64,000 bases of DNA from Candidatus Buchananbacteria bacterium (GTDB lineage: Bacteria; Patescibacteriota; Patescibacteriia; Buchananbacterales; UBA6539). Below, one piece after another: positions 1-64,000 of the stretch (positions within the stretch are counted from its first letter, which is position 1; each line of letters begins with the position of its first letter). Both the position numbers and the translations under genes were made by a program. The stretch is taken from NCBI GenBank assembly GCA_041664165.1, contig JBAYLH010000001.1, positions 73,469 through 137,468 on the forward strand, written 5' to 3'. The notes under the pieces are model-generated. The model made no database searches and was not told the DNA's origin. It saw only the letters and a list, made by a program, of their open reading frames with translations.

Positions 1-399
1 AGACGACCATTGCCGGCACGCCGACCTGGCGGGCTAACAAAATGTGTTCCCGAGTCTGAGGCATCGGACCGTCAGTGGCGGCAACGACTAAAATCGCACC
101 ATCCATCTGAGCGGCGCCGGTAACCATATTTTTGACGTAGTCAGCATGACCTGGGCAGTCAATATGGGCATAGTGCCGTTTGTCGGTTTCATACTCAACG
201 TGAGCCGTGGCAATCGTAATACCGCGCTCTCTTTCTTCGGGAGCGTTATCAATTTGATCAACACTTTTGCTCTGCGCTTTGTTGCCTTTTTTATTTAAGT
301 AGGCTAAAATTGCCGCCGTTAAGGTGGTTTTACCATGATCGACGTGACCGATGGTGCCAATGTTTAAGTGCGGCTTTGTTCGTTCAAATTTATCAGCCA
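1..399 (-). CDS. tuf: Elongation factor Tu, N-terminal part (partial; the gene continues past the window start)
   Basis: Reverse complement of 380-399 reads ATGGCTGATAAATTTGAACG (MADKFER...), followed by HVDHGKTT, the GTP-binding P-loop context. It sits at the end of the rpsL-rpsG-fusA-tuf order. Confidence 0.9.
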
Positions 400-627
400 T
401 AATTTTAACTTCTTCCTTCTTTGCGATCTTTTGTGAGCCAGTCAGGCGAAGGATAGCCCGACGGATCGCATTAATTACTTATTAAAAAATTAAAAATAAA
501 AGCACTGTTGAGTATATAACAAATCGTCAGCAGTTGTCAACCCCACATCCTTTTTGCCTGATTTTTTCGCTATCTTTAGTAACATTTTGAAAAAATAAAT
601 TAAAGTTAAAAATTCTCAAAAGCAACG

Positions 628-1005
628 CTAGTCAATTGGTTCAAAGTAGTATTTCTCGTCAGCCGCTTCGGAAACTGCAAAATTATTGGCTTGTTTAAGC
701 GATTTTTCTTCAATAACCGGACTAACCTTAACTCGCTTAACATCTTCAATCGCACTTTCAATCACATCCCAATTATCCAAATTATCCTGCTGCTGAGTCG
801 CTTTCCAGTTGGCAATATCCCGATTAATCTTTTCCAGCAGCTCATTTTCGGTCAACCCAGCCACTTCTGACTTGCCTAAAATCATACTTTCATAGCTGGC
901 AAAACTGACAACAACATAAGTCGGCTCGCCTTTGTGATCCAAAACTATGCAGTTATCCCCAGTCTTTTTCGCCAGCTCAATGATCTTTTCTAAGGCATTA
1001 GACAT
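628..1005 (-). CDS. Phd/YefM-type antitoxin-like domain protein with an acidic C-terminal tail
   Basis: The N-terminal segment IVLDHKGEPTYVVVSFASYESM resembles the Phd/YefM fold signature (..G.P.aVl.s.eeYesl). It lies between fusA and tuf, and no cognate toxin is visible. Confidence 0.45.
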   Translation of the reverse strand: MSNALEKIIELAKKTGDNCIVLDHKGEPTYVVVSFASYESMILGKSEVAGLTENELLEKINRDIANWKATQQQDNLDNWDVIESAIEDVKRVKVSPVIEEKSLKQANNFAVSEAADEKYYFEPID

Positions 1006-1039
1006 AGTAGTTATCTAAACTTTTATTACTTCAGCGTGG

Positions 1040-3148
1040 TTATTTTCTAACTTTTGTATCTTTGGTTTTTATCTGTTCGGCAACGTTATTAGGCACCTCG
1101 GCATAATGGTCAAATTCCATATTGTAGGAAGCGCGGCCTTGAGTCATTGACCGGATTTCCGTGGCATAACCGAACATTTCGGCTAACGGCACTTGGGCGT
1201 CAATTACTTTCGTTTGTCCCCGATCCCGCATTTCGTCAATTTGACCGCGTTTGGAATTAATATTACCAATAATATCGCCCATATATTGTTCCGGAGTAAT
1301 CACTTCAACTCTCATAATCGGCTCAAGTAAAATCGGACTGGCGCGCCTGGCCGCTTCCTGAAAAGCCATCGAACCGGCAATTTTGAAAGCCGCTTCCGAA
1401 GAGTCAACTTCATGAAAAGACCCGTCGTAAACCGTGGCTTCAATGTCAATAATCGTATAACCGGCAACCACTCCCCTGTCCAACGCTTCTTTGATGCCTT
1501 TTTGAATCGCCGGGATATATTCTCTCGGGATCAGTCCGCCTTTAATTTCATCGTTAAAGACAAAGCCTTCGCCGCGAGCCCGAGGCGCCACTCTAATCCA
1601 GCAATGGCCGTATTGGCCGCGGCCGCCGGACTGCCGGATGTATTTGCCTTCGGCTTCAGCCGTGCCTTTGATCGTTTCTTTGTAAGCCACTTGCGGCCGG
1701 CCGACATTGGCTTCCACTTTGAATTCCCGCTTCATTCTTTCGACTAAAACTTCCAAATGAAGTTCGCCCATACCGGCAATAATCGTCTGCATGGTTTCTT
1801 CGTCGCCGTGAACTTTAAAGGTCGGGTCTTCTTCGGCCAATTTAGCCAAAGCCATACCCATTTTTTCCTGGTCGGCTTTGGTTTTCGGCTCAATCGCCAC
1901 AGAAATAACCGTTTCCGGAAAGACAATTGATTCCAAAACAATCGGATGATTTTCGTCGCATAAAGTATGGCCGGTAAAGGTACTTTTTAAACCGACGGCG
2001 GCGGCGATTTCGCCGGCAAAGACTTCTTTGACTTCTTCCCGGTGATTGGCGTGCATCCTAACGATTCGGCCGATTCTTTCTTTGTTGCCGTTTGAAGAGT
2101 TTATAATATACGAACCGGCGCTTAAAGTACCGGCATAAACGCGAAAAAAACAAAGTTTGCCGACAAACGGATCGGCGGCGATTTTAAAAGCTAAAGCGGT
2201 AAAAGGCTGGTCATCGGCCGCTGAACGAACTTCTTCGGTTTCTTTATTTTTGGGATGAAAACCTTTAACCGGCGGGATGTCTAACGGGCTGGGCAAAAAA
2301 TCGCAGACCGCGTCCAAAAGATATTGAACGCCTTTATTTTTCAAAGCGGAACCGCACAAAACCGGCATAATTTCGTTATTGATCGTCGCTTTTCTCAAAA
2401 CTTTTTTCAAATCGGCTAAAGCAATCGCCTCGCCGTTTAAATATTTGTTTAATAAATTTTCATCATGCTGGACAATGGCTTCGATTAATTCATGGCGGTA
2501 TTTTTCCGCCAACTCTTTCAAATCTGCCGGAATTTCCGATTCTTCCATGTCTTTGCCCAAATCGTCTTTGTAAATAAAGGCTTTTTCGACCAACAAATCA
2601 ACAATGCCACTGAAGCCGCCTTCAGTGCCGATCGGCAGCTGAATCGGATAAGCGTTTTTGGTTAGCCTTTCTCTAATACTATCTAGATCACTGTAGAAAT
2701 CGGCACCGGTGCGGTCGAGTTTATTAATAAAACCAAGCAATGGCACCCGAAATTTTTCCGCCTGGTGATAAACGGTTTCGGACTGCGGCTCAACGCCGGC
2801 CACGCCATCAAAAACCACTACCCCGCCGTCCAAAACCCGCAACGAACGCTGAACTTCGGCGGTAAAATCAATATGACCGGGAGTATCGATTAAATTGAGC
2901 CGGCAGGCATTTTCTTCTTCGCCTCGTGGCGCCCAAAAACAGGTCGTCGCGGCGGAAGTAATCGTAATGCCTCTTTCCCGTTCCTGCTCCATCCAGTCCA
3001 TTTCGGCTTCGCCTTCGTGAACTTCGCCGATTTTATGTTTTTTGCCGGTATAAAACAAAATTCGCTCAGATACAGTGGTTTTTCCCGCGTCAATGTGAGC
3101 GATAATTCCGATATTTCTAGTTTTTTCTAAAGAAGATTCTCTTGGCAT
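1040..3148 (-). CDS. fusA: Elongation factor G
   Basis: 702 aa. [10 protein letters not shown]-loop, DTPGHIDF, and the full EF-G domain order are present. Confidence 0.95.
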
Positions 3149-3287
3149 AAAAAATTTAAATTCTAATTTCTAATTTCAAAATTCGAAATAAATTACAAAC
3201 TATAAATTCTAATTTTCCAGATATTTTAAAATTTATAATTTAATAAATTGGAATTTGTTTAGAATTTCGAGTTTCGGGCTTCGAATT

Positions 3288-3752
3288 TTATCTAATGAAA
3301 TGCGCAAAAGCCCGGTTGGCTTCGGCCATTTTGTAAGTATCTTGGCGTTTTTTAATCGCTGCCCCTTCCCGGTTATAAGCGGCCATGAATTCTTCCGCTA
3401 ATTTTTGGCTCATCGGCATGCCTTTTTTCGCCTTGGCCGCGGTGATAATCCAGCGATAAGCTAAGGCTTTCCGGCGAGAGGGAGGCACCGGCACGGGAAT
3501 TTGATAATTACCGCCGCCGATTCTTTTTGATCTGACTTCGACTTCCGGACCAACGTTTTTAATCGCTCCGTCAAAAATTTCTAACGGGTCTTTATTGGTT
3601 TTTTCTTTAATAAAATCAAAGCAATCATAAACTATGCGCTGGGCAGTGGCTTTTTTGCCCCGTTCCATGATTTGGGTGATAAATTTAGCAATATTAACGC
3701 TTTGATATCTAGGATCAGGGATAATTTCTCGTTTTGGAGTCTTGCCTCGCAT
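3288..3752 (-). CDS. rpsG: 30S ribosomal protein S7
   Basis: 154 aa with typical S7 sequence and the expected str-operon position. Confidence 0.95.
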   Translation of the reverse strand: MRGKTPKREIIPDPRYQSVNIAKFITQIMERGKKATAQRIVYDCFDFIKEKTNKDPLEIFDGAIKNVGPEVEVRSKRIGGGNYQIPVPVPPSRRKALAYRWIITAAKAKKGMPMSQKLAEEFMAAYNREGAAIKKRQDTYKMAEANRAFAHFIR

Positions 3753-3769
3753 AATAAGTAGTATTAAAA

Positions 3770-4201
3770 TTATTTCGATTTAGCTTCAGTACCCGTTTTT
3801 GAGCCGTATAAGCTCCGGCCCTGCCGGCGGCCATCAACGCCGACGGTATCATAAACCCCGCGGACAATGTGATACCGGACGCCAGGCAAATCTTTAACCC
3901 GGCCGCCGCGGATCAAAACCACGGAGTGTTCCTGCAGATTATGGCCTTCGCCCGGAATATAGGCGGTTACTTCCATGCCGTTTGATAGCCGAACCCTGGC
4001 AATTTTTCTTAAAGCCGAGTTAGGCTTTTTTGGCGTCATGGTCGTAACTTTAACGCAAACGCCCCGCTTAAAACCGGCACCTTTGGCTAATTCCCGTTTT
4101 TTCCGGCGCAAAGTATTAGAAACCAGCATCAGAGCCGGTGTCTTTGATTTTTTCTTCTGCGATTTGCGCTTTCGCTTGATTAATTGATTGATTGTTGGCA
4201 T
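3770..4201 (-). CDS. rpsL: 30S ribosomal protein S12
   Basis: 143 aa, with the characteristic [10 protein letters not shown] and VRLSNG motifs. Confidence 0.95.
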
Positions 4202-4292
4202 TTTCCTGTTTTCAAGTCTTAAAAACCTGCCTTTAAGGCAGTTAACATAGAGATATCCTAACGAATAATCAAAAAGAAGTCAAGAGATTGGT

Positions 4293-4952
4293 TTAAAGCC
4301 CAAAAAAATTGATGAATAAATTAAAAATAAAATTAAAAATCAGATTAATAAATGGCATAAAAACAAACAGAATTGCAATTGATAAAACCAGGCCGTAGCG
4401 CGCCATAAAAAAGGGATTAGCCAGCGGACTTTTGCTGAATACTTGGGCAATTGGCTTAAAAGTCGTCAAAAAATTAAAGCCGTCAAAACCCGGCAAGGGC
4501 AAGAAATTAAAAACCGCCAAAACAATATTAATCTGCAAAAAGGCCACGAATAAAATCACGCCTAAATTATTAAAATCAAACCCGAGAAATTGAACCGTAA
4601 TTTTTATGACTAAGGCGGCGATTACAGCTAAAACAAAATTAGTCAAAACCCCGGCCAAAGACACCCAGCGGTAAGCGCTGACTCCCCCCTTCAAACGGTA
4701 AGGATTAACCGGCACCGGCTTGGCCCAGCCGAACAAAAAATTGGTTCCGGATAAAAAAAGCAGCCCTGGCACGAGAATTGAACCGATCGGATCAATATGA
4801 ACCAAGGGATTTAAAGACAGCCGGCCGGAAATTTTGGCCGTGTCATCGCCAAAACGATAAGCCACCAAGCCATGGGCAATCTCGTGGAAGATGACCGAAA
4901 AAATAAAGGCCACGATTTGAACTATTGTTTTAACCGCGTCTAAATTATCCAT
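4293..4952 (-). CDS. Membrane zinc metalloprotease, M50 (site-2 protease) family-like
   Basis: Multi-TM protein with HEIAHG (HExxH in a helix) and a later FDGFNFL/LPGFDG motif reminiscent of the M50 LDG motif. Confidence 0.6.
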   Translation of the reverse strand: MDNLDAVKTIVQIVAFIFSVIFHEIAHGLVAYRFGDDTAKISGRLSLNPLVHIDPIGSILVPGLLFLSGTNFLFGWAKPVPVNPYRLKGGVSAYRWVSLAGVLTNFVLAVIAALVIKITVQFLGFDFNNLGVILFVAFLQINIVLAVFNFLPLPGFDGFNFLTTFKPIAQVFSKSPLANPFFMARYGLVLSIAILFVFMPFINLIFNFIFNLFINFFGL

Positions 4953-5035
4953 AATGTCTTAATCATAACACAAAGCCTTGATTTTTTAAAACCAATCTGA
5001 TATGCTACCAACATTACTAAATTAAGTCAGATTCT

Positions 5036-5212
5036 ATGAAAACTTGCGACATTTGCGGCCGACAACCGCTGAAGGCCAACTGGATAAGCCATTCCAACAT
5101 CAAAACGATTCGCCGGCAGAAACTAAATTTGCAGGCCAAAAAAATTGATGGCAAAAAAATGACGATTTGTACCAGTTGCCTAAAAACTCTATCAAAGAAA
5201 AAAACTAAGTAA
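5036..5212 (+). CDS. rpmB: 50S ribosomal protein L28
   Basis: The 58-aa ORF MKTCDICGRQPLKANWISHSNIKTIRRQKLNLQ...CTSCLK matches the L28 pattern (C.ICGK.P..GN.VSHSN.KT.RR..PNLQ). It is not in the ORF track because it is under 60 aa, and a hairpin plus T-run follows it. Confidence 0.7.
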   Translation: MKTCDICGRQPLKANWISHSNIKTIRRQKLNLQAKKIDGKKMTICTSCLKTLSKKKTK

Positions 5213-5254
5213 CAAGTTAGCTTTTAGCTGATAGGAAAGTTACTTAGTTTTTTT
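5205..5254 (+). terminator. Rho-independent terminator after rpmB
   Basis: Stem CTAAGTAAC...GTTACTTAG followed by TTTTTTT. Confidence 0.6.
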
Positions 5255-5280
5255 ATTGAAAAAATTATTGTCACTTGCCT

Positions 5281-5874
5281 CTAAAAATTATTTTTACCAT
5301 TTAAAAAGGGATTTGGCTGGTCAAAAACGATCCGCGGCGTCTGATTATTAATAACATCCAAAGCCACACCATAACGCTTTTGATAAAGCAAATCGGTTGA
5401 ACCAAAAATCGCTTGGGTATAATCAAAACCCAAACTAACGGCCGCGGCTTTGACCAAATTTTCCGCGGCGGCTTCGATTTCGACGAACGGTTCCAAAAAC
5501 GGCCACTCGTCAATCGTAACTTCGGCTTGACCCAAGCGCCAAATTTCCCGCCGATTTTCCTGGTAAGATTTTTGCACGCAGCCGATACTGGCTAAAAATT
5601 TTACCGCTTGGTTATAATCATTAACCGTCAGACAAATTTCTTTTTGATCGGTAATTTTATCGCCCAAAACGGCTTTTAAACTCATGGTAATTTTATCGCC
5701 TTCGTCTCTCACCCGCAGCCAAGCACCGGGAATATCATTTCCCACCGGCAGTAAAAAAACCGTCCGGCGCTGTAAAAATTCTTTTTTCACTAAAACCGCG
5801 CCGGCGTCAAGCAAGCGCTGGGCCATTTCCGCTTTATTAATATTACAAAAAGTGGCTTCGTATTCAATATCCAT
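5281..5874 (-). CDS. CYTH-domain protein (class IV adenylyl cyclase / triphosphatase-like)
   Basis: N-terminal MDIEYEATF resembles the CYTH E.E.K motif, and the ~190-aa size fits. The call is weak. Confidence 0.45.
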   Translation of the reverse strand: MDIEYEATFCNINKAEMAQRLLDAGAVLVKKEFLQRRTVFLLPVGNDIPGAWLRVRDEGDKITMSLKAVLGDKITDQKEICLTVNDYNQAVKFLASIGCVQKSYQENRREIWRLGQAEVTIDEWPFLEPFVEIEAAAENLVKAAAVSLGFDYTQAIFGSTDLLYQKRYGVALDVINNQTPRIVFDQPNPFLNGKNNF

Positions 5875-6100
5875 ATCTGGCTTTATTAATTCCCAATCCC
5901 GATTTTGGATTTTTAGTGTTAATTTCAGCCATAAAACCGAAAAAATCCTTGTGTTTATATTATAACATTATTGAAAGACCGGGCAAAAGCCATCCTGATT
6001 TTTTTGGGCGCGAAATTGACCAGTGGACGAAAATCAAAAAATGAGTATAATTATACCATCAGGGTAAAGGTGCAATTAAAATTAAACTTAGAAATTTTGG

Positions 6101-6177
6101 TCGGGGTATAGCGAAGTTGGCTATCGCGCATGCATGGGGTGCATGAGACCGCGGGTTCGAGTCCCGCTACCCCGACC
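6101..6177 (+). tRNA. tRNA-Pro (anticodon GGG), CCA encoded
   Basis: Hand-folded cloverleaf. The acceptor stem CGGGGTA/TACCCCG and the D arm GCGA-AGTTGGCTA-TCGC are present. The anticodon arm is CATGC-AT GGG GT-GCATG and the T arm is GCGGG-TTCGAGT-CCCGC. The discriminator is A, followed by CCA. Confidence 0.85.
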
Positions 6178-6199
6178 AAAATTTCTAGTCCAAAAAAAT

Positions 6200-6227
6200 G
6201 CTTCAGCTTGACCGAAGCGTTTTTTTT
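6200..6227 (+). terminator. Rho-independent terminator after tRNA-Pro
   Basis: GCTTC-agcttgacc-GAAGC followed by T8. Confidence 0.7.
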
Positions 6228-6290
6228 AAAATTAACAAATTATCTTCATTAACTATAAAAACTCGCTTCCGGACGGATGAAATTTAGCGG

Positions 6291-6332
6291 TAAAAAAAGA
6301 AGCCCGAGAAAATAATCTCTCAGGCTTGATAA
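6291..6332 (-). terminator. Terminator of the aro operon (minus strand)
   Basis: Minus-sense hairpin AGCCTGAGAG...CTCGGGCT followed by a U7 run. Confidence 0.55.
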
Positions 6333-6353
6333 TCGAAACAAAGAACTGGTCAC

Positions 6354-7388
6354 TTAGGCTGCCCGGCCGATAGCATTGGCTACCGCTTTGACCTTGATCA
6401 TCAGCCCGGCAAACTGCTGAGGATTCAACGACTGGGCGCCGTCACAGAGAGCCGAGTCTGGATCGGGATGGACTTCGATTAACAAACCATCCGCACCAGC
6501 AGCCACTGCGGCTAAAGCAATATCTGGCACCAAATCGCGATTGCCGGCGGTGTGCGACGGATCAAATATCACCGGATGATGGGTCAATCCTTTAACAACC
6601 GGAATCGCATCGATGTCCGCGGAATTGCGAGTATGGCCATTATCGAAAGTACGGATGCCGCGAGCGCAAAGAATCACCCGCTGATTACCTTCAGAAACGA
6701 TGTACTCAGCGGCTTGGAGCCACTCATCAATTGTAGCAGCCATCCCCCGCTTAAGAATCACCGGCTTATCAATTCTACCCACCGCCCTCAGCAGCCCGAA
6801 ATTTTGCATATTGCGAGTACCAATCTGCAAAATATCAGCATGCTCGGCAACTAAAGCCACATTTTCCAACGACGTCACCTCCGTCACAATCGGCAAACCG
6901 GTTTCCTGGCGCGCTTGGGCTAAAAACCGTAAGCCCCTTTCTTCTAACCCCTGAAAGAGATGGGGCGAGGTCCGCGGCTTATAGGCGCCACCACGCAAAA
7001 CCACGGCGCCGGCTTGTTTAACGGCGTTCGCTGAAGCCGTAATTTGTTCCAATGACTCAACCGCACAAGGACCGGCCATCACTACCAGCGGCTGATTGCC
7101 ACCAATAGAAATACCATTAATCTGTACAGTGAATTCATCCGGATGAGCTTGGCGAGCAGTTAGCCGAAACGGCGTTTTGGCAAGTTCAACATCAGTCACA
7201 CCAGGCAAGCTCAGAAAAAAATCTTTGAGCCGAAGCTTTTGTTCATGAGAAACTGTACCCAGGCAATTGACAACGCTGACTTCGGTGCCAGCGGTTACGA
7301 TTGCCTTGTTGAACCCGGCGGCCAAAACTTCAGCTTGGACCCGCTTGACATGATCTGACGTCGCGTTTGGACGCATGCAAACAAACAT
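6354..7388 (-). CDS. 3-deoxy-7-phosphoheptulonate (DAHP) synthase, class I-beta type, with N-terminal regulatory domain
   Basis: 344 aa. The GPCAVES motif and the KDO8P/DAHP synthase TIM-barrel core ([22 protein letters not shown]) are present, with an N-terminal extension of about 80 aa. Confidence 0.85.
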
Positions 7389-7391
7389 AAC

Positions 7392-8249
7392 TTACTCCTC
7401 ATCTGTTATGGCGATTGGTTTTGCTTTCGGATAAGAGCCAACCACCATCACCTTATCCGTGAATCGTTCTCTTAGCTGCCCTATTGCCGCCGCGAAAACC
7501 GGATCACTTTCATGACCGTCAACATCAATCCAGAAATTACACTCTCCCAATACCAGCTTAGTAGTGTAAGAGGTAATCCGACTCAGGTTAAGACCCTGAT
7601 AGTAGAATACACCCAATGCATTATACAGTGCCCCGGCTTCGTTTTTAGTGGAGAAAAACAGGGTTGTCTTACTTTGGCCATTGGCCGCTGTCTTGGGTCC
7701 GCCCAAGACAACGAAGCGGGTCACATTATGTTGTGAATCGCCGATGTCGGCAGCTAACACCTGTAAACCATGCTGCTCGGCGGCTTGCTTAGAACCAATC
7801 GCCACAACCGTAGCCACTTCAGACTGAGAAACTAACTCAGCCGCCAGTGCCGTGCTGCTAACCGGTGTCTGTTTCCAATTGCGATCTTGTAAAAATCTTG
7901 AACATTGAGCCAGACCTTGCGAATGCGACAAGACCTTAGTCACCAAAGACAAATCGGTTTGAGACTGGCCTAAAAGCATCTGTCGGATCGGTATCAACAC
8001 TTCTTGAGTAATCCGCAGATTCGGATTGGTCCAGACATGAGCCATCAAAAAATCGACAGTGTCATGGACAACATCGCCCAAGACGTTTTCTATCGGAACA
8101 ATCGCCCGATCAAGCTTGCCTTGAATAAAAGCCTCGAGTAACTGAGTAATTGAAGCAAACCCAATCAGCTCAAATTTGTTGCAGCTCCAAACGATTGCTG
8201 CTTGAGCGGAAAATGTTCCCTCGGGTCCGAGATAACCAAGCCTTAACAT
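7392..8249 (-). CDS. pheA: Prephenate dehydratase with C-terminal ACT domain
   Basis: LGYLGPEGTFS N-terminal PDT signature, and the ESRP motif in the C-terminal ACT region. Confidence 0.85.
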   Translation of the reverse strand: MLRLGYLGPEGTFSAQAAIVWSCNKFELIGFASITQLLEAFIQGKLDRAIVPIENVLGDVVHDTVDFLMAHVWTNPNLRITQEVLIPIRQMLLGQSQTDLSLVTKVLSHSQGLAQCSRFLQDRNWKQTPVSSTALAAELVSQSEVATVVAIGSKQAAEQHGLQVLAADIGDSQHNVTRFVVLGGPKTAANGQSKTTLFFSTKNEAGALYNALGVFYYQGLNLSRITSYTTKLVLGECNFWIDVDGHESDPVFAAAIGQLRERFTDKVMVVGSYPKAKPIAITDEE

Positions 8250-8268
8250 CTTATCTCCTCTTCTCAGC

Positions 8269-8664
8269 TTACGCTGATATTTCGGCCGGTTCTGCTTCCA
8301 ATTTCACTTCCTCAGCAACGAAGCAACCCTCAAGTTGCCCCCGAAGTTGCTCCTGGATCATTTTTCTGTTCTCACTCTCCACCTGCGGGGCAAAAAAGAT
8401 TTCGGCCAGATATTCCCTTCCTGAACCGTCTTTAGCCACTACCTTAAACTTCAAGTAGCCACACTGGACTACTAAAGTTTTTTCATCTGGAAGAATTGCC
8501 ATAAAGCTCCAGCCGACATTCTCATCAGATAAAATCTCAAGCAACTGCCACAAGCAACGAATGGCAGCTTTCCAGTCACAGGTTATCTTCGGCACCTCAT
8601 TCGTGCCGTCGGAATCACTAGCAATTTCTTTGCCATTTTGGCCAATCTGAATAGTAGACAACAT
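8269..8664 (-). CDS. Hypothetical protein, first gene of the GC-rich aro operon
   Basis: 131-aa ORF with a strong AAGGAGG SD 7 nt upstream. No family recognised. Confidence 0.5.
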   Translation of the reverse strand: MLSTIQIGQNGKEIASDSDGTNEVPKITCDWKAAIRCLWQLLEILSDENVGWSFMAILPDEKTLVVQCGYLKFKVVAKDGSGREYLAEIFFAPQVESENRKMIQEQLRGQLEGCFVAEEVKLEAEPAEISA

Positions 8665-9057
8665 CGCCTTTCCTCCTTATCTATTGTGTCAAGGAACCTG
8701 CCTTCTCCATTTGATTTCCATTACTACCCAATTTCTGGCCATAACCGCAAAAACCAAAAATTGAATAATAATCAAAAAACTGACCCCTTGTGGCAGATCA
8801 GTTGCTTGCTTTTTTTGCCTATGATTTGGTCAAACTAAGCCAACTAACCTACCCGGTCAGTAAAGAAATAATAACCAAAAAACCAATTGTTTCCCCCGAG
8901 CGAAGTCGAGGGGTTAGTGATATGTCTTGTCATAGGATAAATTTAGATTATACTATTGGTTTAAGAATGTCAAGAGAGGCGAATTGGATTGCTTCGTCGT
9001 CGGTCACCTCTAGTAACCTCCTCCTCGCAATGACAAAAAATTACGCACGGATAAACC

Positions 9058-9804
9058 CTAAACTTCAATCTTTGAAAATAAATAGCTGCCGATGGCTAAT
9101 AAGACTAAAGTTACTATTGCCAAAACCCCGAGATCAGTCAAAAGCCCGACATGAGCGCCATTAATCAAGGCTCCGCGCAAGCCGTCAACGCCATAAAGCA
9201 AAGGATTCAAGTGCATCGCCGCCACCACCGGTGCCGGAAAACCGTCAATAGGAAATAAGGCGCCAGACAGGAAAAATATCGGCATAATTAAAAAATTAAT
9301 AATGATCGGAAAGGCCTGCATATCTTGCATCCGGGAAGCAATGGCCGTACCAAAAGCGGTAAAAACCAAAGCAATTAAAACCATAAAAACCAAAGCCAAA
9401 GGCAAAAGCAAAATACTAGTTGGCCGAAAACCAACCACTAAAGTCATCAAAAAAACCACAATACCCTGAATGGTGGCTACGGTGGCGCCGCCCAAAGTCC
9501 GGCCGATCATAATGTTAAACCGGGAAGACGGCGCGACCAAAGTTTCTTTCAAAAAACCGAATTGCCGATCCCAGATAATTTCAATACCCGTAAAAATGGC
9601 GGTAAAAATAATCGCCATCGCAATCACGCCCGGCGCCAAAAATTGAATATAGCTGCCGCCACCGGCTTTTTGGTAAATCGGCCCGAAACCAAAACCCAGC
9701 GCGACTAAAAATAATAGCGGCTGGCCGAGCGAACCGATCATTCGAGCTTTAGACCTTGAGTACCTTTTAAGTTGTCTTAGCCACAAAATATAAATAACTT
9801 TCAT
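9058..9804 (-). CDS. ABC-2 family transporter permease
   Basis: 248 aa with 6 predicted TM helices and an ABC-2 type profile. It is immediately downstream of the ABC ATPase. Confidence 0.8.
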   Translation of the reverse strand: MKVIYILWLRQLKRYSRSKARMIGSLGQPLLFLVALGFGFGPIYQKAGGGSYIQFLAPGVIAMAIIFTAIFTGIEIIWDRQFGFLKETLVAPSSRFNIMIGRTLGGATVATIQGIVVFLMTLVVGFRPTSILLLPLALVFMVLIALVFTAFGTAIASRMQDMQAFPIIINFLIMPIFFLSGALFPIDGFPAPVVAAMHLNPLLYGVDGLRGALINGAHVGLLTDLGVLAIVTLVLLAIGSYLFSKIEV

Positions 9805-9830
9805 AGGGGTTAGGGACTAGGGATTAGGGG

Positions 9831-10625
9831 TTAGTGGCGCCAAGCCCTGCGGTGACCGCGCATCCTTTCCGCCGCGCCGGCTTCTTCGTCGCGGATTACT
9901 TTGCCGGTTAGATTCAAAAAGGCATCTTCCAAAGTTTGAGTGCTAGTTTTTTGCTTTAATTCAGCCGGACTGCCGGCGGCAATGATTTTACCATGGTCAA
10001 TAATGGCGACCTGGCCGGCAGCGCGATCCGCTTCTTCCATGTAATGAGTCGTAAAAAACACCGTCATGCCTTCGTCTTTATTTAATTTTTTAATGTAATT
10101 CCAAATATGATTTCGCGTCTGCGGATCAAGTCCCAAAGTCGGCTCGTCTAAAAATAAAATTTTAGGGTGATGAATTAGGCCGCGGGCGATTTCTAACCTT
10201 CTTTTCATCCCGCCGGAAAACTTTTTAACTAGTTCATTTTTACGATCCCAAAGTTCGACGAATTTCAGCATCTCTTCAATCCGCTCGCGCCTGACTTTTT
10301 TTGGCACGCCATAAAGTACGCCGTGAAATTCCAAATTTTCCCAGGCCGTTAATTCATCGTCCAAACTTTGATCCTGAAACACAATGCCAAAAGAATGCCG
10401 AACCGCATCCTGAGCCGTTACCGGATCATAACCGTTAACTGAAATTTTGCCATCAGTCGGCGAAAGCAAAGTCGTCAGCATCTTGATCGTCGTGGTTTTG
10501 CCCGCGCCGTTTGGCCCCAAAAAAGCAAAAATACCCCCTTTTTCCACATTGAAGGAGATATTGTCCACGGCCGTAAAATTACCGAATTTTTTGGTTAAAT
10601 TTGCAACATCAATCATAGTTTGCAT
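9831..10625 (-). CDS. ABC transporter ATP-binding protein (DrrA-like)
   Basis: Walker A GPNGAGKTT, signature FSGGMKRRLEIARGL, and Walker B LFLDEPTLGLD. Confidence 0.9.
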   Translation of the reverse strand: MQTMIDVANLTKKFGNFTAVDNISFNVEKGGIFAFLGPNGAGKTTTIKMLTTLLSPTDGKISVNGYDPVTAQDAVRHSFGIVFQDQSLDDELTAWENLEFHGVLYGVPKKVRRERIEEMLKFVELWDRKNELVKKFSGGMKRRLEIARGLIHHPKILFLDEPTLGLDPQTRNHIWNYIKKLNKDEGMTVFFTTHYMEEADRAAGQVAIIDHGKIIAAGSPAELKQKTSTQTLEDAFLNLTGKVIRDEEAGAAERMRGHRRAWRH

Positions 10626-10701
10626 TTCCTAACTTACAAAAATTATACCATTATCACCCTTGAGTGTAAAACTAAAATTATGCTTAATTGAGAAACATAA
10701 T

Positions 10702-10731
10702 AAAAAAAAGACTGGGTGTAAATCCAGTCTT
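10702..10731 (-). terminator. Rho-independent terminator (minus strand)
   Basis: Minus-sense AGACTGG-atttacac-CCAGTCT followed by U8. Confidence 0.7.
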
Positions 10732-10744
10732 CACAAAGGTCAAT

Positions 10745-11104
10745 CTAGGCCGAAAGAACTCCCTCATCTAAGAAGGCGGCCATAGTTCTAAGACCATCCA
10801 ACTTCTTTTCGAGAATCAATTTTGCATCTTCTGTTTGTTGGTTTAGAAACTGGCGAAATTCACCGGCAAAACTACCCCCCAAGGCAAACCTCACGCTGTA
10901 CTGGCCGCCAGTTGAGCTTGATCCCGAAAAATGGAGAACAAAACTATCATTCCCATTAGTCCCAAATGTTGCCTCATGCCAAACATCTTGAGGAAAGGGT
11001 ATCTGCCACAAGAACTTAACTACCTCCCGGCACTCTGGCGGCAAAGACCCAATGTTATCCTCGGTTACTTCCCCTATCTTTGGAAAAAAAAGTTTGATCC
11101 TCAT
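10745..11104 (-). CDS. Hypothetical small protein (paralog of 12768..13142)
   Basis: 119 aa with a strong SD AAGGAGGGAG. It shares G..F.V..S.SSS, SVRFALGG/SVSFVGGG and the C-terminal LILEKKLDG/LRLEKILG segments with the 124-aa ORF. Confidence 0.55.
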   Translation of the reverse strand: MRIKLFFPKIGEVTEDNIGSLPPECREVVKFLWQIPFPQDVWHEATFGTNGNDSFVLHFSGSSSTGGQYSVRFALGGSFAGEFRQFLNQQTEDAKLILEKKLDGLRTMAAFLDEGVLSA

Positions 11105-11159
11105 TGCACTCCCTCCTTTTACCCATTCGGGTCTAAGTTGTCAAAAAAACTTCGCCGCT

Positions 11160-11262
11160 AATTAAAACAACCTTCCGGGTGGAAGGCCTTGTTTGACTTG
11201 TCAGCTTGCTTTTTGGCTGACTAATTAACTATGGCTAAACCTTCCACCCTGAGGCTGGAGCA
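11160..11262 (-). promoter_or_regulatory. Attenuator-like leader A: terminator hairpin CCUUCC-ACCC-GGAAGG plus U-run, with an upstream complementary GGGUGGAAGG
   Basis: In minus sense the order is CCAGCCUCAGGGUGGAAGG, about 50 nt, GGCCUUCCACCCGGAAGGUUGUUUU, then SD and ATG. The same architecture recurs at 13212..13300. Confidence 0.55.
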
Positions 11263-11339
11263 ACAACAAACCTAACAATAAATTGGTTTGGGTAAAGGTT
11301 AATTTCATAGTGATTTCAGCTTATTGTATCCCGAAAAAA

Positions 11340-11470
11340 TTGTCAACCCGGTAGTAGTCCCTCACTTTCAGATAGAGAAAATGCTTGAACATCTATTATT
11401 ACAAATAAAATAAAAATAATTATTTTTATTTTATTTGATGAAGTGAGGGATCACTACCGGGTCAAATTGC
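11340..11470. repeat. Large imperfect inverted repeat (~24-bp arms, ~70-bp AT-rich spacer containing a perfect 34-bp palindrome)
   Basis: Arm CAACCCGGTAGTAGTCCCTCACTT (11344-11367) pairs with AAGTGAGGGATCACTACCGGGTCA (11441-11464). The centre AAATAAAATAAAAATAATTATTTTTATTTTATTT is palindromic. Confidence 0.7.
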
Positions 11471-11521
11471 CGGTTTGGACTAAAAGAAAAAACCCGCAGT
11501 CAAGACGACTACGGGTCGAAA

Positions 11522-11794
11522 TCAGAGCTTAACGCCGCAATTGGCCAAATCCTCCAACGTCCTGGCGTCAGGCTCAACGCCATGGTTTTCCTTAAGCGCC
11601 CGGATAACAGCCGGAACGCAACGATCGCGCAGATCAGCCAGTCTGGCTTCTCTTCGGCCGTTTTTTTCGCTGCCGGATTGAGATGTTTTTCTCAATTTGC
11701 CTATTAGCCCAAACATCTCCGTGATATGCCATCTTAGCCGCCATTTCAGGCATAAAACATTCGGCAAGACTTTTTCACTACCAGTGCCTGTCAT
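11522..11794 (-). CDS. Hypothetical protein (90 aa, basic)
   Basis: GGAGG SD upstream, in the GC-rich island. No family recognised. Confidence 0.4.
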   Translation of the reverse strand: MTGTGSEKVLPNVLCLKWRLRWHITEMFGLIGKLRKTSQSGSEKNGRREARLADLRDRCVPAVIRALKENHGVEPDARTLEDLANCGVKL

Positions 11795-11810
11795 GAAAGT
11801 ATCCTCCGTT

Positions 11811-12458
11811 TCAAGCTACAGTCGTAGCGCCAATGGCAATCGTTGCAAAATCGTTAAGATCGGGCGTAGCCCAGTCAACCCAGCTTTTACAGCAACTGAC
11901 CGGAAAATCGACAATGATAATCCCGGCCTCAGGATCAACGCGCAAGGCAATCCGATGGTCAGTGGTAATACCACGAAACTGGCAATACCACTCGGGCCAA
12001 TCTTGCAGTTTGACGACATCTCTGCACCAGAAATAACCCCAGCCAAAGTCAGGATACTTACCCTCCGGGTCTTGGCGCTGATAGGCAAAGATCGCAGCAA
12101 TGGCTTCAACGGCCGAAATCGGCTGAAAATTCTCCGGCAGCTGCTCGGCCTGCTGGTCAAAGGTCTGACCGTGAACTTTGCCGCTATCGGCAACGGCCAA
12201 AAAATGACACTGACTAACTGGCGACTGGCGCAAAAATGCCATCTGCCTGTAGCGGCCAAAAAGCGGATGATCCCGAAACTGGCACTCGTTTAGCCACCGT
12301 GGTCGCGAGCCAAAACCCCGCGTCCAACCGGCAATGGAATCCGGTTCACCAACGACTGGCTGAGCCTCAATTGTGACAAAATCTTCACTTGCCAGCCTGC
12401 CAGCGGCCAGCGGCGTATGACCAGTGATCCCCTTGGCTGATTCCAACAATGCTCCCAT
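11811..12458 (-). CDS. Hypothetical protein (215 aa, Trp/Cys-rich)
   Basis: GAAGGAGGG SD upstream and GC-rich codon usage that differs from the flanking genes. No family recognised. Confidence 0.5.
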   Translation of the reverse strand: MGALLESAKGITGHTPLAAGRLASEDFVTIEAQPVVGEPDSIAGWTRGFGSRPRWLNECQFRDHPLFGRYRQMAFLRQSPVSQCHFLAVADSGKVHGQTFDQQAEQLPENFQPISAVEAIAAIFAYQRQDPEGKYPDFGWGYFWCRDVVKLQDWPEWYCQFRGITTDHRIALRVDPEAGIIIVDFPVSCCKSWVDWATPDLNDFATIAIGATTVA

Positions 12459-12704
12459 CGCTTTTGACCCTCCTTCTAATTACGGCCAATCTCCAGACTT
12501 AATAATGACAATGAACCAAAAAACAAAAACTAGTCATTTTAGACTAGGTAATTGCTGCTAATTGCTATTGTTTAAGCCAAACTACCCAGTCTTTTGACCA
12601 GCTACCAATACGGTTCTGCCGTCTAAAATTTGGCAAGCTATAGATTTCATAAATCCAGTTTAACAGACTTAAAAAATATGTCAAACCGACCACTAAAAAC
12701 CTTA

Positions 12705-12745
12705 AAAAAAAGAGGAGTCAACTAACAAAAGCAGTTGACCCCAAC
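12705..12745 (-). terminator. Terminator after the 124-aa paralog
   Basis: Minus-sense GGGGTCAACT...AGTTGACTCC followed by UCUUUUUUUU. Confidence 0.55.
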
Positions 12746-12767
12746 TAATAACTTGATTAGTCCGGTC

Positions 12768-13142
12768 TTAGCCGAGAATCTTTTCAAGCCTCAACTCCGG
12801 TTCGCCATTTTGACGAAGGCCATTGTAACGAATACAAAGAGCAATAAGGATTGCTACTGGTTCGCTACGATCGTTACCAATAGCTTGACCACCGCCAACA
12901 AATGATACCGAGGCTCTTTGGTCTTTGAAGGTATGTTCTTCCACCTCCGGCAAATTTGAACCAGCCGGCAAAATCTGCACTAAGGCCAGTCGTACTGCTT
13001 TAGCCAAACTTAAGTCTCTACTAATGAATTCTTGTTTTGAGCTTGAACATGAAACAGCCACTTCAAATTGTTGCCCCTCCTGACCGCCGGTTACGCGCAT
13101 TTGTTTCCAATTCACATAAATACGGCCATTACCTTGCCTCAT
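12768..13142 (-). CDS. Hypothetical small protein (paralog of 10745..11104); ATG at 13142 preferred over the GTG at 13178 used by the track
   Basis: AGGAGGAG SD precedes the ATG (MRQGNGRIY...), and the GTG extension would contain the SD. See the paralog for the shared motifs. Confidence 0.5.
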   Translation of the reverse strand: MRQGNGRIYVNWKQMRVTGGQEGQQFEVAVSCSSSKQEFISRDLSLAKAVRLALVQILPAGSNLPEVEEHTFKDQRASVSFVGGGQAIGNDRSEPVAILIALCIRYNGLRQNGEPELRLEKILG

Positions 13143-13211
13143 ACTATCACTCCTCCTAGACCAGTTCCCTGACGCCACTCTCAGCTAAGCCTTGTTCTAC
13201 TAAGCAAGACA

Positions 13212-13300
13212 ATTAAAAAAACCTTCCGGGTGGAAGGTCTCTTGTATCGTCTAACTTGGTAGTTTACATACTGCTAAGACTTCCACCCAAAGGCTGGCTA
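13212..13300 (-). promoter_or_regulatory. Attenuator-like leader B (same family as leader A)
   Basis: In minus sense the order is AGCCAGCCUUUGGGUGGAAG, about 50 nt, then CCUUCCACCCGGAAGG followed by U7. Confidence 0.6.
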
Positions 13301-13604
13301 ATGATAATGCCGATAATAATATTGCGCTGGATTGAAGTCATATTTTTAATATTAGTATCTTAAACCATCGGCAAAAATCAGTCAAGACCTAATTATAACT
13401 AATTAAACTACCGATAGTTGCCGCCTGCGCCTGAAAAGCATAAGCCGCCCAGCCGAGAAAAAATAATAAAATCATGATGGAAAGAATGGAAAAACCCAAA
13501 AACAAACCGGCTTCACGCAGACTTTGGACTCGTGATTTCGGCTTAGAGCGATAATTTTTGCTTAAATATGGCATTTTTTATCTCATTAAAAAACCTAACT
13601 AAAC

Positions 13605-13736
13605 TTATTCAATATGATCGTGAATAAACTTAATTAGGTCTTTTTCGAATACGCGATAAGTTTTATGGCCGATTTTTGCCGCCCGCAATTGCTTAGAAGA
13701 AACCCAGCGGTAAACCGTTTTTAGGCTTACTTTCAT
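13605..13736 (-). CDS. Small helix-turn-helix DNA-binding protein (excisionase/MerR-like HTH); an alternative GTG start at 13781 gives 58 aa
   Basis: The translation ...LTLEEVAGIMKVSLKTVYRWVSSKQLRAAKIGHKTYRVFEKDLIKFI has the typical excisionase-family HTH pattern. It is under 60 aa, so it is absent from the track. Confidence 0.45.
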   Translation of the reverse strand: MKVSLKTVYRWVSSKQLRAAKIGHKTYRVFEKDLIKFIHDHIE

Positions 13737-13810
13737 TATCCCGGCAACCTCTTCCAAGGTGAGAATTCGGTAGCTAGACACGTTTTTTGCTTAGTGGCTC
13801 CATGAGTTTA

Positions 13811-13870
13811 ATTGTAAAAGATTTTGTCCATCATTGTCAAGCATAAGTTAATCATTGTCCACCATTGTCC
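13811..13870 (-). promoter_or_regulatory. Putative promoter (minus sense TTGACA-N18-TACAAT) overlapped by three GACAATG direct repeats, upstream of the HTH gene
   Basis: Plus strand has attgta at 13811-16 and tgtcaa at 13835-40. The repeats are catcATTGTCaag, aatcATTGTCcac and ccATTGTCcag. Confidence 0.4.
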
Positions 13871-13969
13871 AGTATGCCGGAATTTAAACTATCATAAAAA
13901 ATGACCTATTAAAGCCATTTTTTATCAATTTATCTAATTTTTTTGGTAACCTATTCAACCACTAGCCAC

Positions 13970-14569
13970 CTAGCCAAACATGACATCCTCGTCGGTCCTT
14001 TTGTAGTTATCCACAATATCAACATTTTTAAACCAAAGCTGTTCTTCATATTTAGCTTCTTCGGGATTGCCGGAAGCATGCATAATATTATGAACGGCTC
14101 GCTTTTTAACATTAGCCAAAGCCGGCGAATCAATCGAAAAATCTCCTCTGATTGTTCCCGGCGTGGCAAAAACCGGCAGAGTATTTCCAGCCAAAGTCCG
14201 GACATTATCAATGGCGTGAACGCCTTCGAGCAAAATCGCCACCACCGGTCCGGAAGTGATAAATTCAACGTTCCATTTATTGACCATTTTGCCGATATCT
14301 TCCGCCGTTAAATCGCCGAATTCTTCTTTCGGATCCCGGCCGTATTTTTCGTAAGTGTCTAAAGTTTTTTGGCCGATTCCTTTCATTAATTCCGTCCGGC
14401 TTTCGGGATAATGTTTGCCGGCTAAAACTTCGTCAACCCAGACTAATTTTAAAGCTTTTATTTTCAAGCCCATTTTCTCAAAGCGGGAAATAACTTCGCC
14501 AATCAAACCGCGCTTAACGCCGTCAGGTTTAATTAAGACAATTGTTCTTTCTAGTTGTAGATCTGACAT
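13970..14569 (-). CDS. ndk: Nucleoside diphosphate kinase with C-terminal extension
   Basis: IVLIKPDGVKRGLIGEVISRFE and the NIMHAS active-site His region are present. The 199 aa is longer than a canonical NDK. Confidence 0.88.
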   Translation of the reverse strand: MSDLQLERTIVLIKPDGVKRGLIGEVISRFEKMGLKIKALKLVWVDEVLAGKHYPESRTELMKGIGQKTLDTYEKYGRDPKEEFGDLTAEDIGKMVNKWNVEFITSGPVVAILLEGVHAIDNVRTLAGNTLPVFATPGTIRGDFSIDSPALANVKKRAVHNIMHASGNPEEAKYEEQLWFKNVDIVDNYKRTDEDVMFG

Positions 14570-14640
14570 ATTTTAGAAATTAGGAATTAGGAATTAGGAA
14601 TTAGGAATTAGGATTAGTTCTACTTCCTACTTCCCAGCCC

Positions 14641-15021
14641 TTACTTGTCCAAATATGATTTAATTTTATCGACGATTTGCGCCGGCGTCATTGAAGCTTT
14701 AACAATATAGCCGTCGGCACCCAATTGCTTGCCTTTTTCAATATCGCTTTCCTGGCCTAAATTAGAAAGCATCAAAATCGGCGTATCTTTGGTTTTAGGA
14801 TTTTTTCTTAATTCGACTAAAACCGCAAAGCCATCCATTTTCGGCATCATGATATCCAATAAAATCACCTGCGGCAATTCTTTCAAGGCCAAGTCCAATC
14901 CAGCCAAGCCGTCAGCCGCCGTTATTAAATTAAGCTGAACTTCTTTAAATTTTAGAGCATACATCTCTAGCAAGGTATCATCATCTTCAACTAGCAAAAT
15001 TTTGGCGCTGATATTACTCAT
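14641..15021 (-). CDS. Stand-alone response regulator receiver domain (CheY-like)
   Basis: 126 aa with LLVEDDD, DIMMPKMDG phospho-acceptor Asp context and a conserved Lys near the C-terminus. Confidence 0.85.
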   Translation of the reverse strand: MSNISAKILLVEDDDTLLEMYALKFKEVQLNLITAADGLAGLDLALKELPQVILLDIMMPKMDGFAVLVELRKNPKTKDTPILMLSNLGQESDIEKGKQLGADGYIVKASMTPAQIVDKIKSYLDK

Positions 15022-15031
15022 ATACTAAATA

Positions 15032-15922
15032 TTATAGCAGATTTCTGATTTTTTTCAAGGGCGTAATTTTTTCAAAATAAAACTGCTGGCCGGTGCTGTA
15101 AAAATATAAATCGCCGTCAAAATCGGTTCGAAAAATTTTCGCGCCAATCGACTGCAGTTCATCAATGGTTTTTTGCTGGGGCAAGCCAAATTTATTATCC
15201 AGGCCGCAAGGAATGACGGCATAAATTGGCTTTACCGCCTGCAAAAATAACGGGTTATTGGCATTGCCCGAGCCATGATGGCCGACTTTTAAAATTTCCG
15301 CCCGCAAGTCAAGATTTTCTCTGACTAAGTCTTCTTCAATTTCCAAATCCCCCGGCAAAAGAACCGCGGTTTGGCCGTAAACCAACTTCAAAACTATTGA
15401 GCTGTCATTTAAATTTTTAATTTTCTCCGTTTTTAAGCTGGTCTCGGGAAATAAAATAAAAAAATTTGTCTTGCTGCCCAATGGCATAATTCCCCGCCGG
15501 TTTAAAATTTCAATTTCAATCTTATTTTGCCGAGCCAAATTGAGAAATAGCTGATACTCAAAAAGCTGGCTTGTAACATCGGTGATTAAAATTTTTTTGA
15601 CTTGGTATCTTTTTAAAACTTCAATCAAACCGACAACATGATCGGCGTGCGGATGGGTTAAAACCATTAGATCAATCTTGCGGTCATAAAAGGGCAAATA
15701 TTTACCCAATCCGTAAATCACCTCGTTATCCGGCCCGCCGTCCACCAAGATATTATGGCGATCCGGGGTGATAATTAAAGTGGCGTCGCCTTGGCCAACC
15801 GCCAAAAAATAAACTGCCAAATTTCTCGGCTGAAGCGCCAAAAATAAAAAAACTGCCAAAATAACAATGCCGGCGATAACTGCCAGATAAAACTTTAAAA
15901 TTCTGTTTTTAATCTTAGACAT
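15032..15922 (-). CDS. ComEC-type metallo-beta-lactamase domain protein (C-terminal module of ComEC as a separate ORF)
   Basis: HPHADHVVG MBL motif and an N-terminal TM anchor. Its start overlaps the stop of the upstream ComEC N-terminal ORF by 4 nt. Confidence 0.75.
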   Translation of the reverse strand: MSKIKNRILKFYLAVIAGIVILAVFLFLALQPRNLAVYFLAVGQGDATLIITPDRHNILVDGGPDNEVIYGLGKYLPFYDRKIDLMVLTHPHADHVVGLIEVLKRYQVKKILITDVTSQLFEYQLFLNLARQNKIEIEILNRRGIMPLGSKTNFFILFPETSLKTEKIKNLNDSSIVLKLVYGQTAVLLPGDLEIEEDLVRENLDLRAEILKVGHHGSGNANNPLFLQAVKPIYAVIPCGLDNKFGLPQQKTIDELQSIGAKIFRTDFDGDLYFYSTGQQFYFEKITPLKKIRNLL

Positions 15923-15925
15923 AAA

Positions 15926-17314
15926 TTATAGGCTAATGGCGGCAAAAGGGATGGCGGCAAAAAATTCCACGACTTTAATTAAATAAGTTAAGCCCAGCCA
16001 AAGCGGGAAAAACAGCGCCGAATAGGAAAAAAATAAGCTTAAAAATAAAACCACAAAACCGGCAATGGTTAAAAACGGCAAAAGTGCTACCACGAATAAA
16101 TTAGTAATCGGGCCAATCAATGACAACCGGCCGAAGTTATAAATAATCAAAGGCAAAGTCGACAGCTGAGCCGCTAAAGTCATTTGCAGCGATTCTTTAA
16201 CTCCCAAAAAATTGGAAAACTTAGAAAACCTATTTTCTAAAAGCGGCAGAAAATAAATCAGACCCAAGACCGCTAAAAATGACAGCTGAAAACCGACGTC
16301 ATCGCGCAAAATTTTGGGATTAATAAAAATCATCGCGGCGGCGGTAAAAATCAAGGCGTTAGCTGCTCGGTTCAGCCGACCCAAATGACGAGCCAGCAGC
16401 GCCAAATAACCCATAATCGCCGCCCGCACCGCTGAGGCCGGCGCCCCGACCAAAATAATATAAAAAATCAGGGCAAAGGTAATCAGCCAAAACGCTTTTT
16501 TCCGAGAAATATAAAAATTCAAAAGTAAGTCAAGCAGCAAGGCGGAAATAATCGTGATATTCATGCCGGAAATCGCGATTAGATGCGTCGTAGCGGTGAT
16601 ATTGAATTTATCCATCAAGGCCTGGGGTAATCCCCTTCTGGCGCCTAAAATTATGGCAGCAAACAAGCTGGCCTGGGGTTCGGGCAAATTGGAATTAATG
16701 ATTTGCAGCAGTTTATTTTTGAAACCAAAAATCTCAGTTAAAAGCCAGTCGCCATTGCCGGCGGCGATTAATTTTATTTTAGGATAAATACATTCGCTAT
16801 AGATACCGTCTTTGGCTAAATAGCGGTCATAGGCAAAATCAGCAAAGCTCTGGGGCGCGGACAAGCGGCAGCTGACCGTCACTAAATCGCCATATTGATA
16901 TTGGGGATACAAATTGGCCGTTACCAAAACTTGGCCGGAAATTTTTGAGTTGCCACTAATTTTTGCTATTTCCAAAACAGAAATTATCAATCTGATCCGG
17001 TTAGTCCTAATATCCGGCTCTTCGGTAACTACTCCGGTAAAATCAATTTTCTGGCTATTATAAAACCAAATTTTTGTTTCATTAGTCACTGGCAAAGACA
17101 GCTGGTAACGGAAAATACCAAAAATAAAAATGATGCCACCGATCAGAATCCACCGATAAAATTGCCTGGGCCAAAGCAACGACAACAAGATTAAAAAAAA
17201 GAGAATAAATAAACCCAGATAAAAATAATCAAAAAAAACAAACGAGGCTAAGCCAACCCCGGCAATAAAACAAAGAAGAAAATAACAAAAAATTTTAGAC
17301 TGGCTATTAAACAT
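15926..17314 (-). CDS. comEC: ComEC/Rec2 N-terminal membrane module (DUF4131 plus Competence domain)
   Basis: 462 aa polytopic membrane protein whose competence-domain segment includes a conserved HLIAISGMN-like motif. Confidence 0.75.
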   Translation of the reverse strand: MFNSQSKIFCYFLLCFIAGVGLASFVFFDYFYLGLFILFFLILLSLLWPRQFYRWILIGGIIFIFGIFRYQLSLPVTNETKIWFYNSQKIDFTGVVTEEPDIRTNRIRLIISVLEIAKISGNSKISGQVLVTANLYPQYQYGDLVTVSCRLSAPQSFADFAYDRYLAKDGIYSECIYPKIKLIAAGNGDWLLTEIFGFKNKLLQIINSNLPEPQASLFAAIILGARRGLPQALMDKFNITATTHLIAISGMNITIISALLLDLLLNFYISRKKAFWLITFALIFYIILVGAPASAVRAAIMGYLALLARHLGRLNRAANALIFTAAAMIFINPKILRDDVGFQLSFLAVLGLIYFLPLLENRFSKFSNFLGVKESLQMTLAAQLSTLPLIIYNFGRLSLIGPITNLFVVALLPFLTIAGFVVLFLSLFFSYSALFFPLWLGLTYLIKVVEFFAAIPFAAISL

Positions 17315-17405
17315 GGTAATGGGACACGGATCAAATAAATTAAACGGATTTGCACGAATCTAATCCGTGCCAATCTATCTCATCCGTGTTTATCCGCGTT
17401 CTATT
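17314..17405. repeat. 92-bp perfect direct repeat, copy 1 (abuts the comEC start codon; encodes the C-terminal 22 aa of the GxxExxY ORF)
   Basis: It is identical, by direct comparison of the two sequences, to 17783..17874. It contains CACGGAT/ATCCGTG sub-repeats. Confidence 0.9.
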
Positions 17406-17780
17406 ATTTTTTATTTTATTATCATAAATTTTCCTTTTAAACTGCGGCTGCTTGCCGAAGTTAAACAACAATCCTACTTCAAACTCGGTTGCTTTTAAAT
17501 AATTCAATAACTGGGCTTCATGTTCTGGGCATAAATTTTCAGCGGCTTTCAGCTCTAAAATAATTTTATCTCCTGCGACAATATCGGCAAAATAATCACC
17601 TACTAAATTCTCATGATAATAAACCTTGATGGGAACCTGCCTACGACATAATAGACCTAGTCTGAATAATTCAATTGCCATTGCATTTTCATAAACTTTT
17701 TCTAGAAATCCATAGCCCAATTCATTATAAACATTGTAGAATGCTCTGATTATTAATTCTGATTCTTGTTCATATTTCAT
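17340..17780 (-). CDS. GxxExxY-family protein (PD-(D/E)XK nuclease-like)
   Basis: 146 aa. The motifs GYGFLEKVYENA and EAQLLNYLKATEFEVGLLFNFG fit the GxxExxY family. Confidence 0.7.
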   Translation of the reverse strand: MKYEQESELIIRAFYNVYNELGYGFLEKVYENAMAIELFRLGLLCRRQVPIKVYYHENLVGDYFADIVAGDKIILELKAAENLCPEHEAQLLNYLKATEFEVGLLFNFGKQPQFKRKIYDNKIKNNRTRINTDEIDWHGLDSCKSV

Positions 17781-17782
17781 AT

Positions 17783-17874
17783 TGGTAATGGGACACGGAT
17801 CAAATAAATTAAACGGATTTGCACGAATCTAATCCGTGCCAATCTATCTCATCCGTGTTTATCCGCGTTCTATT
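17783..17874. repeat. 92-bp perfect direct repeat, copy 2 (immediately upstream of the GxxExxY start)
   Basis: Identical to 17314..17405. Confidence 0.9.
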
Positions 17875-17891
17875 TAATTTAATAATAAAAA

Positions 17892-17915
17892 CGCACTTTT
17901 GATGCGCTATGTTGA
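17892..17915 (-). terminator. Terminator after ahcY
   Basis: Minus-sense AGCGCA-ucaaaag-UGCGUU followed by UUUAUUAUU. Confidence 0.5.
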
Positions 17916-17932
17916 TTAAATTTAAATTTTAA

Positions 17933-19192
17933 TTAAGTGCCGACTTCCCAGCTCGCCAGATACTTTTTCTGTTCTTTTGTTAACTTATCAATATCGACAC
18001 CGGCTGATTTCAATTTCGCCGCCGCAATCCAATTTTCAATTGCTTCCGGAATATAATAAACTTTATTTTCCAGCTTCTGATAATTTTTAACTACGTATTC
18101 AGTGGCCAAAGCCTGAGTAGCAAAACTCATATCCATTACTGACGCCGGGTGGCCTTCGGCCGCGGCCAGATTAATCAAGCGGCCTTCGCCTAACAAATAA
18201 ACTCTCTTGCTGCCGCTCAAAGTATATTCATCGACAAAATTTCGGACATTCTTTTTTATTTTCTTGGCCATTTTTTTCAAGGCCACAATATCAATTTCGA
18301 CGTCAAAATGGCCGGAGTTGCAGACCATCGCGCCGTCTTTCATTTTAGCAAAATGTTCTTTCCTAATAACCCGGATATCACCGGTTAAAGTGCAAAATAA
18401 ATCACCAATGGCGGCGGCTTTACTCATCGGCAAAACGCGAAAACCGTCCATCATTGCTTCAATGGCCTTAATCGGATCAACTTCGGTAACAATAACATTG
18501 GCACCCATGCCGCGCGCCCGGCTGGCAAAACCCCGGCCGCACCAGCCGTAGCCGGCCACGACCACATTTTTGCCGGCGACTAAGATGTCAGTCGCCCGGA
18601 TAATTCCGTCTAAAGTTGATTGGCCTGTGCCATAACGGTTATCAAATAAATTTTTTGTTTTGGCGTCATTAACGGCGACAATCGGCACCAAAAGTTTGCC
18701 CGATCGTTCTAAAGCTTTAAGCCGAATCACACCCGTCGTCGTTTCTTCCATTGAACCTTTAACCTTGGCGGCCTGATTTTTATATTTGGTGTGAAGCAAC
18801 GACAATAAATCCGCGCCGTCGTCCATAGTCACTTCCGGCTGATGTTTAATCGCCGCTACCAGATTGCCATAATAACTTTCTTTATCTTCGCCGCATTTGG
18901 CAAAAACTGAAATACCATATTCTTTAACCAAAGCCGCCGCCACGTCATCTTGGGTTGATAAAGGATTTGACGCCACTAAAACCACGTCAGCCCCGCCGGC
19001 TTTCAGCGTTCGGACTAAATTAGCGGTTTCACAGGTTACGTGAAGGCAGCAAGAAACTTTTAAACCCTTAAGCGGCTTATTTTTAGCAAACCGTTTTTTA
19101 ATTTCACCTAAAACCGGCATATCGTGTTCCGCCCATTCAATCCGTTTTTTGCCTTCAGGAGCTAGTTTTATATTTTTGACGTCGTATTTCAT
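17933..19192 (-). CDS. ahcY: Adenosylhomocysteinase
   Basis: 419 aa with the SAHH NAD-binding and catalytic regions (HVTCETANL..., GYGWCGRG-like Rossmann motif). Confidence 0.9.
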
Positions 19193-19214
19193 AAGGATAA
19201 TGCTAATTTATTTA

Positions 19215-20165
19215 TTATAGCTGCTCTCCAAAATTTTGTCGATACCGCTTTTTTAAATCCGGCCAGGTAAACCGATGCGTCTGCGTCCCATATTTTTCGA
19301 CCGTATAAACCGAAATTAAACCAGCAAAGCGGCCAACTTTTCCTAGCGGCCAATTCTTCAGCCAGCCATAAATTAAGCCAGCCCGATAAGCATCACCAGC
19401 TCCGGTCGGGTCAGAAGTGTTCCGTGGTCTAGCTGGCGGGATTTTATAAACCTTGTCACCTTGCTTAATGATTGAACCTTTCTCGCCGAGCGTGGTAACT
19501 AAAATTCCGGTTTTTTTAACTAATACACCATTGATCCAGCCAGTTTTTTTACTGATCAGATTAATTTCATAGTCATTGCCGATTAAAACCTGGCTGCCCA
19601 AAATTGCTTTTTTAAGCTGATTGCCCGAAAGCGAAGTAGTCTGCTGGCCGGGGTCAAAGATATAAGGGATTTTTCGCTGTTTAAAAAGTTTAGGAAAATT
19701 GACCATGTCAATCGGATTTTGAGGAGATATAATCGCAATGTCAGCTTTTAGGTTATAGGTTTTAGGTTTTAGTCGCTTGGTGAGTGGGGTTGACATGGCG
19801 CCGGGATAAAAACCGGCGATTTGATTATCCGCCTGATCAGTGATGATATAAGCGCTGGCCGTATGTTGGCCGGGTAAAATTTTAGTTTGGCTCAAATCAA
19901 TATTATTCTTTTTCAGCCAGGCTTGGTATAAAGCGAAGTCTTTAGCACCAACATTAGTCAAGATTGTCGGCCTTAAACCAACTAAGGCTAAATTGTAAGC
20001 AATGTTACCGGCGGTACCGCCGAAACTTTCTTTTAGCTCTTTGACTAAAAAAGAGACATTTAAAATATGAATTTTTTCCGGCAAAATCTGATCCTTAAAA
20101 TGCCCAGGGAAATCCATAATCCGGTCATAGGCAATGCTACCAGTAACTAATACTTTTTTGATCAT
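19215..20165 (-). CDS. PfkB-family carbohydrate/nucleoside kinase (adenosine kinase candidate by context)
   Basis: DPTGAGDAYRAG, the C-terminal PfkB signature, plus an N-terminal GG motif region. It sits between ahcY and the MTA phosphorylase. Confidence 0.8.
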   Translation of the reverse strand: MIKKVLVTGSIAYDRIMDFPGHFKDQILPEKIHILNVSFLVKELKESFGGTAGNIAYNLALVGLRPTILTNVGAKDFALYQAWLKKNNIDLSQTKILPGQHTASAYIITDQADNQIAGFYPGAMSTPLTKRLKPKTYNLKADIAIISPQNPIDMVNFPKLFKQRKIPYIFDPGQQTTSLSGNQLKKAILGSQVLIGNDYEINLISKKTGWINGVLVKKTGILVTTLGEKGSIIKQGDKVYKIPPARPRNTSDPTGAGDAYRAGLIYGWLKNWPLGKVGRFAGLISVYTVEKYGTQTHRFTWPDLKKRYRQNFGEQL

Positions 20166-20503
20166 AATTTATTAAATCCTTCAAAATGAATTTTATCGTC
20201 ATTAAAAACTTCAACTACTTTATGTTTTCCTTTAGTGTAAGCTTTATCGTTGTCTAAAAAATGACTCGCTTCTAAAATAATTACACTGGCTTTTGTCCGA
20301 GACAAAACACTATCTCCCTTTGTTGCCAATAAAGGAATTTCACCAAATAGCCAGTAGTTTCTCTGACCGGACTTTAAAAAAGGATAAATTCTCCCCACTT
20401 CCAGATTCGCCGGAATACATTCTTCTTCTTTTCTGTTTCCAGCTTTAAATTCAGAGATATTTCTTAAGGCCAGGTCTGGATTGTATTCAACTTGGATACC
20501 CAT
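20162..20503 (-). CDS. Hypothetical protein (113 aa) co-transcribed with the salvage genes
   Basis: It overlaps the PfkB start by 4 nt. No family recognised. Confidence 0.4.
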   Translation of the reverse strand: MGIQVEYNPDLALRNISEFKAGNRKEEECIPANLEVGRIYPFLKSGQRNYWLFGEIPLLATKGDSVLSRTKASVIILEASHFLDNDKAYTKGKHKVVEVFNDDKIHFEGFNKL

Positions 20504-20682
20504 ATAAGCTTTTTCTTGTCATTCCCACCCCGCATCAGGTGCGGGGTAAACTCCAGCGGGAATCTAGGAGTATTAATTAAGCTACTGGATCCCGCATCAA
20601 ATATGCTTATACCAGACAAGTGCGGGATGACAAACCAGGATTAAACTTTAACTTCCGTCGTTATGCCTTAACAATTACGATC

Positions 20683-21453
20683 TTAAAATTTAATTTTAGG
20701 AATGACTTCTAACAAAAGTTTTTTGACGTTATCAACATTTTTACTAAAAATGTCTAAAATTTCTTCCCAAGTGACTGGTTTTTCATCTTCTTTCCAACAG
20801 TCATAATCAGTTGACATCGCAATCGCAGCATAAGGAATATTAACTTCGTTAGCTAAAATCGCTTCCGGCGCGATGCTCATATTAATCACATCGCCGCCCC
20901 AACCGCGAAACATGTGCGATTCCGCCCGGGTGGAAAACCGCGGCCCTTCAATTGTAACTACTGTCCCCTTTTTGTGGTGACTGAGATTCAAATTTTTACA
21001 AGCCTCGATTAATAACTTTCTTAGTCCGGCGGAAAACGGATCGGCCATGGCCGTATGTTTAGCATTACCAGCACCACCAGGAAATTCTTCAAAAAAAGTA
21101 ATCGGCCGGTGCCGGGTAAAATCAATAAACTGGTCCAAAATAATTAAATCACCCCGCTTAATTTCTTCCTTTAAGCTACCACAAGCTGTGGTCGCTAAAA
21201 TATGAGTACAACCTTGATCTTTTAAAGCGGCAATGTTACCCCGGAAATTGACCGCTGTTGGCGGAATCTTATGTTCCCGGCCGTGTCGGGCGATAATACA
21301 AACATCAACTCCTTTTAGTTTGCCAGCGGTTAAAATCGAAGTTGGCTTGCCAAAAGGGGTATCAACTTCCAGTTCTTCAAAATCATCCAATAATTTCGGA
21401 TCATCAAGACCGGACCCGCCGATAATGCCAATTTTTATTGCTTGGTTAGACAT
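20683..21453 (-). CDS. mtnP: S-methyl-5'-thioadenosine phosphorylase / purine nucleoside phosphorylase family
   Basis: IGIIGGSGL N-terminus and the PNP/MTAP fold motifs. Confidence 0.85.
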   Translation of the reverse strand: MSNQAIKIGIIGGSGLDDPKLLDDFEELEVDTPFGKPTSILTAGKLKGVDVCIIARHGREHKIPPTAVNFRGNIAALKDQGCTHILATTACGSLKEEIKRGDLIILDQFIDFTRHRPITFFEEFPGGAGNAKHTAMADPFSAGLRKLLIEACKNLNLSHHKKGTVVTIEGPRFSTRAESHMFRGWGGDVINMSIAPEAILANEVNIPYAAIAMSTDYDCWKEDEKPVTWEEILDIFSKNVDNVKKLLLEVIPKIKF

Positions 21454-21517
21454 AGAAATAGCTTTTAGCTGTTAGCTTATAGCGATTAGAAATTTCTAAA
21501 AGCTATAAACCCACAAA

Positions 21518-22063
21518 CTATTTTATTTCTTCGTTATTATAATCAATCAAATAGTGAACTGGAAAACCTTGCTCCTGCAACTTAACTAACCCTGGTAAAA
21601 ATGACAAATTAATAATGAAATCAATCCCGACAATTTCACCACCCAGCTGCTTGACTAAATCAATCGTGGCTAGCATCGTGCCGCCGGTGGCTAACAAATC
21701 ATCGGCAATAATTACTTTTTCGCCCGGCTTAATCGTGTCTTCGTGCATTTCAATAATATCCGACCCGTATTCTTTTTCGTAGCTGGCTTGTTTAGTCTTA
21801 TGCGGCAACTTGCCTTTCTTTCTGACCACCGAAATTCCAGCCCCTAATTTGTAAGCCATGGTTGAAGCCAGTAAAAACCCCCGAGCGTCAATGCCGATAA
21901 CTTTATCAATTTTTTGGCCAACATAAGGTTGGCACAGTTCATCAATCATTTTTTTAAAACACTCGGCATCTTCAAAAAGCGTCGTCACGTCATAAAATAA
22001 AATCCCAGCTTTGGGAAAATTGGGAATTTTTCTGATTCTTTGGTCTAAATAAGCTTTATCCAT
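21518..22063 (-). CDS. apt: Adenine phosphoribosyltransferase
   Basis: 181 aa with the PRPP-binding motif VIIADDLLATGGT. Confidence 0.9.
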   Translation of the reverse strand: MDKAYLDQRIRKIPNFPKAGILFYDVTTLFEDAECFKKMIDELCQPYVGQKIDKVIGIDARGFLLASTMAYKLGAGISVVRKKGKLPHKTKQASYEKEYGSDIIEMHEDTIKPGEKVIIADDLLATGGTMLATIDLVKQLGGEIVGIDFIINLSFLPGLVKLQEQGFPVHYLIDYNNEEIK

Positions 22064-22130
22064 AATTTTGTAATTATTGCTTAATTAACATAATTATTAT
22101 AGTCGTTTAACGCCAAAAATTCAACCCCAC

Positions 22131-22162
22131 CAAAAAATCGCCTATTCGGCGATTTTTTAAAA
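22131..22162. terminator. Bidirectional terminator (perfect palindrome)
   Basis: AAAAAATCGCC-tatt-CGGCGATTTTTT. Confidence 0.7.
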
Positions 22163-22186
22163 TTATTTTTGGAATTTCTTTTTTAC

Positions 22187-23053
22187 TTATTGATTTTCTT
22201 CTGTCTCTAACTCACTCTTCAATGCAATGGCTTCCTTTGCTTGCTTTAGACGATCGGGAAAAACACAATAACCGGTTACTGAAAATAATTTATCGGCTTT
22301 TTCTGCCCGATTTTGCCTGACTAAAACTACATAATTAGGAATATTAGTCCCATAAACGGTTCCATCATGGCGAGAGTCTTTAATCCATTCGCTATCTTGA
22401 CCGGCAATCTCGTCGCTATGTATTCTTCCTTTACGGAGACTGACATTTTGAAAATAGGCCTGATAATCAGGATCTTGAGGACTTAATTCTTGTTCTGCTC
22501 CGACTGCTGATTTAAGCAACTCAACATCTCTTTCTTCTAACCCTGACAAGACGTGAAAATCGATGGCAGCATTACCGCCAACATCCCCGACCACTTTATT
22601 TCTAAGATGAAGATTTCTATCCTGTTTTAATTCTTCAGGAGTTAAGACTTTTTCTGTATGTTCGCCCCGGACTATTTTGCCGCCTCTGACTTGAACTTCC
22701 AAAAAACCAGGATGATAGCGAGAATCAAGTTTCATTCCAGGATCTTTTACCAACCGGTTTGCCATTTCTACGCCAACCGCTGATAAAGTCAGCCAATCAG
22801 CAATTTTTTTAATACTATCGCGATTGGAACGCATCTCCGTTAAAACGCTGGAACATCCTTCTGGATTAAAACCGCCTTGATCGCCGGTTATTGATTGCTG
22901 TTTTTTTTCAATTTCTTGCCATAAAGCACGCCGCCGTTTCTGATCATCGGGCGACCAATCTCCCAAATTTTCTTCAATTTTTTTTAGGATACCCCGAGAA
23001 CTGCTCTCATCTTGTTCTGGGTCTTGAATTACTTCCGGACTCAGTTTTCGCAT
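22187..23053 (-). CDS. Hypothetical protein (288 aa, charged)
   Basis: Long ORF with native AT-rich codon usage. No family recognised. Confidence 0.5.
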   Translation of the reverse strand: MRKLSPEVIQDPEQDESSSRGILKKIEENLGDWSPDDQKRRRALWQEIEKKQQSITGDQGGFNPEGCSSVLTEMRSNRDSIKKIADWLTLSAVGVEMANRLVKDPGMKLDSRYHPGFLEVQVRGGKIVRGEHTEKVLTPEELKQDRNLHLRNKVVGDVGGNAAIDFHVLSGLEERDVELLKSAVGAEQELSPQDPDYQAYFQNVSLRKGRIHSDEIAGQDSEWIKDSRHDGTVYGTNIPNYVVLVRQNRAEKADKLFSVTGYCVFPDRLKQAKEAIALKSELETEENQ

Positions 23054-23133
23054 ATTTTTTAATTAGGTATTTATTATCTATACTATTTTAGCATAATTTA
23101 GTAAAAAAATCAATGGTTGTGGCACCAGGCGCT

Positions 23134-23178
23134 AAAAAAACCAGCCCCGCCGCTCACAAGCGGCGGGGCTGGTTTGTA
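23134..23178 (-). terminator. Terminator after glnA
   Basis: 13-bp GC-rich stem CCAGCCCCGCCGC/GCGGCGGGGCTGG followed by U7 in minus sense. Confidence 0.8.
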
Positions 23179-23187
23179 TTCTCGATA

Positions 23188-24513
23188 TTACAAATCTAAA
23201 TATCTTTTTAGTTCTCTAGGCGTTACCTCCGTTTTTTGCTCTTCAATTTCAATTTGTTTAGCGCTGATAAATCTATCTAGGGTATGTTGAGTAATAGCGC
23301 CCTTAACCACTTCATCTTTATTTAATTCACTAATCGCTTCTGGCAGTGAACCCGGCAAACTGGATATTTTTAGCTCTTGCTTTCTGTTATCATCTAAATG
23401 ATAAATATCTTCCTCGATGGCCGGCGATAACGGCATATCTTTTTCAATGGCATCGAGTCCCGCCGCCAAGATCGCGGCAAAGGCCAAATAAGGATTGCAC
23501 GACGGATCTGGGGATCGGAGTTCGACTCTGGTTGATTGCTCACGGCCCGGCGTAAACCGCGGAATTCGGATCAGTGCTGACCGATTCATTTGAGCCCAGC
23601 AGATATTGACCGGGGCTTCATAGCCAGGTATCAGTCTCTTAAAAGAATTAGTAGTCGGATTGGTCAAGGCAGTAAAACCTCGGCTATGATGCAGTAAACC
23701 AGCAATAAACTGATAAGCGATTTTTGACAGCTTATAGCCATTGTTGTCTTCATAAAACAAATTATTGCCTTTTAAATCAAACAGGCTTAAATGCACGTGC
23801 ATACCTGATCCGTTTATGCCACCAAATGGTTTTGGCATAAATGTCGCATTGATACCATAACTTTGGGCAATTGCTTTGATGGTAGTTTTTAGAGTTATGA
23901 TATTATCTGCCGTATTTAAGGCATCGGCATAACGAAAATCAATTTCATGCTGCCCTGCTGCAACTTCATGATGACCGGCCTCAATTTTTATATTTAATTC
24001 AGATGAAGCTTTGATTACATCCTCCCTGATTTTTGAGGCGACATCGAAAGGAGAAAAATCAAAATAGCCGCCATAATCATGGGGAACAGGTGCCATACTG
24101 CTATCTTTTTGCAAAAGAAAAAATTCCAGTTCTGCCCCAACGTTCAAAATCAATCCTTTATCTTCGGCTTTTTTCATCATCTGTTTTAAAATGTAACGCG
24201 GATCGCCGATGAATGGTTTTAAGTCTGGACCATAAACATCACAAATTATTCTAGCAGCTTTATTTTCTTTTAAACTCCAAGGCAAAGTGCAGTAAGTTTT
24301 TACATCTGGCATCAGTAGCTGATCACTTTCGGCAATTCTGGCAAACCCCTCAATCGAGGAACCGTCAAACCAGATGCCTTTTTCCAAAGCGCCGGACAAT
24401 TGTTCGGTTGGGATTACAACATCTTTGGGTATACCCAAGATGTCGGTAAACTGCAGATGAATGTACTTAACGTTATCTTTATTTACCTTTTCTAAAAGTG
24501 TTTCTTTGCTCAT
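23188..24513 (-). CDS. glnA: Glutamine synthetase type I (ATG at 24513 preferred over the track's upstream TTG at 24543)
   Basis: GS catalytic motifs (GINGSGMHVHLSLFD, NPYLAFAAILAAGLDA). The real start is judged to be MSKETLLEKV. Confidence 0.9.
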   Translation of the reverse strand: MSKETLLEKVNKDNVKYIHLQFTDILGIPKDVVIPTEQLSGALEKGIWFDGSSIEGFARIAESDQLLMPDVKTYCTLPWSLKENKAARIICDVYGPDLKPFIGDPRYILKQMMKKAEDKGLILNVGAELEFFLLQKDSSMAPVPHDYGGYFDFSPFDVASKIREDVIKASSELNIKIEAGHHEVAAGQHEIDFRYADALNTADNIITLKTTIKAIAQSYGINATFMPKPFGGINGSGMHVHLSLFDLKGNNLFYEDNNGYKLSKIAYQFIAGLLHHSRGFTALTNPTTNSFKRLIPGYEAPVNICWAQMNRSALIRIPRFTPGREQSTRVELRSPDPSCNPYLAFAAILAAGLDAIEKDMPLSPAIEEDIYHLDDNRKQELKISSLPGSLPEAISELNKDEVVKGAITQHTLDRFISAKQIEIEEQKTEVTPRELKRYLDL

Positions 24514-24544
24514 AGTTAATTTTTTTGTTAAGTTTAAAATCAAA

Positions 24545-24607
24545 CAAAAAAGGCGTCAAAAATTATTTTGGACGTCTTTGTCGAGTCTTTTTAGTACGCC
24601 TTTGTAC
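24545..24607 (-). promoter_or_regulatory. Candidate ANTAR-target dual hairpin plus terminator in the glnA leader
   Basis: Minus sense has GUAC-AAAGGC-GUAC and GAC-AAAGAC-GUC (hexaloops with A1 and G4) 11 nt apart. A GACGCC U7 tract follows, with GGCGU available upstream for a terminator stem. Confidence 0.45.
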
Positions 24608-24652
24608 TAATCATAGTGTAGCACAAACCAAAAAAAAGTCAACTGTGGATAT

Positions 24653-25360
24653 TTAAGCCATAACATCCTGGGCTAAAATAATGGCTTCGGCTACTTCTTT
24701 GAGCGATTTTCGTTTATCCATGCTCTTTTTAACCAAAAGCCGATGAGCCTCTTGCTCGGTTAAGCCGCCGGCTTTAATCAAAATTGCTTTAGCCTTATTG
24801 ATAATTTTTTGGGTTTCCAACGCTTCTTTCAAAACATTAGTTTCGGAAATCAGTCGAGACACTTCCAAAATTCCGCCAATTTGTTTGGCAATCGTTTCTA
24901 AAAAATTAATTTCTTTTCTTGGATATCTTTTTGATTTTTTATGCTGAACATTAATTACGCCGATGACATGATTACGAAAAATTATCGGCACCGATAAAAA
25001 CCCTTCAAATTTGTCTTCCGGCAAACTGGAAAAAAGCTTAAAGCGCTTATCTTCATAAGCTTTTTTGGAAATGGCGACTGACTTTTTCGTTTCCGCTACC
25101 CAGCCGGTAATGCCTTCGCCGACTTTCATTTTAACTCGGGAGAGATTAGAGTGATGGGGATTTTGGGACGCTTTCAAAATTACCTCTTCGCCGGAAATCA
25201 AATAAATGAAGCAGGAATCAGCTTTGGTAATTTTGCCGATAATTTTAGCGATGTTATCCAAAATTTCCCGCAAATCAAAGTTGTTGCTGGCGGTTTCAAT
25301 AATTTCCTGCAAAATCAATAAATTATTTTTGACGTCTAAATTTTGATTTTTGGTGGCCAT
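24653..25360 (-). CDS. GAF-ANTAR RNA-binding antitermination regulator
   Basis: An N-terminal GAF-like domain, and a C-terminal ANTAR helix region LTEQEAHRLLVKKSMDKRKSLKEVAEAII. Confidence 0.75.
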   Translation of the reverse strand: MATKNQNLDVKNNLLILQEIIETASNNFDLREILDNIAKIIGKITKADSCFIYLISGEEVILKASQNPHHSNLSRVKMKVGEGITGWVAETKKSVAISKKAYEDKRFKLFSSLPEDKFEGFLSVPIIFRNHVIGVINVQHKKSKRYPRKEINFLETIAKQIGGILEVSRLISETNVLKEALETQKIINKAKAILIKAGGLTEQEAHRLLVKKSMDKRKSLKEVAEAIILAQDVMA

Positions 25361-25362
25361 AA

Positions 25363-26283
25363 TTATTTTCCCTTAAACCAATCGGCGGTCTTTTTAATCC
25401 CCTCTTCTAACTTAACTTCCGGCTGCCAACCTAACTCTTTTTTAATTTTGCCAGAGTCAAGACAGCTTCTTTGCTGTTCAACGGCTTTGGCCTCGCCGTG
25501 GGTAAATTCTAAGTCCGTTTTAAAATTACCTTTGATTAAATCAGCCAATTGATTAACATCGGTTTCAATGCCGGTACCGACATTATAGATGACATTACTA
25601 GCTTTATCTAAAGCAAGCAGATTGGCCCAAACCACATCGCTGACATAAGTATAATCCCGGGTTTGTTTGCCGTCGCCGTTAATTACTGGCACTTGACCAG
25701 CCAATAATTTATCACAAAAAATTGCCACCACCCCGGCTTCGCCTTTGGCATTTTGCCGCGGACCATAGACATTGGCATAGCGTAAAATTACATAAGCCAA
25801 GCCAAAAATTTCTTGGTAATAATATAAATATTTCTCAATGGCTAGTTTCGCAATGCCATAAGGCGAAAGCGGCTGTTCGGCGTGATTTTCTTTAGTCGGG
25901 ATATCGGTTGTATCGCCATAAATTGCCCCGCCGGTTGAAGCAAAGATAAATTTTTTAACCCCAAAATTTTTGCAGTTTTCTAAAAGATTAAGCGAACCCA
26001 AGATGTTTTGGTTGGCATCCCAAACCGGATTTTCCGCCGATTTGCGAACATCAATTTGGGCGGCAAAATGAAAAACTACTTCCGGTTTTTCAATCGCAAA
26101 AATATCAGCCAATTTTTGATCGGTAATATCTAAATTAAAAAATTTAGCTTGGGGGTTTAAATTTTCTTTAAATCCAGTCGCCAGATTATCAATTACTAAA
26201 ACTTCATGATTTTTGGCAATCAAGGCATCAGTAAGATTACTCCCGATAAACCCGGCACCACCTGTTACCAAAATTTTACTCAT
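25363..26283 (-). CDS. NAD-dependent epimerase/dehydratase (UDP-glucose 4-epimerase-like)
   Basis: [17 protein letters not shown] Rossmann motif and the YxxxK region. Confidence 0.85.
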   Translation of the reverse strand: MSKILVTGGAGFIGSNLTDALIAKNHEVLVIDNLATGFKENLNPQAKFFNLDITDQKLADIFAIEKPEVVFHFAAQIDVRKSAENPVWDANQNILGSLNLLENCKNFGVKKFIFASTGGAIYGDTTDIPTKENHAEQPLSPYGIAKLAIEKYLYYYQEIFGLAYVILRYANVYGPRQNAKGEAGVVAIFCDKLLAGQVPVINGDGKQTRDYTYVSDVVWANLLALDKASNVIYNVGTGIETDVNQLADLIKGNFKTDLEFTHGEAKAVEQQRSCLDSGKIKKELGWQPEVKLEEGIKKTADWFKGK

Positions 26284-26438
26284 ATACTAATTTTAAAGTA
26301 ATAAAACATAATTAGCTAATAATCATTTAATTGATCCAACAGGTGTGCGGGTAAATTTGGTAATTAAGTTTTCAGCGAGATAAGCGAGATAAGTTAGGTC
26401 TTGTACTTATCTTGCTAAAAACTTAAAACTTATCTTGC

Positions 26439-27368
26439 TCAAATTACTTGTTTAAAATATTCTATTGTCTTGTCTAACCCTTCATCTAATTTAACACTGG
26501 GCTGCCAAGTCAAATTTTGTTTCGCCAAACTGATGTCTGGCCGACGCTGTTTGGGGTCATCGGCCGGCAAAGGCTGATAAACCAATTTACTCGTACTGCC
26601 GGTTTTTGTCAATATTTTTTCGGCTAATTCATTCATGGTAAATTCTTCGGGATTGCCTAAATTAACCGGGCCAGTCCAACCATCGGAATTCATCATTTGA
26701 TATAAGCCTAAAACCATATCAGAAACATAGCAAAAAGACCGGGTCTGCTTGCCGTCGCCGTAAATTGTCATCGCCTCCCCCTTGAGAGCCTGGGTGATAA
26801 AATTAGAAACTAATCGGCCATCATCCCAAGACATATTCGGGCCATAAGTGTTAAAAATCCGGACGACTTTAATGGGAATTTTTGCTTCCCGGTGGTAGTC
26901 AAAAAATAAAGTCTCGGCACAACGCTTGCCTTCGTCGTAACAGGCTCGCGGACCGATCGGATTAACATTACCATGATAGCTTTCCGGCTGAGGATGAACT
27001 TCCGGGTCGCCGTAAACTTCCGAAGTCGAAGCCTGCAAAACCTTAATCCCGCCTAATTTTTTTGATAACTCTAAACAATTAATCGCCCCCAAGACACTAG
27101 TTTTAACCGTTTCAACTGGCGTTTTTTGGTAATGAACCGGTGATGCCGGACAAGCTAAGTTATAAATCTGATCGACTTTAACTTTGAAGGGTTCGGTAAT
27201 GTCATGTTTCAAAAGCGTAAATTTCCGATTATTTAAAAAAGGCTGGATATTTCTTTTTTGGCCAGTAAAAAAATTATCAAGACAAACGACTTGATTACCT
27301 TTATCTAATAAAAATTGGCAGAGGTGTGAACCGATGAAGCCGGCTCCGCCGGTAACGAGTATGCGCAT
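26439..27368 (-). CDS. UDP-glucuronate decarboxylase (UDP-xylose synthase)-like SDR
   Basis: [41 protein letters not shown] closely follows the UXS N-terminal pattern. Confidence 0.8.
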
Positions 27369-27412
27369 AAATTTATACCTAAGTCTGCAGCAAAATAAGC
27401 AACTTATCTCGC

Positions 27413-28529
27413 TTAATACTTATCTCGCTTATCTTGCTTATTAATGTATCTTAAATAATTTTCGATAAAAGAGTCAAGGTCGCCGTCCAAAACCGCTCCG
27501 GGATCGGCAGTTTCAAACTTAGTCCGGTGGTCTTTAACCAATTTATACGGCTGCAAAACATACGACCTGATCTGGTTGCCCCATTCAGCCGCTAAGACTT
27601 CGCCCCGAATTTCCGCCAGTTCTCTGCCTTTAGCCGACTCTTGCAAACTGGCTAACTTGGCCTGTAAAAGCTTCAAAGCTGTTTTCCGGTTTTGCAGCTG
27701 CGATCTTTCGTTTTGGCATTTAACCACAATTCCCGTGGGCAAATGAGTAATCCGCACGGCTGAGTCAGTTGTATTGACGCTTTGGCCGCCATGGCCGCCG
27801 GCTCGAAAAACTTCAATTTTCAAATCGCTTTCTTTAATCGGCAATTCTTGCGTTGGCGGCAATTCGGGCATTACTTCGACTAAAGCAAAAGAAGTGTGGC
27901 GCATTTTTTCCGCGTCAAAAGGCGAAATCCGGACCAAGCGGTGAACGCCGGCTTCAGCTTTCAAATTACCATAGGCATACGCGCCTAAAATTTCCACCGT
28001 CACGCTTTTAACCCCCGCTTCCTGGCCGCGGGTCGAATCAACGACTTTGGCGGTAAAACCTTTTTTTTCGCAATACCTCAAATACATCCGCAAAAGCATC
28101 TCCGCCCAGTCTTGAGCTTCCGTGCCGCCGGTGCCGGCGTGAATCGCTAAAATCGCATTGGCGCTGTCGTAATCACCGGAAAACAAGACTAAAAATTCTA
28201 AATCGTTAAATTGTTTTTCTAAGCGATCAAACTCCTTTTTCAATTCCGCTTCTAAATTTGAATTTTTTTCTTTTTCCGCCTCTTCGGCTAATTCCAGATT
28301 ATCGTTAACTTCTTTGGTTAAATTTTCCCAAGAGTTAAAAACCGTTTTAATACTCTCGCTGTGCTGACTAATTTCTTTAGCCTTAAGCTGATCCTGCCAG
28401 AAATCCGGCTGGTTCATAACTTTTTCCAATTTTTTTATTTCTAAAGCCAGACCGTCTGAGTCAAAGTAACCTCCGCGTGGCGGAAATTTTTTGTTTCAGC
28501 GCTTTTAATTTTTGGATTAATTCTTTCAT
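27413..28529 (-). CDS. prfB: Peptide chain release factor 2 with programmed +1 frameshift
   Basis: SPF and GGQ motifs. The upstream frame-0 [25 protein letters not shown] ends at CTT TGA C (28460-28466) with a GGAGG SD-like element (plus-strand CCTCC at 28471-75) upstream of the slippery site. The +1 frame continues as [18 protein letters not shown]. Confidence 0.85.
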
Positions 28530-28644
28530 AATCAACTATTGACAAAATAATCTATTTAATTAACAATACTATTACACTAAATTGCAGTAACTACTGACTA
28601 GGTTGTATTGATATACCAGGATATTCCGGAAAGGAAAAAGGTAA

Positions 28645-28845
28645 ATGACTATAGTAATCCCGACGATACTCTTGAGTTTATGGAAATGGGCTATTATCCC
28701 ACTAGTCATACTCTCTCTAGTAGGGTTTCTCAACAAAATCCAGGAAGGCGGGCCAGAAAAAGGATCCCAGATTTGGGCTCCAATCGCTTGGATATTTACG
28801 GTTGCCTGGATACTGATCTTTGTCATCAAGGGGGTCTCTTTCTGA
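28645..28845 (+). CDS. Small two-TM membrane protein (66 aa), the plus-strand gene
   Basis: GGAAAGGAAAAAGG RBS before the ATG, two hydrophobic helices, and a canonical terminator following it. Confidence 0.5.
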   Translation: MTIVIPTILLSLWKWAIIPLVILSLVGFLNKIQEGGPEKGSQIWAPIAWIFTVAWILIFVIKGVSF

Positions 28846-28886
28846 CAGTTGGCAATCCTGCCAGCACACTACATCTTTATTTTCCC

Positions 28887-28912
28887 ATCTTCCGAAAGGA
28901 AGATTTTTTTTG
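28887..28912 (+). terminator. Rho-independent terminator
   Basis: ATCTTCC-gaaa-GGAAGAT followed by T8. Confidence 0.7.
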
Positions 28913-28923
28913 TTTATTTAATA

Positions 28924-29322
28924 TTATTTACTGACACAGCCCCGGGTTTTATCAAAAATATCGCCGGCGGCGCAAAGACAAAAATTACCGAGTTTGTTGC
29001 GGTACCAGCGGCCGTTGCTTTGCAGGCAAATATTTTTTTGCTGGGCGGTTTCGCCTAAAACTTTAACCGGAATGCGCTGGCAGTTTTTAAACTCCAAATC
29101 CTGACAAGTCGGGCAGCTGGGACCGTAAATTCCCTGGCAAAAATCTCGGCTGAAACATTCATCTTCGTTGGTGATATTGCCGCAGTTGGTAATTTTAGCG
29201 ATATATTGCTTTAATAAAATATCCGTTTTACTGCGATAAAAATAAATATACGCGCTGGCAGCCAAGACAAACAAGATAAAAATTGAAAAAATTAAAATTG
29301 TCCGACGTGAAACTTTAAGCAT
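28924..29322 (-). CDS. Cys-rich membrane-anchored hypothetical protein
   Basis: 132 aa with an N-terminal TM and 11 Cys in the extracytoplasmic part. Confidence 0.5.
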   Translation of the reverse strand: MLKVSRRTILIFSIFILFVLAASAYIYFYRSKTDILLKQYIAKITNCGNITNEDECFSRDFCQGIYGPSCPTCQDLEFKNCQRIPVKVLGETAQQKNICLQSNGRWYRNKLGNFCLCAAGDIFDKTRGCVSK

Positions 29323-29349
29323 ATTTTTGAAATTACTATTAATTGCTAG

Positions 29350-29724
29350 CTAATGACCGGCATTATTTTTTAAATTTTGCTGAGCTGGCGAATTAATCAA
29401 TGATTTAACCTGATCAAGTACTGTCGCGCCGGATTCACCCTGGTTCAAATTAATCACGTCAATATAAGGCTTAATAAATTTATTAATTAAGGCCGGCAAA
29501 TAAATCAAGCTAATAATTAAAGGAATGACAATGATTAAGAATTTAACCGCCGTCCAAACTTTGTTCCAGAAAATCCAGCGCTTAATTTCCATTACCATTT
29601 CCCGAGTTTCCCGAGAAATTTTTAGATTTTCCGCTAAAAGTTTCTGCAGCTCCTTTTGACTAAAAACATCGGCACCAACCTTTTGGTCCGAATTAGCCTT
29701 GGGATTATTAGCTTGGTCAGCCAT
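29350..29724 (-). CDS. Hypothetical membrane protein
   Basis: 124 aa with a central TM helix. Confidence 0.45.
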   Translation of the reverse strand: MADQANNPKANSDQKVGADVFSQKELQKLLAENLKISRETREMVMEIKRWIFWNKVWTAVKFLIIVIPLIISLIYLPALINKFIKPYIDVINLNQGESGATVLDQVKSLINSPAQQNLKNNAGH

Positions 29725-29847
29725 ACTTAATTATTATACTATATTTAGCCAAACCCCGCACCTTAATGGCTGCCATTTCCTAATTTCTATCGGTTGAAGG
29801 CAAAACAAAAAAGACCTGTTTCCAAGTCTTTTTTGCTTATTTTATCC

Positions 29848-31443
29848 TTACAAACCCTTGTCTGTATTGATGTCGGGTGAACTGTTTTTAATTGAATCTT
29901 TGCTATACTCGGTAACGGCCGTAATTTGGCTGCCGGTTTTATAGTTAACAAAGAAAGCATCGGAAATATCATCTACTAAGGTAGTCGCCCAGCTGGCGCC
30001 GTAAAGAGCAGCGGCGATGTCAGCGGTGGTAACCCATCTCAAAGTGCCATCACCGGCAACGGCGTAAACTTTCGGATCCGTGTTGATTTTAACTAATTTT
30101 ACACCGGGCCGATAAGTCGCGTTGCCACCAATCAGGTACTTGGCTAAATCAGCGGCGCTAATGGTTTTAACGGTGGAAAAATCGCTATACCAAGTCTTGT
30201 AAGTTTTTTCATTCGGAAAAACATAGCGTTTGCCATCTTGGCCAAGATAATAGACTGCCTTGCAGGGATCATTAACACCAGCGTTGGCAGCACAAGCTAA
30301 CTTGACTAAATCGCCGCCGGCCGCAATTTTTTCGCCAATGACCGCAAACTTAGTGAAATGAGCGGTTGTAGCCGTGATTTTATTGCCAGCGGAGTCAATA
30401 GTACCGCCCAAACTGAGCCATTTCTTGGTCGCTTCGTCCCAATAGTTGACCGCTAAAGTCGATTCATTAATCCCTTTAATATTTTCGTCGGAGTAGGTAA
30501 AAGTCAAAGTCAACAACTTGTCAAAGGTGGTTATTGCCTGTCCGCCGACCGTGGCCGAAAAGTCATAAACTTGATTGCCAACCACTCCTTTGGCGCTTTC
30601 CGGAGCAGTATAACTGGCAGTTGGCGTAATCGTTATTTCCCCGCTGCCGCTGAAAGCGCCGCTTGGGATTGTAATCGCCGCTTTATTATCCGTTAAAGAA
30701 ACTAAACCCCCTTCGGTGCCGGTAATGGCTTTGGTAATCTTAGCTGCCGGCGCGATTAATTCGATGGTGTCGCTAACCGCTGCCGATTCACCGCCGCCGG
30801 TTGACCGAAACTTAACATAGACAGTCTTAACGCCCAAGCCGGAGACTAAAGTCCAGCTGGCTGAAGTTGCATAATTTTGCCAGCTGCCGGCATCGGAAAA
30901 ATCAGCTTTATTGGCAATTAACATAGTAGCGGCGTTTGTCGCTGATAAAGTAAGCGTGATACCGGTACTTTCCGTCTGAATGTTGCCGCTATCAATTGCT
31001 ACCGCAGCATTGGTAGGCGTAACTACTACCGGTGCCGCACCGCCGCCACCTCCACCGCCGCCACCGCTGCCCGGAGCACTACACTTGTCGCCGCTAATAG
31101 TTAAAGTAACATCTTGACTTGATCCCGAAGTTATACTGATTGACGAAGCCGTGCCGGAACAGCCATCTTGGGCAATTTCCGGTGAAACTTTCATTCGCCA
31201 GCCGTCGGCTGCTTGAAAGGTAATATTTGAATCACTGGCCAAACTAATAGTCAAAGTGGAATCTGCATTAATAATAATTGACTCGGCTAAACTGTCGTTG
31301 GTAATCGTTAAATTTTTACCATTAGGCAGTAAAAGATTAGTTTCGGCATTAAACGTCAGTGTCGCCGCGGCAGCCAAACCTGGGATGCCGACAGCAAGAG
31401 AAAATATTACCAACCCGACTCCTATAAAAAATATTTTCCGCAT
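29848..31443 (-). CDS. Secreted cell-surface protein with Gly-rich linker
   Basis: Signal peptide, a GSGGGGGGGGGAAP linker, and Thr/Ser-rich beta-rich segments. Confidence 0.6.
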   Translation of the reverse strand: MRKIFFIGVGLVIFSLAVGIPGLAAAATLTFNAETNLLLPNGKNLTITNDSLAESIIINADSTLTISLASDSNITFQAADGWRMKVSPEIAQDGCSGTASSISITSGSSQDVTLTISGDKCSAPGSGGGGGGGGGAAPVVVTPTNAAVAIDSGNIQTESTGITLTLSATNAATMLIANKADFSDAGSWQNYATSASWTLVSGLGVKTVYVKFRSTGGGESAAVSDTIELIAPAAKITKAITGTEGGLVSLTDNKAAITIPSGAFSGSGEITITPTASYTAPESAKGVVGNQVYDFSATVGGQAITTFDKLLTLTFTYSDENIKGINESTLAVNYWDEATKKWLSLGGTIDSAGNKITATTAHFTKFAVIGEKIAAGGDLVKLACAANAGVNDPCKAVYYLGQDGKRYVFPNEKTYKTWYSDFSTVKTISAADLAKYLIGGNATYRPGVKLVKINTDPKVYAVAGDGTLRWVTTADIAAALYGASWATTLVDDISDAFFVNYKTGSQITAVTEYSKDSIKNSSPDINTDKGL

Positions 31444-31479
31444 AACATTATAGTTTAAGGGTAATTAATTTTCTCTTTT

Positions 31480-32028
31480 TTAATTACAGCGACCAGCCGA
31501 GCAAACTAAGCTAGGGGTGGCAACATCAATATAACAATTATAATAAGCACCGTTGCTGGCAGCTAATTCTAAACAGCCATTAGTAACCGGAGCGGCGCTG
31601 CCGTCGTTAATATCGCCGATACTGACTGTTGAAGTCGAGCTAGTCCGATCCCGAGAAAATATTCCCGGCGTAGTTGTCGGAGCAGAACTCGTTGATAAAT
31701 CAAAAATTGTCCCGCCGGCCTTTATATAGCTGCCGACTGTCAGACTGCCTCCGGCGCTAACGGCACCCTGAGTGTAAAGCCCGCCGGTCGATGAAGCGTT
31801 GCCGATAACCGTCAAATCATTACTGGCATACAAAGAAGTCGTGGTCGCGCTGCCGCCAACTGATAAATTGCCGCTGGTAAGAGTGATGTCGCCCGAACCG
31901 ACAGTAATGCTACTGCCGATAGTCGTTGCCGCGTAAACAACCGTCATAACAAAAAGCGATGCGATCAGCACCACCATTACACTTTTAAGAAACGATGACC
32001 ATTTTGAAAATTGTTTCTTAATCTCCAT
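31480..32028 (-). CDS. Secreted Ser/Thr/Gly-rich protein with Cys-rich C-terminus
   Basis: N-terminal signal anchor, and a GCLELAASNGAYYNCYIDVATPSLVCSAGRCN tail. Confidence 0.5.
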   Translation of the reverse strand: MEIKKQFSKWSSFLKSVMVVLIASLFVMTVVYAATTIGSSITVGSGDITLTSGNLSVGGSATTTSLYASNDLTVIGNASSTGGLYTQGAVSAGGSLTVGSYIKAGGTIFDLSTSSAPTTTPGIFSRDRTSSTSTVSIGDINDGSAAPVTNGCLELAASNGAYYNCYIDVATPSLVCSAGRCN

Positions 32029-32120
32029 AATTTTTTGGATTAAAAAATTAATTAAATTAAATTATATATAAAAATGTTTTTGTTTCATCCATATTATACC
32101 AAAAAAAGTAAAAAAAGTAA

Positions 32121-32162
32121 AAATACAAAAAGCTGTGGATATCTCTAGCCACAGCTTTTCCC
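32121..32162. terminator. Bidirectional terminator ending the putative B12-uptake operon
   Basis: AAAAGCTGTGG-atatctcta-CCACAGCTTTT. Confidence 0.75.
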
Positions 32163-32178
32163 TATTTTATTGAGTATT

Positions 32179-32718
32179 TTAACTATTTTTGACGGTTAAA
32201 GCCTTTAATTGCCTAAAATTTGCCAAAAACTTAATTCCTTCATAAGCCCCAACAAAGATGCCGGTATAGAATAAATCCCCCAACAAAGTGGCTCGGAAAA
32301 AAGGAATCGCCGCGATGAAACAGTCAACTAAGCCAAGCAAATCTTTGGTGTACCAGGAGGCAAACTGCCAAACTGCAAAATTAGTGGCGATAAAAAACAA
32401 AACCGAGGCAAAAATACTGGCTGCCATCACCACTTCAACATTCTTATGTTTTTTGATTAAGCTGGCAACTAAGCCCGTAATAACGTAGCTGCCATAAACT
32501 ACCAGCATCAAAGGCAGCGAATAAAAACCGATGAACAGATCGCCTAAAGCCATGGCGGCAATCGGCAAAAAAACGGCATAGCTCCGACCCAAATAAAAAC
32601 CGGCAAAAATAGCAATGGCGGCAATCGGCGCAAAGTTGCCAAGATGAGGTAAAATTCGACAAGCCACCCCCAGGGCGATCAAAATGATTGAAATAATGAT
32701 TTTTGTTGTTTTGTCCAT
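32179..32718 (-). CDS. Small polytopic membrane protein (ECF S-component-like / BtuM-like candidate cobalamin transporter)
   Basis: 179 aa with 5-6 TM helices. It is the last gene of an operon with DUF4430-like and alpha/alpha-toroid proteins behind a candidate B12 riboswitch. Confidence 0.5.
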   Translation of the reverse strand: MDKTTKIIISIILIALGVACRILPHLGNFAPIAAIAIFAGFYLGRSYAVFLPIAAMALGDLFIGFYSLPLMLVVYGSYVITGLVASLIKKHKNVEVVMAASIFASVLFFIATNFAVWQFASWYTKDLLGLVDCFIAAIPFFRATLLGDLFYTGIFVGAYEGIKFLANFRQLKALTVKNS

Positions 32719-32724
32719 ACAATT

Positions 32725-33186
32725 TTAATGTTTTATCAAATTAAATTGGTTTGAAACATATTTCCACTCGACAATATCTCCCGCTTTTAATTGATAGTTG
32801 CTGGCACCGATCTCCGCATAAACATTATTGACCCAATAATGCCAAAACCGATTAGTCTTATTATTGTTAGCAATTTTATTGATTGATTCGACTAAAACCC
32901 CGAGTTCGCCGCCATAGTCCTTGTAGCTAAACTCCAGCTTATTTTCGGCGGTAATTTTTTTTAGCAACTCAAAAACCGAACTATTCTCGGCTAAAGCGAT
33001 GCTATTGAAAGTCTGGACTTCACCGTTACCGAAATCAAGCATTAAATTGACCTTAATTTCTTGGTTTGCCTGGTTTTTTGGCTGTTTATTGATCCAGCCA
33101 TCGGCCGGAGCCAAAACCTGCTGGCCAAAATAAAAACCGGCAAAAAAGATAGCCAGGGCTAATATAATTTTAGCAATCAGTTTCAT
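32725..33186 (-). CDS. DUF4430-like (transcobalamin C-terminal beta-domain-like) secreted protein
   Basis: Signal peptide. The C-terminal WHYWVNNVYAEIGASNYQLKAGDIVEWKY matches the DUF4430 W.Y.VN......G......L..GD.I.W.Y pattern. Confidence 0.6.
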   Translation of the reverse strand: MKLIAKIILALAIFFAGFYFGQQVLAPADGWINKQPKNQANQEIKVNLMLDFGNGEVQTFNSIALAENSSVFELLKKITAENKLEFSYKDYGGELGVLVESINKIANNNKTNRFWHYWVNNVYAEIGASNYQLKAGDIVEWKYVSNQFNLIKH

Positions 33187-33187
33187 C

Positions 33188-33694
33188 TTAGTTAGCTTTA
33201 ATTTTATTGCGACTTATTAATAATTTTACTGCAAAAAAGGCAAATAAGCAAACAATTATCCCGGCTAAAATTTCCGCCCAAAGCGGCAAACCCCAGACAT
33301 AAAGCGTCAGCGGGATCTTTACGCCCGTAGCCGCTGCTAATCCCCCGCTCGCCAAAGGCCGGGCCACGACCGAAAGATTAGTGCTAAATATCCCCGGCCG
33401 TTTCGGGTTAACGATAACTTTGATCAGCTGGCTGCCGTCGGGATCAAGCCGAAAATCAGCCGGACTGATTTTAATTTCCGAATTCAAGCCGTCGGGATAA
33501 ACCTGATACAGCGCCGGTTCGGAACTGACGTTAAAAATCAAAACTTCCGTTTCCGTTGAAAAATTTACCAGGGCTTTGAAACTAAGCTCATTCGGCTTGA
33601 CCCCGATGCCGATGGCTTGCGCCGACTGGCTGACCATCAAACTAAAAAACAGAGCTAGCGCTAATACTACAAATTTTTGGCAGAACCAAATCAT
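33188..33694 (-). CDS. Secreted protein with C-terminal TM anchor
   Basis: Signal peptide plus a C-terminal hydrophobic helix and basic tail. Confidence 0.5.
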   Translation of the reverse strand: MIWFCQKFVVLALALFFSLMVSQSAQAIGIGVKPNELSFKALVNFSTETEVLIFNVSSEPALYQVYPDGLNSEIKISPADFRLDPDGSQLIKVIVNPKRPGIFSTNLSVVARPLASGGLAAATGVKIPLTLYVWGLPLWAEILAGIIVCLFAFFAVKLLISRNKIKAN

Positions 33695-33707
33695 AGCCTA
33701 AAGTAAA

Positions 33708-35570
33708 CTATTGAACCTGGGCCCAAAAAATTACTTCCCCGGTTTTGATGCCAAAACCCAGGTAATTGCCCGGCACTGCCAAAACGACATCCTGGTTTTT
33801 ACTTTCCTGGCTGGCCAAGTTTAAAAAGTAGCCGGACCATAGACTGCTGCCAATTGAAACATTTCGAGTAAAAACCGGGTCGCCGGTAACTGACGAAGTA
33901 ATTCTTAAGTTAACCGTACCCAAATTATTTAAAGTGATGGTTTGGCTGGCACTTTTTCCCGGCTGGACTTTGCCGAAATCAAGCTGGCTGGGAGTAACTT
34001 CAAAAATGATCGCTTCCCCGCCGATCCGGCCGCGGCCGCCCTGGTCAACTTCGACTTGCAAACCGACATTTTGCGAAACGCCGCTGCCAACCGAAATTAT
34101 TGCCTGATTGCTCCGGATGTAATTTTCCTTTTCCGCCGCTAAAGTGTAATAACCCGCCGGCAGCGCCATCACCACCTGGCCGGAAACGTCAGTTTGGTAT
34201 TCTTTATCGCCGCCGAAAACTATCGCGCCGGAAATCGGCTGCCAGTCCGACTGGCTGAAATATTTTACCGTTACGGTAATGCTTTCTCCCGGGTCAGTCT
34301 GATTTTTGCTGACAGTCAGGCTCAAGGGCTTATCGTAATCCGGATAAGCCGGAGCGTTGGTGTCGACATCATAATAAATTAAAACTTCGTCATTAGCCTG
34401 CAGATTATATTGCTCCAAACCGGAATCCGAAGGCTTATTATTTATCAAATACATCCAATAAGCCGGCGAACTGCCCGCCACGCCATTGATTGAATCAAGA
34501 AAAAAAGTGCCATAAGTCCGGTTGCCGGCAAAATTGTAATGACAAGAGACTGAACCGGCGACTAATAAATCATAAGCCGTCAAACCATTTAAAAACTTAT
34601 CGCAAATTGCCCCAGTCTGGCCTTCGATCCGAAAATGATATTGACCGGTTGGCTCTTGGCTGTCGCCGCTAGCACCAGCGTTAAAATGAGCTAAAGGCAA
34701 AGTCCGGCCCGATAAGGCCAAAACCGCATCCTGCGTCGCCAGCAAATTAGCGCCGGCATTAGTTTCGGTTCGGCCAAAAGAACCGTCGGCATTTTGCCGG
34801 GCGGAAATATAGCTAATCGGATTATTGTTTCCTTTGACCCATTGCTCCGGATTTTGACCGGCTTTGCGGATCGCCCAAACCACCCAGCTGGTTGAATTGG
34901 CATCGGATGAATTGTCAGCCGCCCAGCCAAAACCGCCGTCAGCATTTTGGGCTGAAGTTAAATAGCTTAAAGCATTAGTAACAGTCGAATTGCTGGCATT
35001 AACGCCGGCTTCCAGCAAAGCGATAGTAACGATAGCGGTGCTGTTGGTATCGCTGTCAATGCCGATGTTATAGCCCCAGCCGCCGTCAGGATTTTGTTTT
35101 GACAGCAAATAATTTTTGGCGCCGACAATTTCCGTACCCGTTAAACTCTGGCCGGCGGAAGATAAAGCTAAAATGCCAAAACTATCGTCCATCAGCATTT
35201 GACTGTCGCCAATTTGGCTATTTTGGTAAAAGCCTTTCAAGGCGGCAACGTAATCAATATTGCCGAAATCAGCCGGATTTTGACCCAGCGCCGAAACGGC
35301 CAAAATGGTTTTGGCGTAGTCTAACGGCGTATTGTCAGTTGATTTGAGGTAATCCGAAGCGATGTCGGAAGCGCCGGCCGCCACCAAAGCCATGGTCACC
35401 CAAGGCGCCTGGCTTGATTGTTTTAAATAAGTGATTGAATCTTGGCTGATGTCAGCCGAGACAATGGCCGGCTGAAAAACCGATAAAACCACGGCCGCAG
35501 CCAATAAAATAGTAATGATTTTGTTTTTCATATAAACAAAAAATCTCCCGTTTCGAGAGAGTTTGGTCAT
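33708..35570 (-). CDS. Secreted alpha/alpha-toroid (prenyltransferase/terpene-cyclase-like repeat) protein with C-terminal Ig-like domains
   Basis: Repeated segments of the type QNPDGGWGY, QNADGGFGW and QNADGSFG are typical of alpha/alpha-toroid repeats. An N-terminal signal peptide is present. Confidence 0.6.
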   Translation of the reverse strand: MTKLSRNGRFFVYMKNKIITILLAAAVVLSVFQPAIVSADISQDSITYLKQSSQAPWVTMALVAAGASDIASDYLKSTDNTPLDYAKTILAVSALGQNPADFGNIDYVAALKGFYQNSQIGDSQMLMDDSFGILALSSAGQSLTGTEIVGAKNYLLSKQNPDGGWGYNIGIDSDTNSTAIVTIALLEAGVNASNSTVTNALSYLTSAQNADGGFGWAADNSSDANSTSWVVWAIRKAGQNPEQWVKGNNNPISYISARQNADGSFGRTETNAGANLLATQDAVLALSGRTLPLAHFNAGASGDSQEPTGQYHFRIEGQTGAICDKFLNGLTAYDLLVAGSVSCHYNFAGNRTYGTFFLDSINGVAGSSPAYWMYLINNKPSDSGLEQYNLQANDEVLIYYDVDTNAPAYPDYDKPLSLTVSKNQTDPGESITVTVKYFSQSDWQPISGAIVFGGDKEYQTDVSGQVVMALPAGYYTLAAEKENYIRSNQAIISVGSGVSQNVGLQVEVDQGGRGRIGGEAIIFEVTPSQLDFGKVQPGKSASQTITLNNLGTVNLRITSSVTGDPVFTRNVSIGSSLWSGYFLNLASQESKNQDVVLAVPGNYLGFGIKTGEVIFWAQVQ

Positions 35571-35574
35571 AAAG

Positions 35575-35760
35575 TCTGCCTAAATTAGCGACTTTCACCT
35601 GCTCTTAGCCTCGAAGAGTTTAGTGAATTAATCAGTTTTGATTTTCGCGACCTGGCTTAGTCTTGGCACTAGCCTTGACTTCACAGTTGCGGGTCAGCGG
35701 AGGATTGGTTAGAAACAAGTAGTTTAGTAACATGTAACATGTTTCTTGTCACTTGTCTCT
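35575..35760 (-). promoter_or_regulatory. Candidate cobalamin riboswitch with terminator expression platform
   Basis: Minus sense ...CCAAUCCUCCGCUGACCCGCAACUGUGAAGUCAAGG... matches the conserved cobalamin-aptamer core (compare E. coli btuB GAAUCUGGAGCUGACGCGCAGCGGUAAGG). An AGCCAGG B12-box-like element lies downstream. A UCUCUCG-aaa-CGGGAGA hairpin with U6 sits immediately before the ATG. Confidence 0.45.
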
Positions 35761-35914
35761 AAATTTACCTCACTTCGGAAAATCAAAACTCTTTGTTAAA
35801 GGTAGCTTAAGTTTAGACGGCAAAAATTTTAATGTCAAATCTGACTGTGGATAAATAGAAAAACTCTAAATCCTAATACCTACCTTTGGTATGAAGGATT
35901 TCGTGCTTAGAATT

Positions 35915-36436
35915 TTAGTCCTCTATCCCTTTCCTGGCTAATAAACCGGCTTGATACGGGTGTTTAATTTCTTTCATTTCCGTCACGTAGTCGGCCAGCT
36001 TGATTAATTCTTTTGGTGCCCGGCGGCCGGTCAAAACTAATTCAACGCCAGCCGGCTTACTTTTCATCAGTTGAACTATTTCTTTAACCGAAATTAATTT
36101 AAAAAATAACGCCAAAAAAATTTCATCCAAAATCACCAAGTCAAACTTACCGGATTTGAATATCTTTTTTGCCCAATTCAGCGCTCTTTTGGCTAAAATT
36201 TTATCTTGAGCCGTGCCTTTTTGGTAAATATAAGTCTTTTGGCCAAAGCGCTTAATTGTTACTTCCGGTAATCGTTTTAAGCTATCCAGCTCACTATACT
36301 GCTGGGCTTTGAGAAACTGAACCAGATAAACCTGATAACCGGCGCCAATCGCCCGCAAAGCCAAGCCTAAAGCGGCCGTGGTTTTGCCCTTGCCGTCGCC
36401 GGTATAAATATGGATTTTGCCTAATTGAGATTTCAT
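35915..36436 (-). CDS. cobO: Cob(I)alamin adenosyltransferase (CobA/CobO/BtuR family)
   Basis: IHIYTGDGKGKTTAALGLALRAIGAGYQVYLVQFLK P-loop region. The 173-aa size fits. Confidence 0.85.
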   Translation of the reverse strand: MKSQLGKIHIYTGDGKGKTTAALGLALRAIGAGYQVYLVQFLKAQQYSELDSLKRLPEVTIKRFGQKTYIYQKGTAQDKILAKRALNWAKKIFKSGKFDLVILDEIFLALFFKLISVKEIVQLMKSKPAGVELVLTGRRAPKELIKLADYVTEMKEIKHPYQAGLLARKGIED

Positions 36437-36701
36437 ATCTTAACTATAAGGAGAATTGACAACTCTTAACAAGAATGCTAGCCTATAGTTGCATTAATCG
36501 TTCTTTGTTTTGTATATCCCAGGATTTGTTCCTAATAAGGATCTTATTTTCAAGCTGGGCTGGTTAAAACAAACCAGAATGCAAACTTTCGATGCCTTCG
36601 TTTACTAAACGGAATGCAGCGAGGTATAAAATTCGTCTCTATCTCTTGGGCAGGTCTTTCAAAGGCCGATCCGAGAGAGGGACGAATTTTTTTTATAAAA
36701 A

Positions 36702-37160
36702 CTACAAGTCATCTTCGGTAATCACCTTGATCCCATTTTGCAAAAGCAATGCCGTCAAAACACCGTTGCCGTTAACTAAAGTTTTGGCGAATGTGCCGTC
36801 ATACGTTTTGCCGCAACCGCAAGACGGGCTTTTGGCTTTTAAAATTGCCGATTTGGCTCCGCTTAATTTGGCAATTTCTAAAATTTCTTTGGCCCCGGAA
36901 ATAAATTTTGAAGAAACGTCGCTGCCGTCCGGCTCAATTACCTTTGTTTCGCCGCTTAAAACTTTTTCCCCCAACCCGCCTAAAATTTCGGCATCCGGCC
37001 GCGGCGTGGCAAAACCGCCGTAAATTTCCGGACAAACCGGAATAAAACCTTTGCCTTTCAAAAAAACCAAAACTTTTTGGTTTAAGCGATTGCCGCCTTT
37101 GTAATCGCAATTAAGACCCAAAAGGCAGGCACTGACTAAAATTTTTTCTTTTTTTACCAT
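36702..37160 (-). CDS. DUF523 (TudS-like) family protein
   Basis: ILVSACLLGLNCDYKGG N-terminal Cys cluster, and an AGGGAGG SD. Confidence 0.7.
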   Translation of the reverse strand: MVKKEKILVSACLLGLNCDYKGGNRLNQKVLVFLKGKGFIPVCPEIYGGFATPRPDAEILGGLGEKVLSGETKVIEPDGSDVSSKFISGAKEILEIAKLSGAKSAILKAKSPSCGCGKTYDGTFAKTLVNGNGVLTALLLQNGIKVITEDDL

Positions 37161-37185
37161 ACCTCCCTATTATAGACAAACGGCC

Positions 37186-37210
37186 ATAAGAAAACAAATC
37201 CCCGCCTAAA
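37186..37210. repeat. 26-bp direct repeat, copy 1 (ATAAGAAAACAAATCCCCGCCTAAAA), left boundary of the GC-rich cassette
   Basis: 25 of 26 positions identical to copy 2 at 39552..39577. Confidence 0.85.
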
Positions 37211-37297
37211 AACCTAGTTTTTAACATCGCCATTTGGCTTATCTAAAAGTGCAAAATGTGTATGTTGCACTTCGGACCAGAATGCAGGTACATAAGC

Positions 37298-37326
37298 TTG
37301 ACAAAAAAATAAAAAACTTGTATTAT
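37298..37326 (+). promoter_or_regulatory. Sigma70-like promoter of the cassette (TTGACA-N18-TATTAT)
   Basis: TTGACA at 37298-37303 and TATTAT at 37321-37326. The only strong consensus promoter I noticed on the plus strand here. Confidence 0.5.
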
Positions 37327-37481
37327 CTAATATCAGTTCTTTGATAATAAAATGGCTAATTTTACCGACTTAAGGCTTAATTCCTTGAATAGTTCAGGAA
37401 ACTAAGCCCTTAGCCGGTGAAATTGGTTTCATCGGAAATACTGAGGGTTTTTCTCTAAAAATCACGGCAGGAGAGGAGGAA

Positions 37482-37505
37482 ATGGTAATAACGCCGCCTA
37501 TTTGA
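37482..37505 (+). CDS. 7-codon uORF MVITPPI in the cassette leader
   Basis: ATGGTAATAACGCCGCCTATTTGA is preceded by GGAGAGGAGGAA 5 nt upstream. A Pro-Pro-Ile-stop ending makes it a potential stalling peptide. Confidence 0.35.
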   Translation: MVITPPI

Positions 37506-37566
37506 AGGTTTCAAAGAGAGAAAGACTGCGAGAGAGAGTGAGAGATTTAGAGAGAGGAGTACGGCT

Positions 37567-38439
37567 ATGTCGTACCAAAAGAAGCTCGAGAGAGCAGAAG
37601 CGATAGTCGCAGAACACAACGAAAGTGCCGGCGACGAAGGCAAAGTGGATTGGGAAAGTTTCCTGGCCAAGCTGAAAGGGACGGGCGGCACAACCGAGGC
37701 AACCTTAAACAGTTGCACCTGGGAAGACTTACAGGAATGCGGCCTGCCCAAGATGCTGGCGCGAGCGGTTGCCAAGGTTTTCCGCACTGAAGAAGGCGAG
37801 GGTAAGAAAACGCTGATCACGGTAAATAAGGCTCAAGCCATGCCCGTCGCGGAATTGGTCGAGCACTATGACCCGCGTGAGGCGGACAATCCCGTAGGCA
37901 AGCGGCTGGCCGAAATAACGAAAGACCAGCCCTGCATCGTCTTCAACGCGGACGGCACGGTCAACGTCGAAGCATCAACACAGCTCGTGAATGAGCTGCG
38001 GGACAATCTCCCAGCGAGGGAAACCTTCGTCGTTGATGGACGGCCCCAAAAGGTCTTTCGCATCGGCGAACGGCCGGATCAGGTGGCGGATGAAAACCCG
38101 CTTTGGCCGGGTCGAATGTTGCGACCGAACGGTGACTGCGACCAAACCAACCGGAGTTGGACTGGCGTTCCCGACGAAGTGCGTGCCTTGATCTACTTGG
38201 CGCGCACCGAGACGAACGAACTCAATTCCGTGGGTGTGATGGAAGCCAATGCGGTTTTGGATCTGGCAACCGGCGACAACGCCGCGGATAAGATTCGCCA
38301 GCACTTTCCTAAAGCGTCGGTCAAGTACGACGAGCTGAAAGCGATTGGCAACCTGCCATCGCTCAAGCTTGCCCGGACCGGTAGCAGCGGTAGTAGTGCA
38401 GCAAATCAGCCGTTTACCCACAGGAACCGGATATTCTAA
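37567..38439 (+). CDS. Hypothetical protein A of the GC-rich cassette (290 aa)
   Basis: GAGAGGAG SD upstream. The composition is acidic and GC-rich. No family recognised. Confidence 0.6.
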   Translation: MSYQKKLERAEAIVAEHNESAGDEGKVDWESFLAKLKGTGGTTEATLNSCTWEDLQECGLPKMLARAVAKVFRTEEGEGKKTLITVNKAQAMPVAELVEHYDPREADNPVGKRLAEITKDQPCIVFNADGTVNVEASTQLVNELRDNLPARETFVVDGRPQKVFRIGERPDQVADENPLWPGRMLRPNGDCDQTNRSWTGVPDEVRALIYLARTETNELNSVGVMEANAVLDLATGDNAADKIRQHFPKASVKYDELKAIGNLPSLKLARTGSSGSSAANQPFTHRNRIF

Positions 38440-38515
38440 GGGACGGCCACAACCGGCAGGGGGGGGACGAGTTTATTCTTCGTCCTCTCCCCTGCCAACT
38501 GAAAGGAGTTCTGCG

Positions 38516-39484
38516 ATGAACACAAACGACCCATTTACGGGGTTTAGTGGCAACCCCATAATGAGAATCAATGACTTGGCCTGTACGCTGAATATGCCGC
38601 GCCGACTACAACAACGATTCAGCGCGGATCAGCGGGAAGTTGCTCAAAGTTTGCCGGAACGCAATCGGCGAGCGGCTTTCGTAGTCGACGAATACCCGGC
38701 TTGTCCCGACAACTGGATGCGCGGTTCAGCCAAAGAAGCCAGCTACTTCGTGCCGGTTTTAGCCGATCACGGTCTGTGGCTAGATTTCAACGACAACAAA
38801 GATCACAGCCACCACGTGGCGGCAGTGATCTCGATTCAGGGAGTCAACGCCATCACCGGCCAGCCGACCAGCGACATGTACCTTGAGCAGTACCGAGACA
38901 ATTGCCCGGTACACCAGATTCCGTTCGGACACGAACGCTTCTGTGAGAAGTGCGGATACAAATGGGAAGCCCAGAACTATCTGGCCGGCAATGCTCAATC
39001 CAATGGCTACTTCTGGTTGGATGGCTTTCGGGCCAAGGACGGAGAGACCAGGCAGTTTTACTTCACCGAAGAGACACTCCGTGGAGTTGCGGCCCAAATC
39101 CTCGGCAGTGAGAGAGTTTTTGCCATCGGCATCGCCTTTTTCCTCAGCAAGGAACCAAAGCCGCAGCCAGTGGTAGCTGACGCCTACGGTTATTTAGGCG
39201 GCGGCGCGATGCGAGGCTTCCTTTCGTCCTTCAATGAAAGAACGTTGGGTATACCTGATTTCCAGGAACGGACTTTGGAAATTGCTGCCGGAGCCAAAAT
39301 CAATCAACGGATCCACCCTGATCCAGAGAGCCTGGATTTTTGGCAGCCTGAACCCGCCGGAGTAATCTACGTCAACTACGTGGATGCCGAAACCGGCTGG
39401 CAAATCGTTACTGCCGGTAAACGCGACCTCGAGGCTCAAGGCGAAGGGTTCATGAGTACTCTCAAGGTTGGCGTGCAAACCTAG
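38516..39484 (+). CDS. Hypothetical protein B of the GC-rich cassette (322 aa) with a CxxH...CxxC putative metal-binding motif
   Basis: AAAGGAG SD 7 nt before the ATG at 38516. The track's longer frame from 38345 lacks an RBS. The motif is CPVHQIPFGHERFCEKCG. Confidence 0.6.
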   Translation: MNTNDPFTGFSGNPIMRINDLACTLNMPRRLQQRFSADQREVAQSLPERNRRAAFVVDEYPACPDNWMRGSAKEASYFVPVLADHGLWLDFNDNKDHSHHVAAVISIQGVNAITGQPTSDMYLEQYRDNCPVHQIPFGHERFCEKCGYKWEAQNYLAGNAQSNGYFWLDGFRAKDGETRQFYFTEETLRGVAAQILGSERVFAIGIAFFLSKEPKPQPVVADAYGYLGGGAMRGFLSSFNERTLGIPDFQERTLEIAAGAKINQRIHPDPESLDFWQPEPAGVIYVNYVDAETGWQIVTAGKRDLEAQGEGFMSTLKVGVQT

Positions 39485-39507
39485 TAGAACCATCAGTATT
39501 AAATTAA

Positions 39508-39546
39508 AGGGGTGCTTTGGCATAAGCTAGCACCCCTGTTTTTTTT
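39508..39546 (+). terminator. Strong rho-independent terminator of the cassette
   Basis: AGGGGTGCT-ttggcataagct-AGCACCCCT followed by T8-9. Confidence 0.8.
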
Positions 39547-39551
39547 AAACA

Positions 39552-39577
39552 ATAAGAAAACAAATCCCCGCCTAGAA
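39552..39577. repeat. 26-bp direct repeat, copy 2 (ATAAGAAAACAAATCCCCGCCTAGAA), right boundary of the cassette
   Basis: See copy 1. Confidence 0.85.
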
Positions 39578-39620
39578 GGATTTGTCTCTTTGTTAATTAA
39601 TTCTTATCCTAAAACTAGGA

Positions 39621-41960
39621 TTAGCCGCATTTAGAAAAACCGCAAGACCGGCACTTGAGACAGCCTTCCGCAATCTCTAGGATATTGCCACATTCCGGGC
39701 ATTCCGGCGCTTCGCCGTAATCAGCAATGGTGCGCTTAATATTCAAGCCGTTGCCATTTTTGGCGGCTGGCACCGCTTTATTCATTGAATCTTTGGAAAC
39801 ATGGCTGCCGTTATGAAATTCCAAGCCTAAGGCCGGCTGGTTTTGCGTGATATGGCGTTCTAAAATCTGGGCAATCGCGTCAGGCAGCGATAAAATCATG
39901 CCGCCTTCGCTCCACGACGGCATCGGCCCGCGAATGCCTTTGATTTGTTTGATAACCTCTTCCGGCGGAATTCCGGCCCGCAAAGCCAAAGAAATTAAGC
40001 GGCAGACCGCTTCCGATTTGGCCGAGAAAAATCCGCCCGCTTTACCGATGGTGGCAAAAACCTCAAACGGCCGACCGGTTTCATCGTCATTAATCGTAAC
40101 GTATAAATCGCCGTAAGAAGTATTGATCTTATAAGTCGTGCCTCGCATCGCCATTGGCCGTTCCCGCTTATAAAAAGGCTTGGCCGCGGCTTCTTCTTTG
40201 GGCTTGGCCGCGGTGCCGGCGGTTAAAACTTGAACGTCGCGGCTGCCGTCGCGATAAATCGTTATCCCCTTGCAGCCGGTTTCATAAGCCAAAAGGTAAG
40301 CCTTGGCAATATCTTCCACCGTCGCGCTGTGCGGAAAATTAATGGTTTTCGAAACCGCGTTATCGATATATTTTTGAAAAATACTCTGCATCCGGATATG
40401 CCATTCCGGGCTGATATCATGAGCCGTCACAAAAATTCTTTTGACTTCGTCGGGCACTTCGGAAAATTCATTGATCGAACCGGCTTTAGAAATTTTTTCC
40501 ATCAATTCTTTGGAATAAAAACCCCTTTCTTTGGCAATAGCTTCAAAATAAGGATTAACTTCCATTAATTCAACCCAGTCGTCACCTTTGCGGCCGATAT
40601 GAGACTTGCGGATATAGGCTAGGGCAAAAAGCGGCTCGATGCCGGAAGAACAAGAAGCAATAATGCTTAAAGTGCCGGTTGGCGCAATGGTCGTCCGGGT
40701 CGCGTTTCTAATTCCCTGGCTTTCCGGCGTATCGTAAATACTGCCTTCAAAATTGGGAAAAACGCCTTTTTCTTTGGCTAAAGCAATGGAAGTAACGTCA
40801 GCGGTGTCTTTGATAAATTTCATCACTTTTTCCGCCAAATTGATCGCTTCGGAAGAATTGTAAGCAATACCCAAATCAACCAGCAGGTCGGCCCAGCCCA
40901 TCACGCCCAGCCCGATTTTGCGGTTGCTGCGAGTCATGTCGGCAATCTCTTTGATCGGGTACTGATTCATGTCGATGACATCATCGAGGAACCGAACAGC
41001 GGTTTTAACCACTTCGCCGAGCCTCTCCCAGTCAATTTTTCCTTCGTTAATGAATTTGGCCAGATTAATCGAGCCTAAATTGCAGGATTCATACGGTAAC
41101 AGCGGCTGTTCACCGCAAGGATTGGTGCTTTCAATGGCGCCGACATGAGGCGTTGGATTAAGCTTGTTAATCGAATCAATAAAAACCACGCCGGGATCGC
41201 CATTTTTCCAGGCATGGTTGACGATTTTATCCCAAACTTCCTTAGCTTTCAATTTTTTCGCCACCTGGCCGTCATGCGGATTAATCAATTCATATTCATC
41301 GTCTTTATCCAAAGCCTGCATGAATTTATCAGTGATGGCCACGGACAAATTGAAATTATTAAGCTTATCGCTTTGCTCTTTGGCGGAAATAAAAGCTAAA
41401 ATATCGGGATGATCAACCCGTAAAATTCCCATGTTGGCCCCGCGGCGAGTTCCGCCCTGCTTAATCGTTTCCGTGGCGGCGTCAAAAACCGTCATGAAAG
41501 AAATCGGACCGGAAGCTAAGCCGCTGGTTGACCGCACCGGGTCTTTCGCCGGCCGGAGCCGGGAAAAAGAAAAACCCGTGCCGCCGCCGGATTTATGAAT
41601 CAAAGCCGTATTTTTAATCGCGCCGAAAATTCCTTCCATTGAGTCGTCAACCGGCAAAACAAAGCAGGCGGAAAGCTGGCCGAGTTTGGTGCCGGCGCCG
41701 GAAAACGTCGGGCTGTTGGGCAAAAACTCCAAATTTACCATGATTTCCAAAAAAGCCCGCTCTAATTCCTCTTTTTTCTCTTTAGAAACGCTAGTGTATT
41801 TATCCTCAGCTTTAATAATGTAACCGGAAACCCGCTTGAACATCTCCATCGGCTTTTCCACCACCTTGCCTTCGTCATCTTTCAAAAGATAACGGCTTTC
41901 CAGCACTTTTAAAGCATTTTTAGTTAATTTTAATTTTGGTTCACCAATGCCTAAAATCAT
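39621..41960 (-). CDS. nrdJ: Adenosylcobalamin-dependent ribonucleoside-diphosphate reductase (class II, NrdJ)
   Basis: 779 aa with RNR class II core motifs and a C-terminal CPECGN...[13 protein letters not shown] zinc-ribbon tail. Confidence 0.88.
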
Positions 41961-42171
41961 AAAAATTCAATATTTTAACCGCTTTTTAAGCGAACAAAAA
42001 ATAAGACATAGTCTTGCCTTATTTAAAATTTTAAAACCAGCCGCCTCTTTTTATTTTTTCCGCTTTTATTTTTTCCGCCGGTAGGCGGGCTTTTTATTTG
42101 GCTTTTATATTTTACTTTTAAATTTTATTTTTGTCTAATTTCTTGCCTTGACTCCTCTATTTCGGCCGCTA

Positions 42172-42320
42172 TTTCATCTTTTTCCGAATGAAGGCGGGCC
42201 TGCCCCGCCGAAATCCACTAAACTTCACTTACTTCATCTTTTTCCGAATGAAGGCGGGCTTACCGCGCCGAAATCCACTAAAACTTCAATTACTTCATCT
42301 TTTTCCGAATGAAGGCGGGA
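42172..42320. repeat. Tandem ~61-bp repeat (2.5 copies) spanning the ftsZ 3' end
   Basis: The unit TTCATCTTTTTCCGAATGAAGGCGGGC-N-CGCCGAAATCCACTAAA(A)CTTCA-TTAC occurs at 42172, 42233 and 42294. Each copy encodes PAFIRKKMK-stop on the minus strand. Confidence 0.85.
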
Positions 42321-43456
42321 ATTTCCAATTCCTCTTCTTCCGCGGATTTTTCCGGCTCTTTGACAAAAAGCTTTCGAACCGGTTTTTTCGAAATTCGGGC
42401 AACATCGCTTAGCTCTTCTTTCTGAGTCTGAGTTTCGATAAAGTCGCTGGGAACATAGGCTGACTCGCGGTTTCTCACGACATCAGAAGCCACTTTATTT
42501 TCCCGCTCCGAAAAGCCGGTCGCAATCACGGTAATTTTAACCTCATCTTTCATCTCATCATCAATCACTGCTCCAAAAATTATTTTAGCGCCGGAATCGG
42601 CGGATTGGGTAATGATTTTGGCGGCTTCGTTGACTTCATGCATCCCTAAAGACGGTCCGCCGACAATGGTAAACAAAATTCCCTTGGCTCCGTCGATAGA
42701 AAGCTCAAGCAAGGGGCTAGAAATCGCCTGTTTGGCCGCCTGGGTCGCCCGGTTATCGCCGCTGCCTTGGCCAATACCCATCAAAGCCGAACCGGTTTCT
42801 TTCATAATCGCCTTAACATCGGCAAAATCAACATTAATCAAGCCGGGAACCGTAATAATTTCAGCAATCCCCTGGACTCCCTGGCGTAAAACGTCATCAC
42901 AAATTTTAAAAGCTTCCAAAAGCGAAGTTTTTTTATCAATAATTTGCAGCAGCCGGTCGTTAGGAATAGTAATAATCGCATCGACTTTATCTTTAAGTTC
43001 GCGCAAACCGGCTTCGGCAATTTCCCGGCGCTGAGCGCCTTCAAAAGTAAAAGGCTTGGTCACGACCGCCACGGTTAGCGCGCCCATTTCTTTGCCCAGC
43101 TGAGCGACAATCGGCGCGGCGCCAGTCCCGGTTCCGCCGCCTAAGCCGCAAGTAACAAAAACCATGTCAGCGCCTTTAATCAAATCCCTGATTTCATTTT
43201 GATTTTCTTCGGCGGATTTGGCGCCGACTTCCGGATCCATACCTGCGCCTAAGCCGCGGGTGGTCGTTTTGCCAATATGCAATTTAGTGTTGGCCTGAGA
43301 ATGATGCAAGGCCTGAACGTCAGTATTAATGGCTAGAAAATCAACGCCCTTAATTTTTGAGCGGACCATCCGATTAATCGCCGAGCCGCCGGAGCCGCCA
43401 ACGCCAACCACTTTAATTTTAGCAAAAGTTTCTATTTCTGGTTTAATTTCGGCCAT
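42290..43456 (-). CDS. ftsZ: Cell division protein FtsZ
   Basis: [13 protein letters not shown] tubulin signature, and the conserved C-terminal IPAFIRKK tail. Confidence 0.95.
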
Positions 43457-43459
43457 AGA

Positions 43460-44713
43460 TTAAGGAATTATCTTTTTAAACCACTTCTTAGTTTGTTTAG
43501 TAACGCCTTTAAAATTAGAAAAATAATTTAATAGTTTGCCAAAGCCTTTCTTTCCCCGGCTGCTTTGGAGCTGGCTGCCCCAAATGACCAAGCCAATGGC
43601 CGTCGAAAAAGACGGATCATTAACTTTATCAATCGCACTGGTGATATTCAACGGCCGGCCGATGCTGGCTGGCAGCCGCAATTTGCTTTTGGCGGCTTCG
43701 GTTAAATTATTGAGCTTGGCGCCGCCGCCGGTTAGGACTACGCCTGCGGGTAGCTTACCACTTTTATCAACCTTTTTCAATTCAGCATCGATCTTTTCAA
43801 AAATTTCTTCCACCCGGGCTTCCGTGATTTCGGCGACATATTTCCGGGAGACAAAATTGCTCTCCGAGCCTTCCAATTCGCCGATATCAATTTCGTCTTT
43901 TTTGCCGATATTTTGGGAAAAAGCCGTGCCGTATTCCAATTTTATTTTTTCCGCCGTGTCGATAGGAATTCTTAAACCAATAGCGATGTCTGACGTAATA
44001 TGGTCGGAACCGACCGGCAAAACTGCCGTGTGTAAAATATCTCCTTCTTCAAAAACCGCCAGGCTGGTGGTTGAACCGCCGATATTAATCACCGCAACGC
44101 CGAGCTCTTTTTGCCGGTTAGTTACCACGGCTTCTGACGTGGCTAAAACCGATAAAACCAAATCTTCAATATTGACGCTGGTGCGGTAAATCGCTTTGGT
44201 TAAATTTTTAATCTGGGAACTTAAGCCCTGAATAATCTGGGTATCGACTTCCAGTCTGACGCCGGTCATCCCTAGCGGATCTTTAATGCCGATTTGCCCG
44301 TCAACGGTAAAACTTTTTGGAATAACGTGTAAAATTTCATAATTAGGCGGCGTGGCCACGGTTCGGGCAGCTTCAATTGAACGCTCAATGTCATCTTCGG
44401 AAATTTCTCCGTCCGAGCGGGCAACGGCAATCACGCCCCGGCTTTCCTGAGAAATGATATGACTGCCGGAAATTCCGACCCAGGCATTTTGAACCGGAAC
44501 GCCGACCATTCTTTCGGCTTTTTCCAGACAGGCTGAAATCGAAGAAACCGCATCTTCAATGCTGCTGATGATGCCTTTGCTAATGCCGTCGGCCGGCACT
44601 TCGGCCGCGGCGATAATATGGATTTTTTCCAAATCGCCGACGCTTTGGCCGACAGCCAGCCGAATCGTATTTGAGCCGATATCTAAACCGGTGATTAATT
44701 CTTGTTCTGCCAT
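43460..44713 (-). CDS. ftsA: Cell division protein FtsA
   Basis: Actin-like ATPase fold motifs (GLDIGS, DIGGGTT). It lies immediately upstream of ftsZ. Confidence 0.9.
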   Translation of the reverse strand: MAEQELITGLDIGSNTIRLAVGQSVGDLEKIHIIAAAEVPADGISKGIISSIEDAVSSISACLEKAERMVGVPVQNAWVGISGSHIISQESRGVIAVARSDGEISEDDIERSIEAARTVATPPNYEILHVIPKSFTVDGQIGIKDPLGMTGVRLEVDTQIIQGLSSQIKNLTKAIYRTSVNIEDLVLSVLATSEAVVTNRQKELGVAVINIGGSTTSLAVFEEGDILHTAVLPVGSDHITSDIAIGLRIPIDTAEKIKLEYGTAFSQNIGKKDEIDIGELEGSESNFVSRKYVAEITEARVEEIFEKIDAELKKVDKSGKLPAGVVLTGGGAKLNNLTEAAKSKLRLPASIGRPLNITSAIDKVNDPSFSTAIGLVIWGSQLQSSRGKKGFGKLLNYFSNFKGVTKQTKKWFKKIIP

Positions 44714-44859
44714 AAAGTTAGCTTGTAGTTTTTAGTTATTAGCTATTAGTTTACAGGAGGATAAACTCCCTAGTAAAACTATTCACTAAACTATTACTTA
44801 CTAAATATTTTAACATAAAAGCGGCAAACCGACAACCACCTCGATCAAGTCCTAAATTC

Positions 44860-44955
44860 TAATACCTAAATCCTAAACAAATTCTAAATCATAAATTCCA
44901 ATTTTCCAAACGGTTTAGGATTTGTGATTTTGGAAATTGTAATTTGTTTATGATT
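44860..44955. repeat. AT-rich imperfect palindrome / AATYCTAA motif array upstream of ftsA
   Basis: AAATTCTAA, AAATCCTAA and TTAGGATTT units in both orientations, symmetric about ~44925. Confidence 0.6.
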
Positions 44956-45395
44956 TAGGATTTAATGCTTAGGATTTTACTCTCCAGCTGCCTCATTACC
45001 TCACTTTCCTTGGGCTTTTCGTGATTATAGCCCAAAAGGTGCAAAAAACCATGGGTGACCAAAAGTTGCAGCTCCTTTTCCAAAGCCTGGCCGGCTTGCC
45101 GCGCCTGAATTTGAGCCTGAGGCAGGCAAATAATGATTTCCCCTAAATAGCTGTCATCGCCGAAATTAAATTTGTCGCGGCTGTCTTTTTCGCCGAAACT
45201 CAAGACGTCGGTAACTTTATTAATTTTGCGGTAAATCAAATTAAGCTTTTTCATTTCTGACCGGCCGACTAAGCCGACGGAAAGCTCCAGCCGTTTTTTG
45301 ATTTTTAAAGATTTCTCAATTTTTTTAAACCACTGCCGCCAGAAGCAATTTTTAATCCCCTTGCCGATTTTCTGATTGACCAAAAAATTAATCAT
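44955..45395 (-). CDS. ybeY: rRNA maturation endoribonuclease YbeY
   Basis: HGFLHLLGYNHE zinc-binding motif. Confidence 0.85.
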   Translation of the reverse strand: MINFLVNQKIGKGIKNCFWRQWFKKIEKSLKIKKRLELSVGLVGRSEMKKLNLIYRKINKVTDVLSFGEKDSRDKFNFGDDSYLGEIIICLPQAQIQARQAGQALEKELQLLVTHGFLHLLGYNHEKPKESEVMRQLESKILSIKS

Positions 45396-45398
45396 CGC

Positions 45399-46373
45399 TT
45401 AAGGCGTTAATCTAAAACTTTTTACCATAATCTGAAAAGTCGTAAAGAAATTTGTCTCCGTAAAGCTGCCGGTATTATAAGTCAGGATGTAAACTCGGCT
45501 ATTATCGCCGTCTTTCATCAGATAATAACTCAAATTATCGGGGCTGCGCAAGCCTGAAGCATCATTAACCCTGATGTTAGTAACAGTAGCCGGATCAATT
45601 TCCGGAAATTGCTTTTTATACCAATCAATTGAGGCGAGATTTTCTGAATTAGAAATGACTAAAACTTCAATGAACTCCCCGGTAGCCGACACAAATAAAA
45701 CTTCGCTTTTTTGAGGGTCTTGCTCCCGAACCGTCCAGTTTACCGGATAAACAATTGAGTAAAACTGGTGGCTGTAAGCCGAAAATAAATTTGAGGCGGC
45801 TAAGCTGCCGGCAATTTTAGTCGGATCGTAGCCATTCAAAAGTTCCGAACCGTCGGCATAACCGTCGCCGTCAGTATCCGCGACGGCCGAATTGGTACCA
45901 TATAAGCTTTCTTCAGCGGCGGTTAAACCGTCGTTGTCGCTATCCAAAGCGGTCGGCAGCGGCTGAGGCCGGGAATAATTGGTATTAAGATTGGCGTTAC
46001 TGTTCAAATTGGCAGTAGTGCTGGGGGTTTCGTTAGTATTAGCATTGGCTGCCTCATTGGTATTCAGGTTGGCGTTACTGTTTAAATTTTCGTTAAGGGG
46101 CGGATTATTGGTGTTGCTATTGGCGTTTTGATTTTCTGAGTTGGCATTAACCATCGGCTGGAGCCGGTTTTTCTTCAAATTTTCATTTAGATAAAAAGCC
46201 GCGACGGCCAAACCGCCAATGACTAAAATGCCGATAATGATAATGATGATTAAGCCGGAGTTTTTCTTTTTCGGCGCCACATAAAACCGTTCCGGCATGA
46301 CGTGAATCTGTTTGATTAATTCAGGATCGGCGGTAAAATTTTTATTTAATTTTTGTTTTTTTTCTTTAAACAT
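45399..46373 (-). CDS. Membrane-anchored Asn-rich protein with thrombospondin type-3-like Ca-binding repeats
   Basis: N-terminal TM, an N/S-rich low-complexity region, and DSDNDGLTAAEE...DTDGDGYADGSE repeats. Confidence 0.55.
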   Translation of the reverse strand: MFKEKKQKLNKNFTADPELIKQIHVMPERFYVAPKKKNSGLIIIIIIGILVIGGLAVAAFYLNENLKKNRLQPMVNANSENQNANSNTNNPPLNENLNSNANLNTNEAANANTNETPSTTANLNSNANLNTNYSRPQPLPTALDSDNDGLTAAEESLYGTNSAVADTDGDGYADGSELLNGYDPTKIAGSLAASNLFSAYSHQFYSIVYPVNWTVREQDPQKSEVLFVSATGEFIEVLVISNSENLASIDWYKKQFPEIDPATVTNIRVNDASGLRSPDNLSYYLMKDGDNSRVYILTYNTGSFTETNFFTTFQIMVKSFRLTP

Positions 46374-46420
46374 AAAAACCGGTTGCTTTAGTCAATTGCG
46401 CCTAATTAGTTTAGCACCAA

Positions 46421-47134
46421 TTACGGAACTTTCAAAAATTTACCCGGACCTTTGGGATCATAGCCGTTCCTCACTTCATCGCCGTCTTTAAAGCCATCGC
46501 CGTCAGTGTCGGGATTATTCGGGTCAGTTTCAAAAACTTTGACTTCATCCCGGTCGGTTAAGCCGTCTTTATCCGTATCAACTTCATTGGGGTTGGTGCC
46601 ATACATTCTTTCTTCTTCGTCGGTCAGACCGTCATAATCAGAATCCACGGCCGCAACTGGCTGATTGATATCGGTTCCGGAATTGCCACTAGCTGGCTGG
46701 TTAGTATTAACTGGATTGCTATTTCCCGCCGGCTGATTTTGATTGCCCGCGGTTTGGCCGGACGGCGTTGCCGCTTTCGGCTGAGTCATTAATTTATAGC
46801 CATAAAACCCGGCCGCGCTAACCGCGCCGCCAATCAGCAAAACCAGCAAAACTAAAACAATAACTTTTTTATACTGCTTGAAAAACGGCTCTTTACTAAC
46901 AGCTTTGGCGGCCGGTTTAATCGCCGGCGGGACTGGAATTTGCGCGCCTAAAACCGGCGCCGCTTTTGGCTCGGCCGGACCCCGGAAAGCCGGTTCGATT
47001 TTTTCCAAATCAGCTAAAATATCTTCGGGTTCGCTTGGCTTTAACGGCACTGGATCGTTAATCGGCGAAACCGGACTGCCCGTTGGCAAATTTTGCGGCG
47101 GTAATCCCGCGTTAGCTGGTTTTTGATCAAACAT
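46421..47134 (-). CDS. Membrane-anchored protein with thrombospondin type-3-like repeats (paralog of 45399..46373)
   Basis: DSDYDGLTDEEE, DTDKDGLTDRDE and DTDGDGFKDGDE repeats. Confidence 0.55.
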   Translation of the reverse strand: MFDQKPANAGLPPQNLPTGSPVSPINDPVPLKPSEPEDILADLEKIEPAFRGPAEPKAAPVLGAQIPVPPAIKPAAKAVSKEPFFKQYKKVIVLVLLVLLIGGAVSAAGFYGYKLMTQPKAATPSGQTAGNQNQPAGNSNPVNTNQPASGNSGTDINQPVAAVDSDYDGLTDEEERMYGTNPNEVDTDKDGLTDRDEVKVFETDPNNPDTDGDGFKDGDEVRNGYDPKGPGKFLKVP

Positions 47135-47154
47135 AGATTTCTAAATTATTTTAA

Positions 47155-50100
47155 TTAATGGGTAAATTTATAACGGCAAAACGTATGGCTGCTAGTATAT
47201 CCCGGAGTAACCGGACCGGCCCAAATTGTTCTGGGCTGCCAGCCGACATTGGAATATTTTGGCAAGTATAATCGGTTAAAAATCTGCTGAGTGGCGCCGG
47301 CGGCATAACTTATCCCCCAGGAACTGTCGTCAAAACCAACTCCTTTCCAATCCCCTATGCCCAGCGGTTCGGCGCTAATATCGGAATTTTCAATTAACCA
47401 GCAAGTAACCGGAAACGGCAAATCAGAGGCGCTATGGCCGAACGACGAAAGAGTCCGATTGGGTCCGGAAATAGCAGTACAAAGGCCGCTGTCCAAAAAA
47501 TTAGCAATCGCCCCTCGAACTTCCCGAGTCGTGCTCGGCGCCATGCGGTGATAAGCTTCAATGGCAATGACGTTTTGGCCGGACAAGAGATAATCATTAA
47601 GATTAAACAAAACGCCGCCTTTGCTTGAATCGCTTTGATTGGGCTGATTTTGGGAAGCCAAAGTCTGATCCGGAGTAATCGGCACCGCCGTCGGATTATA
47701 GGCCGGATCGGTCGGCAAATATAAATTACCCGTTACCAAGCGGCCGTTGATATAAACATTAAAATAATCTTGAGCACCGAAAATCGCCAAACAACTGTTG
47801 GTAGCATTACAGCTGCCGCCCTGGCAGGTATCATAGGTTACGGTGCTACCGGTGCCACAAATCCAACCATTGGTTTTACTGCCGGTATGCGAAGAACCGG
47901 AGGTACAGCCAACGGCGCAAATATTATCGCCGTCAAAATCATTATCCGGATCATAAGGGCAAAAATCCATATTGTCGCACAAGCCGTCTTTGTCCGCATT
48001 GGCGCAGGAAACGCAAACGCCGGAATTGTCGCAGACACAGCTATTGCCGGTACAACCGACATTATCATCGCGGCACTGATCAGCGCCATTAGTATCCGGC
48101 TGAAAACCGGTAATTTGGTTACATTGATAATTCGTGCCGCTCAAAGCCGTACATTGCTGACATTTCGGACAAGGATCGGTTGACGGTACGACGCAGTTAT
48201 AAACATTCCCCTGCTGGCTACAAGTCGCACACGAACCACAGCTGCCGCCGGACTGGCAGGCATAAGTCGTGCCGTTGCACAAACCGCAGCTGCCGCAGAC
48301 ATTATTATCGGGAGTATATTGGCAAATCTTACTGGCCGAACAAGTGGCAATGGCACAAACGCCCGGCAAAGAACAATCGTTGGCGTTTTGGCAGCAGGTT
48401 CCGCCTGACCCGGGCTGACCGGCACAAACCGGATTAGCGCAGCTTTTATTGCAATCGATATTAAAATTAGCCGTCACTTTCAGGCCGCCGATAGTCGTCA
48501 TCGGCAAACTGCAGTCATTAGTGGTACCGGCGCAAATTCCCGTTGGCACGCCGGCAAAAGTAGTAACATACCAGCCGGTAAACTTGGAATCGGCAATGGC
48601 GGCAGCCGCGTGTAAAGTAACATTATCCCCGTAGTTATAAGCATAAGAACAAGTGCTGCCGCAATTAAGATGAGTATCGGCGGAAGTAACTGTCCCGGTA
48701 CCCGTGCCAGTTTTATAAATATTCAAAGGCGTACTCAGAGTTGAAAAATTGGCCGTTACCGTCGTATTACCGGTAATTACAATATCGCAAGGATTGGCCG
48801 TAGTACAGCCGCCGCCGACCCAGCTGCTAAAGCTGTAGCCAGTACTGGCGATCGCCGTTAAATTGATATGAGTTCCGGAGGTAATATTACTTTGGCTGCA
48901 AACCGTGTTGCCCTGGCCGCAATTGATTAATCCGCCCAAAATCAAAACCTGGCCGGCGGCTAGCGGATTAGTTACCGTCAAAGTAAAGGTCGGCTGCACT
49001 CCGGTCGTGCTGGTGAAAGTATCGGAAACCCCGCCGATGGTTAAAACCGTATTGGTCTGGGTACTGTAAGCAGCGGCAGAAGTCTGGCGGACTTTGACTG
49101 TGTCGCCGTTATTAATACTGCCCGCCACCGTTGTCCAGCTGCCCGCGCCAACCTGGTATTGCCCGCCCGTGATGCTAATTGGCGCTGGCGCGTTGATGCC
49201 GGAAACGGTTATGGCGTTGGAGGTCATGACGGTGCTGAGAGCGACATTGGTTTGGTCAGTGAAGGTAAAAGCATCAGGCGCGGTATCGGCAGCCACAAAA
49301 GTCGCGGCCACGGTTTTAACCGCATCCAAAGTAACGTTGCAAACGCCGGTGCCAGCGCACGCTCCGGACCAGCCGGTAAAAATAAAGCCAGCCGCCGGAT
49401 AAGCCGTTAAAACAATACTGGTTCCGGCCGGATAAGCGTGAGAACAAGTGCTGCCGCAATCAATGGTCTGAGGAGCATCGCTGGAAGTAATTGAATTACT
49501 GCCAGTCGGCGGCGTTACCGTCAAAGTAAAGGTCGGCTGCACTCCGGTCGTGCTGGTGAAAGTATCAAAAACCCCGCCAATAATTAAAACCGTATTGGTC
49601 TGGGTACTGTAAGCAGCGGCAGAAGTCTGACGAACTTTGACTGTGTCGCCGTTATTAATACTGCCCGCCGCCGTTGTCCAGCTGCCCGCGCCAACCTGGT
49701 ATTGCCCGCCCGTGATGCTGATTGGCGATGGCGCGTTGATGCCGGAAACGGTTATGGCGTTGGAAGTCATAACGGTACTGAGAGCGACATTGGTTTGGTC
49801 AGTGAAGGTAAAAGCATCAGGCGCGGTATCGGCTCCGGGCGGAACACAGCTGCCCGAAGCATTGCAAAAATTCGGGGGCAGACATTGACCCGGGCCGGAA
49901 GTATCTTCATCGGTATAATGATTTAAAATTGAACAGGTGTCGTTAGCCGTGCCGCTACAGACATGACAGGCGGCGGTACACTCCGTATCATCGTTAACCG
50001 CTCGAGCGCCGCAAACGCCGCCGACCACGCAGGAACTGCACGAGCCGGTGCAGCCGACTCCTTCGTCGGAAACCCGAGGCCGGCACTGGTAATCATTAGG

Positions 50101-53100
50101 CAAAGCCGAACCAAAATCAGCCGGCGCCAAACAGCGCTCGCAAGTGTTGCAATAAGCCGCGCTATCGGCATCAGAATTAAAACTGCCGTCCCAGCAGCAT
50201 TTAGAGCCAGCCGGGCCGGTTTGGCCTTTACAGGCGAAGTCCGCACAGTCAGCAAAGCCATTGCCGTCTTCGTCGCCAGGCGTATTACAAATTTCAACCG
50301 CGGCCGGACAGTCGCTGTCAGTGGCGTTATTACAGCCGAGACCGCAGCAGCTATTCCCGGACTGACAGCCGCAGTCGGGATCATCACTGGCCGCACAGCC
50401 GGCCGGACAATTACCGTTACAGCCATTAGGCGTACAGGTAACAGCGCAGTCGCTGTCTAAGGCGTCAGTTTGGCCGTCGCAGTCATTATCCAAACCATCT
50501 AAGCAATGGCCGGCTTCCGAAACATAATGGCCGGAAATAGTTGAGTAGTCACAGCCCGGCCATTGACCCAAGATAGAACAAGTTTCTTTGGCTCCGGCGC
50601 AAACTCCCTGCTGGTTAGAGCAATCCCGTTTGGCTCCGGCAGTACAAGCCGGCGCCGCCGTTGAAGCCGTGCAATACTGGTCAATCCAGGTCGGCGAACC
50701 TAAAATTTTTGGCGTCATCGCCACGGTAAAATCAGCCGGCTTGGTTTCTTTGGCTAATTTGACCGGCTGGCTAAGCGGCTGGTTGAAAAAATTTGCCAGC
50801 CTGGCAATTGTGGTTTTTAAAAATGAAAAGATTCCCTTAATCCCATTACTATCCTGGACTAAATTGGTTGGCGCGGCCACTCTCGGCGGCGGTATCGGCG
50901 TGCAGGAAGGCGGAACCGAAGGGAAAGAAGAACAGTAGTTAAATTCAAAACTATTAAAGGTTACGACCACCCCGGCGGGTAAATCTCTGACGGCAAAACC
51001 ATGAGCCGCAGCGGCACAAAAATTAGTCGGCAAATTGAGATCCACTGTAAAATCAGCACCCGAGGCACCGCCGGCTCTGATACTGTCATAATCAAAATTT
51101 AAGCCTTGCTCCGGCGTAGTCAGCGTACCGCTAATATCAACCGTGAATTTCACGTCCAAGGCCTGCTTAATTTTATTAATAATATCAGTATATAAGAGTG
51201 GCAAATTGCTTGAATTATCATCCGGCTTGAGATAACAATAATGAGCATTATCACAGCCAGGAACCGGGGTTAAAGTCGTATTGGAAGATAATAAATTCAT
51301 TTCGTTGACCGTACCGAAAGCGGCTGAATAAATGGTAATGCCATTATTTTTAGCCAAATCGGCATCGCTGTCTATCGCTGGTGTATTGTTCGGATAAACA
51401 GCAGAGCAGGAAAAATCATATCTATCCTCACCACAAGGCCAGCAAAGCTGCCAACCACCAAAATTGCATGTTTGAGCTGTAGTGTGACAACCATTAGGAA
51501 TAGCACTTTCGCAATAATTAAGTTTGGTGTCAGCTTCGCCATCACTCATCACTATCATAATTTTATTAGGCGAGCCTGAGCCTGTTAGCATCTGAGTTGC
51601 CTTTATAACCGCGGCGCTAGTATTGGTGCCGCCAATAGTTGCATAACTATTAATAACCCCGTGCAAGTTCCCTTCGTTCCGGCTAAAGTTATAAGAATTT
51701 ACAATTGAATTTGTACGGCCGATAGCATCATAAGTTAAACCAAAGCTCACCAGGCCAACTTTAATATTATAATCAGAATTAGAGAGCAGATTAGTCACTG
51801 CCATCCGTAAAGCAGTTAGCAAGGCAAGGTTGGGGTCACAGCTTTGAGGCTCGCTGGAGTTGATGCCATTGCAGGCCTCATTCATACTGACTGACAAATC
51901 AGTTACCAAAACAACCGCGGTTTCCGGTGCCGCATCGGATCGTCTAATATTTAAATGCGCTTTGACTTTATTTTCCGAAATCTGGCAAAGCGGCGAAGTC
52001 AAAGTGCTGGTTTGAGCCGGAGGAAAAGAAAGATTGGCCAGGGTTACCCCGCCATGGCCGGTGTAATTACTGGCCGTACATTGCCACTTGCAATTAGCCG
52101 TACACTCCGCGCCAAAATTGTCAGTTCCATAATCGCATTCTTCCGCCGAACCGCCGCCAGTATCAATTTGGCAATTGCCGCAATATAAGCCGCCCACGGT
52201 TACAATTTTGCAGGTATTATCGCAATACTGGCAGCTGCCGTTATAAGCCGGGTTGCAAGGCACGCCGTTTGACGCCGCACCAACGCATACGCCGGCCGGG
52301 TTGGTACTGTCAATCGGATTAGTCCCTCTATAGACAGCACTTTTGCAATCGCAGTTTTCCCAAGGCTGATTATCATCCGGCCCTTTTTCAATAATCCCGT
52401 TGCCGCAAGCCCCGCCGGTTTCCGTTACCACTTTTGAACAATTATTGGCGCACCATTGGCATGAAGCTAAAGTGTTAGGGTCATCGCTTTGGGTCGGATT
52501 GCACCGCTCGTTATTTTTGGTCGACCAGGGCCGCTTGACCAGCGAAGCATTATCGCCGGCATCGCAGACTTCCGAAGCGATAACCAGGCCGTCGCCGCAG
52601 CGAGCCGGCTGATCGCAGATATCGCCGATGTTATTATGGTTATAATCAGTCTGGCTGGAATTGCTGCAGGAAATCTGGATGCCAAAATTGTCCTTGCAAA
52701 CCGGTCCGTAAGGCCCGCCCGGACAGTTGTCTAAATCCGTAATTTTCGGCCGGATTTCAAAACCGACAAAACCGACATTGGCATCGCAGTTAACCGTAAA
52801 GGAGCCGGGAACCGGACAGCCAGTACTACATCGGCACCAATCGTTTAACCAATTAAACTTAATGGCATGAGAGCCGGCGGCCAACTGGCCTAAAGATATT
52901 ATCCCCTCCTGAGGATGACTAATATCAAAAGGATAATTAATAATTTTATCCGACCTGGCTTGGCCGTCAATTTCAACTTGAATTTTAAAGCCATTATAAT
53001 TTTTCTCCGCGTCAAATCTGGTCGGATCTAATTCAATTCGGCTGGCCAAATCAGCGCCCGTGCCGAAACCGACGGCATTGTAGGTTTTAACTTTAACAAA

Positions 53101-56100
53101 ATACTCACCGGCGATACTGACGGTAAAATTATGATCCCCGCCTAAGGCGCCTGGGTTCTGATAGGTTTGATTGACCGAGACGTTAGCAATCGCGTAATCA
53201 AACTCTTCAAAACTGCCGGCATTGCCCTGGCAGCCCTGAAAATGCTCTTTTTGGCCGAGCGTTAAGTTGGCCGTGCTGACTGGAGTGGAAGTATTGGTAT
53301 AAAAAGAATAATCGCCCAAACCGTCTTTATCAAAATCCAAACATTGATCGCAGATATAACCGATATTATCATTGTCGTAATCTTCCTGGTAAGGATTGTA
53401 GCTGGCAAAATCGCCAAAACCGTTGCCGCAATAACCGGTGTCGTTGCAATTCCGATCAGCACTGCTGTTAACTCCCCCGCTCCGGCAAGGCTTGCTGGCA
53501 GCTGGCTTGCCATTGGCATCTTTACAATAAAAATTATGGTCAGAGGAAATCCAGGTAGCCAGACCGCTGGTTTGATAATTGGTAAACGGCGGGCAGTTGT
53601 CTTTGGGGCAGACATTAATATCGTTAGCGCCGGTATCAATATCCCAAAAACCATCGCTATCCAAATCAGTGCAGGGGTCGCAAACATCGCCGAGATGATC
53701 GCTGTCGGAATCGGCCTGGTCGCGATTAGCAACCGTCGGACAATTATCTTGTTGGTCGCAAATGCCGTCGTAATCGGAATCACCCGAACAACCGGTATCA
53801 CAGACATTGCCTGTCCCGTTGCCATTACTGTCTTGCTGATCAGGGTTATAACAATTTGCCGGATTGCCGCATAACCGACCCGGACAATTATCTTTGCCGG
53901 CGATTATTCCCGAGCCGATGCCGTCGCAAACGCCATCGCTATCGGTGTCGCCGCCCTGAGCGCTGCAGTCAACGACATTAGCCGCTGGATTCAAATTCGT
54001 CTGGTGGATTTCAAAATTTAATCTTTGACAAGCCGCCGGCAACGGGTATTGGCCGGTCGCCCAAGTGCCTGGGTTAGTGTATTCAAAATTACTATATAAT
54101 CCGTAATCCAAGCCGCTATTAGCCGAACCGTAAGCATAAACAAACATCTGCTGCGGACAGGCGAAAGTTTTGCTGATTTCATCCCAGCAGGTTTTTTCCT
54201 GATCCGGATCCGCCGGCTGGCAGAGTATCGGCTGGTTGCCGCAGGCCGTTAAATTGCCTAAAACGCAAGCCGTTGTTTCGTCGCTTTCAATTTTACCGTT
54301 ACCGTTGCTATCGCAATAATAAGCCGTACAGCCGATAAACCGGTTAAGCGGATCGATAAATAAAGCTTTGCCGGTTTCCGCCGCTAAAGTCTGCTGCCAA
54401 GACGGCCAGACCGAAAATGTCGTACCGGAAATATAGCTGCCCGCCGATAAAACCGGATAACGGCCTTTGGTTGGGAAATAATTTTTGAAAACCAATTGCA
54501 TCTCCCGCAAATCAGCATAGCGTTTACTGTCGCGAACGACCTGCTCTTTTTCGGCGTCACAGCTTAAATTCGGGCAGTCAAAATTATTGGCGCAATAAAT
54601 CGGCTGGCAAATTTTAGCCTGGCAGGAATTAGTCACTTCCGACCAGAAACAGCCGAGTTCTTTAAGTTTGTCTTCGCAGGCGCTGATAGTTTGGTACGTA
54701 ACGCATTGGGAATGGTTAGACGTGCCGATTTCAATGCTGCCGGTTGCCGCGGCCGGACCGCAGACAAAGTCGGTCTCGGCATAACGGCCATAATCATCGC
54801 AAACCCGATAATTGCTGACATTGGTATTAAATGACCAAACGCCGTTTTGGCCGGTCGGATCCAAAAGCCGATTAAAGATTTCCTGCGTTTGGCTGCTGGC
54901 GTTTTGGCTGTAAGAAAGTAAATAAATATTAGAGTAAAGAGTAGTCGCGCTGACACCTCGGTCCAAATTCGTGGCACCGACATAAATCGTCCGGCCGTCA
55001 CGAATCGCCTGGTAGCCGTCGGTTTTAATTTCCTGCGGCGAGCCGACTGTCGGAACATTCATCTGGCAGCGCCCGTAAAGCTGCAAGTCATCAATATCAA
55101 CCGTGCTGCTGCCGGCCTGGCGCAGCCGGACATAAAACTGAACCTTCGTCGGCGTGGTTAAAGTAAAATTGCAAGCAACCGGCTGCCAGGTAGCTGGCGT
55201 ATTGCCGCTGGCACATTTAGCGCCGGTTTTTCCGGAAATCAAACAATTAGGCGTATTGTCGCAGAGGCTCTGCCAATTCCCGGCCGTAACTTCCTTTTCG
55301 GCGCCGACAACAACTTCGGCTTCTGATTTGACATAAGCCGTATAAGAGTAACTGCCGGCCGAAAGAGTCAAAGCGGATTTAACCGGATCATTGCGTAATT
55401 GTCCCCAGCCGGTAGTACCGCTAGTTACGGCTAGCCGAGCGGCTCGGCCAGTCCGGCCGGCGTCAGAAACCGCCGTCAAACCGGCGGCAAAATTACCGCT
55501 AAGCTGCAAATTCCAAGACCAAGTGGCCGGAGTGTCTTGCTCAAAATTGCCATTGGCGAACAGGTTATTATTTTTACAATCCGTATCTTTGAAGCAAAGC
55601 TGATCGAAATCACCCTGGCCGCCGCACAAACCCGACTGATACCAGGTTTTCGGCGACAAGTGCAAAGGGTTGGACAAAATCCGGATGCCTAAAGCGTCGC
55701 CGGTCGGCGCACCTTCCACTTTTAACAGCCTCAAGTTTTCAATTAATAAATTCGAATCTGGCACCGGAGTCAGTGAAGGATCAGACCAGTCGTTTCTCCA
55801 GGTAATAGTAACTGTATGACTGCCGCTGGCTAATTTACCGAGAAATAAGGTTCCGGTTTGGCTCGCCGTTGAAGCTAAATTATCGATATTACCTTTGGCG
55901 ACATTATCAACTTTAATTTCCAGCCGCTGGCTGACCGAAGCCAGACAAGTCCCGGTGCCGCAAGCATTAGCCGCACCCGGATTGCAAACTGTTTTTTCAC
56001 CGGCTCTTAGGATACCGTCATTATTTTCATCACAATAGGCAATGCTGGTTAAGTCATTGCCGAAGTTATGGGTTTTAATTTCCAAAGAATAATCGCCGGC

Positions 56101-59100
56101 CGTTACCGCCGCAAAATTGTAGCTCCAAACCGGAAGATTATTGTTGCCGTCGCCCAAACAATAAGAAAAATTTCCAAGCGTCGCCGGGCTGGGCGTTGGG
56201 TTGGGACAGCTAGTGCCGACGGAATATTCATTGCCATTTTTACTGCCGGCCGGGGTCTGGTTGCTCTCGCCGACTGGGAAAATAAAGTCTTTTAAGATGC
56301 CAAGCCGGGTACCTAAAACCGTGGGATTAACCGACAAGGCCGGCAAATCGTCATCCGTAGTATTTTCTTGGCCGGCATCGCGGCAATAGTACAATTTAAA
56401 ATGAGTATCTCTGCAGATGCCGGAAGTGCAGTTGCCTTGGTTATCCCGATAAACATCAGCTAGCGAAGGCCAGGGGTTATTGCAGATAAAATTAGTAACA
56501 TTAGCATCCTGAGAAGATTCCGACGTCAATCGGCACTGGGCCGTGGCCGCGCACTGATTAGCCAGCTGCGGATTGCAGAATTCGTTAGTATCGCTGCAAC
56601 GGTACTGGCCGCCGAAAACCCGGACAACCGCTTCGCCATTTATTCCCTTAGTTACCGGCGGCGCGACTAAGTTGCCGTTAGCGTCATGGTCTTGCCCTGG
56701 CGTAACCAAATTTTGATAATTATAATTATCAACAGCGCAAATACCGCCGGAGCACTCCGAATCAAGATTGCATTTTTTTGAATTATCAACCGAACAAACT
56801 TTGTCCGCGTAATCGCTTAAATAAATAATTCCTTTTTGATCATTAGCCGGATCAATCTCGGACCACTGAAAACCAACACCCGACGGACTGATCGGCGTTA
56901 TCGCCCCGACGATGGTGGTCAAATCATAGCACTGAGCCTGGTATAAATGCTGATTGCCGGCCAAAGCGTAATCAAAGTCATCGTCAAGCAGATTGGTTGG
57001 CGAATTCTTGCCGCAAAAATTGCCGGCGCAGGCGAATAAATCATTAATTGTCAGATTGCCGGCCGAAGTCGGTTTGACCAAAACCCCGACATAGTCGCAT
57101 TGGCAGAAATCTTCGCTGGTGCCAAAAGTCCAAACCGAAGTATAGTCTCCGGTTTGAGGCAATGAGTCAGCATCGCTAATAATATCTTTAACGCCGCTGA
57201 CGTCAACTTGGTAAGTGGCATTAGACTCTAAAAACCCGGAAGTTAAGCCGGTAACCGTCAGCCGGCTGCCCAAACAATCATTATCGGCCTGACAGCGGCT
57301 GTTGGTCAAAAGCCCGGCATCAGCCAGCGGATAAACACAACTATTTCTGACGCACTGGCCGGCCACGGTTTCATACAAATAAGACTTTACTAAATTGGGA
57401 TTAGTCCCGCAGGAATTTTTGCAGACTTTTAAACTATCTAAAATCGTACTTGGCTTTAAAGTTTTGGAAAATACCGCCCAAATGGCAACGTTGCGGCATT
57501 GATTGGCCGCGTTAATTTTCGGTTGATGGCCGATAACATAAAATGGCACTTCCGATCCGGCCACCACGGTCAATTCACCAACACCGGCAGTTTGGGGCTG
57601 TAGCGCGCTCCAGGCTAAAATTTCTTCCCTGGCTTGACTCAAGCGGGTCGGTAGCCGGTCAATCGTTTGAACAATTTGATAAGGATCCAAGCGGTTATCG
57701 GCAACCGTGGAGCTGTTAACGGTGCAATTTCGGCTGCAGCCGTCGGAAATACACTGGCCGCCAGTACCGCAAGGACTGCCGATGCTATTACAAGGATTAT
57801 TATCGGCAGAACAAAAGCCTTCGTAAGTAGTACAACCTGAGCCGGCCTTGCATTGTGAATAATTTAAACTGGTACAGCCGACCCATTGGTCAGCGCTATT
57901 TTGGCATAATCCCCCATCATCGCATTTTTCGCCGGTTTCTTTAAAGCCGTTGCCGCAAACCGATAAGCCCCAATTGTCATTGCCAATTACACCGTTCAAC
58001 GATCGAGGTTCGTAGCCGACGGGACAGCTGAGAGGGTTAGCGCCGTTGGTAAAATCAAAAACATTAGTTTGAACATTGCGGCAGATATTAAGATTTCGAT
58101 TCTCTAAAAGACAAGGCCGGGTGCCGCATTGATTGCCAGTCCAGTAGCAGAGGCCGGTATGGCAATTGGCTAAGTTCGAAAAATCGATTCTTTGGCAATC
58201 AACCTGGTTAACTGTTCCAGCCGGACTATAATTAATTCCCGTGCAGCCATCGCCGGAAGCGGGCTGGCCGCCGCGAGCCAAATCGCCGTTATCACATTCT
58301 TCGCCCAAACCGATCAGATTATCGCCGCAAAGCGCGTTAACGCCGGCAATTGAACCGGCAAAAGTACAAATATCCGTGCAGCCATCCGTATCATCGCCGT
58401 TAGGCTCGGTGCCGGTATCGCATTCTTCGCCGGTTTCGACAATGCCGTTGCCGCAGACTTCCTGATTATAATTGGTATTGCCAATTAGCAAACACCGCTC
58501 ATTACAATAATAATTTGTTGACAGCTTCATTATTTCCGATGGCGACAAAGCTCGGCTGTAAATTCTGATTTCATCCAAAGCCCCGGCTAGATTAGCGCCG
58601 GTTTGCCGGCCGCCAAAAGTCAATTTTTTGCCGACGGCTGAAATATCGCCGCCCCGCAAAGATGTCGGGTCAGTCTCGCCGACCAACCGGCCATCTAAAT
58701 AAGCTTTTAAGCCGCGGCCGCTGTCGCGGTTAACGGTAAAAGCGACGAAATGCCAGCCAGAAATCGCTAAATCAACCTGAGCCGAATTGACCATCCGGCT
58801 GCCGTCGCCAATTGCCAAATGAATTTTTTTATCGCTGTCGCTGACAATTTTAAACCCGGATTCGGCACCATTTTCCGCGCCCTTGCCTAAAAGCAGCTGA
58901 CCGGCCGCGCTGTCGATTCCGTTGACCCAAAAGGCCAGGGAAAAACCTCTGACTGCCAGCTGTAAATTTTGATTATCATTAACTTCAACGTAGCCGGTGG
59001 TGCCGTTAAAACTAATTCCTTGGCCGATTTTACCGCCGACAAAGCTAAGGCCGCCGAAACCGGCGCCATTATTTTGATTAATTAAATCATTGGCATTGCT

Positions 59101-62100
59101 TTCCAATGGATACCAGCCGATTAAGCCGGTTTTATTAAATTCGCATTCCTCGCCCGGTTCAATCCGGCTATTGCCACAGCAATTGCTGCCGGTCGCAACT
59201 AAACAAGTATTTTTGCCGGCCCATTTGCAAGTCAGCGAATCGCAGTCGGGCACCGACAGCCAGCCCGGATCGCAGTCTTCGCCTTTTTCCACCACGCCGT
59301 TGCCGCAGCCGTCTTTGAATGGCGTAACAAAATTAGCCGCCGTGACGCCATCCAAATCCCGTTTGTCCCAGCGCCAATCATAAGAATAAGGATTTAAACG
59401 CTGGCCCCGCGCGTCGCACTGATCCGATATTGACCAAGGCTGGGAGAAATACCGGTATTTAATTTCGCCTTCCGGCAGAGTTAATTTTTCCGGAATCACC
59501 TGAACATGATCTAGGGCGCATAAATTATTTTCCGGTTTGGTTTTAAATACCCAGGAATAGGCATTTTGCGTCCCGGCGACATAACTGGGCGCGGTAAAAT
59601 CTTCAAAATTCAAATAATCAAGCTGCTGCTTGCCGTCAGCCGTCGCCACTCCGTTTCTGACTACCACCCGATAAACCGTATTGGGAATTAAAGTCGGAAT
59701 CATCGGCGTTAACGGATTTTGGTCGTTATCAATCGGGTTGTAAGTTTGGGGCAAGCTAAGATCAAAAGTATCGGGCGCCGAATCGGCCGGATTAGAATGA
59801 GGAATAATAATCCGGGTGGTAACGGTAATGGCAATCGGCGTTTTGCCCGCGATATCGCAGATTTCGTCGCTGCCGCAGTCGTAAAGAAAAATATTATCAG
59901 GGTTTAAAGTAAGAGCATCGGCGTATTTATTAAACCGGCCGCCAATCGCCGCATTAATACAAGCCCAGTTGCAGTCCGGCCATTTCTCAACCAAGCCGAA
60001 AGCGCCGTCGGGCAAAAAGTTACCGACGGTTAAATGGCCCTGACCCAATGGCCCGCCAGTAGCCGGGGTATAATTTTTTAACCATGACTGGATATGAGTT
60101 TCGCCGTCGGCCAAAGTCATCACTAATTGATACGGCCCAACCGTCGGCGGATTATTCAATGGCGTATCCAAATAGGAACCGGCGTTGATGCATTTGTCAG
60201 TGCAGCCAAACTGATTTTGTGGCCTACAAGTGGCCGTCCAGGGATCAGCGCAATTATAAAGCGACTTAGTGGTGCAGTAATCGCCATTGTCGCTGCAAAT
60301 ACCGCCCAAGTCACACTCTTCGCCGGTTTCAACCAAACCATTGCCGCAAACCGAGCCGGAATTATTATTGCCCGGCACCGAGTTTAAAGGCAGACAATCA
60401 TAATTGGCCGGACAGCTCCCGCTGCCAGCGCATTCCCCTAGCCTAAAGTCGAATAAATTAGTTTTTTCAGAACGGCAGAAACCGTGGCTGCGGTCTTCAA
60501 TTAAACAACTGCTGCTGCAGCCGTCGCCGTCAACCGGCTTTCCCCCTAAAACCAATTCACTGCCGTCGCATTCCTCGCCTAAGCCGATCTGGCCGTCACC
60601 GCAGCGGGAACTGCCCAAAACCGAACCGGTATATAAACAAGTAGCGGAGCAGCCGGCGCCGGATGAGTCGCACTCTTCGGTTCTTTCAATTAAGCCGTTG
60701 CCGCAGACATCAAATTGGTTGCTGTTGCCTAAATCAGCATCATTTTCATCTAAACAATTATTATTGCACCCATCGCCGTTATTCAAATTACCGTCGTCGC
60801 AGTCTTCGCCGGTTTCAATGACGCCATTACCGCAGCCGTCCCGTAGCGGCGTGACTAAATCAGCCACGGTCGGCTGGCTTGACTGCCAGTCGAAGTCCCA
60901 AGTATAAGGATTAAGTCTTTGGCCGAAAACCGGATCGCAGCTGTCCGGCGCCGTCCGCGGCCTGGCGGCATAAAAAATATTAACCCCGATATCAGCGTGT
61001 TTCTCCGCCGGCGCGACGTCAATTTTTCCCGGCAGACACAAACCGTAATCAGTCTGGGTTTTGAAAATCCAGGAATATGAATCTTTTATCAAATCATTAT
61101 TTTGATCAAAATTTAATCCGGCCAAAGGCTTATGTTCGTTTTGACTTCTAACCTGGCTGTCAATAACGACTCGATAATAAGTATTAGGCACTAAGCAATA
61201 ATCGTCCTTGCCGTCGTTATTAAAATCATAGCAAGGCACGTAGCCGGTATAAGTGTTGGCCGCTTCCGCCGGATCCAATATCACGGAATTGGTAAAACTG
61301 GCAACGACTTCGGCCGCACTCAAATTGCAGCTTGGATCGTCGTAACAGATATAAAGCTTCATTTTGTCTTTGACTGAAAAGCCGGCGGTTTCATCCATGG
61401 CCTTGCTGAAAGTCGCCCCGATTTTGGCGTTCAAACAAGCCGTACCGCAGTTTGGGAAATGATCAATAACGTAAGGCGAGGAAAAATCAATATACAAATT
61501 GCCATGGCCAAAAACTGAAGGCAGGGGCGTAAGTTTACATTCCGCTTCAACTTTGGCAAAAGGATTAGGCGCGTCGTTGATGGTTTCGCCCAAAGCCGTG
61601 GCCTTGGCGGTATTGGCAATGGCTTTTTGTTCAACTGAAACTTTGGCTGGTTTATCCGTTCCCCAGCCCCAGCCGGCCGTACAGCTTTCCGGCCGAATAT
61701 CAACGCAATAATTATCTTCCGAAACCGGCTGAGCAAAATAATCATCGCGAATCGCACCGGCATAATATAAATAGGCAGTCGCCGGACTGACGGCCACGCA
61801 GCCGACCGTGCTTAATTCGTCGCTGTCTTTAGTTTTAAAAAGCCAGGCATAATGGCTTAAGCCGATATCGTTAGCCGCTAGCCGGACGCCGTTTCGGCCG
61901 AATATTTTGGCTGAGTCCAAATCAACTTTGTAATAAGTATTTTTTGCCAATAAACTATTAGGCACCAAGGTTAGCTGACCGGTATTTTGATCGTTATACC
62001 AGCCGTTATTGGCCGCGATAATCGTAAAAGCATTGGTTACGTCGGTATTGCAGTTTGCCGGGTCAGCACATTGATAAACTTTGACCGTGGCATCGGTTAA

Positions 62101-64000
62101 AGAAGGCAGATACATCGGCGAATTAAACAGCGCTTTGACTGTGGCATCGATTTTTACTTCGCTGTCGTCGGTTCGAATATAGCTAACCCGATAGCCGGCT
62201 TGTTCGGTTCCCCGGCGGTTAAACGGCGTCGGACTGGCCAAGCTTAAAAAATCGCAAGTCGCCGTCCGATTACAATTTTCCACGACTCTTGGCCCGAAAG
62301 ATTCCGTCGTAAATAACCAGGTAAAAGTTGATTCCGTGGCAATCCCGAGTTTAGGCTGGCACAAGCAAGTCTCGTTATCGCAAGCGTAACCCAAAGGATC
62401 GCAAATTGACTGGTTCGGTTCGCAAGCCGGCGTGGCGACATTGCCGTCGCAGACAATTCCCGGATAGCAATAGCAGGAAAGTTTATTGGGATCGTAACCG
62501 GCATCCCCCAGCTTGCTGTTATAACAATAATAATTAAGGTTAGCCGAATTGCAAGTTTCCGTTCCCGGACAATCCGATTGGCAAGTTTCGCTAGCCGGAC
62601 AAGTTGACGGCGAGGCGGTTAAACTACAAGGCTGGCCGCTTTGGCTGCAGCTGCCCCAGTTGAGCCGGCAGACATTGCCGGAAGTACTGCATTTGCCGAC
62701 GCTGCACATGCTTTGCAAAGGATCGCAGATATTATTAGTCCCATCGGCATCGCAGGCAATTAACGGCTGGCACTGGCAACCGTCATTGCAGAATTGGCCT
62801 TGCGGACAATTTTGCACCGGCGTACAAGACTGATGAGTCGGATCAGTCGTACAAGTATAAGCCGTTATTTGTTTACAATCACAAGTAGCGGGATCGCAAA
62901 TTTGATTGATGCCGCAAAGAGTGTTATCCGGTTTGCAGACCCCGGCTTCGGTACTGCAAGCCCCGGGTTGTTTGCCGGTCTGAAACGACCAGTTATAAGT
63001 TGATTCCGTCAAAACGCCGCCGGTTTGCTGGCAAGTACAGTTGCTTTGCGGATCGCAGACATAACCGGTCGGACATTTGGCATTATCCGGCCGACAAGAC
63101 GGATTATCGGCATCGGCTGACGAAGTCGGATTATCGCAAGAAGCTGTTTGATAACAATAACAAGGCAGCTTAGTTGAATCAGGCGTATGCAAAGTCGTAT
63201 CGTAGCAATACCAGCCCGCCGGACATTTTGCCTGGGTCGGACTGTTGCATTGAGCCGGACTATTGTCGCTGTCGCAAGCCTGGCGCGGTTCGCACTTGCA
63301 TTGGCTGTTGCAGAAATGATCCGCTGAACATTTGGTTTGGTCGACGGAACAACTGTTAGCATTGCTGCTGCATTCAAAAGCCGTCGGCCCGCTTTCCGGA
63401 TCAACCCGAAAAGATTTAGGATTACTGAATTCGGCATTAACCTTGACTCGGTTGCCGATATTAATCGACTGAGCCAGGGGTACAAAAATACCATCGCGAT
63501 TAGTCGTGCCAAAAGCCGGCACTTTGGCATTGGTAATCTCAGCGGCGCTAATAACCGGCGTACCACCGGCAAGCATGGCACCAAAATATACCGAACTTTG
63601 GCCAGCCGCAAACCGAATGCCTTCAAAAGTTACTGAAGTATCAATAATGCCAAAAGTTGGATTGAGCGTGCAAAGACCGGGCCGGACTGTTTCATTAATG
63701 ACAAAGTTACCGAGCCGGCTGCCGACATTGTCATCAGTCTGATCAGCTAAGCCATCGGCTCTGACGACTTTGATAGCGCCGTCTTTGGCTCCGGTTGGAA
63801 TAGTTACGATAATTTCCCGATCATTCCACACATCAGTACAGGCCGGATTGGCCGCGCTGGCTAACGAAGCAATAACCTCCGGCTGGCCGGAGACGCCGGT
63901 AAATAAAACCTGGCCGGAAGCAGTATTGAAATGGCGGCCGTGAATCGTAATCAAATTGCCCTCGGCGCCGTCCAGCGGTGAAACCCATTCAATCACCGGC
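47155..64000 (-). CDS. Giant multidomain cell-surface protein (more than 5600 aa in the window; the N-terminus lies beyond the window end)
   Basis: One uninterrupted frame. It contains a vWA domain with DLSVS MIDAS, a LamG/ConA-like domain (DEIRIYSRALS), many Cys-rich CGNGxxExGEECDDG 'Myxococcus-type' repeats, thrombospondin type-3 repeats and Ig-like repeats. Confidence 0.8.
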   Translation of the reverse strand, partial: PVIEWVSPLDGAEGNLITIHGRHFNTASGQVLFTGVSGQPEVIASLASAANPACTDVWNDREIIVTIPTGAKDGAIKVVRADGLADQTDDNVGSRLGNFVINETVRPGLCTLNPTFGIIDTSVTFEGIRFAAGQSSVYFGAMLAGGTPVISAAEITNAKVPAFGTTNRDGIFVPLAQSINIGNRVKVNAEFSNPKSFRVDPESGPTAFECSSNANSCSVDQTKCSADHFCNSQCKCEPRQACDSDNSPAQCNSPTQAKCPAGWYCYDTTLHTPDSTKLPCYCYQTASCDNPTSSADADNPSCRPDNAKCPTGYVCDPQSNCTCQQTGGVLTESTYNWSFQTGKQPGACSTEAGVCKPDNTLCGINQICDPATCDCKQITAYTCTTDPTHQSCTPVQNCPQGQFCNDGCQCQPLIACDADGTNNICDPLQSMCSVGKCSTSGNVCRLNWGSCSQSGQPCSLTASPSTCPASETCQSDCPGTETCNSANLNYYCYNSKLGDAGYDPNKLSCYCYPGIVCDGNVATPACEPNQSICDPLGYACDNETCLCQPKLGIATESTFTWLFTTESFGPRVVENCNRTATCDFLSLASPTPFNRRGTEQAGYRVSYIRTDDSEVKIDATVKALFNSPMYLPSLTDATVKVYQCADPANCNTDVTNAFTIIAANNGWYNDQNTGQLTLVPNSLLAKNTYYKVDLDSAKIFGRNGVRLAANDIGLSHYAWLFKTKDSDELSTVGCVAVSPATAYLYYAGAIRDDYFAQPVSEDNYCVDIRPESCTAGWGWGTDKPAKVSVEQKAIANTAKATALGETINDAPNPFAKVEAECKLTPLPSVFGHGNLYIDFSSPYVIDHFPNCGTACLNAKIGATFSKAMDETAGFSVKDKMKLYICYDDPSCNLSAAEVVASFTNSVILDPAEAANTYTGYVPCYDFNNDGKDDYCLVPNTYYRVVIDSQVRSQNEHKPLAGLNFDQNNDLIKDSYSWIFKTQTDYGLCLPGKIDVAPAEKHADIGVNIFYAARPRTAPDSCDPVFGQRLNPYTWDFDWQSSQPTVADLVTPLRDGCGNGVIETGEDCDDGNLNNGDGCNNNCLDENDADLGNSNQFDVCGNGLIERTEECDSSGAGCSATCLYTGSVLGSSRCGDGQIGLGEECDGSELVLGGKPVDGDGCSSSCLIEDRSHGFCRSEKTNLFDFRLGECAGSGSCPANYDCLPLNSVPGNNNSGSVCGNGLVETGEECDLGGICSDNGDYCTTKSLYNCADPWTATCRPQNQFGCTDKCINAGSYLDTPLNNPPTVGPYQLVMTLADGETHIQSWLKNYTPATGGPLGQGHLTVGNFLPDGAFGLVEKWPDCNWACINAAIGGRFNKYADALTLNPDNIFLYDCGSDEICDIAGKTPIAITVTTRIIIPHSNPADSAPDTFDLSLPQTYNPIDNDQNPLTPMIPTLIPNTVYRVVVRNGVATADGKQQLDYLNFEDFTAPSYVAGTQNAYSWVFKTKPENNLCALDHVQVIPEKLTLPEGEIKYRYFSQPWSISDQCDARGQRLNPYSYDWRWDKRDLDGVTAANFVTPFKDGCGNGVVEKGEDCDPGWLSVPDCDSLTCKWAGKNTCLVATGSNCCGNSRIEPGEECEFNKTGLIGWYPLESNANDLINQNNGAGFGGLSFVGGKIGQGISFNGTTGYVEVNDNQNLQLAVRGFSLAFWVNGIDSAAGQLLLGKGAENGAESGFKIVSDSDKKIHLAIGDGSRMVNSAQVDLAISGWHFVAFTVNRDSGRGLKAYLDGRLVGETDPTSLRGGDISAVGKKLTFGGRQTGANLAGALDEIRIYSRALSPSEIMKLSTNYYCNERCLLIGNTNYNQEVCGNGIVETGEECDTGTEPNGDDTDGCTDICTFAGSIAGVNALCGDNLIGLGEECDNGDLARGGQPASGDGCTGINYSPAGTVNQVDCQRIDFSNLANCHTGLCYWTGNQCGTRPCLLENRNLNICRNVQTNVFDFTNGANPLSCPVGYEPRSLNGVIGNDNWGLSVCGNGFKETGEKCDDGGLCQNSADQWVGCTSLNYSQCKAGSGCTTYEGFCSADNNPCNSIGSPCGTGGQCISDGCSRNCTVNSSTVADNRLDPYQIVQTIDRLPTRLSQAREEILAWSALQPQTAGVGELTVVAGSEVPFYVIGHQPKINAANQCRNVAIWAVFSKTLKPSTILDSLKVCKNSCGTNPNLVKSYLYETVAGQCVRNSCVYPLADAGLLTNSRCQADNDCLGSRLTVTGLTSGFLESNATYQVDVSGVKDIISDADSLPQTGDYTSVWTFGTSEDFCQCDYVGVLVKPTSAGNLTINDLFACAGNFCGKNSPTNLLDDDFDYALAGNQHLYQAQCYDLTTIVGAITPISPSGVGFQWSEIDPANDQKGIIYLSDYADKVCSVDNSKKCNLDSECSGGICAVDNYNYQNLVTPGQDHDANGNLVAPPVTKGINGEAVVRVFGGQYRCSDTNEFCNPQLANQCAATAQCRLTSESSQDANVTNFICNNPWPSLADVYRDNQGNCTSGICRDTHFKLYYCRDAGQENTTDDDLPALSVNPTVLGTRLGILKDFIFPVGESNQTPAGSKNGNEYSVGTSCPNPTPSPATLGNFSYCLGDGNNNLPVWSYNFAAVTAGDYSLEIKTHNFGNDLTSIAYCDENNDGILRAGEKTVCNPGAANACGTGTCLASVSQRLEIKVDNVAKGNIDNLASTASQTGTLFLGKLASGSHTVTITWRNDWSDPSLTPVPDSNLLIENLRLLKVEGAPTGDALGIRILSNPLHLSPKTWYQSGLCGGQGDFDQLCFKDTDCKNNNLFANGNFEQDTPATWSWNLQLSGNFAAGLTAVSDAGRTGRAARLAVTSGTTGWGQLRNDPVKSALTLSAGSYSYTAYVKSEAEVVVGAEKEVTAGNWQSLCDNTPNCLISGKTGAKCASGNTPATWQPVACNFTLTTPTKVQFYVRLRQAGSSTVDIDDLQLYGRCQMNVPTVGSPQEIKTDGYQAIRDGRTIYVGATNLDRGVSATTLYSNIYLLSYSQNASSQTQEIFNRLLDPTGQNGVWSFNTNVSNYRVCDDYGRYAETDFVCGPAAATGSIEIGTSNHSQCVTYQTISACEDKLKELGCFWSEVTNSCQAKICQPIYCANNFDCPNLSCDAEKEQVVRDSKRYADLREMQLVFKNYFPTKGRYPVLSAGSYISGTTFSVWPSWQQTLAAETGKALFIDPLNRFIGCTAYYCDSNGNGKIESDETTACVLGNLTACGNQPILCQPADPDQEKTCWDEISKTFACPQQMFVYAYGSANSGLDYGLYSNFEYTNPGTWATGQYPLPAACQRLNFEIHQTNLNPAANVVDCSAQGGDTDSDGVCDGIGSGIIAGKDNCPGRLCGNPANCYNPDQQDSNGNGTGNVCDTGCSGDSDYDGICDQQDNCPTVANRDQADSDSDHLGDVCDPCTDLDSDGFWDIDTGANDINVCPKDNCPPFTNYQTSGLATWISSDHNFYCKDANGKPAASKPCRSGGVNSSADRNCNDTGYCGNGFGDFASYNPYQEDYDNDNIGYICDQCLDFDKDGLGDYSFYTNTSTPVSTANLTLGQKEHFQGCQGNAGSFEEFDYAIANVSVNQTYQNPGALGGDHNFTVSIAGEYFVKVKTYNAVGFGTGADLASRIELDPTRFDAEKNYNGFKIQVEIDGQARSDKIINYPFDISHPQEGIISLGQLAAGSHAIKFNWLNDWCRCSTGCPVPGSFTVNCDANVGFVGFEIRPKITDLDNCPGGPYGPVCKDNFGIQISCSNSSQTDYNHNNIGDICDQPARCGDGLVIASEVCDAGDNASLVKRPWSTKNNERCNPTQSDDPNTLASCQWCANNCSKVVTETGGACGNGIIEKGPDDNQPWENCDCKSAVYRGTNPIDSTNPAGVCVGAASNGVPCNPAYNGSCQYCDNTCKIVTVGGLYCGNCQIDTGGGSAEECDYGTDNFGAECTANCKWQCTASNYTGHGGVTLANLSFPPAQTSTLTSPLCQISENKVKAHLNIRRSDAAPETAVVLVTDLSVSMNEACNGINSSEPQSCDPNLALLTALRMAVTNLLSNSDYNIKVGLVSFGLTYDAIGRTNSIVNSYNFSRNEGNLHGVINSYATIGGTNTSAAVIKATQMLTGSGSPNKIMIVMSDGEADTKLNYCESAIPNGCHTTAQTCNFGGWQLCWPCGEDRYDFSCSAVYPNNTPAIDSDADLAKNNGITIYSAAFGTVNEMNLLSSNTTLTPVPGCDNAHYCYLKPDDNSSNLPLLYTDIINKIKQALDVKFTVDISGTLTTPEQGLNFDYDSIRAGGASGADFTVDLNLPTNFCAAAAHGFAVRDLPAGVVVTFNSFEFNYCSSFPSVPPSCTPIPPPRVAAPTNLVQDSNGIKGIFSFLKTTIARLANFFNQPLSQPVKLAKETKPADFTVAMTPKILGSPTWIDQYCTASTAAPACTAGAKRDCSNQQGVCAGAKETCSILGQWPGCDYSTISGHYVSEAGHCLDGLDNDCDGQTDALDSDCAVTCTPNGCNGNCPAGCAASDDPDCGCQSGNSCCGLGCNNATDSDCPAAVEICNTPGDEDGNGFADCADFACKGQTGPAGSKCCWDGSFNSDADSAAYCNTCERCLAPADFGSALPNDYQCRPRVSDEGVGCTGSCSSCVVGGVCGARAVNDDTECTAACHVCSGTANDTCSILNHYTDEDTSGPGQCLPPNFCNASGSCVPPGADTAPDAFTFTDQTNVALSTVMTSNAITVSGINAPSPISITGGQYQVGAGSWTTAAGSINNGDTVKVRQTSAAAYSTQTNTVLIIGGVFDTFTSTTGVQPTFTLTVTPPTGSNSITSSDAPQTIDCGSTCSHAYPAGTSIVLTAYPAAGFIFTGWSGACAGTGVCNVTLDAVKTVAATFVAADTAPDAFTFTDQTNVALSTVMTSNAITVSGINAPAPISITGGQYQVGAGSWTTVAGSINNGDTVKVRQTSAAAYSTQTNTVLTIGGVSDTFTSTTGVQPTFTLTVTNPLAAGQVLILGGLINCGQGNTVCSQSNITSGTHINLTAIASTGYSFSSWVGGGCTTANPCDIVITGNTTVTANFSTLSTPLNIYKTGTGTGTVTSADTHLNCGSTCSYAYNYGDNVTLHAAAAIADSKFTGWYVTTFAGVPTGICAGTTNDCSLPMTTIGGLKVTANFNIDCNKSCANPVCAGQPGSGGTCCQNANDCSLPGVCAIATCSASKICQYTPDNNVCGSCGLCNGTTYACQSGGSCGSCATCSQQGNVYNCVVPSTDPCPKCQQCTALSGTNYQCNQITGFQPDTNGADQCRDDNVGCTGNSCVCDNSGVCVSCANADKDGLCDNMDFCPYDPDNDFDGDNICAVGCTSGSSHTGSKTNGWICGTGSTVTYDTCQGGSCNATNSCLAIFGAQDYFNVYINGRLVTGNLYLPTDPAYNPTAVPITPDQTLASQNQPNQSDSSKGGVLFNLNDYLLSGQNVIAIEAYHRMAPSTTREVRGAIANFLDSGLCTAISGPNRTLSSFGHSASDLPFPVTCWLIENSDISAEPLGIGDWKGVGFDDSSWGISYAAGATQQIFNRLYLPKYSNVGWQPRTIWAGPVTPGYTSSHTFCRYKFTH
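48965..49828. repeat. Internal near-identical tandem duplication within the giant gene (543-bp period; about 320 bp present twice at ~97% identity)
   Basis: ACCGTCAAAGTAAAGGTCGGCTGCACTCC... occurs at ~48974 and ~49517. Protein segment ADTAPDAFTFTDQ...TFTLTVT occurs twice. Confidence 0.85.

Follow-up and report, generated by a model that had tools for sequence, protein, structure and literature searches.

The RNA element described here resembles the dual-hexaloop leaders recognized by ANTAR proteins. Ramesh et al. 2012 (PMC3369931) defined this class, and their list of matches already included sites ahead of genes for glutamine and glutamate synthase, PII and ammonium transporters. In eut leaders the two hairpins are separated by a linker of 5-12 nt, and function suffers with linkers of 3 nt or 14 nt or after an extension by 20 nt (PMC3369931). 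Regulators of the EutV type are phosphorylated response regulators. NasR, which acts on nasF in Klebsiella oxytoca, and NasT regulate nitrate assimilation as ANTAR proteins that are either one-component or controlled by NasS. ANTAR antitermination of nitrogen-assimilation or nitrogen-fixation genes with leader terminators (nifH, glnK, amtB and, in clostridia, the glnA region) is known for the kinase-driven response regulators GnfR, paired with GnfK in Geobacter sulfurreducens (PMC2995071), and NitR of Clostridium (mentioned in PMC4676874). The combination of a GAF and an ANTAR domain is given in reviews up to 2025 only as an uncharacterised one, and nothing specific was found in the literature on ANTAR proteins of Patescibacteria or on characterised GAF-ANTAR proteins.

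The locus analysed lies in a stretch of 64,000 nt (the window) from an uncultured Patescibacteria genome assembled from a metagenome (MAG), a group outside the coverage of Ramesh 2012. Here a GAF-ANTAR gene precedes glnA, and the leader between them, as in the EutV/eut system of Enterococcus faecalis, contains two short stem-loops with A1/G4 hexaloops, a linker of approximately 10 nt and an intrinsic terminator that includes nucleotides of the second stem-loop, with the gene of an ANTAR protein nearby. Unlike EutV, the regulator is a one-component protein. The logic of one polypeptide carrying a sensor and an ANTAR domain, and the theme of nitrogen assimilation, are shared with NasR and NasT, but here a GAF domain takes the place of the NIT sensor, and glnA that of the nitrate/nitrite target genes. 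With GnfR and NitR the locus has in common the control of nitrogen genes through leader terminators, the difference being that a single protein with its own sensor is encoded directly before its target. The leader is most likely an ANTAR-type transcription attenuator run by the adjacent upstream GAF-ANTAR protein, a reading drawn from the domains, the features of the RNA, the comparison with other genomes, a covariance model that had not seen the locus, the logic of the regulon and the type of the GAF domain.

The regulator, the leader and glnA

The features of the locus are collected in table 1. The initial annotation, made from the sequence of the window, had placed a GAF-ANTAR regulator immediately upstream of glnA with a region of 139 nt between the two genes, and both statements were borne out: the open reading frame carries both Pfam domains well over their cut-offs, and the spacer has the length given. 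The regulator start codon lies 2 nt behind the stop codon of an epimerase gene situated upstream, and an identical protein is found in a Patescibacteria MAG, where it is annotated as 'GAF and ANTAR domain-containing protein'.

Table 1. Features of the regulator-glnA locus, in window coordinates.
Feature	Position	Strand	Description	Basis
GAF-ANTAR one-component regulator	24653..25360	-	235 aa	Pfam GAF_2 2e-19, ANTAR 3.2e-19
Regulator domains			GAF ~residues 29-166; helical linker ~167-176; ANTAR 177-228	
glnA leader	24652..24514	-	intergenic, 139 nt	sequence reading
Putative sigma-70-type promoter	24615..24642	-	TTGACT, 16 nt, TG-n-TACACT	consensus scan only
Hairpin P1	24591..24610	-	UUAGUAC-AAAGGC-GUACUAA, C-G closing pair	reading and fold
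Hairpin P2	24571..24582	-	GAC-AAAGAC-GUC, 3 bp	direct reading
Leader terminator	24542..24579	-	AAAGACGUC-C-AAAA-UAAU-UUUU-GACGCC-UUU; U6 run 24551..24546, then GUUUG	folds, base-pair probabilities
glnA (proposed regulated gene)	23188..24513	-	type I glutamine synthetase, 441 aa	Pfam Gln-synt_C 3e-125, Gln-synt_N 6e-28
Strong intrinsic terminator after glnA	23134..23170	-	AGCCCCGCCGC-UUGUGA-GCGGCGGGGCU, GG, U7	sequence; partly found by terminator scan

The C-terminal part of the regulator scores 68.9 bits against Pfam PF03861 (cut-off 27.3), a three-helix ANTAR domain above the family threshold, and can be aligned with EutV, Rv1626, NasR and AmiR. When compared with the ten RNA-contact residues of EutV, as identified along with the structure of an ANTAR-RNA complex (PMC8934654), five are identical (K143, K147, E160, M172 and R175, retained as K185, K189, E202, M214 and R217), and two more are exchanged as in other ANTAR proteins of solved structure (Y164 for H206, as in AmiR, and N173 for D, as in NasR and Rv1626). 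The remaining three, R142, R168 and R177, are not kept and correspond to Q184, V210 and S219. Among 16 relatives of the regulator E202, M214 and R217 are invariant.

The glnA product scores 514.3 bits against NCBIfam TIGR00653 (cut-off 429.15), which assigns it to the type I glutamine synthetases (GS). Its start codon is the ATG at 24513; a longer form beginning with the TTG at 24543 finds no support in the homologues, whose alignments begin with the first residue of the protein read from the ATG. The strong intrinsic terminator behind the gene makes glnA a single-gene unit.

Within the leader, the promoter candidate matches 9 of the 12 consensus positions and has the TG of an extended -10 element, with a predicted transcription start a few nucleotides ahead of P1. 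Comparable -35/-10 pairs are found just upstream of P1 in six related leaders (L001-L005 and L018). The two hairpins of the initial annotation, GUAC-AAAGGC-GUAC at 24607..24594 and GAC-AAAGAC-GUC at 24582..24571, are present and 11 nt apart as described, but the 4-bp stem given for the first was too short: P1 really has 6-7 bp (UUAGUAC/GUACUAA, 24610..24591). With these 6-7 bp, and with 3 bp in P2, both stems reach the length of at least 3 bp that characterizes ANTAR targets, both hexaloops have A at position 1 and G at position 4 (AAAGGC in P1, AAAGAC in P2), and the linker is short as in the known class, at 8-10 nt depending on the number of P1 pairs counted.

The 5' arm of the leader terminator is formed by the loop and the 3' arm of P2, and an alternative 5' arm, AAGGCGU, is present in P1 (24602..24596). 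In the computed ensemble, GACGCC is paired with the P2 loop and 3' arm (ACGUC) at approximately 78% and with GGCGU of P1 at approximately 22%. Of the terminator first proposed, GGCGU...GACGCC followed by U7, the GACGCC element with its U-run and the overlap with the hairpins stand; the run is U6 followed by G and UUU rather than U7, and the GGCGU of P1 is only the minor partner, the main one being P2, in keeping with the canonical ANTAR design. That the 3' arm of the terminator can also pair with P1, unlike in EutV/eut, is a consequence of the near identity of the two loops. The folds give -14.4 to -14.8 kcal/mol for the terminator states and -7.3 kcal/mol for P1 and P2 together, and this difference of approximately 7 kcal/mol indicates termination as the default outcome. 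By itself the terminator hairpin is weak (-6.6 kcal/mol) and imperfect, its stem containing a bulged C and an A-C mismatch, which explains why a simple terminator scan missed it. The terminator nevertheless overlaps P2 in silico, imperfect stem included, and the two structures are mutually exclusive.

Leaders in other genomes and tests against chance

The simplest objection to an attenuator is that the hairpins arose by chance and that an ordinary terminator does nothing else than end the transcript of the upstream regulator gene. Small AU-rich hairpins are indeed frequent where the GC content is 45%, and the loose form of the motif, which asks for ANNGNN hexaloops in two hairpins of at least 3 bp, shows no enrichment in the window: 36 pairs were counted, compared with 38 +/- 6 in dinucleotide shuffles; when a T-run after the pair is also demanded, the numbers are 6 and 8.3 +/- 2.9, again without enrichment. 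The loose motif was for this reason dropped as evidence, and the case rests on the comparison with other genomes. On the other side, the promoter-like site falls between the regulator stop codon and P1, so that the terminator would act on glnA transcripts too.

In approximately 21 loci of other genomes, mostly of Patescibacteria, P1, linker, P2 and terminator stand in the same order ahead of a GS gene, and this layout is kept with two kinds of GS (441 aa and approximately 465-470 aa). The conservation of the hairpins in orthologous glnA leaders and the linkage of the regulator with glnA, which had been put forward as checks of the initial annotation, were both found: P1 covaries, and the two genes are linked in most of the Patescibacteria relatives. 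Of 22 loci of relatives with at least 47% identity, 14 have a GS gene on the same strand within the 500 nt downstream. Four loci speak against the chance explanation (L006, L009, L010 and L066), because in these motif and terminator stay with glnA, although the regulator gene is not upstream of it. Nor are the orthologous leaders misassembled copies of one sequence: the identity between the regulators is 40-87%, and the leader stems are not the same. Acidobacterial relatives (L019-L059 and others), which have neither a GS gene nor the motif within 3.5 kb, are uninformative for the glnA-leader locus; one of them, the protein of Terriglobus roseus (L047), is a HemD-GAF-ANTAR fusion, and shorter proteins occur in others.

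The alignment of 25 leaders shows changes on both sides of four of the five P1 pairs, with 98% of the cells paired and an invariant C-G closing pair. The covariation score of P1 is 0.45, while shuffles give 0.12 and slid partners no more than 0.11. The latter control addresses the bias of the model-based realignment towards structure, which was used instead of the MAFFT alignment, where the 3' arm of P1 had been split in four leaders with short linkers. The GAC and GUC of P2 are invariant across the relatives, an invariance that comes partly from the procedure by which the sites were found and that yields no covariation either way; the pairing of P2 is supported by the logic of the design and by the known family rather than by covariation. 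As for the loops of the 24 related leaders, A1 is present in 23 for P1 and in 19 for P2, the rest having G, and G4 is present in all 24, which the search partly required. The linker has a median of 9.5 nt, with a range of 3-19 nt.

A covariance model was also built from 13 distant leaders, with the window and its close relatives left out. With this held-out model the glnA leader was the only significant match in 128 kb (23.8 bits, E approximately 0.004, the next match scoring 9.2). Taken together with the covariation of P1 and the placing of the motif, this result leaves the chance explanation largely refuted by comparative data, and very improbable. The full covariance model, run with filters off, likewise returned the glnA leader as the sole site in the window; a second target of the regulator was not found there, the next best match (12.7 bits) being at an internal position.

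The P1 sequence is free to differ between genomes while its pairing is kept, G-U pairs included, and this observation bears on a different reading of the inverted repeats, as DNA operators of a dimeric transcription factor, as part of a small-molecule riboswitch or as a leader-peptide attenuator. In its favour, P1 is a perfect palindrome in DNA, a mini-ORF of 7 codons (AUG AUU AGU ACA AAG GCG UAC UAA) runs over it and Rfam yields a weak match to Phe_leader. The operator was rejected, since the sequence varies with pairing retained and the G-U pairs work only in RNA of the glnA sense. Against a riboswitch, no Rfam family, glutamine riboswitches included, reaches threshold, and so small an element leaves no room for a ligand pocket. 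The peptide attenuator was rejected too, as the mini-ORF is not conserved in the sequences of relatives. What is left to this group of explanations is a practically negligible probability. At gathering level Rfam finds a single tRNA in the whole window, and neither the glutamine riboswitch nor other cis-regulatory families match the leader (24300..24900) at E values up to 10, with the matches to Phe_leader (17.6 bits, E 3), sRNA and miRNA families set aside as noise. The sole relevant sub-threshold lead is narK (RF03032; 22 bits against a gathering cut-off of 43.2, E 0.069 in a search of 601 nt), the alignment of which covers both hairpins. P2 is nearly identical to its counterpart, CGACAAAGACGUC in the narK consensus, and the glnA leader is not a member of that family.

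The terminators of the relatives are much stronger than that of the window: in 17 of the 24 folded leaders the same register is occupied by one with an energy between -10 and -22 kcal/mol, and wherever a terminator exists its 5' arm overlaps P2. These values weigh against an action of the bound protein on translation or mRNA stability instead of termination. Such an action would be in keeping with the weak terminator of the window, with three related leaders that have no clear separate terminator (L054, L063 and L071) and with the precedent of actinobacterial ANTAR targets, for which effects on translation or mRNA stability have been proposed and among which targets overlapping start sites are described (PMC8164766, bioRxiv 10.1101/660928). 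However, P2 ends 57 nt ahead of the glnA start codon and makes no contact with it, and the U6 tract directly follows the hairpin that overlaps P2, so that control at these later levels seems quite improbable.

The GAF domain and other candidate target genes

Among the solved structures, the best matches of the regulator GAF domain with a named function are the GAF domains of PtsP (3ci6, 1e-16; 3trc, 2e-12), and among the NCBIfam models it is the N-terminal 168 positions of PtsP (9e-23), with NifA next; the cut-off of that model applies to the full-length protein and is out of reach for a GAF domain alone, and the GAF domain of NifA matches too. Blocks common to the regulator and PtsP GAF domains are D-x-C-x-I-Y-L, EG-x-x-G-x-V, RF, E-E/D-x-F/Y, FL-x-VP and GV-I/L-x-VQ. 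PtsP (EI-Ntr) is therefore the closest characterised GAF type by sequence, although its output is a PEP-dependent phosphotransferase and that of the regulator an RNA-binding ANTAR domain. Glutamine binding has been reported for the PtsP GAF domain (PMC4848567), and no ligand-bound structure of a PtsP-type GAF domain was among the solved-structure matches to the regulator. By homology of domain type, glutamine and/or 2-oxoglutarate may tentatively be named as the ligand.

Motif and terminator are also found ahead of amtB (L012) and of glutamine-dependent nadE (L080 and L068) and, in one locus (L013), ahead of the regulator gene itself. In an RNA-first scan of metagenomes, for which a panel of genes was built, 31 of the 44 matches that bear a terminator precede a panel gene, compared with 7 of the 76 without terminator. 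The 31 genes belong to the glutamate synthase family (18), GS (4), glutamate dehydrogenase (GDH; 2), AmtB (2), FlpD-like proteins (2), class-II glutamine amidotransferase (1), PII (1) and NrtA-like proteins (1). A GAF-ANTAR gene lies directly upstream in 13 of the 44 terminator-bearing matches and 1.3 kb upstream in one more.

It is conceivable that another ANTAR protein encoded elsewhere, for example of the response-regulator type, serves the leader as a genuine ANTAR target, while the adjacent GAF-ANTAR protein controls something else or is a mere partner. The hexaloop signature is generic and recognised by ANTAR domains, the consensus is common to NasR-type systems (as seen in the sub-threshold narK match and in NrtA-like and porin contexts), and the contig measures at least 257 kb, of which the window covers 64 kb, so that further ANTAR genes are possible. 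Patescibacteria genomes, however, are small and contain few regulators. The GAF-ANTAR gene moreover stands directly upstream of the motif, in cis, in many lineages and with different targets (glnA, amtB, nadE and genes of the gltS family), and the motif ahead of the regulator gene itself in L013 points in the same direction. Control by a distant ANTAR protein is thus considered unlikely.

Proposed mechanism and its meaning

With the parts of the attenuator in place, mutually exclusive in silico and conserved among leaders, the antitermination of glnA by the adjacent GAF-ANTAR protein through a dual-hexaloop RNA competing with a terminator, as first suggested, is supported by all sequence-level features of ANTAR targets. 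Transcription would start at the promoter inside the 139-nt spacer, and in the nascent RNA P1 would form first, before the P2 segment is reached. Left to themselves, the loop and 3' arm of P2 (less often those of P1) would pair with GACGCC to give the terminator with its U6 tract, and most transcripts would stop ahead of glnA. The regulator in its RNA-binding form, presumably a dimer, would bind the leader RNA and hold both A..G.. hexaloop hairpins, so that the terminator could not form and RNA polymerase would read into glnA. The GAF domain would report the nitrogen status through glutamine and/or 2-oxoglutarate, and glnA would be read through when nitrogen is short; the nitrogen-responsive character is suggested by the target genes and the PtsP-like GAF domain.

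The mechanism as such is not new, since antitermination by ANTAR proteins was already established, as was its connection with nitrogen genes. The contribution of the locus is the clean, cis-linked pairing of an uncharacterised class of sensor, GAF-ANTAR, with a defined RNA target and a defined output gene, a pairing that is kept across Patescibacteria and has counterparts in other phyla that involve different nitrogen genes. The 24 leaders also represent a curated seed for annotating the attenuator in MAGs, for which Rfam at present has no family that reports it. A protein of 235 aa and an RNA of 70 nt would suffice to test both the signal perceived by GAF-ANTAR proteins and the control of nitrogen assimilation in streamlined candidate-phyla bacteria. 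As a broader proposal, put forward with somewhat less than even confidence, and which if true would supply the GAF-ANTAR architecture with its first target and its first class of ligand, short GAF-ANTAR proteins may be a widespread family of one-component nitrogen sensors that respond to glutamine and/or 2-oxoglutarate through a PtsP-like GAF domain and antiterminate glnA, amtB, nadE, gltS-type glutamate synthase and gdh genes, and in the reduced genomes of Patescibacteria they may be the main, perhaps the only, nitrogen regulator.

Locus and leader RNA of glnA

On the minus strand of the Buchananbacteria contig, a gene for a GAF-ANTAR protein (the regulator) is followed by a leader with two hexaloop hairpins (P1 and P2) and by glnA, encoding glutamine synthetase (GS). 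The regulator ORF matches GAF_2/GAF (2e-19) and ANTAR (3.2e-19, 68.9 bits versus a cut-off of 27.3) in Pfam; an identical protein is recorded in a Patescibacteria MAG, and the nearest relatives are from Candidatus Buchananbacteria. The glnA ORF contains both glutamine synthetase domains (Pfam) and is classified as type I glutamate-ammonia ligase (NCBIfam, 514 bits versus 429). The regulator gene starts 2 nt past the epimerase stop codon, and the two genes are probably co-transcribed; the regulator gene carries no ANTAR-target site of its own within the window, and transcripts reading through from it would meet the same glnA attenuator. A 288-aa ORF just past the glnA terminator (22187-23053, minus) has no match in Pfam or NCBIfam, and a 531-aa ORF (29848-31443, minus) begins with a signal-peptide-like sequence and contains 11 consecutive glycines.

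Features of the regulator-glnA locus
Feature	Coordinates	Strand	Remarks
NAD-dependent epimerase gene	26283..25363	-	upstream of regulator ORF
Regulator ORF	25360..24653	-	235 aa; starts 2 nt past epimerase stop codon
Spacer/leader	24652..24514	-	139 nt; between regulator and glnA ORFs
Promoter-like TTGACT, 16 nt, TG-n-TACACT	24642..24615	-	predicted
P1	24610..24591	-	UUAGUAC-AAAGGC-GUACUAA, read as RNA
P1-P2 linker		-	8-10 nt
P2	24582..24571	-	GAC-AAAGAC-GUC, read as RNA
Segment 3' of P2		-	13 nt; able to make small AAAA/UUUU stem
Terminator 3' arm GACGCC	24557..24552	-
U run UUUUUU	24551..24546	-	then GUUUG
glnA ORF	ATG 24513, end 23188	-	441 aa; GS
Strong terminator	23170..23134	-	3' of glnA

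The initial annotation, which proposed ANTAR antitermination of glnA, described the leader accurately overall, except that the U run has six residues rather than seven and P1 is longer than was given; the glnA start codon lies approximately 30 nt beyond GUUUG. Folding of the leader yields three ground states of almost the same energy (−14.8, −14.4 and −14.0 kcal/mol). GACGCC(UUU) is paired in each, either with AAAGACGUC, which spans the P2 loop and 3' arm (approx. 78% ensemble probability), or with AAAGGCGU, the corresponding part of P1 (approx. 22%). Formation of both P1 and P2 without the terminator is worth only −7.3 kcal/mol, so that the factor-free RNA should terminate, and a factor holding both of these hairpins would, on these calculated energies, prevent termination. 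The hexaloops are nearly identical (AAAGGC-G in P1, 24596-24602; AAAGAC-G in P2, 24571-24579, both minus), which makes GACGCCUUU, the one terminator 3' arm, complementary to both hairpins; by sequence reading, the same double match is found in two related loci (L002, L004) and is less clear in a third (L001). The terminator hairpin alone is modest (−6.6 kcal/mol, with one A-C mismatch and one bulged C), and it was absent from the output of a simple terminator scan.

Taken alone, the loose dual-hexaloop pattern from which the proposal started has little weight: counting hairpins with stems of 3 bp or more and ANNGNN hexaloops, the window has 36 pairs no more than 25 nt apart over its two strands, versus 38 ± 6 in dinucleotide shuffles, and those followed by a T-run number 6 versus 8.3 ± 2.9. 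No Rfam family reports the leader site. The best sub-threshold match is the narK RNA (22 bits versus 43.2), the consensus of which contains CGACAAAGACGUC, as the leader does, plus a CAACGGCG hairpin; the leader RNA is not a member of that family. At the level of sequence, it has the features by which the published ANTAR-target class is recognized: two stems, A1/G4 hexaloops, a short linker, a P2-overlapping terminator and an ANTAR gene beside it.

The GAF-ANTAR regulator

The ANTAR part of the regulator aligns without gaps to EutV, Rv1626, NasR and AmiR. EutV contacts the hexaloop RNA through ten residues (PMC8934654). Of these, K143, K147, E160, M172 and R175 are identical in the regulator (K185, K189, E202, M214 and R217), Y164 is replaced by H206, likewise in AmiR, N173 by D215, likewise in NasR and Rv1626, and R142 by Q184, an arginine in most relatives, while R168 and R177 are not conserved. 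E202, M214, D215 and R217 are invariant in a 16-protein alignment, and the EutV dimer coiled-coil helix aligns with regulator residues of about 170-190.

The GAF domain is nearest to an uncharacterized Geobacter GAF domain (3e0y, 1e-22), followed by those of PtsP/EI-Ntr (3ci6, 1e-16; 3trc, 2e-12); in NCBIfam, the top match is to the PtsP model, over its N-terminal part (9e-23), with NifA next (1e-11). The blocks invariant in the family (DSC-x-x-YL, EGITGWVA, RFK, LPED-x-x-E, LS-x-P and GVINVQ) coincide with conserved positions of the PtsP GAF alignment. The GAF domain of NifA responds to 2-oxoglutarate.

Conservation of the leader in other genomes

One genome for each species was scanned with an alignment of 16 relatives as the query, which returned 80 loci. 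In 22 of them the regulator is at least 47% identical; most of these come from Patescibacteria, one from a MAG that carries the label Anaerolineales, and several are unclassified or bear doubtful labels. The linkage of regulator and glnA, on which the proposal depended, recurs in 14 of the 22, where a co-directional GS gene begins no more than 500 nt downstream; one locus has GS immediately upstream and two have it farther off in the same locus, and GS also directly follows four more distant relatives (40-43% identity). Conservation of the hairpins was also borne out: about 21 GS leaders have the layout of the window: a hairpin of 5-8 bp with a C-G-closed hexaloop, a short linker, (A)GAC-NNNGNN-GUC(U) and a terminator the 5' arm of which starts inside P2. 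In 17 of 24 folded sites, the terminator has a predicted energy of about −10 to −22 kcal/mol. The element remains with glnA where the regulator sits elsewhere in the locus (L006, L009, L010, L066), and it is kept before two kinds of GS, of 441 aa (88-92% identical to that of the window) or approximately 465-470 aa (36-38%). On these comparisons, the regulatory cassette has survived replacement of the enzyme gene.

Orthologous regulators and the same leader motif accompany different GS types in L002, L003, L005, L007, L008 and L011 versus the window, L001 and L004. Three leaders (L063 4191-4260, L071 3788-3850, L054 about 4190-4290) have a U-rich run straight after P2 and no separate terminator hairpin, and L054 has a second hairpin (CAC/GUG stem) approximately 25 nt from the start codon; these leaders may act translationally, or P2 itself may be the terminator. 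In L016, two tandem GAF-ANTAR paralogues (2797-3444, 3501-4151) lie upstream of the glnA leader.

Built on 22 leaders, a covariance model yields a single site in the window, with 38.4 bits (next, 12.7; E-values of such home-made models are rough), and picks out 24 credible sites among the 80 loci. To avoid circularity, a second model was built from 13 distant leaders (regulators no more than 60% identical), leaving out the window and L001-L004; the glnA leader is still its top-scoring site in the window (23.8 bits, with a rough E of about 0.004; next, 9.2 bits). In P1, four of five pairs change on both sides with 98% of cells paired, in a model-based alignment that leans towards structure, and the covariation score is 0.45, whereas shuffles give 0.12 and sliding the partners gives no more than 0.11. 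The GAC/GUC of P2 never varies in the alignment and therefore gives no covariation signal, an invariance that is in part ascertainment since sites were first located by the GAC..GUC pattern.

Other nitrogen genes and the proposed mechanism

An RNA-first scan of metagenome contigs with the pattern CACAANGNNGTG-N4-25-GACAANGNNGTC gave 120 loci. With a T-run after the motif, 31 of 44 precede a panel gene (glutamate synthase family 18, GS 4, glutamate dehydrogenase 2, AmtB 2, FlpD-like 2, and class-II amidotransferase, PII and NrtA-like 1 each); with the T-run absent, only 7 of 76 do so. In 13 of the 44, the motif is directly preceded by a co-directional gene for a full-length GAF-ANTAR relative (28-87% identical); in one more (L088), such a gene lies 1.3 kb upstream. 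In an Uhrbacteria MAG (L012), motif and terminator precede amtB; in Nitrospirota (L080, L068), where the regulator has two GAF domains, they precede glutamine-dependent NAD synthetase; and in L013 (3167-3202) the motif, with a strong terminator, lies before the regulator gene itself, which suggests autoregulation. For ANTAR substrates in general, matches ahead of genes for PII, ammonium transporters and glutamate and glutamine synthases have been reported (Ramesh et al., PMC3369931, PMC3369936); the contexts found here agree with them and add the GAF-ANTAR subclass as a recurrent cis partner.

Nine metagenome contigs (L098, L119, L125, L126, L129, L130, L131, L139, L191) form a second recurrent cassette, GAF-ANTAR, leader and nitrogen gene, in which a full-length relative (28-31% identical) lies directly upstream of motif and terminator and a 520-570-aa glutamate-synthase-family gene follows. 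In Omnitrophota and Planctomycetota, relatives of approximately 410 aa with two GAF domains and ANTAR have hexaloop hairpins (e.g. GGGC-AAUGAU-GUCC) and two successive terminators downstream (L072 4673-5150, L052 2489-2916, L076 4724-5264, L078 2463-2900). These precede amtB in L072, L052 and L076; L072 has glnK past amtB and an AAUGUU hexaloop at the tip of the first terminator. Among acidobacterial loci, L047 of Terriglobus roseus DSM 18391 (2526-4196) encodes a 556-aa fusion of a uroporphyrinogen-III-synthase-like (HemD) part with GAF and ANTAR, and the other relatives are shorter. L027 and L046 share a single hairpin, GGACAC-AACGUC-GUGUCC, approximately 250 nt past the gene, and L058 a similar one, AGGCAC-GACGCC-GUGCCU, at approximately 150 nt. 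The amtB-glnK genes are approximately 1.2-1.5 kb downstream, with neither glnA linkage nor a dual motif nearby.

The analysis establishes the parts, their order, their predicted mutual exclusivity and their conservation. There is good support for a mechanism in which the adjacent GAF-ANTAR protein, as a dimer, would bind first P1 and next P2 as the leader is transcribed, blocking the terminator and allowing glnA transcription; further ANTAR genes or targets may lie in the genome beyond the 64 kb of the window. Domain-level homology points to the GAF domain as a possible reporter of nitrogen status, via glutamine and/or 2-oxoglutarate, so that read-through would rise under nitrogen limitation. 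The GAF-ANTAR architecture is named only as an uncharacterized combination in papers from 2012 to 2025 (PMC3369931, PMC7496416, PMC12591593, bioRxiv 10.1101/660928), and our literature search found no paper tying ANTAR to Patescibacteria. The mechanism is ordinary for ANTAR systems; the new elements are the class of sensor, the clade and how very cleanly regulator and target are paired in cis.

Follow-up and report, generated by a model that had tools for sequence, protein, structure and literature searches.

A putative corrinoid scavenging operon behind a cobalamin riboswitch in a Patescibacteria genome

What is the role of the four-gene operon that lies on the minus strand (32179-35838) of a 64,000-nucleotide stretch of DNA, here called the window, from Candidatus Buchananbacteria? 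A first-pass annotation, made from the sequence alone, had read it as a cobalamin-capture system in which an alpha/alpha-toroid protein, a DUF4430-like protein and a small membrane protein stand behind a candidate B12 riboswitch. All features it described were found where it had placed them, with four corrections needed. The operon consists of a promoter, a cobalamin riboswitch, a terminator and four genes with intergenic gaps of 13, 1 and 6 nt (Table 1). The three proteins named before are indeed present, but a fourth gene (33188-33694) had been overlooked. The promoter has a -35 box TTGACA (35838-35833), a 17-nt spacer and a -10 box TAAACT ending at 35810, and the pattern TTGACA-N17-TAnAAT is kept in the leaders of L081, L082, L085, L086 and L001. 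The whole cassette is kept in the Patescibacteria relatives L001, L081-L088, L091 and L092.

Table 1. Features of the operon and its B12-related neighbours in the window
Feature	Position	Strand	Basis or extent
Sigma-70-type promoter	35810..35838	-	Consensus scan, 10/12 matches
Cobalamin riboswitch aptamer	35592..35792	-	P1 to P1' 35633-35792 plus P13-type hairpin
Lineage-specific hairpin inserted in aptamer loop L4	35709..35762	-	Alignment with relatives
Intrinsic terminator/expression platform	35534..35560	-	Terminator scan
Secreted transcobalamin-like protein, 607 aa	33708..35531	-	620 aa from ATG 35570
Ig-like protein, 168 aa	33188..33694	-	Weak Pfam matches, 3.4e-5; hydropathy
Stand-alone SLBB/DUF4430 protein, 153 aa	32725..33186	-	PF14478, 8.2e-16
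DUF6580 membrane protein, 179 aa, candidate corrinoid translocator	32179..32718	-	PF20221, 2.6e-43
Cob(I)alamin adenosyltransferase CobA/BtuR	35915..36436	-	PF02572, 4.3e-62
Adenosylcobalamin-dependent class II ribonucleotide reductase NrdJ	39621..41960	-	Profile matches and Pfam

Riboswitch and expression platform in the leader

The leader contains the cobalamin core (GCUGACCCGCAACUGUGA ... AAGCCAGGUC), and the P13-type hairpin CUCUUCGAGGCUAAGAG of the aptamer reaches to about 35592. The cmsearch by which the first-pass annotation had proposed to check its riboswitch was not significant: an Rfam search of the leader gave no match at the gathering score, and RF01482 reached 19.6 bits (E = 0.45, at 35592-35735), below its cut-off of 50. 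This low score is due to a hairpin insertion of ~54 nt in L4. The claim was rescued by a lineage model and by comparative evidence. A covariance model (R1) whose training set was just seven orthologous leaders, all above the Rfam threshold, matched 35633-35792 of the minus strand over the full model length with 79 bits and E = 1.7e-19, far beyond chance; in the alignment, 61 nt of the window leader stand against a 4-nt loop of the model. Ten Patescibacteria relatives have the same riboswitch element in the same place, and when orthologous leaders were scanned with Rfam, RF01482 scored 54-65 bits or RF00174 passed. A riboswitch search near toroid relatives returned 36 matches from 35 sources, all on the strand of the gene. 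Compensatory changes occur in 25 of the 31 pairs of these aligned matches, and pairing cells amount to 89.4%, against 47% or less in slid controls. Once three cases found by Rfam alone are added to the model matches, at least 37 of the 90 loci that encode toroid relatives carry a cobalamin riboswitch.

The aptamer is followed by TCTCTCGAAACGGGAGA+TTTTTTGTTT at 35560-35544, a TCTCTC/GGGAGA stem with a subsequent T-run. The GGGAG of its 3' arm doubles as Shine-Dalgarno sequence for ATG 35531, and L081, L082, L085, L086 and L001 have an equivalent element, CTCCCTCGAAAAGGGAGATTTTT, in the corresponding position. As read from the sequence, the leader shows a full cobalamin aptamer and then a predicted intrinsic terminator. 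Aptamer, terminator and comparative evidence bear out the proposal of a cobalamin-regulated operon.

The transcobalamin-like protein and its extracytoplasmic partners

The start codon of the toroid protein had been mis-set, yielding 620 aa. Almost certainly the protein starts at ATG 35531 (M14, 607 aa), because the first 13 'codons' of the longer reading cover the riboswitch terminator, the NCBI call (P0001) has 607 aa and the homologues begin with MKxK. In the 620-aa numbering, a signal peptide precedes a 12-helix alpha/alpha toroid (~40-298), an SLBB/DUF4430 domain (~309-401) with two invariant extracytoplasmic Cys, a beta-sandwich (~414-494) and an Ig-like domain (~523-619); the part after DUF4430 was assigned to a CarboxypepD_reg-like domain and then a HYDIN/VesB-type Ig domain. 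The toroid of the 33708-35570 reading frame is of the prenyltransferase/squalene-cyclase type (PF13243, 1.5e-9; PF00432, 1.9e-9), and the internal DUF4430 matches PF14478 (4e-11, residues 351-401). Since the toroid protein has an SLBB/DUF4430 domain of its own, it is a complete single-chain transcobalamin-like protein and not part of a 'split' transcobalamin, as had been suggested. In a Foldseek search its top 15 PDB matches were intrinsic factor (IF), transcobalamin (TC) and haptocorrin, with ~415-457 aligned columns, and a joint SLBB profile found only the beta domains of TC, IF and haptocorrin in the PDB (2.5e-7 to 1.6e-3). The Pfam domains, the signal peptide and the Foldseek result thus uphold the notion of an extracytoplasmic transcobalamin-like binder. 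A 'sandwich' of toroid and SLBB domain is only assumed, because the inter-domain geometry of the AF2 model is not confident (pTM 0.51).

The overlooked gene encodes a protein with a signal peptide, a HYDIN/VesB/CFAP65-type Ig-like domain and a C-terminal TM anchor. In all relatives, including L002 with its operon of just two genes, it follows the transcobalamin-like gene, and judging from gene order it appears to be an obligate partner of that gene. Four of the 632 representatives of its family are fused to DUF4430 (P0249, P0251, P0274 and P0347); these Ig/TM-DUF4430 fusions, the retention of the cassette in relatives and the gene order at Chloroflexi and Streptomyces loci (given below) speak for a coupling of the components. 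The 153-aa protein proved to be a DUF4430 protein, as proposed. It carries an N-terminal TM/signal anchor and matches the internal DUF4430 domain of the binder in BLASTP (E = 1e-5), which points to a second, membrane-anchored paralogue of the transcobalamin-beta-like domain.

The DUF6580 protein and neighbouring B12 genes

The small polytopic membrane component was confirmed as a DUF6580 protein. Its AF2 model (pLDDT 93.6) has FolT, ThiT, PanT and RibU as top Foldseek matches (TM 0.57-0.69), and the family profile has a single match in the PDB, 6FNP_A, which is CbrT of ECF-CbrT (E = 1.3e-4; hhalign, 70% probability, E = 3.9e-5). The predicted structure is a six-helix ECF S-component fold with the B12 S-component CbrT as nearest solved relative. 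Distant toroid homologues are fused to S-components, DUF6580 among them. An invariant His in loop 1 (P24-H25) could ligate cobalt. No genes for EcfT/CbiQ or an ECF-type ATPase (EcfA) were found in the 64-kb window, and no EcfT/EcfA genes within about 6 kb of the cassette in Patescibacteria relatives. The absence from 64 kb says little, because ECF modules of Group II usually have their genes far away from those of the S-components (PMC5997447).

Both B12-related neighbours named by the first-pass annotation, which lie upstream of the operon, were verified. CobA exceeds the cut-off of TIGR00708 (172.5 versus 167.75 bits); its gene does not belong to the riboswitch unit but is functionally linked to the operon, and L001, L081-L086 and L092 show it in synteny. 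NrdJ scores 1180.8 bits with NF006417 (cut-off 961) and 755.6 bits with TIGR02504 (cut-off 400). Its gene is syntenic in relatives, and the enzyme is the one that likely uses the imported cofactor. A scan of all window ORFs of at least 120 aa except a giant ORF of 5613 aa revealed no cob/cbi biosynthesis genes, and genes for cobinamide salvage (cobU/S/T) were likewise not seen in the window.

Proposed function, alternatives and known systems

The operon probably serves corrinoid (B12) scavenging in this Patescibacteria genome and would be repressed by B12 via a transcription-terminating cobalamin riboswitch. Given riboswitch, transcobalamin-like binder and the CobA and reductase neighbours, scavenging, as already suggested, is the best reading. 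Most likely its products capture extracellular B12 and deliver it to a small transporter in the membrane. The secreted binder would sandwich the corrinoid between toroid and SLBB domain in the fashion of transcobalamin, and the Ig-like/TM protein may hold the binder at the cell surface. The ligand would then be handed to the membrane-anchored SLBB protein, to DUF6580 and across the membrane, with DUF6580 working either alone or together with a shared ECF ATPase module whose genes lie elsewhere. Inside the cell, CobA would adenosylate the corrinoid, and the cofactor would then serve the class II ribonucleotide reductase. At high intracellular cobalamin, the aptamer would bind its ligand, the terminator would form, the Shine-Dalgarno sequence would be hidden and the operon would be off.

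The unusual L4 insertion and the sub-threshold Rfam score of the window aptamer were counted against this reading, as were the missing EcfT/EcfA genes and the low confidence of the AF2 inter-domain geometry. Cobalamin riboswitch crystal structures have L4 in a tertiary T-loop contact. L4 measures 7 nt in all ten relatives, and the hairpin of ~54 nt is limited to the window lineage; in an alignment with six relatives, the window alone has a gap-free insertion of 57 nt. These points and the low Rfam score would fit a decaying riboswitch, in which the insertion abolishes ligand sensing and the operon is constitutively expressed or terminated. We consider such decay unlikely, as all other aptamer elements, P13 and the terminator are intact, and the insert is a clean coaxial extension: a 13-bp stem with a distal hairpin, flanked by a symmetric 5+5-nt internal loop with the flanking L4 bases. 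An independent assembly record (L093) has the identical insert; it occurs once within the window, and the P4 region folds with -25.4 kcal/mol (z = -5.6). It is highly improbable that the toroid protein is instead an envelope enzyme, acting on terpenoid/prenyl substrates or glycans and only indirectly under B12 control. The DxDD motif is missing, with SDTNST/SDANST in the equivalent repeat, and the protein, which is secreted, has a TC-type SLBB domain fused to it. It shares its operon with an S-component, and relatives of it are fused to S-components.

Two further alternatives concern the crossing of the membrane and the ligand. With operon and ligand unchanged, DUF6580 might be a solitary S-component-like transporter that requires no ABC motor, being fed by the surface relay and driven by tight trapping of the corrinoid in the cell through adenosylation by CobA. 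The missing ECF genes agree with this, as does the dedicated module at Chloroflexi and Streptomyces loci (riboswitch, toroid protein, CbiQ, ABC ATPases, S-component), and the invariant His offers a possible cobalt ligand. A precedent is BtuM, which resembles an S-component and transports B12 with no need of an ECF module (Rempel et al. 2018, Nat Commun; PMC6072759); DUF6580 was likened to solitary BioY as well. However, distant modules are the norm in Group II, CbrT requires its module, and DUF6580 shares with BtuM just the general S-component fold, with neither a sequence match nor the conserved Cys ligand; motor-free uptake is the less likely option. Import of heme, another tetrapyrrole, or of incomplete corrinoids only is very unlikely, although a deletion mutant of Lactobacillus sakei had reduced heme, heme was docked into its TC-like pair (bioRxiv 10.1101/864751), and CbrT takes cobinamide too (PMC5997447). 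Against it stand the cobalamin riboswitches here and at the related loci, the adjoining CobA and NrdJ genes and the unseen cobU/S/T. The sole experimental work on a comparable operon, that on L. sakei, argued for heme, and this was counted against the B12 reading.

Several known systems resemble the corrinoid scavenging operon proposed here. Mammalian TC, IF and haptocorrin likewise have a 12-helix toroid with an SLBB beta domain behind it. The beta domain is homologous by sequence (2.5e-7), whereas the alpha domain of the binder has no detectable sequence similarity to them and no PF01122 match. The binder has two extra C-terminal beta domains and is partnered by a transporter in the membrane, not by an endocytic receptor. 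Cobalamin transport has been demonstrated for ECF-CbrT of Lactobacillus delbrueckii (Santos et al. 2018, eLife; PMC5997447; PDB 6FNP). DUF6580 has the same fold and resembles CbrT in sequence, weakly but specifically (27% identity over 79 columns), but belongs to a different Pfam family. The gene contexts have nrdJ, an adenosyltransferase and an S-component in common (nrdJ-cbrS-cbrT-pduO there), while the adenosyltransferase is of the CobA and not the PduO type and extracellular binders are encoded only here. BtuM and the Bacteroides BtuG are functional analogies. BtuG, an unrelated lipoprotein with a beta-propeller fold, supplies a TonB-dependent transporter in the outer membrane. It is a surface-exposed, high-affinity B12 catcher that feeds a transporter (PMC6143338). 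L. sakei Lsa1836-1840 combines an S-component with secreted TC alpha-like and beta-like proteins, and tetrapyrrole hand-over to the transporter was proposed (bioRxiv 10.1101/864751). In L. sakei, alpha and beta are separate proteins, the operon includes the ECF A and T genes and the claimed substrate is heme; in the window operon, one chain carries both alpha and beta, a further beta protein is present and regulation points to cobalamin.

In the literature searched, we found no demonstration of corrinoid binding or transport by any bacterial family member. The concept itself is not novel, contrary to the earlier expectation: the split version is known from L. sakei, and Burroughs, Balaji, Iyer & Aravind (2007, Biol Direct 2:4; PMC1796856) predicted, by computation only, toroid+SLBB bacterial surface proteins that would scavenge B12 or precursors in auxotrophs, hosts without B12 synthesis, and whose operons also encode CbiO/CbiQ transporters and a paralogous further SLBB protein that is extracellular. 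Those hosts were Firmicutes, planctomycetes and archaea. The operon described here, in a Patescibacteria host, differs by its DUF6580 S-component, its dedicated Ig-like/TM partner, the lack of an adjacent ATPase/T component, and riboswitch control, of which that paper makes no mention. The window operon is a new member of this system predicted by computer in 2007, whose concept was already known.

Cobalamin riboswitch in the operon leader

A candidate B12 riboswitch had been placed in the leader of the operon by the first-pass annotation. When scanned with Rfam at gathering scores, the window yielded a tRNA as its sole match and no cobalamin riboswitch of clan CL00101 (RF00174, RF01482, RF01689). 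In a permissive scan the leader reached 19.6 bits with RF01482 (AdoCbl; cut-off 50, E = 0.45); a match to the icaR 5'UTR from the same scan (E = 0.009, 29 bits vs cut-off 88) was rejected as spurious. The cmsearch check on the leader alone thus gave no significant cobalamin match, a result that, taken by itself, speaks against the proposal. Riboswitch homology was nevertheless established through the orthologues and a covariance model built from them. The cobalamin core GCUGACCCGCAACUGUGA and the B12-box-like AAGCCAGGUC are present in the leader in the correct order, are invariant across an alignment with six relatives and agree with the model consensus. Among the fetched loci of relatives (L-numbers), the closest ones exceed the RF01482 cut-off of 50 bits (L082, 63.3; L088, 58.5; L081, 56.2; L086, 54.0), the L085 leader lies above the RF00174 threshold, and above-threshold members of clan CL00101 are located directly 5' of the homologous gene in L001, L002, L005, L092, L017, L018 and L020. 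The leader alignment revealed that every conserved block is kept in the window, and that a run of ~57 nt sits inside the L4 loop, which comprises 7 nt in the relatives (GAGG-UGAGAAU-CCUC). It is because of this interruption that the window leader falls below the Rfam threshold.

The covariance model (R1) was trained on seven relatives alone, i.e. with the window left out, and trimmed to the P1-P1' core. It matched the window as a full model at 35633-35792 (-) with 79 bits (E = 1.7e-19); 61 nt align where the model has a 4-nt loop segment, and the window leader thus lacks a short canonical L4 loop. A second match at 37372-37411 (15.7 bits) covers the P1 stem of the model alone and was dismissed. 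Over all loci, R1 gave 36 matches from 35 sources, all 36 on the strand of the toroid gene. In the alignment of these matches 89.4% of the cells pair, compared with at most 47% in slid-partner controls, and changes on both sides occur in 25 of the 31 pairs; the alignment was fitted to R1, which favours these figures. The L4 insert, at 35709-35762, is predicted to fold into a 13-bp P4 extension and a distal hairpin with a symmetric 5+5-nt internal loop (-25.4 kcal/mol, z = -5.6), and it is identical at the same locus of a second, independent assembly record (GCA_041662345.1). A repeated mobile element was considered for the insert and discarded, as only one copy occurs in the window. By sequence homology, the window leader is a cobalamin riboswitch with a predicted ligand response, and its L4 insertion exemplifies how real switches can escape standard Rfam scans.

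On the 3' side of the aptamer, a P13-type hairpin is followed by an intrinsic terminator, TCTCTCGAAACGGGAGA with a T-run, at 35560-35544, which is kept in the aligned leaders of the relatives. Since this terminator falls within the first 13 'codons' of the listed 620-aa ORF, the real start is ATG 35531, giving a protein of 607 aa. NCBI calls the gene from the same start, and the homologues have matching N-termini. An NCBI entry from a 'Patescibacteria group bacterium' shows 100% identity to the large protein.

A perfect DnaA-box consensus, TTATCCACA, occupies 35846-35854 (-) and is separated by 7 nt from the -35 hexamer of the riboswitch promoter, which lies downstream of it. The arrangement box-N5-10-TTGACA also occurs in four relatives (L081:5564, L082:5043, L085:2838, L086:2572), L001 carries TTATCCCCA, and the 64-kb window holds two perfect boxes vs 0.37 expected. 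Through this candidate box, DnaA could control the B12 import that feeds the class II RNR.

Features of the operon and of its upstream neighbourhood
Feature	Position	Strand or location	Basis
DUF6580 protein, 179 aa	32179-32718	-	PF20221, 2.6e-43, 148.5 bits vs cut-off 27
Stand-alone DUF4430 protein, 153 aa	32725-33186	-	Pfam, 8.2e-16; N-terminal hydrophobic anchor
Ig-like/TM protein, 168 aa	33188-33694	-	Signal peptide, weak Pfam Ig-like matches, C-terminal TM helix
Toroid + SLBB protein	33708-35570 as listed (620 aa)	-	ORF listing, family searches
Promoter TTGACA-17-TAAACT	35838-35810	-	Sequence scan
CobA, cob(I)alamin adenosyltransferase	35915-36436	Upstream of operon	TIGR00708 above cut-off
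NrdJ, class II B12-dependent RNR	39621-41960	Upstream of operon	NF006417, 1180.8 bits (cut-off 961)

Domain architecture of the four products

Pfam agrees with the earlier assignment of a squalene-cyclase/prenyltransferase-type toroid to the large protein (PF13243, PF00432, PF13249). The notion of a split transcobalamin had to be abandoned, as this protein carries its own DUF4430 domain (PF14478, an SLBB-type beta domain; residues 351-401, 4e-11); a CarboxypepD_reg-like sandwich and a HYDIN/VesB-type Ig domain are found as well. An AlphaFold model calculated from 33 homologues (mean pLDDT 84.8) places 12 helices, i.e. an alpha6/alpha6 toroid, between residues 43 and 286, followed by a beta-grasp-like domain (310-401) and two more beta domains. 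The family profile reaches squalene-hopene cyclase in the PDB via the toroid (5.3e-31) and the beta domain of human transcobalamin (TC; 5NO0) via the DUF4430 part (9.4e-6). A grouping of the toroid with terpene cyclases had been named as evidence against a TC-like protein. The toroid alone is indeed inseparable from the cyclase/prenyltransferase superfamily and slightly closer to it. Ranks 1-15 of a Foldseek search against the PDB are taken by intrinsic factor (IF), TC and haptocorrin (E = 1.6e-10 to 1.4e-8, ~415-457 aligned columns) and the next ones by prenyltransferase beta subunits and cyclases (~1e-7). The high rmsd of the top matches is due to an unreliable inter-domain pose (pTM 0.51). 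Pfam gave no match of the window's large protein to PF01122, the eukaryotic cobalamin-binding protein, and a match to the NCBIfam 'SCO2321 family membrane protein' stayed below the cut-off. It is the combination of the toroid with a TC-type beta domain that makes the protein transcobalamin-like. Three QW-type repeats, QNxDG(G/S)(W/F)G, are present; the catalytic DxDD motif is not, as D.DD occurs nowhere in the protein and the equivalent repeats read SDTNST and SDANST. Export is predicted from a cleavable signal peptide (cleavage between …IVSA and D), the mature protein thus starting at residue 28 in 607-aa numbering, and the only two Cys residues, both in the beta domain, are invariant. Together, the lack of DxDD, the signal peptide and the two Cys argue against an enzymatic role.

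The 168-aa Ig-like/TM gene, overlooked in the first-pass annotation, is found behind the TC-like gene in all relatives. In L002 (Saccharibacteria), genes of these two types form a two-gene, riboswitch-controlled operon. The family comprises 632 representatives at 50% clustering, and in four of them (P0249, P0251, P0274, P0347; 311-329 aa) the Ig-like/TM protein is fused to DUF4430; these fusions tie the 168-aa and 153-aa products together. Paralogy of the Ig domains was also considered and dropped, as BLASTP found no similarity between the 168-aa protein and the C-terminal Ig domain of the large protein. The 153-aa product is DUF4430-like, as had been proposed, and its domain is paralogous to the internal one of the large protein (E = 1e-5). 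Its family profile alone reaches IF in the PDB at E = 0.33. When pooled with the internal domains, the SLBB profile retrieves the beta domains of TC, IF and haptocorrin (2.5e-7 to 1.6e-3) and nothing else in the PDB below E = 0.4.

The 179-aa product belongs to DUF6580, a family currently named 'putative transport protein' only. While phmmer of the protein against the PDB gave no match, the family profile had a single one, 6FNP_A (E = 1.3e-4), which represents ECF-CbrT, the cobalamin/cobinamide ECF transporter of L. delbrueckii (PMC5997447). The sequence relationship of DUF6580 to CbrT is weak but specific, with 27% identity across 79 columns in an hhalign comparison (70.5% probability, E = 3.9e-5). 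The AF2 model (pLDDT 93.6) adopts the six-helix S-component fold, and Foldseek returned FolT, ThiT, PanT and RibU (TM 0.57-0.69, probability 0.96-1.00). Fusions to S-component domains, DUF6580 among these, occur in distant homologues of the toroid domain. In the family alignment (A3), R21, P24-H25, N28, P31 and D60 (window protein numbering) are invariant, N28 and P31 being common to CbrT. His25 is a speculative candidate for a cobalt ligand.

Gene neighbourhood and distribution

The four genes are separated by intergenic gaps of 13, 1 and 6 nt. Both CobA and a class II RNR, previously noted in the window, are encoded upstream; NrdJ also matches TIGR02504 (NrdJ_Z) with 755.6 bits vs 400. A gene for a 2-thiouracil desulfurase is located upstream of the operon as well. 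When the window proteins were compared with all fetched loci by tblastn, the full cassette was found in L001, L081-L087, L091 and L092; in L088 the contig ends before the cassette is complete. In the relatives, the genes for CobA and NrdJ are frequently located upstream of the cassette. Among the scanned window ORFs of at least 120 aa (a 5613-aa ORF aside), there are no cob/cbi biosynthesis genes.

Several observations concern the surroundings of the operon. The ~2 kb between the thiouracil desulfurase gene and nrdJ (37455-39484) contain two plus-strand ORFs of 290 and 379 aa without a Pfam match, have a GC content of 0.55-0.58 vs ~0.40-0.47 nearby, and correspond in L081 and L082 to small opposite-strand ORFs only; this stretch may have been acquired as an insert. 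Immediately 3' of the operon, at 29848-32028 (-), two secreted/membrane proteins (182 aa, no family match; 531 aa, weak AIDA match) are encoded behind promoter-like sites of their own. The syntenic loci lack this pair and continue with an MGMT-like gene and RF-1. A giant ORF of 5613 aa (47155-63996, -), which extends as far as the end of the window, probably encodes a giant surface protein; two proteins containing bacterial TSP3 repeats precede it (45399-47134). At 23188-25360 (-), a gene for a GAF-ANTAR RNA-binding antiterminator adjoins glutamine synthetase, and the two may form a nitrogen-control pair. The patescibacterial locus L092 has two cobalamin riboswitches, at 1920-2018 and 3286-3388, one preceding an unannotated 332-aa gene (no Pfam match) and the other the transcobalamin-like gene.

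In two loci from other phyla, the toroid is associated with a dedicated ECF transporter. In L018 (Chloroflexi, 5454-11183) and L071 (Streptomyces, 5613-10700) a riboswitch is followed by a toroid-only protein, CbiQ and ABC ATPases, with an S-component closing the order in L018. The toroid protein of L018 matches PF01122 below the threshold (22.6 bits, 6.1e-5), and further R1 matches lie upstream of toroid relatives in the Streptomyces loci L066, L068, L073, L075 and L076. From these gene orders and R1 matches, together with the sub-threshold matches to PF01122 and SCO2321, the toroid family seems to belong broadly to the B12 regulon.

Probable corrinoid capture and import

The operon is best explained as a B12-repressed system for corrinoid capture and import, a reading that we consider probable and that draws on riboswitch homology, the terminator, domain architectures, export signals, membrane anchors, synteny and gene fusions. 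The main line of the first-pass interpretation, B12 scavenging, is supported. The corrinoid would be bound between the toroid and the SLBB domain of the secreted binder, which the Ig-like/TM protein would tether; the anchored SLBB protein would hand the ligand on to DUF6580, and CobA would adenosylate it for NrdJ. DUF6580 might dock, like CbrT, on a shared ECF module whose genes lie in another part of the genome or, like BtuM (PMC6072759), act alone. No BtuM chain is among the PDB sequence or fold matches of DUF6580, and no invariant Cys, corresponding to the conserved cobalt ligand of BtuM, is found in the DUF6580 family alignment. Neither CbiQ/EcfT nor an ECF ATPase was found in the 64-kb window or, in Patescibacteria loci, near the cassette, the sole ABC system of the window being an ABC-2 exporter (9058-10625). 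A rather improbable extension would dispense with an ECF ATPase altogether: the secreted single-chain TC-like binder would capture B12, dock on a two-helix membrane complex, formed by the Ig-like/TM protein and the anchored SLBB domain, and then pass the corrinoid to a solitary S-component-like DUF6580 carrier, with the invariant loop-1 His ligating cobalt. If true, such a motor-less relay would give ultra-small bacteria a B12 import route that is both new and minimal, and it would supply a bacterial model for the hand-over of the ligand by the two transcobalamin domains. Import of heme has been raised for the L. sakei operon, which encodes a split alpha/beta pair with an ECF transporter (bioRxiv 10.1101/864751). 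For the window operon, heme import is unlikely because of the cobalamin riboswitch and the CobA/NrdJ context.

Corrinoid capture and import by such proteins is, contrary to what the first-pass annotation had implied, not a novel idea; the class was already predicted computationally in 2007. The description by Burroughs et al. (PMC1796856) fits the window's system almost exactly: proteins of a bacterial 'transcobalamin-like clade' have a signal peptide, a toroid plus SLBB domain and extra Ig domains, often share an operon with a second, paralogous SLBB gene, and occur next to CbiO/CbiQ genes in hosts without B12 synthesis, with B12 scavenging as the predicted role. A nrdJ-cbrS-cbrT-pduO cluster was noted by Santos et al. 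2018 (PMC5997447). Particular to the window operon are the host phylum, DUF6580, linked to CbrT and to B12 regulation, in the role of S-component, the obligate partner of Ig-like/TM type that also occurs fused to SLBB, the lack of an adjacent ECF module, and the riboswitch variant with the L4 insertion. In the literature searched, we found no paper linking Patescibacteria to such a system and no corrinoid-binding test of any bacterial member; the L. sakei heme study was the only biochemical test of a bacterial transcobalamin-like binder.

With clear riboswitch evidence for the ligand, the four-gene cassette is a good candidate for the first biochemical test of the class. The results also offer the DUF6580 family a concrete proposed function, and the system is relevant to the proposed acquisition of animal B12 carriers from bacteria. 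Patescibacteria, with their tiny genomes, are believed to live at the expense of other cells. As the DNA-precursor synthesis of this host depends on a B12 enzyme, the operon is probably the entry route of an essential cofactor.

Follow-up and report, generated by a model that had tools for sequence, protein, structure and literature searches.

The 383-nt minus-strand spacer between a CobA/CobO/BtuR adenosyltransferase gene (35915–36436) and the next gene (33708–35531) houses what is probably a transcriptional OFF riboswitch for cobalamin, most likely adenosylcobalamin, that would control a Patescibacteria B12-scavenging operon. This assessment draws on comparative sequence analysis and structure prediction. 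The spacer lies in a 64,000-nt stretch of DNA, here called the window, from Candidatus Buchananbacteria bacterium (assembly GCA_041664165.1, contig JBAYLH010000001.1, positions 73,469–137,468, forward strand). The complete aptamer (35593–35794, minus strand) is Cbl-IIb/RF01482-like, with helices P1/P3, P4, P5 and P6 followed by P13, and it carries a long hairpin in the L4 loop. By both descent and architecture it belongs to the known cobalamin riboswitch clan.

Homology and structure of the aptamer

A scan of the whole window against Rfam at gathering threshold returned no riboswitch, and the sole family reported was a tRNA (a gene at 6102–6175 (+), 62.8 bits). In a permissive scan of 35400–36000, the AdoCbl family (RF01482) scored 19.6 bits against a gathering threshold of 50 (E = 0.39), with the 5′ half misaligned, leaving the window below the gathering threshold of clan CL00101. 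That alignment, in which P1 starts at 35735 inside the L4 insertion and P4 is collapsed, is a forced misalignment; the true P1 5′ strand lies at 35778–35790. Other sub-threshold matches in the same AT-rich region were rejected as chance, namely the icaR 5′ UTR (RF02661; 35759–35830, 29.4 bits against a gathering threshold of 88, overlapping the promoter and P1) and matches to snoRNA and miRNA families. An Infernal/Rfam scan had been recommended by an earlier note, written from the sequence of this stretch, as the check on its proposal of a cobalamin riboswitch with an intrinsic-terminator expression platform. Read in isolation, its outcome would have counted as the refutation that the note had specified.

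These scores are what would be expected if the leader were simply an AT-rich structured sequence unrelated to cobalamin riboswitches, resembling them by chance with no match at gathering threshold and a sub-threshold E of 0.39. We give this reading practically no weight, as it is already refuted by a covariance model match of 116 bits and by collinearity with leaders that do pass the Rfam threshold; covariation and the B12-related functions of the surrounding genes also speak against it. The Rfam miss is a false negative and not evidence of absence. The absence of a covariance-model match, which the earlier note named as grounds for refutation, is misleading when applied naively to Rfam alone.

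The gene downstream of the leader encodes a 607-aa protein with hundreds of homologues, mostly in Patescibacteria, and 80 orthologous loci from species-representative genomes served as the comparison set. The leaders of the nearest orthologues (L001 and L002, 61–63% protein identity) are collinear with the window leader from promoter to start codon, save for ~57 extra bases in the window between GAGGU and CCUCC, inside L4. Both leaders pass the RF01482 threshold (63.3 bits for L001 and 56.2 bits for L002, gathering 50), and eleven further aptamers pass the Rfam threshold among the first 20 loci scanned, on either RF01482 or RF00174. The core columns are fully or nearly conserved in alignments of related leaders, the second check suggested in the earlier note, and its outcome bears the riboswitch proposal out. 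A covariance model (R1) was built from 13 related leaders with the window deliberately excluded. Run against the 64 kb, R1 gave a single match at 35593–35794 (−), with 116.2 bits and E = 2.5e-23, which spans the full model length (1–145) and contains 60 inserted nt where the consensus has 3 positions. R1 matched 75 aptamers in 82 sources. Matches occur at 73 of the 80 orthologous loci, and nearly every one of them falls in the leader that immediately precedes the gene. Over shared aptamer columns, the window is 70–77% identical to five relatives.

Additional aptamers were observed at some of these loci. L008 (1409–1553) and L010 (1494–1638) each hold a second cobalamin riboswitch (RF01482, 65.4 and 57.1 bits), which precedes an extra gene of ~330 aa encoding a toroid-only (prenyltransferase-like) secreted protein. 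This extra gene sits between cobO and the 607-aa orthologue, so that two riboswitch-controlled B12-binder genes stand in tandem. At L020, a weaker aptamer (2506–2654 (−), R1 39 bits, L4 of 20 nt) with no Rfam report at gathering threshold is found upstream of the main riboswitch and on the other strand, an arrangement that suggests divergently transcribed riboswitch-controlled genes.

In the window, the aptamer is closed by P1/P3, whose 5′ strand AGUUUUGAUUUUC (35778–35790) forms 13 perfect and uninterrupted pairs with the 3′ strand GAAAAUCAAAACU (35634–35646). The adjoining junction CGAA (35774–35777) contains the GAA of the conserved GGAA/GGGAA of cobalamin aptamers, nearly invariant in our family alignments (A3 and A5) and aligned in orthologues to UGGAA of RF01482. 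P4 pairs GUGAGG (35768–35773) with CCUCC (35699–35703). P5/L5 (UGACCCGCA, 35688–35696) presents CCCG (35690–35693), the kissing-loop partner of L13. P6 (35652–35686) is a 35-nt stem composed of a near-invariant CUG/CAG, an internal loop UGA/AAGC and a short distal hairpin (AGUC..GGC UAGU GCC..GACU). The B12-box-like core AAGCCAGGUC (35649–35658) aligns to AAGUCAGGUC of RF01482, and its AAG.CAGG is invariant or nearly so in A3/A5. The regulatory hairpin P13/L13 (UUCAC..CUCUU CGAGGCU AAGAG..GUGAA, 35594–35627) places the L13 motif CGAGG at 35609–35613.

The nucleotides that define the core of the clan are all present. For GAA in J3/4, CCGC(A/C)ACUG in J6/3 and AAG(U/C)CAGG in the B12 box, the window reads CGAA, CCCGCAACUGUGA and AAGCCAGGUC, in columns that are invariant or almost so in A3/A5 and match the RF01482 consensus. 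The two core segments on which the earlier note had relied are found on the minus strand as quoted, the longer one (AACCAAUCCUCCGCUGACCCGCAACUGUGAAGUCAAGG) at 35710–35673, with the CCGCUGACCCGCAACUGUGA core at 35700–35681, and the B12-box-like element (AAGCCAGG) at 35658–35651. The periphery follows the Cbl-IIb pattern, which lacks a P2 arm, has J1/3 either paired or mismatched and keeps P6 short (PMC7367189).

Covariation supports this structure. Across the 75 aligned aptamers, 89.9% of cells are paired, against 40–48% once partners are slid, and compensatory changes are seen at 37 of the 40 pairs. This alignment is fitted to R1; the count was therefore repeated on a plain MAFFT alignment of 13 sequences, which is not model-fitted and in which 87.6% of cells are paired (38–54% when slid) and 30 of 40 pairs change on both sides. 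All 13 pairs of P1/P3 covary in the family, as do the pairs of P4 and seven of the seven pairs in the distal stem of P6. The four-way junction P3-P4-P5-P6 closed by P1/P3 is thus present as a covarying unit, with R1 matched at full length and the covariation seen in both alignments. The tertiary contact is supported in the same manner. L5 (CCCG) of the window is complementary to CG(A)GG of L13, and across the family this L5-L13 kissing loop is 88% paired compared with 18–48% in slid controls. Its variable pair is CG in 26 aptamers, GC in 22, UA in 6 and GU in 2, with C-G in the window and U-A in L001 and L002. The P6 distal loop is itself a site of insertions, of 41–89 nt, in L002, L005, L011, L022, L046 and L067, separate from those in L4.

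A hairpin within L4

L4 of the window (35704–35767) is 64 nt long, the longest among the 75 aligned aptamers; 61 of 74 related aptamers have exactly the usual 7-nt, UGAAAAU-like T-loop. In place of the 7-nt loop, the window has UAAA..AAU flanks around a 54-nt hairpin (35709–35762), which consists of a 12-bp stem (UUAGAGACAAGU/ACUUGUUUCUAA) and an inner hairpin and is absent from L001 and L002. L4 folds with a predicted −17.6 kcal/mol (z = −5.3 relative to shuffles). The two features by which the element departs from accepted family members, its Rfam score and its lack of a 7-nt L4, share this insertion as their one cause. The insertion also explains why the earlier note saw no 5′ part of the aptamer and proposed a possibly minimal variant spanning 35575–35760. 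That interval cuts off the 5′ strands of P1 and P4 and the CGAA between them (35768–35790), which do exist, displaced upstream by the 54-nt hairpin inside L4.

Eleven other aptamers carry unrelated inserts of 20–47 nt at the same L4 site. Each of these is a hairpin with about three loop nucleotides on either side, typically UGA-(hairpin)-AAU, a pattern to which the flanks of the window insertion (UAAAU ... CCAAU) are a poorer fit. One of them (L081), which has an unrelated 47-nt L4 and lies upstream of an orthologue of the same gene, was the single addition from a pattern-based metagenome search for more relatives with a long L4. With the window and L081 left out, L4 inserts occur in 10 of 72 aptamers (14%). 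The Rfam threshold is passed by only one of 11 insertion variants but by 22 of the 33 aptamers whose L4 is normal (Fisher p = 0.0013), and the sub-threshold score of the window is attributed to its L4 insertion.

Two trivial origins for the insert were considered and rejected. A mobile element or MITE is at odds with the lack of a second copy in the window (≤3 mismatches) and of any significant blastn-short match in the window and 81 loci. An assembly artefact is at odds with the identical leader in an independent assembly, GCA_041662345.1 (L082). Within the insert, a tandem direct repeat (ACAUGUU-ACAUGUU, 35723–35738 (−)) includes the palindrome AACAUGUU; the insert may have arisen by slippage or duplication, or may hold a binding site.

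In class-II cobalamin riboswitches, the L4 T-loop is a highly conserved module that directs global folding by docking L6 (PMC6158498), and the recurrent interruption of L4 is for this reason the one unexpected aspect of the element. A 64-nt L4 could impair folding. If the insertion blocked both L4-L6 docking and ligand binding, the leader would be a decaying or disabled riboswitch, unresponsive to B12 and constitutively in one state. The organizing role of the T-loop in class-II folding (PMC6158498) favors such an outcome, as does the observation that the longest L4 of 75 aptamers belongs to the window while its nearest relatives, L001 and L002, have the normal 7 nt. We nonetheless consider it unlikely, as P1, P4, the J6/3 core, the B12 box, the kissing-loop complementarity, P13, the antiterminator and the terminator are all intact, and the leader is identical in a second assembly (L082). 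The insert, moreover, closes up as a compact hairpin, so that the two L4 flanks end up side by side, and eleven aptamers have unrelated hairpins at this site while the rest of the aptamer is conserved. We take the insertion site to be tolerant on the strength of these eleven aptamers, and favor the reading that the hairpin is probably accommodated as a peripheral extension of a still functional aptamer.

A more speculative possibility, which we raise tentatively, is that the L4 hairpin marks a distinct class-II subtype, a "P4 extension" in which T-loop/L6 docking is remodeled or replaced, that recurs independently in ~1/7 of Patescibacteria B12-binder leaders and is invisible to Rfam. If this were true, the L4-extension subtype might change folding kinetics or corrinoid selectivity. 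A non-exhaustive search of the literature on L4 insertions, or on cobalamin riboswitches in Patescibacteria, found nothing relevant. In either case, one insertion in a loop regarded as highly conserved can drop a real riboswitch well below the Rfam threshold. L4-insertion variants were missed in about 10 of 11 cases in this sample, which implies that riboswitch censuses of the CPR are probably undercounts. The same variants provide natural test cases for how far the class-II L4 T-loop/L6 contact can be altered.

Expression platform and putative regulated operon

Transcription of the leader is predicted to start near 35803 (−), downstream of a promoter-like site (35810–35838) with TTGACA and TAAACT separated by a 17-nt spacer (10/12 in a consensus scan). 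The −35 TTGACA is conserved in L001, where the −10 is TAAAAT. Just past the cobO stop codon, a hairpin (AAAUCCU...AGGAUUU) followed by AGAGUUUUUCUAUUU (35853–35901 (−)) is, by its sequence, probably the cobO terminator. If so, the riboswitch transcript would be a separate unit from the promoter-like site at 35838–35810.

The aptamer is followed by a spacer hairpin, H2 (35572–35594, from MFE folds), and then by an intrinsic terminator, UCUCUCG-AAA-CGGGAGA plus U6 (35538–35560), with a predicted hairpin energy of −7.8 kcal/mol. The position of H2 is occupied by a hairpin of different sequence in L001, L002, L007, L009 and L010. The terminator hairpin had been quoted in the earlier note and was recovered at 35560–35544 (−), with U6 at 35543–35538, in agreement with a terminator scan. 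Its form, CUCCCUCGAA..GGGAGAU5-8, is conserved in many orthologues, and in 48 of 61 related leaders a simple terminator search detected a hairpin followed by at least five U residues.

A second pairing is available to the 5′ half of this terminator. The antiterminator 3′ strand ACC-AAA-CUCU-CUCGAA (35552–35567) pairs with segments of P13/L13, namely GGU (35597–35599) with ACC (35565–35567), AGAG (35602–35605) with CUCU (35558–35561) and UUCGAG (35610–35615) with CUCGAA (35552–35557). In fold predictions from nearest-neighbor energies, which ignore ligand and tertiary contacts, the antiterminator is the MFE structure (−20.1 kcal/mol) when the transcript is folded only as far as the terminator loop. 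In the complete transcript, the P13 and terminator state (−23.2 kcal/mol) and a forced antiterminator (−20.7 kcal/mol) differ little in energy. In at least 20 of the 48 terminator-bearing leaders, the nascent-transcript MFE joins L13 to the 5′ arm of the terminator, with matched changes on both sides (UUCGAG/CUCGAA, CCUAAGG/CUUAGG and, in L057, CGUGG/CCAUG). L13 is therefore complementary both to L5 and to the terminator 5′ arm, two mutually exclusive partners, and it is from its alternative pairing with the terminator arm that we infer an antiterminator and hence an OFF switch. Together with orthologous leaders that pass Rfam, the 116-bit match to R1 and the covariation, this terminator and antiterminator uphold the riboswitch and the expression platform that the earlier note had put forward.

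The placement of the hairpin directly before the start codon, also asserted in the earlier note, depends on which start is used. From the ATG at 35531–35529, which agrees with homologues and with the NCBI-annotated 607-aa product, the U-tract ends 6 nt upstream and the assertion stands. From the start of the 620-aa open reading frame to which the note had referred (ATG 35570), it fails; that start is a mechanical ORF call upstream of the terminator and would make the terminator coding. The window product is 100% identical to the NCBI-annotated 607-aa protein P0001.

These elements can be assembled into a proposed mechanism, in which the ligand, as well as the direction of the switch, is what we infer. 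Transcription would begin near 35803 and produce the aptamer (35794–35593), in which the 13-bp P1/P3 closes the four-way junction of P4, P5 and P6, with P13 next. With B12 bound, L5 (CCCG) would kiss L13 (CG-GG) and lock P13, allowing the terminator UCUCUCG-AAA-CGGGAGA-U6 to form and halt the polymerase 6 nt before the AUG. Without B12, L13 and the P13 3′ strand (UUCGAG, AGAG and GGU) would instead take ACC..CUCU-CUCGAA as their partner, a segment that overlaps the 5′ arm and loop of the terminator. The resulting antiterminator would permit read-through and thereby expression of the transcobalamin-like surface binder, the DUF4430 protein and the DUF6580 membrane protein. An operon for B12 capture that is repressed by B12 follows the ordinary logic of cobalamin riboswitches.

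The terminator hairpin may act on translation as well. A likely Shine-Dalgarno sequence, GGGAG (35545–35549), forms part of its 3′ arm and would be buried with it, which would probably add translational occlusion as a second layer. The distance from GGGAG to the AUG is 13 nt in the window, long for a Shine-Dalgarno sequence, and 7–10 nt in orthologues. One could propose on this basis that the switch is mainly translational, with the hairpin chiefly sequestering GGGAG and the U-tract incidental, given that GGGAG lies in the 3′ arm and precedes the AUG by 7–13 nt both in the window and in many orthologues, and that the simple search detected no terminator in 13 of 61 related leaders. The U-run of at least five after the hairpin in the other 48 of 61, and U6 in the window, are however a signature of intrinsic termination and make a mainly translational switch improbable. 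The two modes are also not exclusive, and the favored transcriptional OFF switch already includes Shine-Dalgarno sequestration.

The product of the regulated gene (33708–35531 (−)) is a secreted protein in which a transcobalamin-like alpha-toroid is combined with a DUF4430 beta domain and with Ig-like domains (Pfam). A profile search of its family against the PDB matched the transcobalamin beta domain (4e-6). In the AlphaFold model of the 607-aa product (mean pLDDT 86), the best 15 PDB matches are transcobalamin, intrinsic factor and haptocorrin (E 5e-11 to 8e-9), and the protein is thus predicted to have a transcobalamin-like fold. The rest of the putative operon (32179–33694 (−)), in abutting genes on the same strand, encodes a 168-aa Ig-like membrane-anchored protein, a 153-aa DUF4430 protein and a 179-aa DUF6580 membrane protein (Pfam). 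NCBIfam has no names for these 168-, 153- and 179-aa proteins; in distant homologues, DUF6580 is fused to ECF S-component domains. The aptamer is in this way associated with B12 genes, with a transcobalamin-like binder, a DUF4430 protein and a DUF6580 membrane protein all downstream. Upstream and outside the riboswitch transcript, the adenosyltransferase gene (35915–36436 (−)) is assigned by Pfam (4e-62) and by NCBIfam (cobA, above cutoff), and a class II (B12-dependent) ribonucleotide reductase gene is a neighbor as well (Pfam, NCBIfam).

Other features of the neighborhood were recorded. Downstream of the operon, 29848–32028 (−) encodes 531- and 182-aa secreted or repetitive proteins without a convincing Pfam domain, the former with a glycine run. 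Between the 2-thiouracil desulfurase and class II ribonucleotide reductase genes, a 2-kb stretch (37500–39500) has 54–58% G+C amid genes of ~38–49% G+C and holds two ORFs of 290 and 379 aa on the plus strand, against the direction of the surrounding genes and with no Pfam match. Gene calls in the second assembly (L082) include the 290-aa ORF as well, and the stretch may be foreign DNA.

In Patescibacteria, the leader and its operon thus connect a sensor of B12 with a secreted protein that resembles transcobalamin. With adenosyltransferase and B12-dependent ribonucleotide reductase genes adjoining the capture system, the data support the view that reduced-genome Patescibacteria scavenge corrinoids through a dedicated, B12-repressed capture system.

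Comparison with known cobalamin riboswitches and B12 carriers

The closest known system is the AdoCbl family RF01482 (clan CL00101), or Cbl-IIb. In the Cbl-IIb architecture of Johnson et al., P1/P3 is long and unbroken, the P2 arm is lacking and P6 is a short hairpin; Cbl-IIb binds adenosylcobalamin, and its structure was not available as of 2020 (PMC7367189). The window element shares with this group the long continuous P1/P3 without a P2 arm, the GAA junction, the P4 hairpin, a CCCG loop on P5, the core segments CCGCAACUGUGA and AAGCCAGGUC, the short P6 hairpin and the L5-L13 kissing loop as the regulatory contact. Its L13 (UCGAGGC) is nearly identical to the RF01482 consensus cuUCGAGGcAA, and the leaders of the nearest orthologues qualify as members under Rfam's own threshold. 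It differs from RF01482 in its 64-nt L4 with the 54-nt hairpin in place of the 7-nt T-loop (UGAAAAU), and in that P5 of its subfamily has only two Watson-Crick pairs and an A-G.

The classical family RF00174 (Cbl-I; E. coli btuB and T. tengcongensis) belongs to the same clan and has the same kissing-loop logic and position before B12-uptake genes, as well as the conserved core of GAA, L4-P4 region, GCCACUG-like J6/3 and B12 box. For L004, L011, L072, L079, L025 and others, the RF00174 score is above the RF01482 score. Unlike RF00174, the window element has neither a P2 arm nor the large P6 extension (P7-P11). The env8 Cbl-IIa riboswitch (PDB 4FRG; PMC6158498) is likewise a compact class-II aptamer in which the L4 T-loop docks L6 and L5-L13 forms the switch. 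Cbl-IIa, however, has a bulged J1/3 T-loop and prefers MeCbl or OH-Cbl (PMC6158498), whereas P1/P3 of the window is fully paired with no J1/3 bulge and its L4 is interrupted by a hairpin.

For the regulated protein, the best matches to the predicted 607-aa structure are transcobalamin, intrinsic factor and haptocorrin, two-domain B12 carriers built from an alpha/alpha toroid and a beta domain. The 607-aa protein shares only 12–16% sequence identity with these carriers, and its B12 binding is putative. It also differs from them in having a signal peptide and three additional C-terminal beta-sandwich or Ig-like domains.

Follow-up and report, generated by a model that had tools for sequence, protein, structure and literature searches.

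The cassette described here, which consists of a core, GATTTCGGCGGGCAAG, followed by a second copy of the FtsZ tail and a stop codon, was found behind ftsZ in about 16 lineages of Patescibacteria, and is almost certainly a conserved, homologous element. Its second tail is very probably under purifying selection at the peptide level, now or until recently, as judged from codon comparisons among lineages. In the sequence studied here, from an ultra-small Candidatus Buchananbacteria bacterium, ftsZ is followed by an array with further copies of its own tail, which is most readily explained as a duplication of the cassette in this lineage and not as a mutational oddity. The preferred reading of the cassette is a translated micro-ORF that would give a free FtsZ tail peptide acting as a decoy; taken in full, this model, which is drawn from comparative computation, has in our estimate an even chance of being correct.

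Layout of the array in the window

The window, i.e., the whole 64-kb stretch of DNA that was analyzed, contains the following features in and around the array, given in the direction of transcription:

43460..44713, minus strand: ftsA (417 aa), immediately upstream of ftsZ; Pfam SHS2_FTSA/FtsA
42290..43456, minus strand: ftsZ (388 aa), from the ORF list; Pfam Tubulin and FtsZ_C on the identical protein
42290..42319, minus strand: copy 1, the native ftsZ tail, CCC GCC TTC ATT CGG AAA AAG ATG AAG TAA, 0 mismatches
42259..42289, minus strand: proximal spacer, 31 nt, TTGAAGTTTTAGTGGATTTCGGCGCGGTAAG, with the family core GATTTCGGCG inside
42253..42269, minus strand: hairpin 1, GGCGCGG-UAAG-CCCGCC, 6 pairs with a bulged C; its 3' arm is formed by the Pro-Ala codons of copy 2
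42229..42258, minus strand: copy 2, the re-encoded tail with TAA, 0 mismatches to copy 1
42169..42228, minus strand: distal cassette, a complete 19-aa micro-ORF, made up of spacer 2 and copy 3
42199..42228, minus strand: spacer 2, 30 nt, the first part of the distal cassette
42193..42209, minus strand: hairpin 2, GGCGGG-GCAGG-CCCGCC, 6 perfect pairs; its 3' arm is formed by the Pro-Ala codons of copy 3
42169..42198, minus strand: copy 3, 2 mismatches (AAG to AAA and TAA to TAG), still encoding K and a stop
39621..41960, minus strand: class II-type ribonucleotide reductase, the next downstream gene, given as context and outside the element

Homologues of the window FtsZ carry the name FtsZ and are assigned to Candidatus Buchananbacteria, and the next nearest FtsZ cluster in a collection of 5.8 billion proteins is only 82% identical to it. 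The window FtsA has matches among solved structures of FtsA, one being the T. maritima sequence in entries 1e4f/4a2a/4a2b.

A repeat of the ftsZ tail downstream of the gene had been reported in an earlier note made from the sequence alone, and is real. The 30-mer CCCGCCTTCATTCGGAAAAAGATGAAGTAA, which comprises the last 30 nt of ftsZ and encodes PAFIRKKMK plus the stop, has three matches, all on the minus strand (42319-42290, 42258-42229 and 42198-42169), compared with none in 100 shuffles; no further copies of the tail repeat were found elsewhere in the window. TRF reports a tandem repeat at 42173-42319 with a period of 60, 2.4 copies, 94% matches and a score of 259, and this is the sole tandem repeat scoring at least 80 within the 64 kb. 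The description as three 61-bp units is correct as to the tandem copies, but the arrangement is tail-spacer-tail-spacer-tail, 30+31+30+30+30 nt, or about 2.5 units of 60-61 nt. The GC-rich hairpin ascribed to each extra copy was also found, with GGCG(C)GG or GGCGGG in the spacer pairing with the CCCGCC of the next tail.

Both extra copies retain the peptide and a stop codon, as had been claimed, but they are in frame only with themselves. Copy 2 lies in frame +1 relative to ftsZ, and the tail frame of the proximal unit is interrupted upstream of copy 2 by TGA at 42288-42286, with no start codon after it. The distal ORF reads GTG AAG TTT AGT GGA TTT CGG CGG GGC AGG CCC GCC TTC ATT CGG AAA AAG ATG AAA TAG, and its GTG directly abuts the TAA of copy 2. 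The two spacers are alike at 26 of 31 positions (about 84%), differing by four substitutions and one indel, and are not related to the flanks before copy 1 and after copy 3. A T run is TTTT in the proximal spacer versus TTT in the distal one; removal of the extra T from the proximal spacer yields TAA-TTG-AAG-TTT-AGT-GGA..., the same ORF right behind the ftsZ stop. The proximal copy is thus probably inactive, having no start codon and an extra T that breaks the frame with the TTG.

Misassembly can occur in short tandem repeats, and the geometry of 30-nt repeats with 30-31-nt spacers is CRISPR-like, so an artefact of repeat expansion or a mini-CRISPR lookalike had to be considered; the probability of either is negligible. 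An independent JGI contig (L001) that encodes the same FtsZ protein shows 29 SNPs relative to the window along 7167 nt, all located within ftsZ or the reductase gene and mutually spaced by multiples of 3 nt, yet its 329-nt intergenic region including the array is identical. No variation in the copy number of the array was seen between these two assemblies. Since the units can in addition be told apart by substitutions and an indel, the assembly expansion raised in the earlier note is excluded by this second assembly. A CRISPR array was ruled out because homology links the two "spacers" and because what repeats is the end of the ftsZ coding sequence; the absence of other repeat copies from the window also speaks against it, and a comparison of the array with the Rfam CRISPR-repeat models returned nothing relevant.

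Distribution and origin of the cassette

The earlier note had proposed comparing ftsZ 3' ends among relatives, and diverged homologous cassettes did turn up, with the consensus GATTTCGGCGGGCAAG-CCCGCCTTYATHMGNAARAARATGAARTRR. A peptide regular expression applied to 80 ftsZ loci from species-representative genomes retrieved no second perfect tail peptide beyond that of L001. A nucleotide-level search revealed a diverged second tail 32-33 nt past the ftsZ stop, preceded by a homologous spacer, in three loci (L007, L008 and L018), and an nhmmer profile of the cassette picked out nothing beyond these three within the 80 genome loci. Metagenome contigs were scanned for an ftsZ tail with GATTTCGG 8-30 nt behind it, leaving the second tail unconstrained, and this pattern yielded 14 loci representing nine distinct lineages. 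Blind sampling of Portnoybacteria FtsZ loci showed the cassette in L096, L098, L108 and L109 and none in L100, L102 and L107. The prevalence among sampled loci is 3 of about 83 for Buchananbacteria-like bacteria and four of seven for Portnoybacteria. No cassette was found in the viral contigs searched.

The bearers belong to three deeply divergent groups of Patescibacteria, namely Buchananbacteria, Portnoybacteria and a third type represented by L086. FtsZ identity is 54-59% between Buchananbacteria-like and Portnoybacteria sequences and about 60% between L086 and both, with an overall range of 54-63%. Outside the spacer and tail, the intergenic DNA of the groups cannot be aligned. Bearing and lacking lineages are interleaved, indicating that the element is either old or mobile, and often lost. 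Its patchy occurrence, together with the decayed cassettes of L018, L093 and L096, shows that it is dispensable. As for the pattern used in the scan, GATTTCGG was also considered as a general genomic motif and dismissed: it has 10 matches in the window versus 3.7 expected, and the eight outside the array look like coding sequence, with no hairpin or tail alongside.

The distribution bears on a neutral origin, according to which the array is a recent, functionless slipped-strand duplication of the ftsZ 3' end. Such an origin would account for window tails that are just 0 and 2 nt away from the native one, for a proximal unit lacking a usable ORF, for the frequent loss or decay of the element, and for the nearest sampled relatives (FtsZ 81-82% identical), in which the cassette is missing: L002 and the closest Buchananbacteria sampled, L104, L105 and L106. 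It does not account for a homologous spacer and tail at FtsZ identities of only 54-63%, and neutral decay is incompatible with the codon differences described below (47 synonymous versus one non-synonymous). As an explanation of the whole element it is therefore very unlikely; it is plausible only for the last step in this genome, from one cassette to two.

For that last step, a duplication by strand slippage, one of the suggestions of the earlier note, or by unequal recombination is the likely origin of the extra copy, given that the 61-nt and 60-nt units are nearly identical and that extra units have left traces elsewhere, i.e., a second GATTTCGG core past the copy of L095 and a GGTAAGCCCGC... 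remnant in L108. A hotspot of slippage as a local curiosity is a different matter, because the single cassette is old and common to distant Patescibacteria and its tail is under selection. Likewise, a simple slippage VNTR was considered and set aside: the units are arranged head to tail, but the copy number is the same in two strains and the unit is conserved across groups. The cassette of this genome was probably duplicated once more by slippage or by unequal recombination between the 30-nt tail repeats, as one more exchange would convert tail-spacer-tail into the observed tail-spacer-tail-spacer-tail. The near-identity of the three tails indicates that the duplication, or a homogenization, was recent.

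Constraint on the second tail and on the RNA

What is kept in the second tail? Intact copies, defined as [P/S]AFIRKKMK*, are present in ten cases, at a distance of 0-8 nt from the ftsZ tail of their own genome. Compared codon by codon with that tail, the ten copies show 47 synonymous differences and one non-synonymous difference. In a neutral simulation, in which the ftsZ tail changes only synonymously and the copy changes freely, run per lineage without correction for phylogeny, P ranged from 0.0002 to 0.015 when the copy took its neutral share of the changes; with the share set to 50%, it reached up to 0.04 for L008. Of the 12 lineages whose detection did not depend on the second tail, 7 have tails that are perfectly intact. 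Within the window itself the copies differ from the ftsZ tail by just 0 and 2 nt, and the signal of selection comes from the other lineages.

The variable sites among the ten intact copies fall on the first, second and third codon positions in the ratio 2/1/9, and the Arg codon may be CGG, CGA, CGC, AGG or AGA. Every intact copy has a stop codon (TAA, TAG or TGA) at the fixed position, and similarity between lineages breaks off right at this codon. The encoded motif is identical to the tail PAFIRKKMK of the host FtsZ and fits P-x-F-[IL]-R-K/R-K. Pro is preceded by a basic residue, K or R (AAG, AGG or CGG), which itself follows G or A. L083, L093 and L109 have FtsZ proteins that are 92-93% identical, yet their spacers differ in length and hairpins, so that fast-evolving spacers stand against a fixed tail.

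Three processes other than selection on the copy were considered. Gene conversion from the ftsZ tail would erase synonymous and non-synonymous differences alike, and is ruled out by this argument; moreover, copies that differ at 4-8 of 30 nt leave little homology for conversion. At this same divergence, selection acting through recombinant ftsZ alleles was judged too weak. Capture of a foreign ftsZ 3' end was ruled out, as every copy is preceded by the conserved core and not by codons of an FtsZ linker. The idea of the earlier note that the array serves as a substrate for recombinational variation of the FtsZ tail was not borne out: every copy and every relative has the same tail peptide.

The core behaves differently from the tail. 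It is conserved at the nucleotide level in either reading frame (ISAGK vs FRRGK), and a core that is kept whatever the frame implies a constraint that is in part independent of the peptide. This frame-independent conservation speaks for an RNA element in the ftsZ 3' UTR, i.e., a leaky terminator, an attenuator or a stabilizing hairpin, in which CCCGCC-UUYAUU would be kept as a descending arm plus U-tract and not for translation. The GGCGGG/CCCGCC hairpin, which pairs in 91% of the cells and is predicted in most single-sequence folds, is in line with such a role. So is L108, where the hairpin followed by TTTATTCGCA was called terminator-like by the scan, the only cassette hairpin so called; for the window stem, behind which UUCAUUCGG lies, the scan made no such call. 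TTC has been replaced by TTT in the copies of 9 of 12 lineages, making the tract more U-rich. In addition, CCCGCC as the Pro-Ala codons of ftsZ itself is commoner among bearers (12 of 16) than among non-bearers (7 of 21; Fisher P = 0.02, uncorrected for phylogeny).

Other results tell against an RNA element as the explanation of the cassette. The covariation score observed for the hairpin was reached in 221 of 500 shuffles, and an Rfam search of the array gave no match near the gathering score. Folding, which the earlier note had suggested for the 3' UTR, does predict the hairpins, but the z-scores are mostly insignificant, at -1.25 for the whole array and from +0.2 to -2.6 for single units, the lowest belonging to the unit of hairpin 2 (-19.3 kcal/mol). 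An outer stem UUUCGG/UCGGAA proposed by RNAalifold was rejected, being broken in the lineages with AGG or AGA as the Arg codon. Intrinsic terminators and 3' UTR hairpins share with the cassette a GC-rich hairpin about 20 nt past the stop and, in some lineages, a U-rich tract; in the cassette, by contrast, a further 24 nt beyond the hairpin are conserved, and they show codon periodicity and a stop in a fixed place. Thus, the structured 3' UTR array of the earlier note is right about the hairpins, but a purely structural role would leave unexplained the codon-type conservation, namely variation over RKKMK at third positions only, the switches between CGN and AGR, and the fixed stop. We consider an RNA element unlikely as the whole explanation, and an RNA role could coexist with translation.

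Decoding, proposed function and related systems

Each cassette comprises the conserved core, a GC hairpin whose 3' arm is formed by the Pro-Ala codons, and the re-encoded FtsZ C-terminal peptide with its stop codon. It lies directly behind ftsZ and ahead of the operon terminator where one was identified. Clear terminator hairpins with T runs are present downstream of the cassette in several loci (from the sequences and scan hits), so that, where enough downstream sequence is available, the cassette appears to be part of the ftsZ transcript. The cassette is predicted to be a co-transcribed, translated micro-ORF of about 11-19 codons.

Spacer lengths range from 30 to 73 nt, and all three frames relative to ftsZ (0, +1 and +2) occur among the lineages. 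Extension of FtsZ by read-through or frameshifting was ruled out on account of these varying frames and of in-frame stops that intervene in several lineages. The commonest layout reads NTG-ATT-TCG-GCG-GGC-AAG-CCC...; in this standard frame, ATG, GTG or TTG is found at codon -6 or -3 in 7 of 9 lineages and ATT at codon -5 in the other two, and an NTG at codon -6 is located only 9-15 nt past the ftsZ stop. In other lineages, a 1-nt insertion or a second spacer hairpin shifts the frame (FRRGK...). No in-frame ATG, GTG or TTG follows the last in-frame stop in the proximal unit of the window, L008, L098 and L109, and some intact copies have weak starts, with only ATT in L090 and L095 and only ATA in L086. 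A Shine-Dalgarno-like sequence ahead of the cassettes was convincing in none but L108. Starts near the ftsZ stop, mostly without a Shine-Dalgarno sequence, suggest termination-reinitiation coupling rather than independent initiation, and initiation of the micro-ORF would probably proceed by coupling or re-initiation shortly past the ftsZ stop. The intact copies without start codons raise the question of non-canonical initiation or re-initiation.

These same copies lend some appeal to decoding independent of a start codon, in which ribosomes that finish ftsZ would slide over or bypass the hairpin gap and resume at the G-K/R-P codons, giving either a free 9-11-mer or an FtsZ isoform with two (here possibly three) tandem tails. 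The precedent is bypassing in T4 gene 60, where decoding breaks off at a codon followed by a stop, skips a structured non-coding stretch tens of nt long, and resumes regardless of frame. Intact, synonymously diverged copies without an in-frame start are present in L098, L109, L008 and the proximal unit of the window, and only a frame-independent mechanism would cover copies in all three frames. The gap of 30-73 nt is made of hairpins and superficially resembles that of gene 60; ftsZ ends in Lys plus stop, and most cassettes have a Lys codon, AAG, immediately ahead of CCC. However, Pro is preceded by AGG or CGG in the distal unit of the window, L095 and L109, all three of them intact copies, and this points to a conserved basic residue more than to a landing codon; a further point against bypassing is the enrichment of NTG at codon -6 in the standard frame. 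In contrast to gene 60, the cassettes gave no sign of take-off and landing codons matched in all members, of a nascent-peptide signal or of joining, and no known bypass signals were found in them. The TAA-TTG-AAG-TTT-TAG right behind ftsZ in the window would trap a short hop. Since bypassing is also extremely rare in nature, we give it only a slim chance. If true, it would represent a bacterial case of post-termination re-initiation or bypassing that sets the valency of a cytoskeletal protein.

In the preferred reading as a micro-ORF decoy, the function would follow from the peptide itself. The C-terminal peptide of FtsZ is an established docking motif for FtsA, ZipA, SepF, MinC and other proteins, and the complex of T. 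maritima FtsA with the FtsZ peptide is reportedly PDB entry 4A2A. The cassette encodes the host's own version of this motif, and ftsA adjoins ftsZ. It differs in that the motif lies outside FtsZ in a predicted product of about 11-19 residues, and in that G-K/R stands ahead of it, without the acidic D/E-I that precedes P at the linker end of FtsZ (E/D-L/W-E/D-I). The cassette peptide would also be monovalent, whereas FtsZ polymers are multivalent. From what is known of FtsZ biology, the free tail peptide would probably compete with polymer-borne tails for FtsA, or bind the FtsZ core. As a monovalent competitor, it would be expected to buffer or delay the tethering of FtsZ polymers to FtsA; being made from the transcript of ftsZ itself, it would buffer Z-ring attachment or act on it as a built-in decoy.

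Free fragments taken from the far C-terminal end of E. coli FtsZ were reported to inhibit division in vivo, and are predicted to bind subdomain 2B of FtsA and FtsZ itself (PMC11831152). As in the reading proposed here, a free C-terminal tail acts in trans on the divisome. Those fragments, which come from that paper and a fragment scan cited in it, are artificial and 30 residues long; the cassette is natural, conserved, chromosomal and apparently co-transcribed with ftsZ. Translation of the cassette would make it a natural equivalent of these engineered inhibitors, and some Patescibacteria would then encode a free FtsA-tethering motif, i.e., a built-in competitor, on the transcript of ftsZ. It would then also provide a testable handle on the tuning of Z-ring attachment in minimal, mostly uncultivated cells with few division proteins. 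Searches of full-text literature returned no second free-standing FtsZ tail, no such small ORF behind ftsZ and no natural decoy of the C-terminal peptide.

Short polypeptides that modulate division through a core divisome protein include MciZ, SulA, lambda Kil and SidA/DidA. Their sequences show no relation to that of FtsZ, their genes lie elsewhere, and most of them act on the FtsZ polymerization domain or on late proteins, whereas the cassette, in the ftsZ 3' region, is a partial copy of the interaction motif of FtsZ itself. In eukaryotes, microProteins such as LITTLE ZIPPER and the Id proteins are partial copies that compete for the complexes of a larger protein. They are encoded at separate loci, and the cassette is a bacterial tandem partial duplication that appears to be translationally coupled to its parent; if translated, it would be a bacterial case of the microProtein principle. 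At the level of annotation, the cassette indicates that a stretch labelled as 3' UTR can conceal coding sequences as short as about 11-19 codons that are conserved and under selection.

Possible exchange and variation at the ftsZ 3' flank

In one subgroup of cassettes (spacer core, GC hairpin, re-encoded FtsZ tail and stop, directly 3' of ftsZ), a second hairpin, CGTCGC...GCGACG, was observed to be inserted between GATTTCGG and GCGGGCAAG. It occurs in the following ftsZ loci of relatives:
L098 (Portnoybacteria sampling), 2644-2740, cassette with second hairpin
L093, 9413-9510, cassette with second hairpin
L083, minus strand of the locus, cassette with second hairpin

The FtsZ of L098 is 90% identical to that of L087, whose cassette does not have the second hairpin, but only 77% identical to that of L093, which does. 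Because L098 shares the second hairpin with the more distant L093 and not with L087, the sequences suggest that the ftsZ 3' flank was exchanged between lineages.

Traces of an additional cassette unit were also seen at L095:319-380 and at L108:2426-2475 (Portnoybacteria sampling). In L095 another GATTTCGG core lies 16 nt past the stop codon of the copy (the cassette's second FtsZ tail), and a terminator-like hairpin adjoins this core on its downstream side; L108 carries GGTAAGCCCGC-AAAAAAAGA downstream of its cassette copy.

CCCGCC encodes the Pro-Ala of ftsZ's own tail in 12 of 16 cassette-bearing lineages versus 7 of 21 cassette-less lineages across all fetched loci (Fisher P = 0.02, not corrected for phylogeny). 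Two processes could account for this excess: gene conversion between the ftsZ tail and the copy, or an alternative pairing in which the spacer's GGCGGG takes part.

The window and L001, a JGI contig from a second assembly, differ by 29 SNPs spanning 39723-43133, all located within ftsZ or the class II-type ribonucleotide reductase gene next downstream and with 3-nt spacing; no SNP falls within the 1.1 kb that surrounds the array. Eleven of the 29 are clustered at 43067-43133, and this cluster looks like a recombination tract.

Putative signals between ftsZ and the reductase gene

Three further features lie downstream of the array in the window:
41995-42024 (approximate), minus strand, conserved AU-rich hairpin AATAAGGCA-N(5-10)-TGTCTTATTTTT between ftsZ and the reductase gene
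42074-42089, plus strand, terminator-like hairpin TCCGCCGGTAGGCGGG + CTTTTTATTT
42109-42137, minus strand, sigma-70-like promoter match TAGACA-17-TAAAAT, upstream of the reductase gene

No plus-strand gene is evident in the window upstream of the terminator-like hairpin. The AU-rich pattern is matched by 15 fetched loci; the hairpin is also present in L003, L004, L005, L007, L008, L009, L012, L013, L019, L104 and L105. Its stem is kept while its loop varies (the stem of L019 is AATAAGACA..GGTCTTATT), and it precedes the reductase start by 29-101 nt in loci where that start was located. This hairpin could terminate the operon, or it could belong to the leader of the reductase gene.

Downstream genes and a giant ORF

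Gene calls at the Portnoybacteria loci L096, L098, L100, L102 and L107 place an nrdD-type gene next downstream of ftsZ. NrdR-box-like palindromes, e.g., CCACAATATATTGTGG, were read downstream of the cassette in the raw sequence of L095 (~460-480) and of the L090 downstream region.

One large feature lies near the upper end of the window:
47155-63996, minus strand, giant ORF encoding at least 5613 aa, with its start close to the window's upper end

Two smaller neighbouring proteins of L001 (237 and 324 aa), neither of them the giant ORF, show weak TSP3_bac repeat matches.
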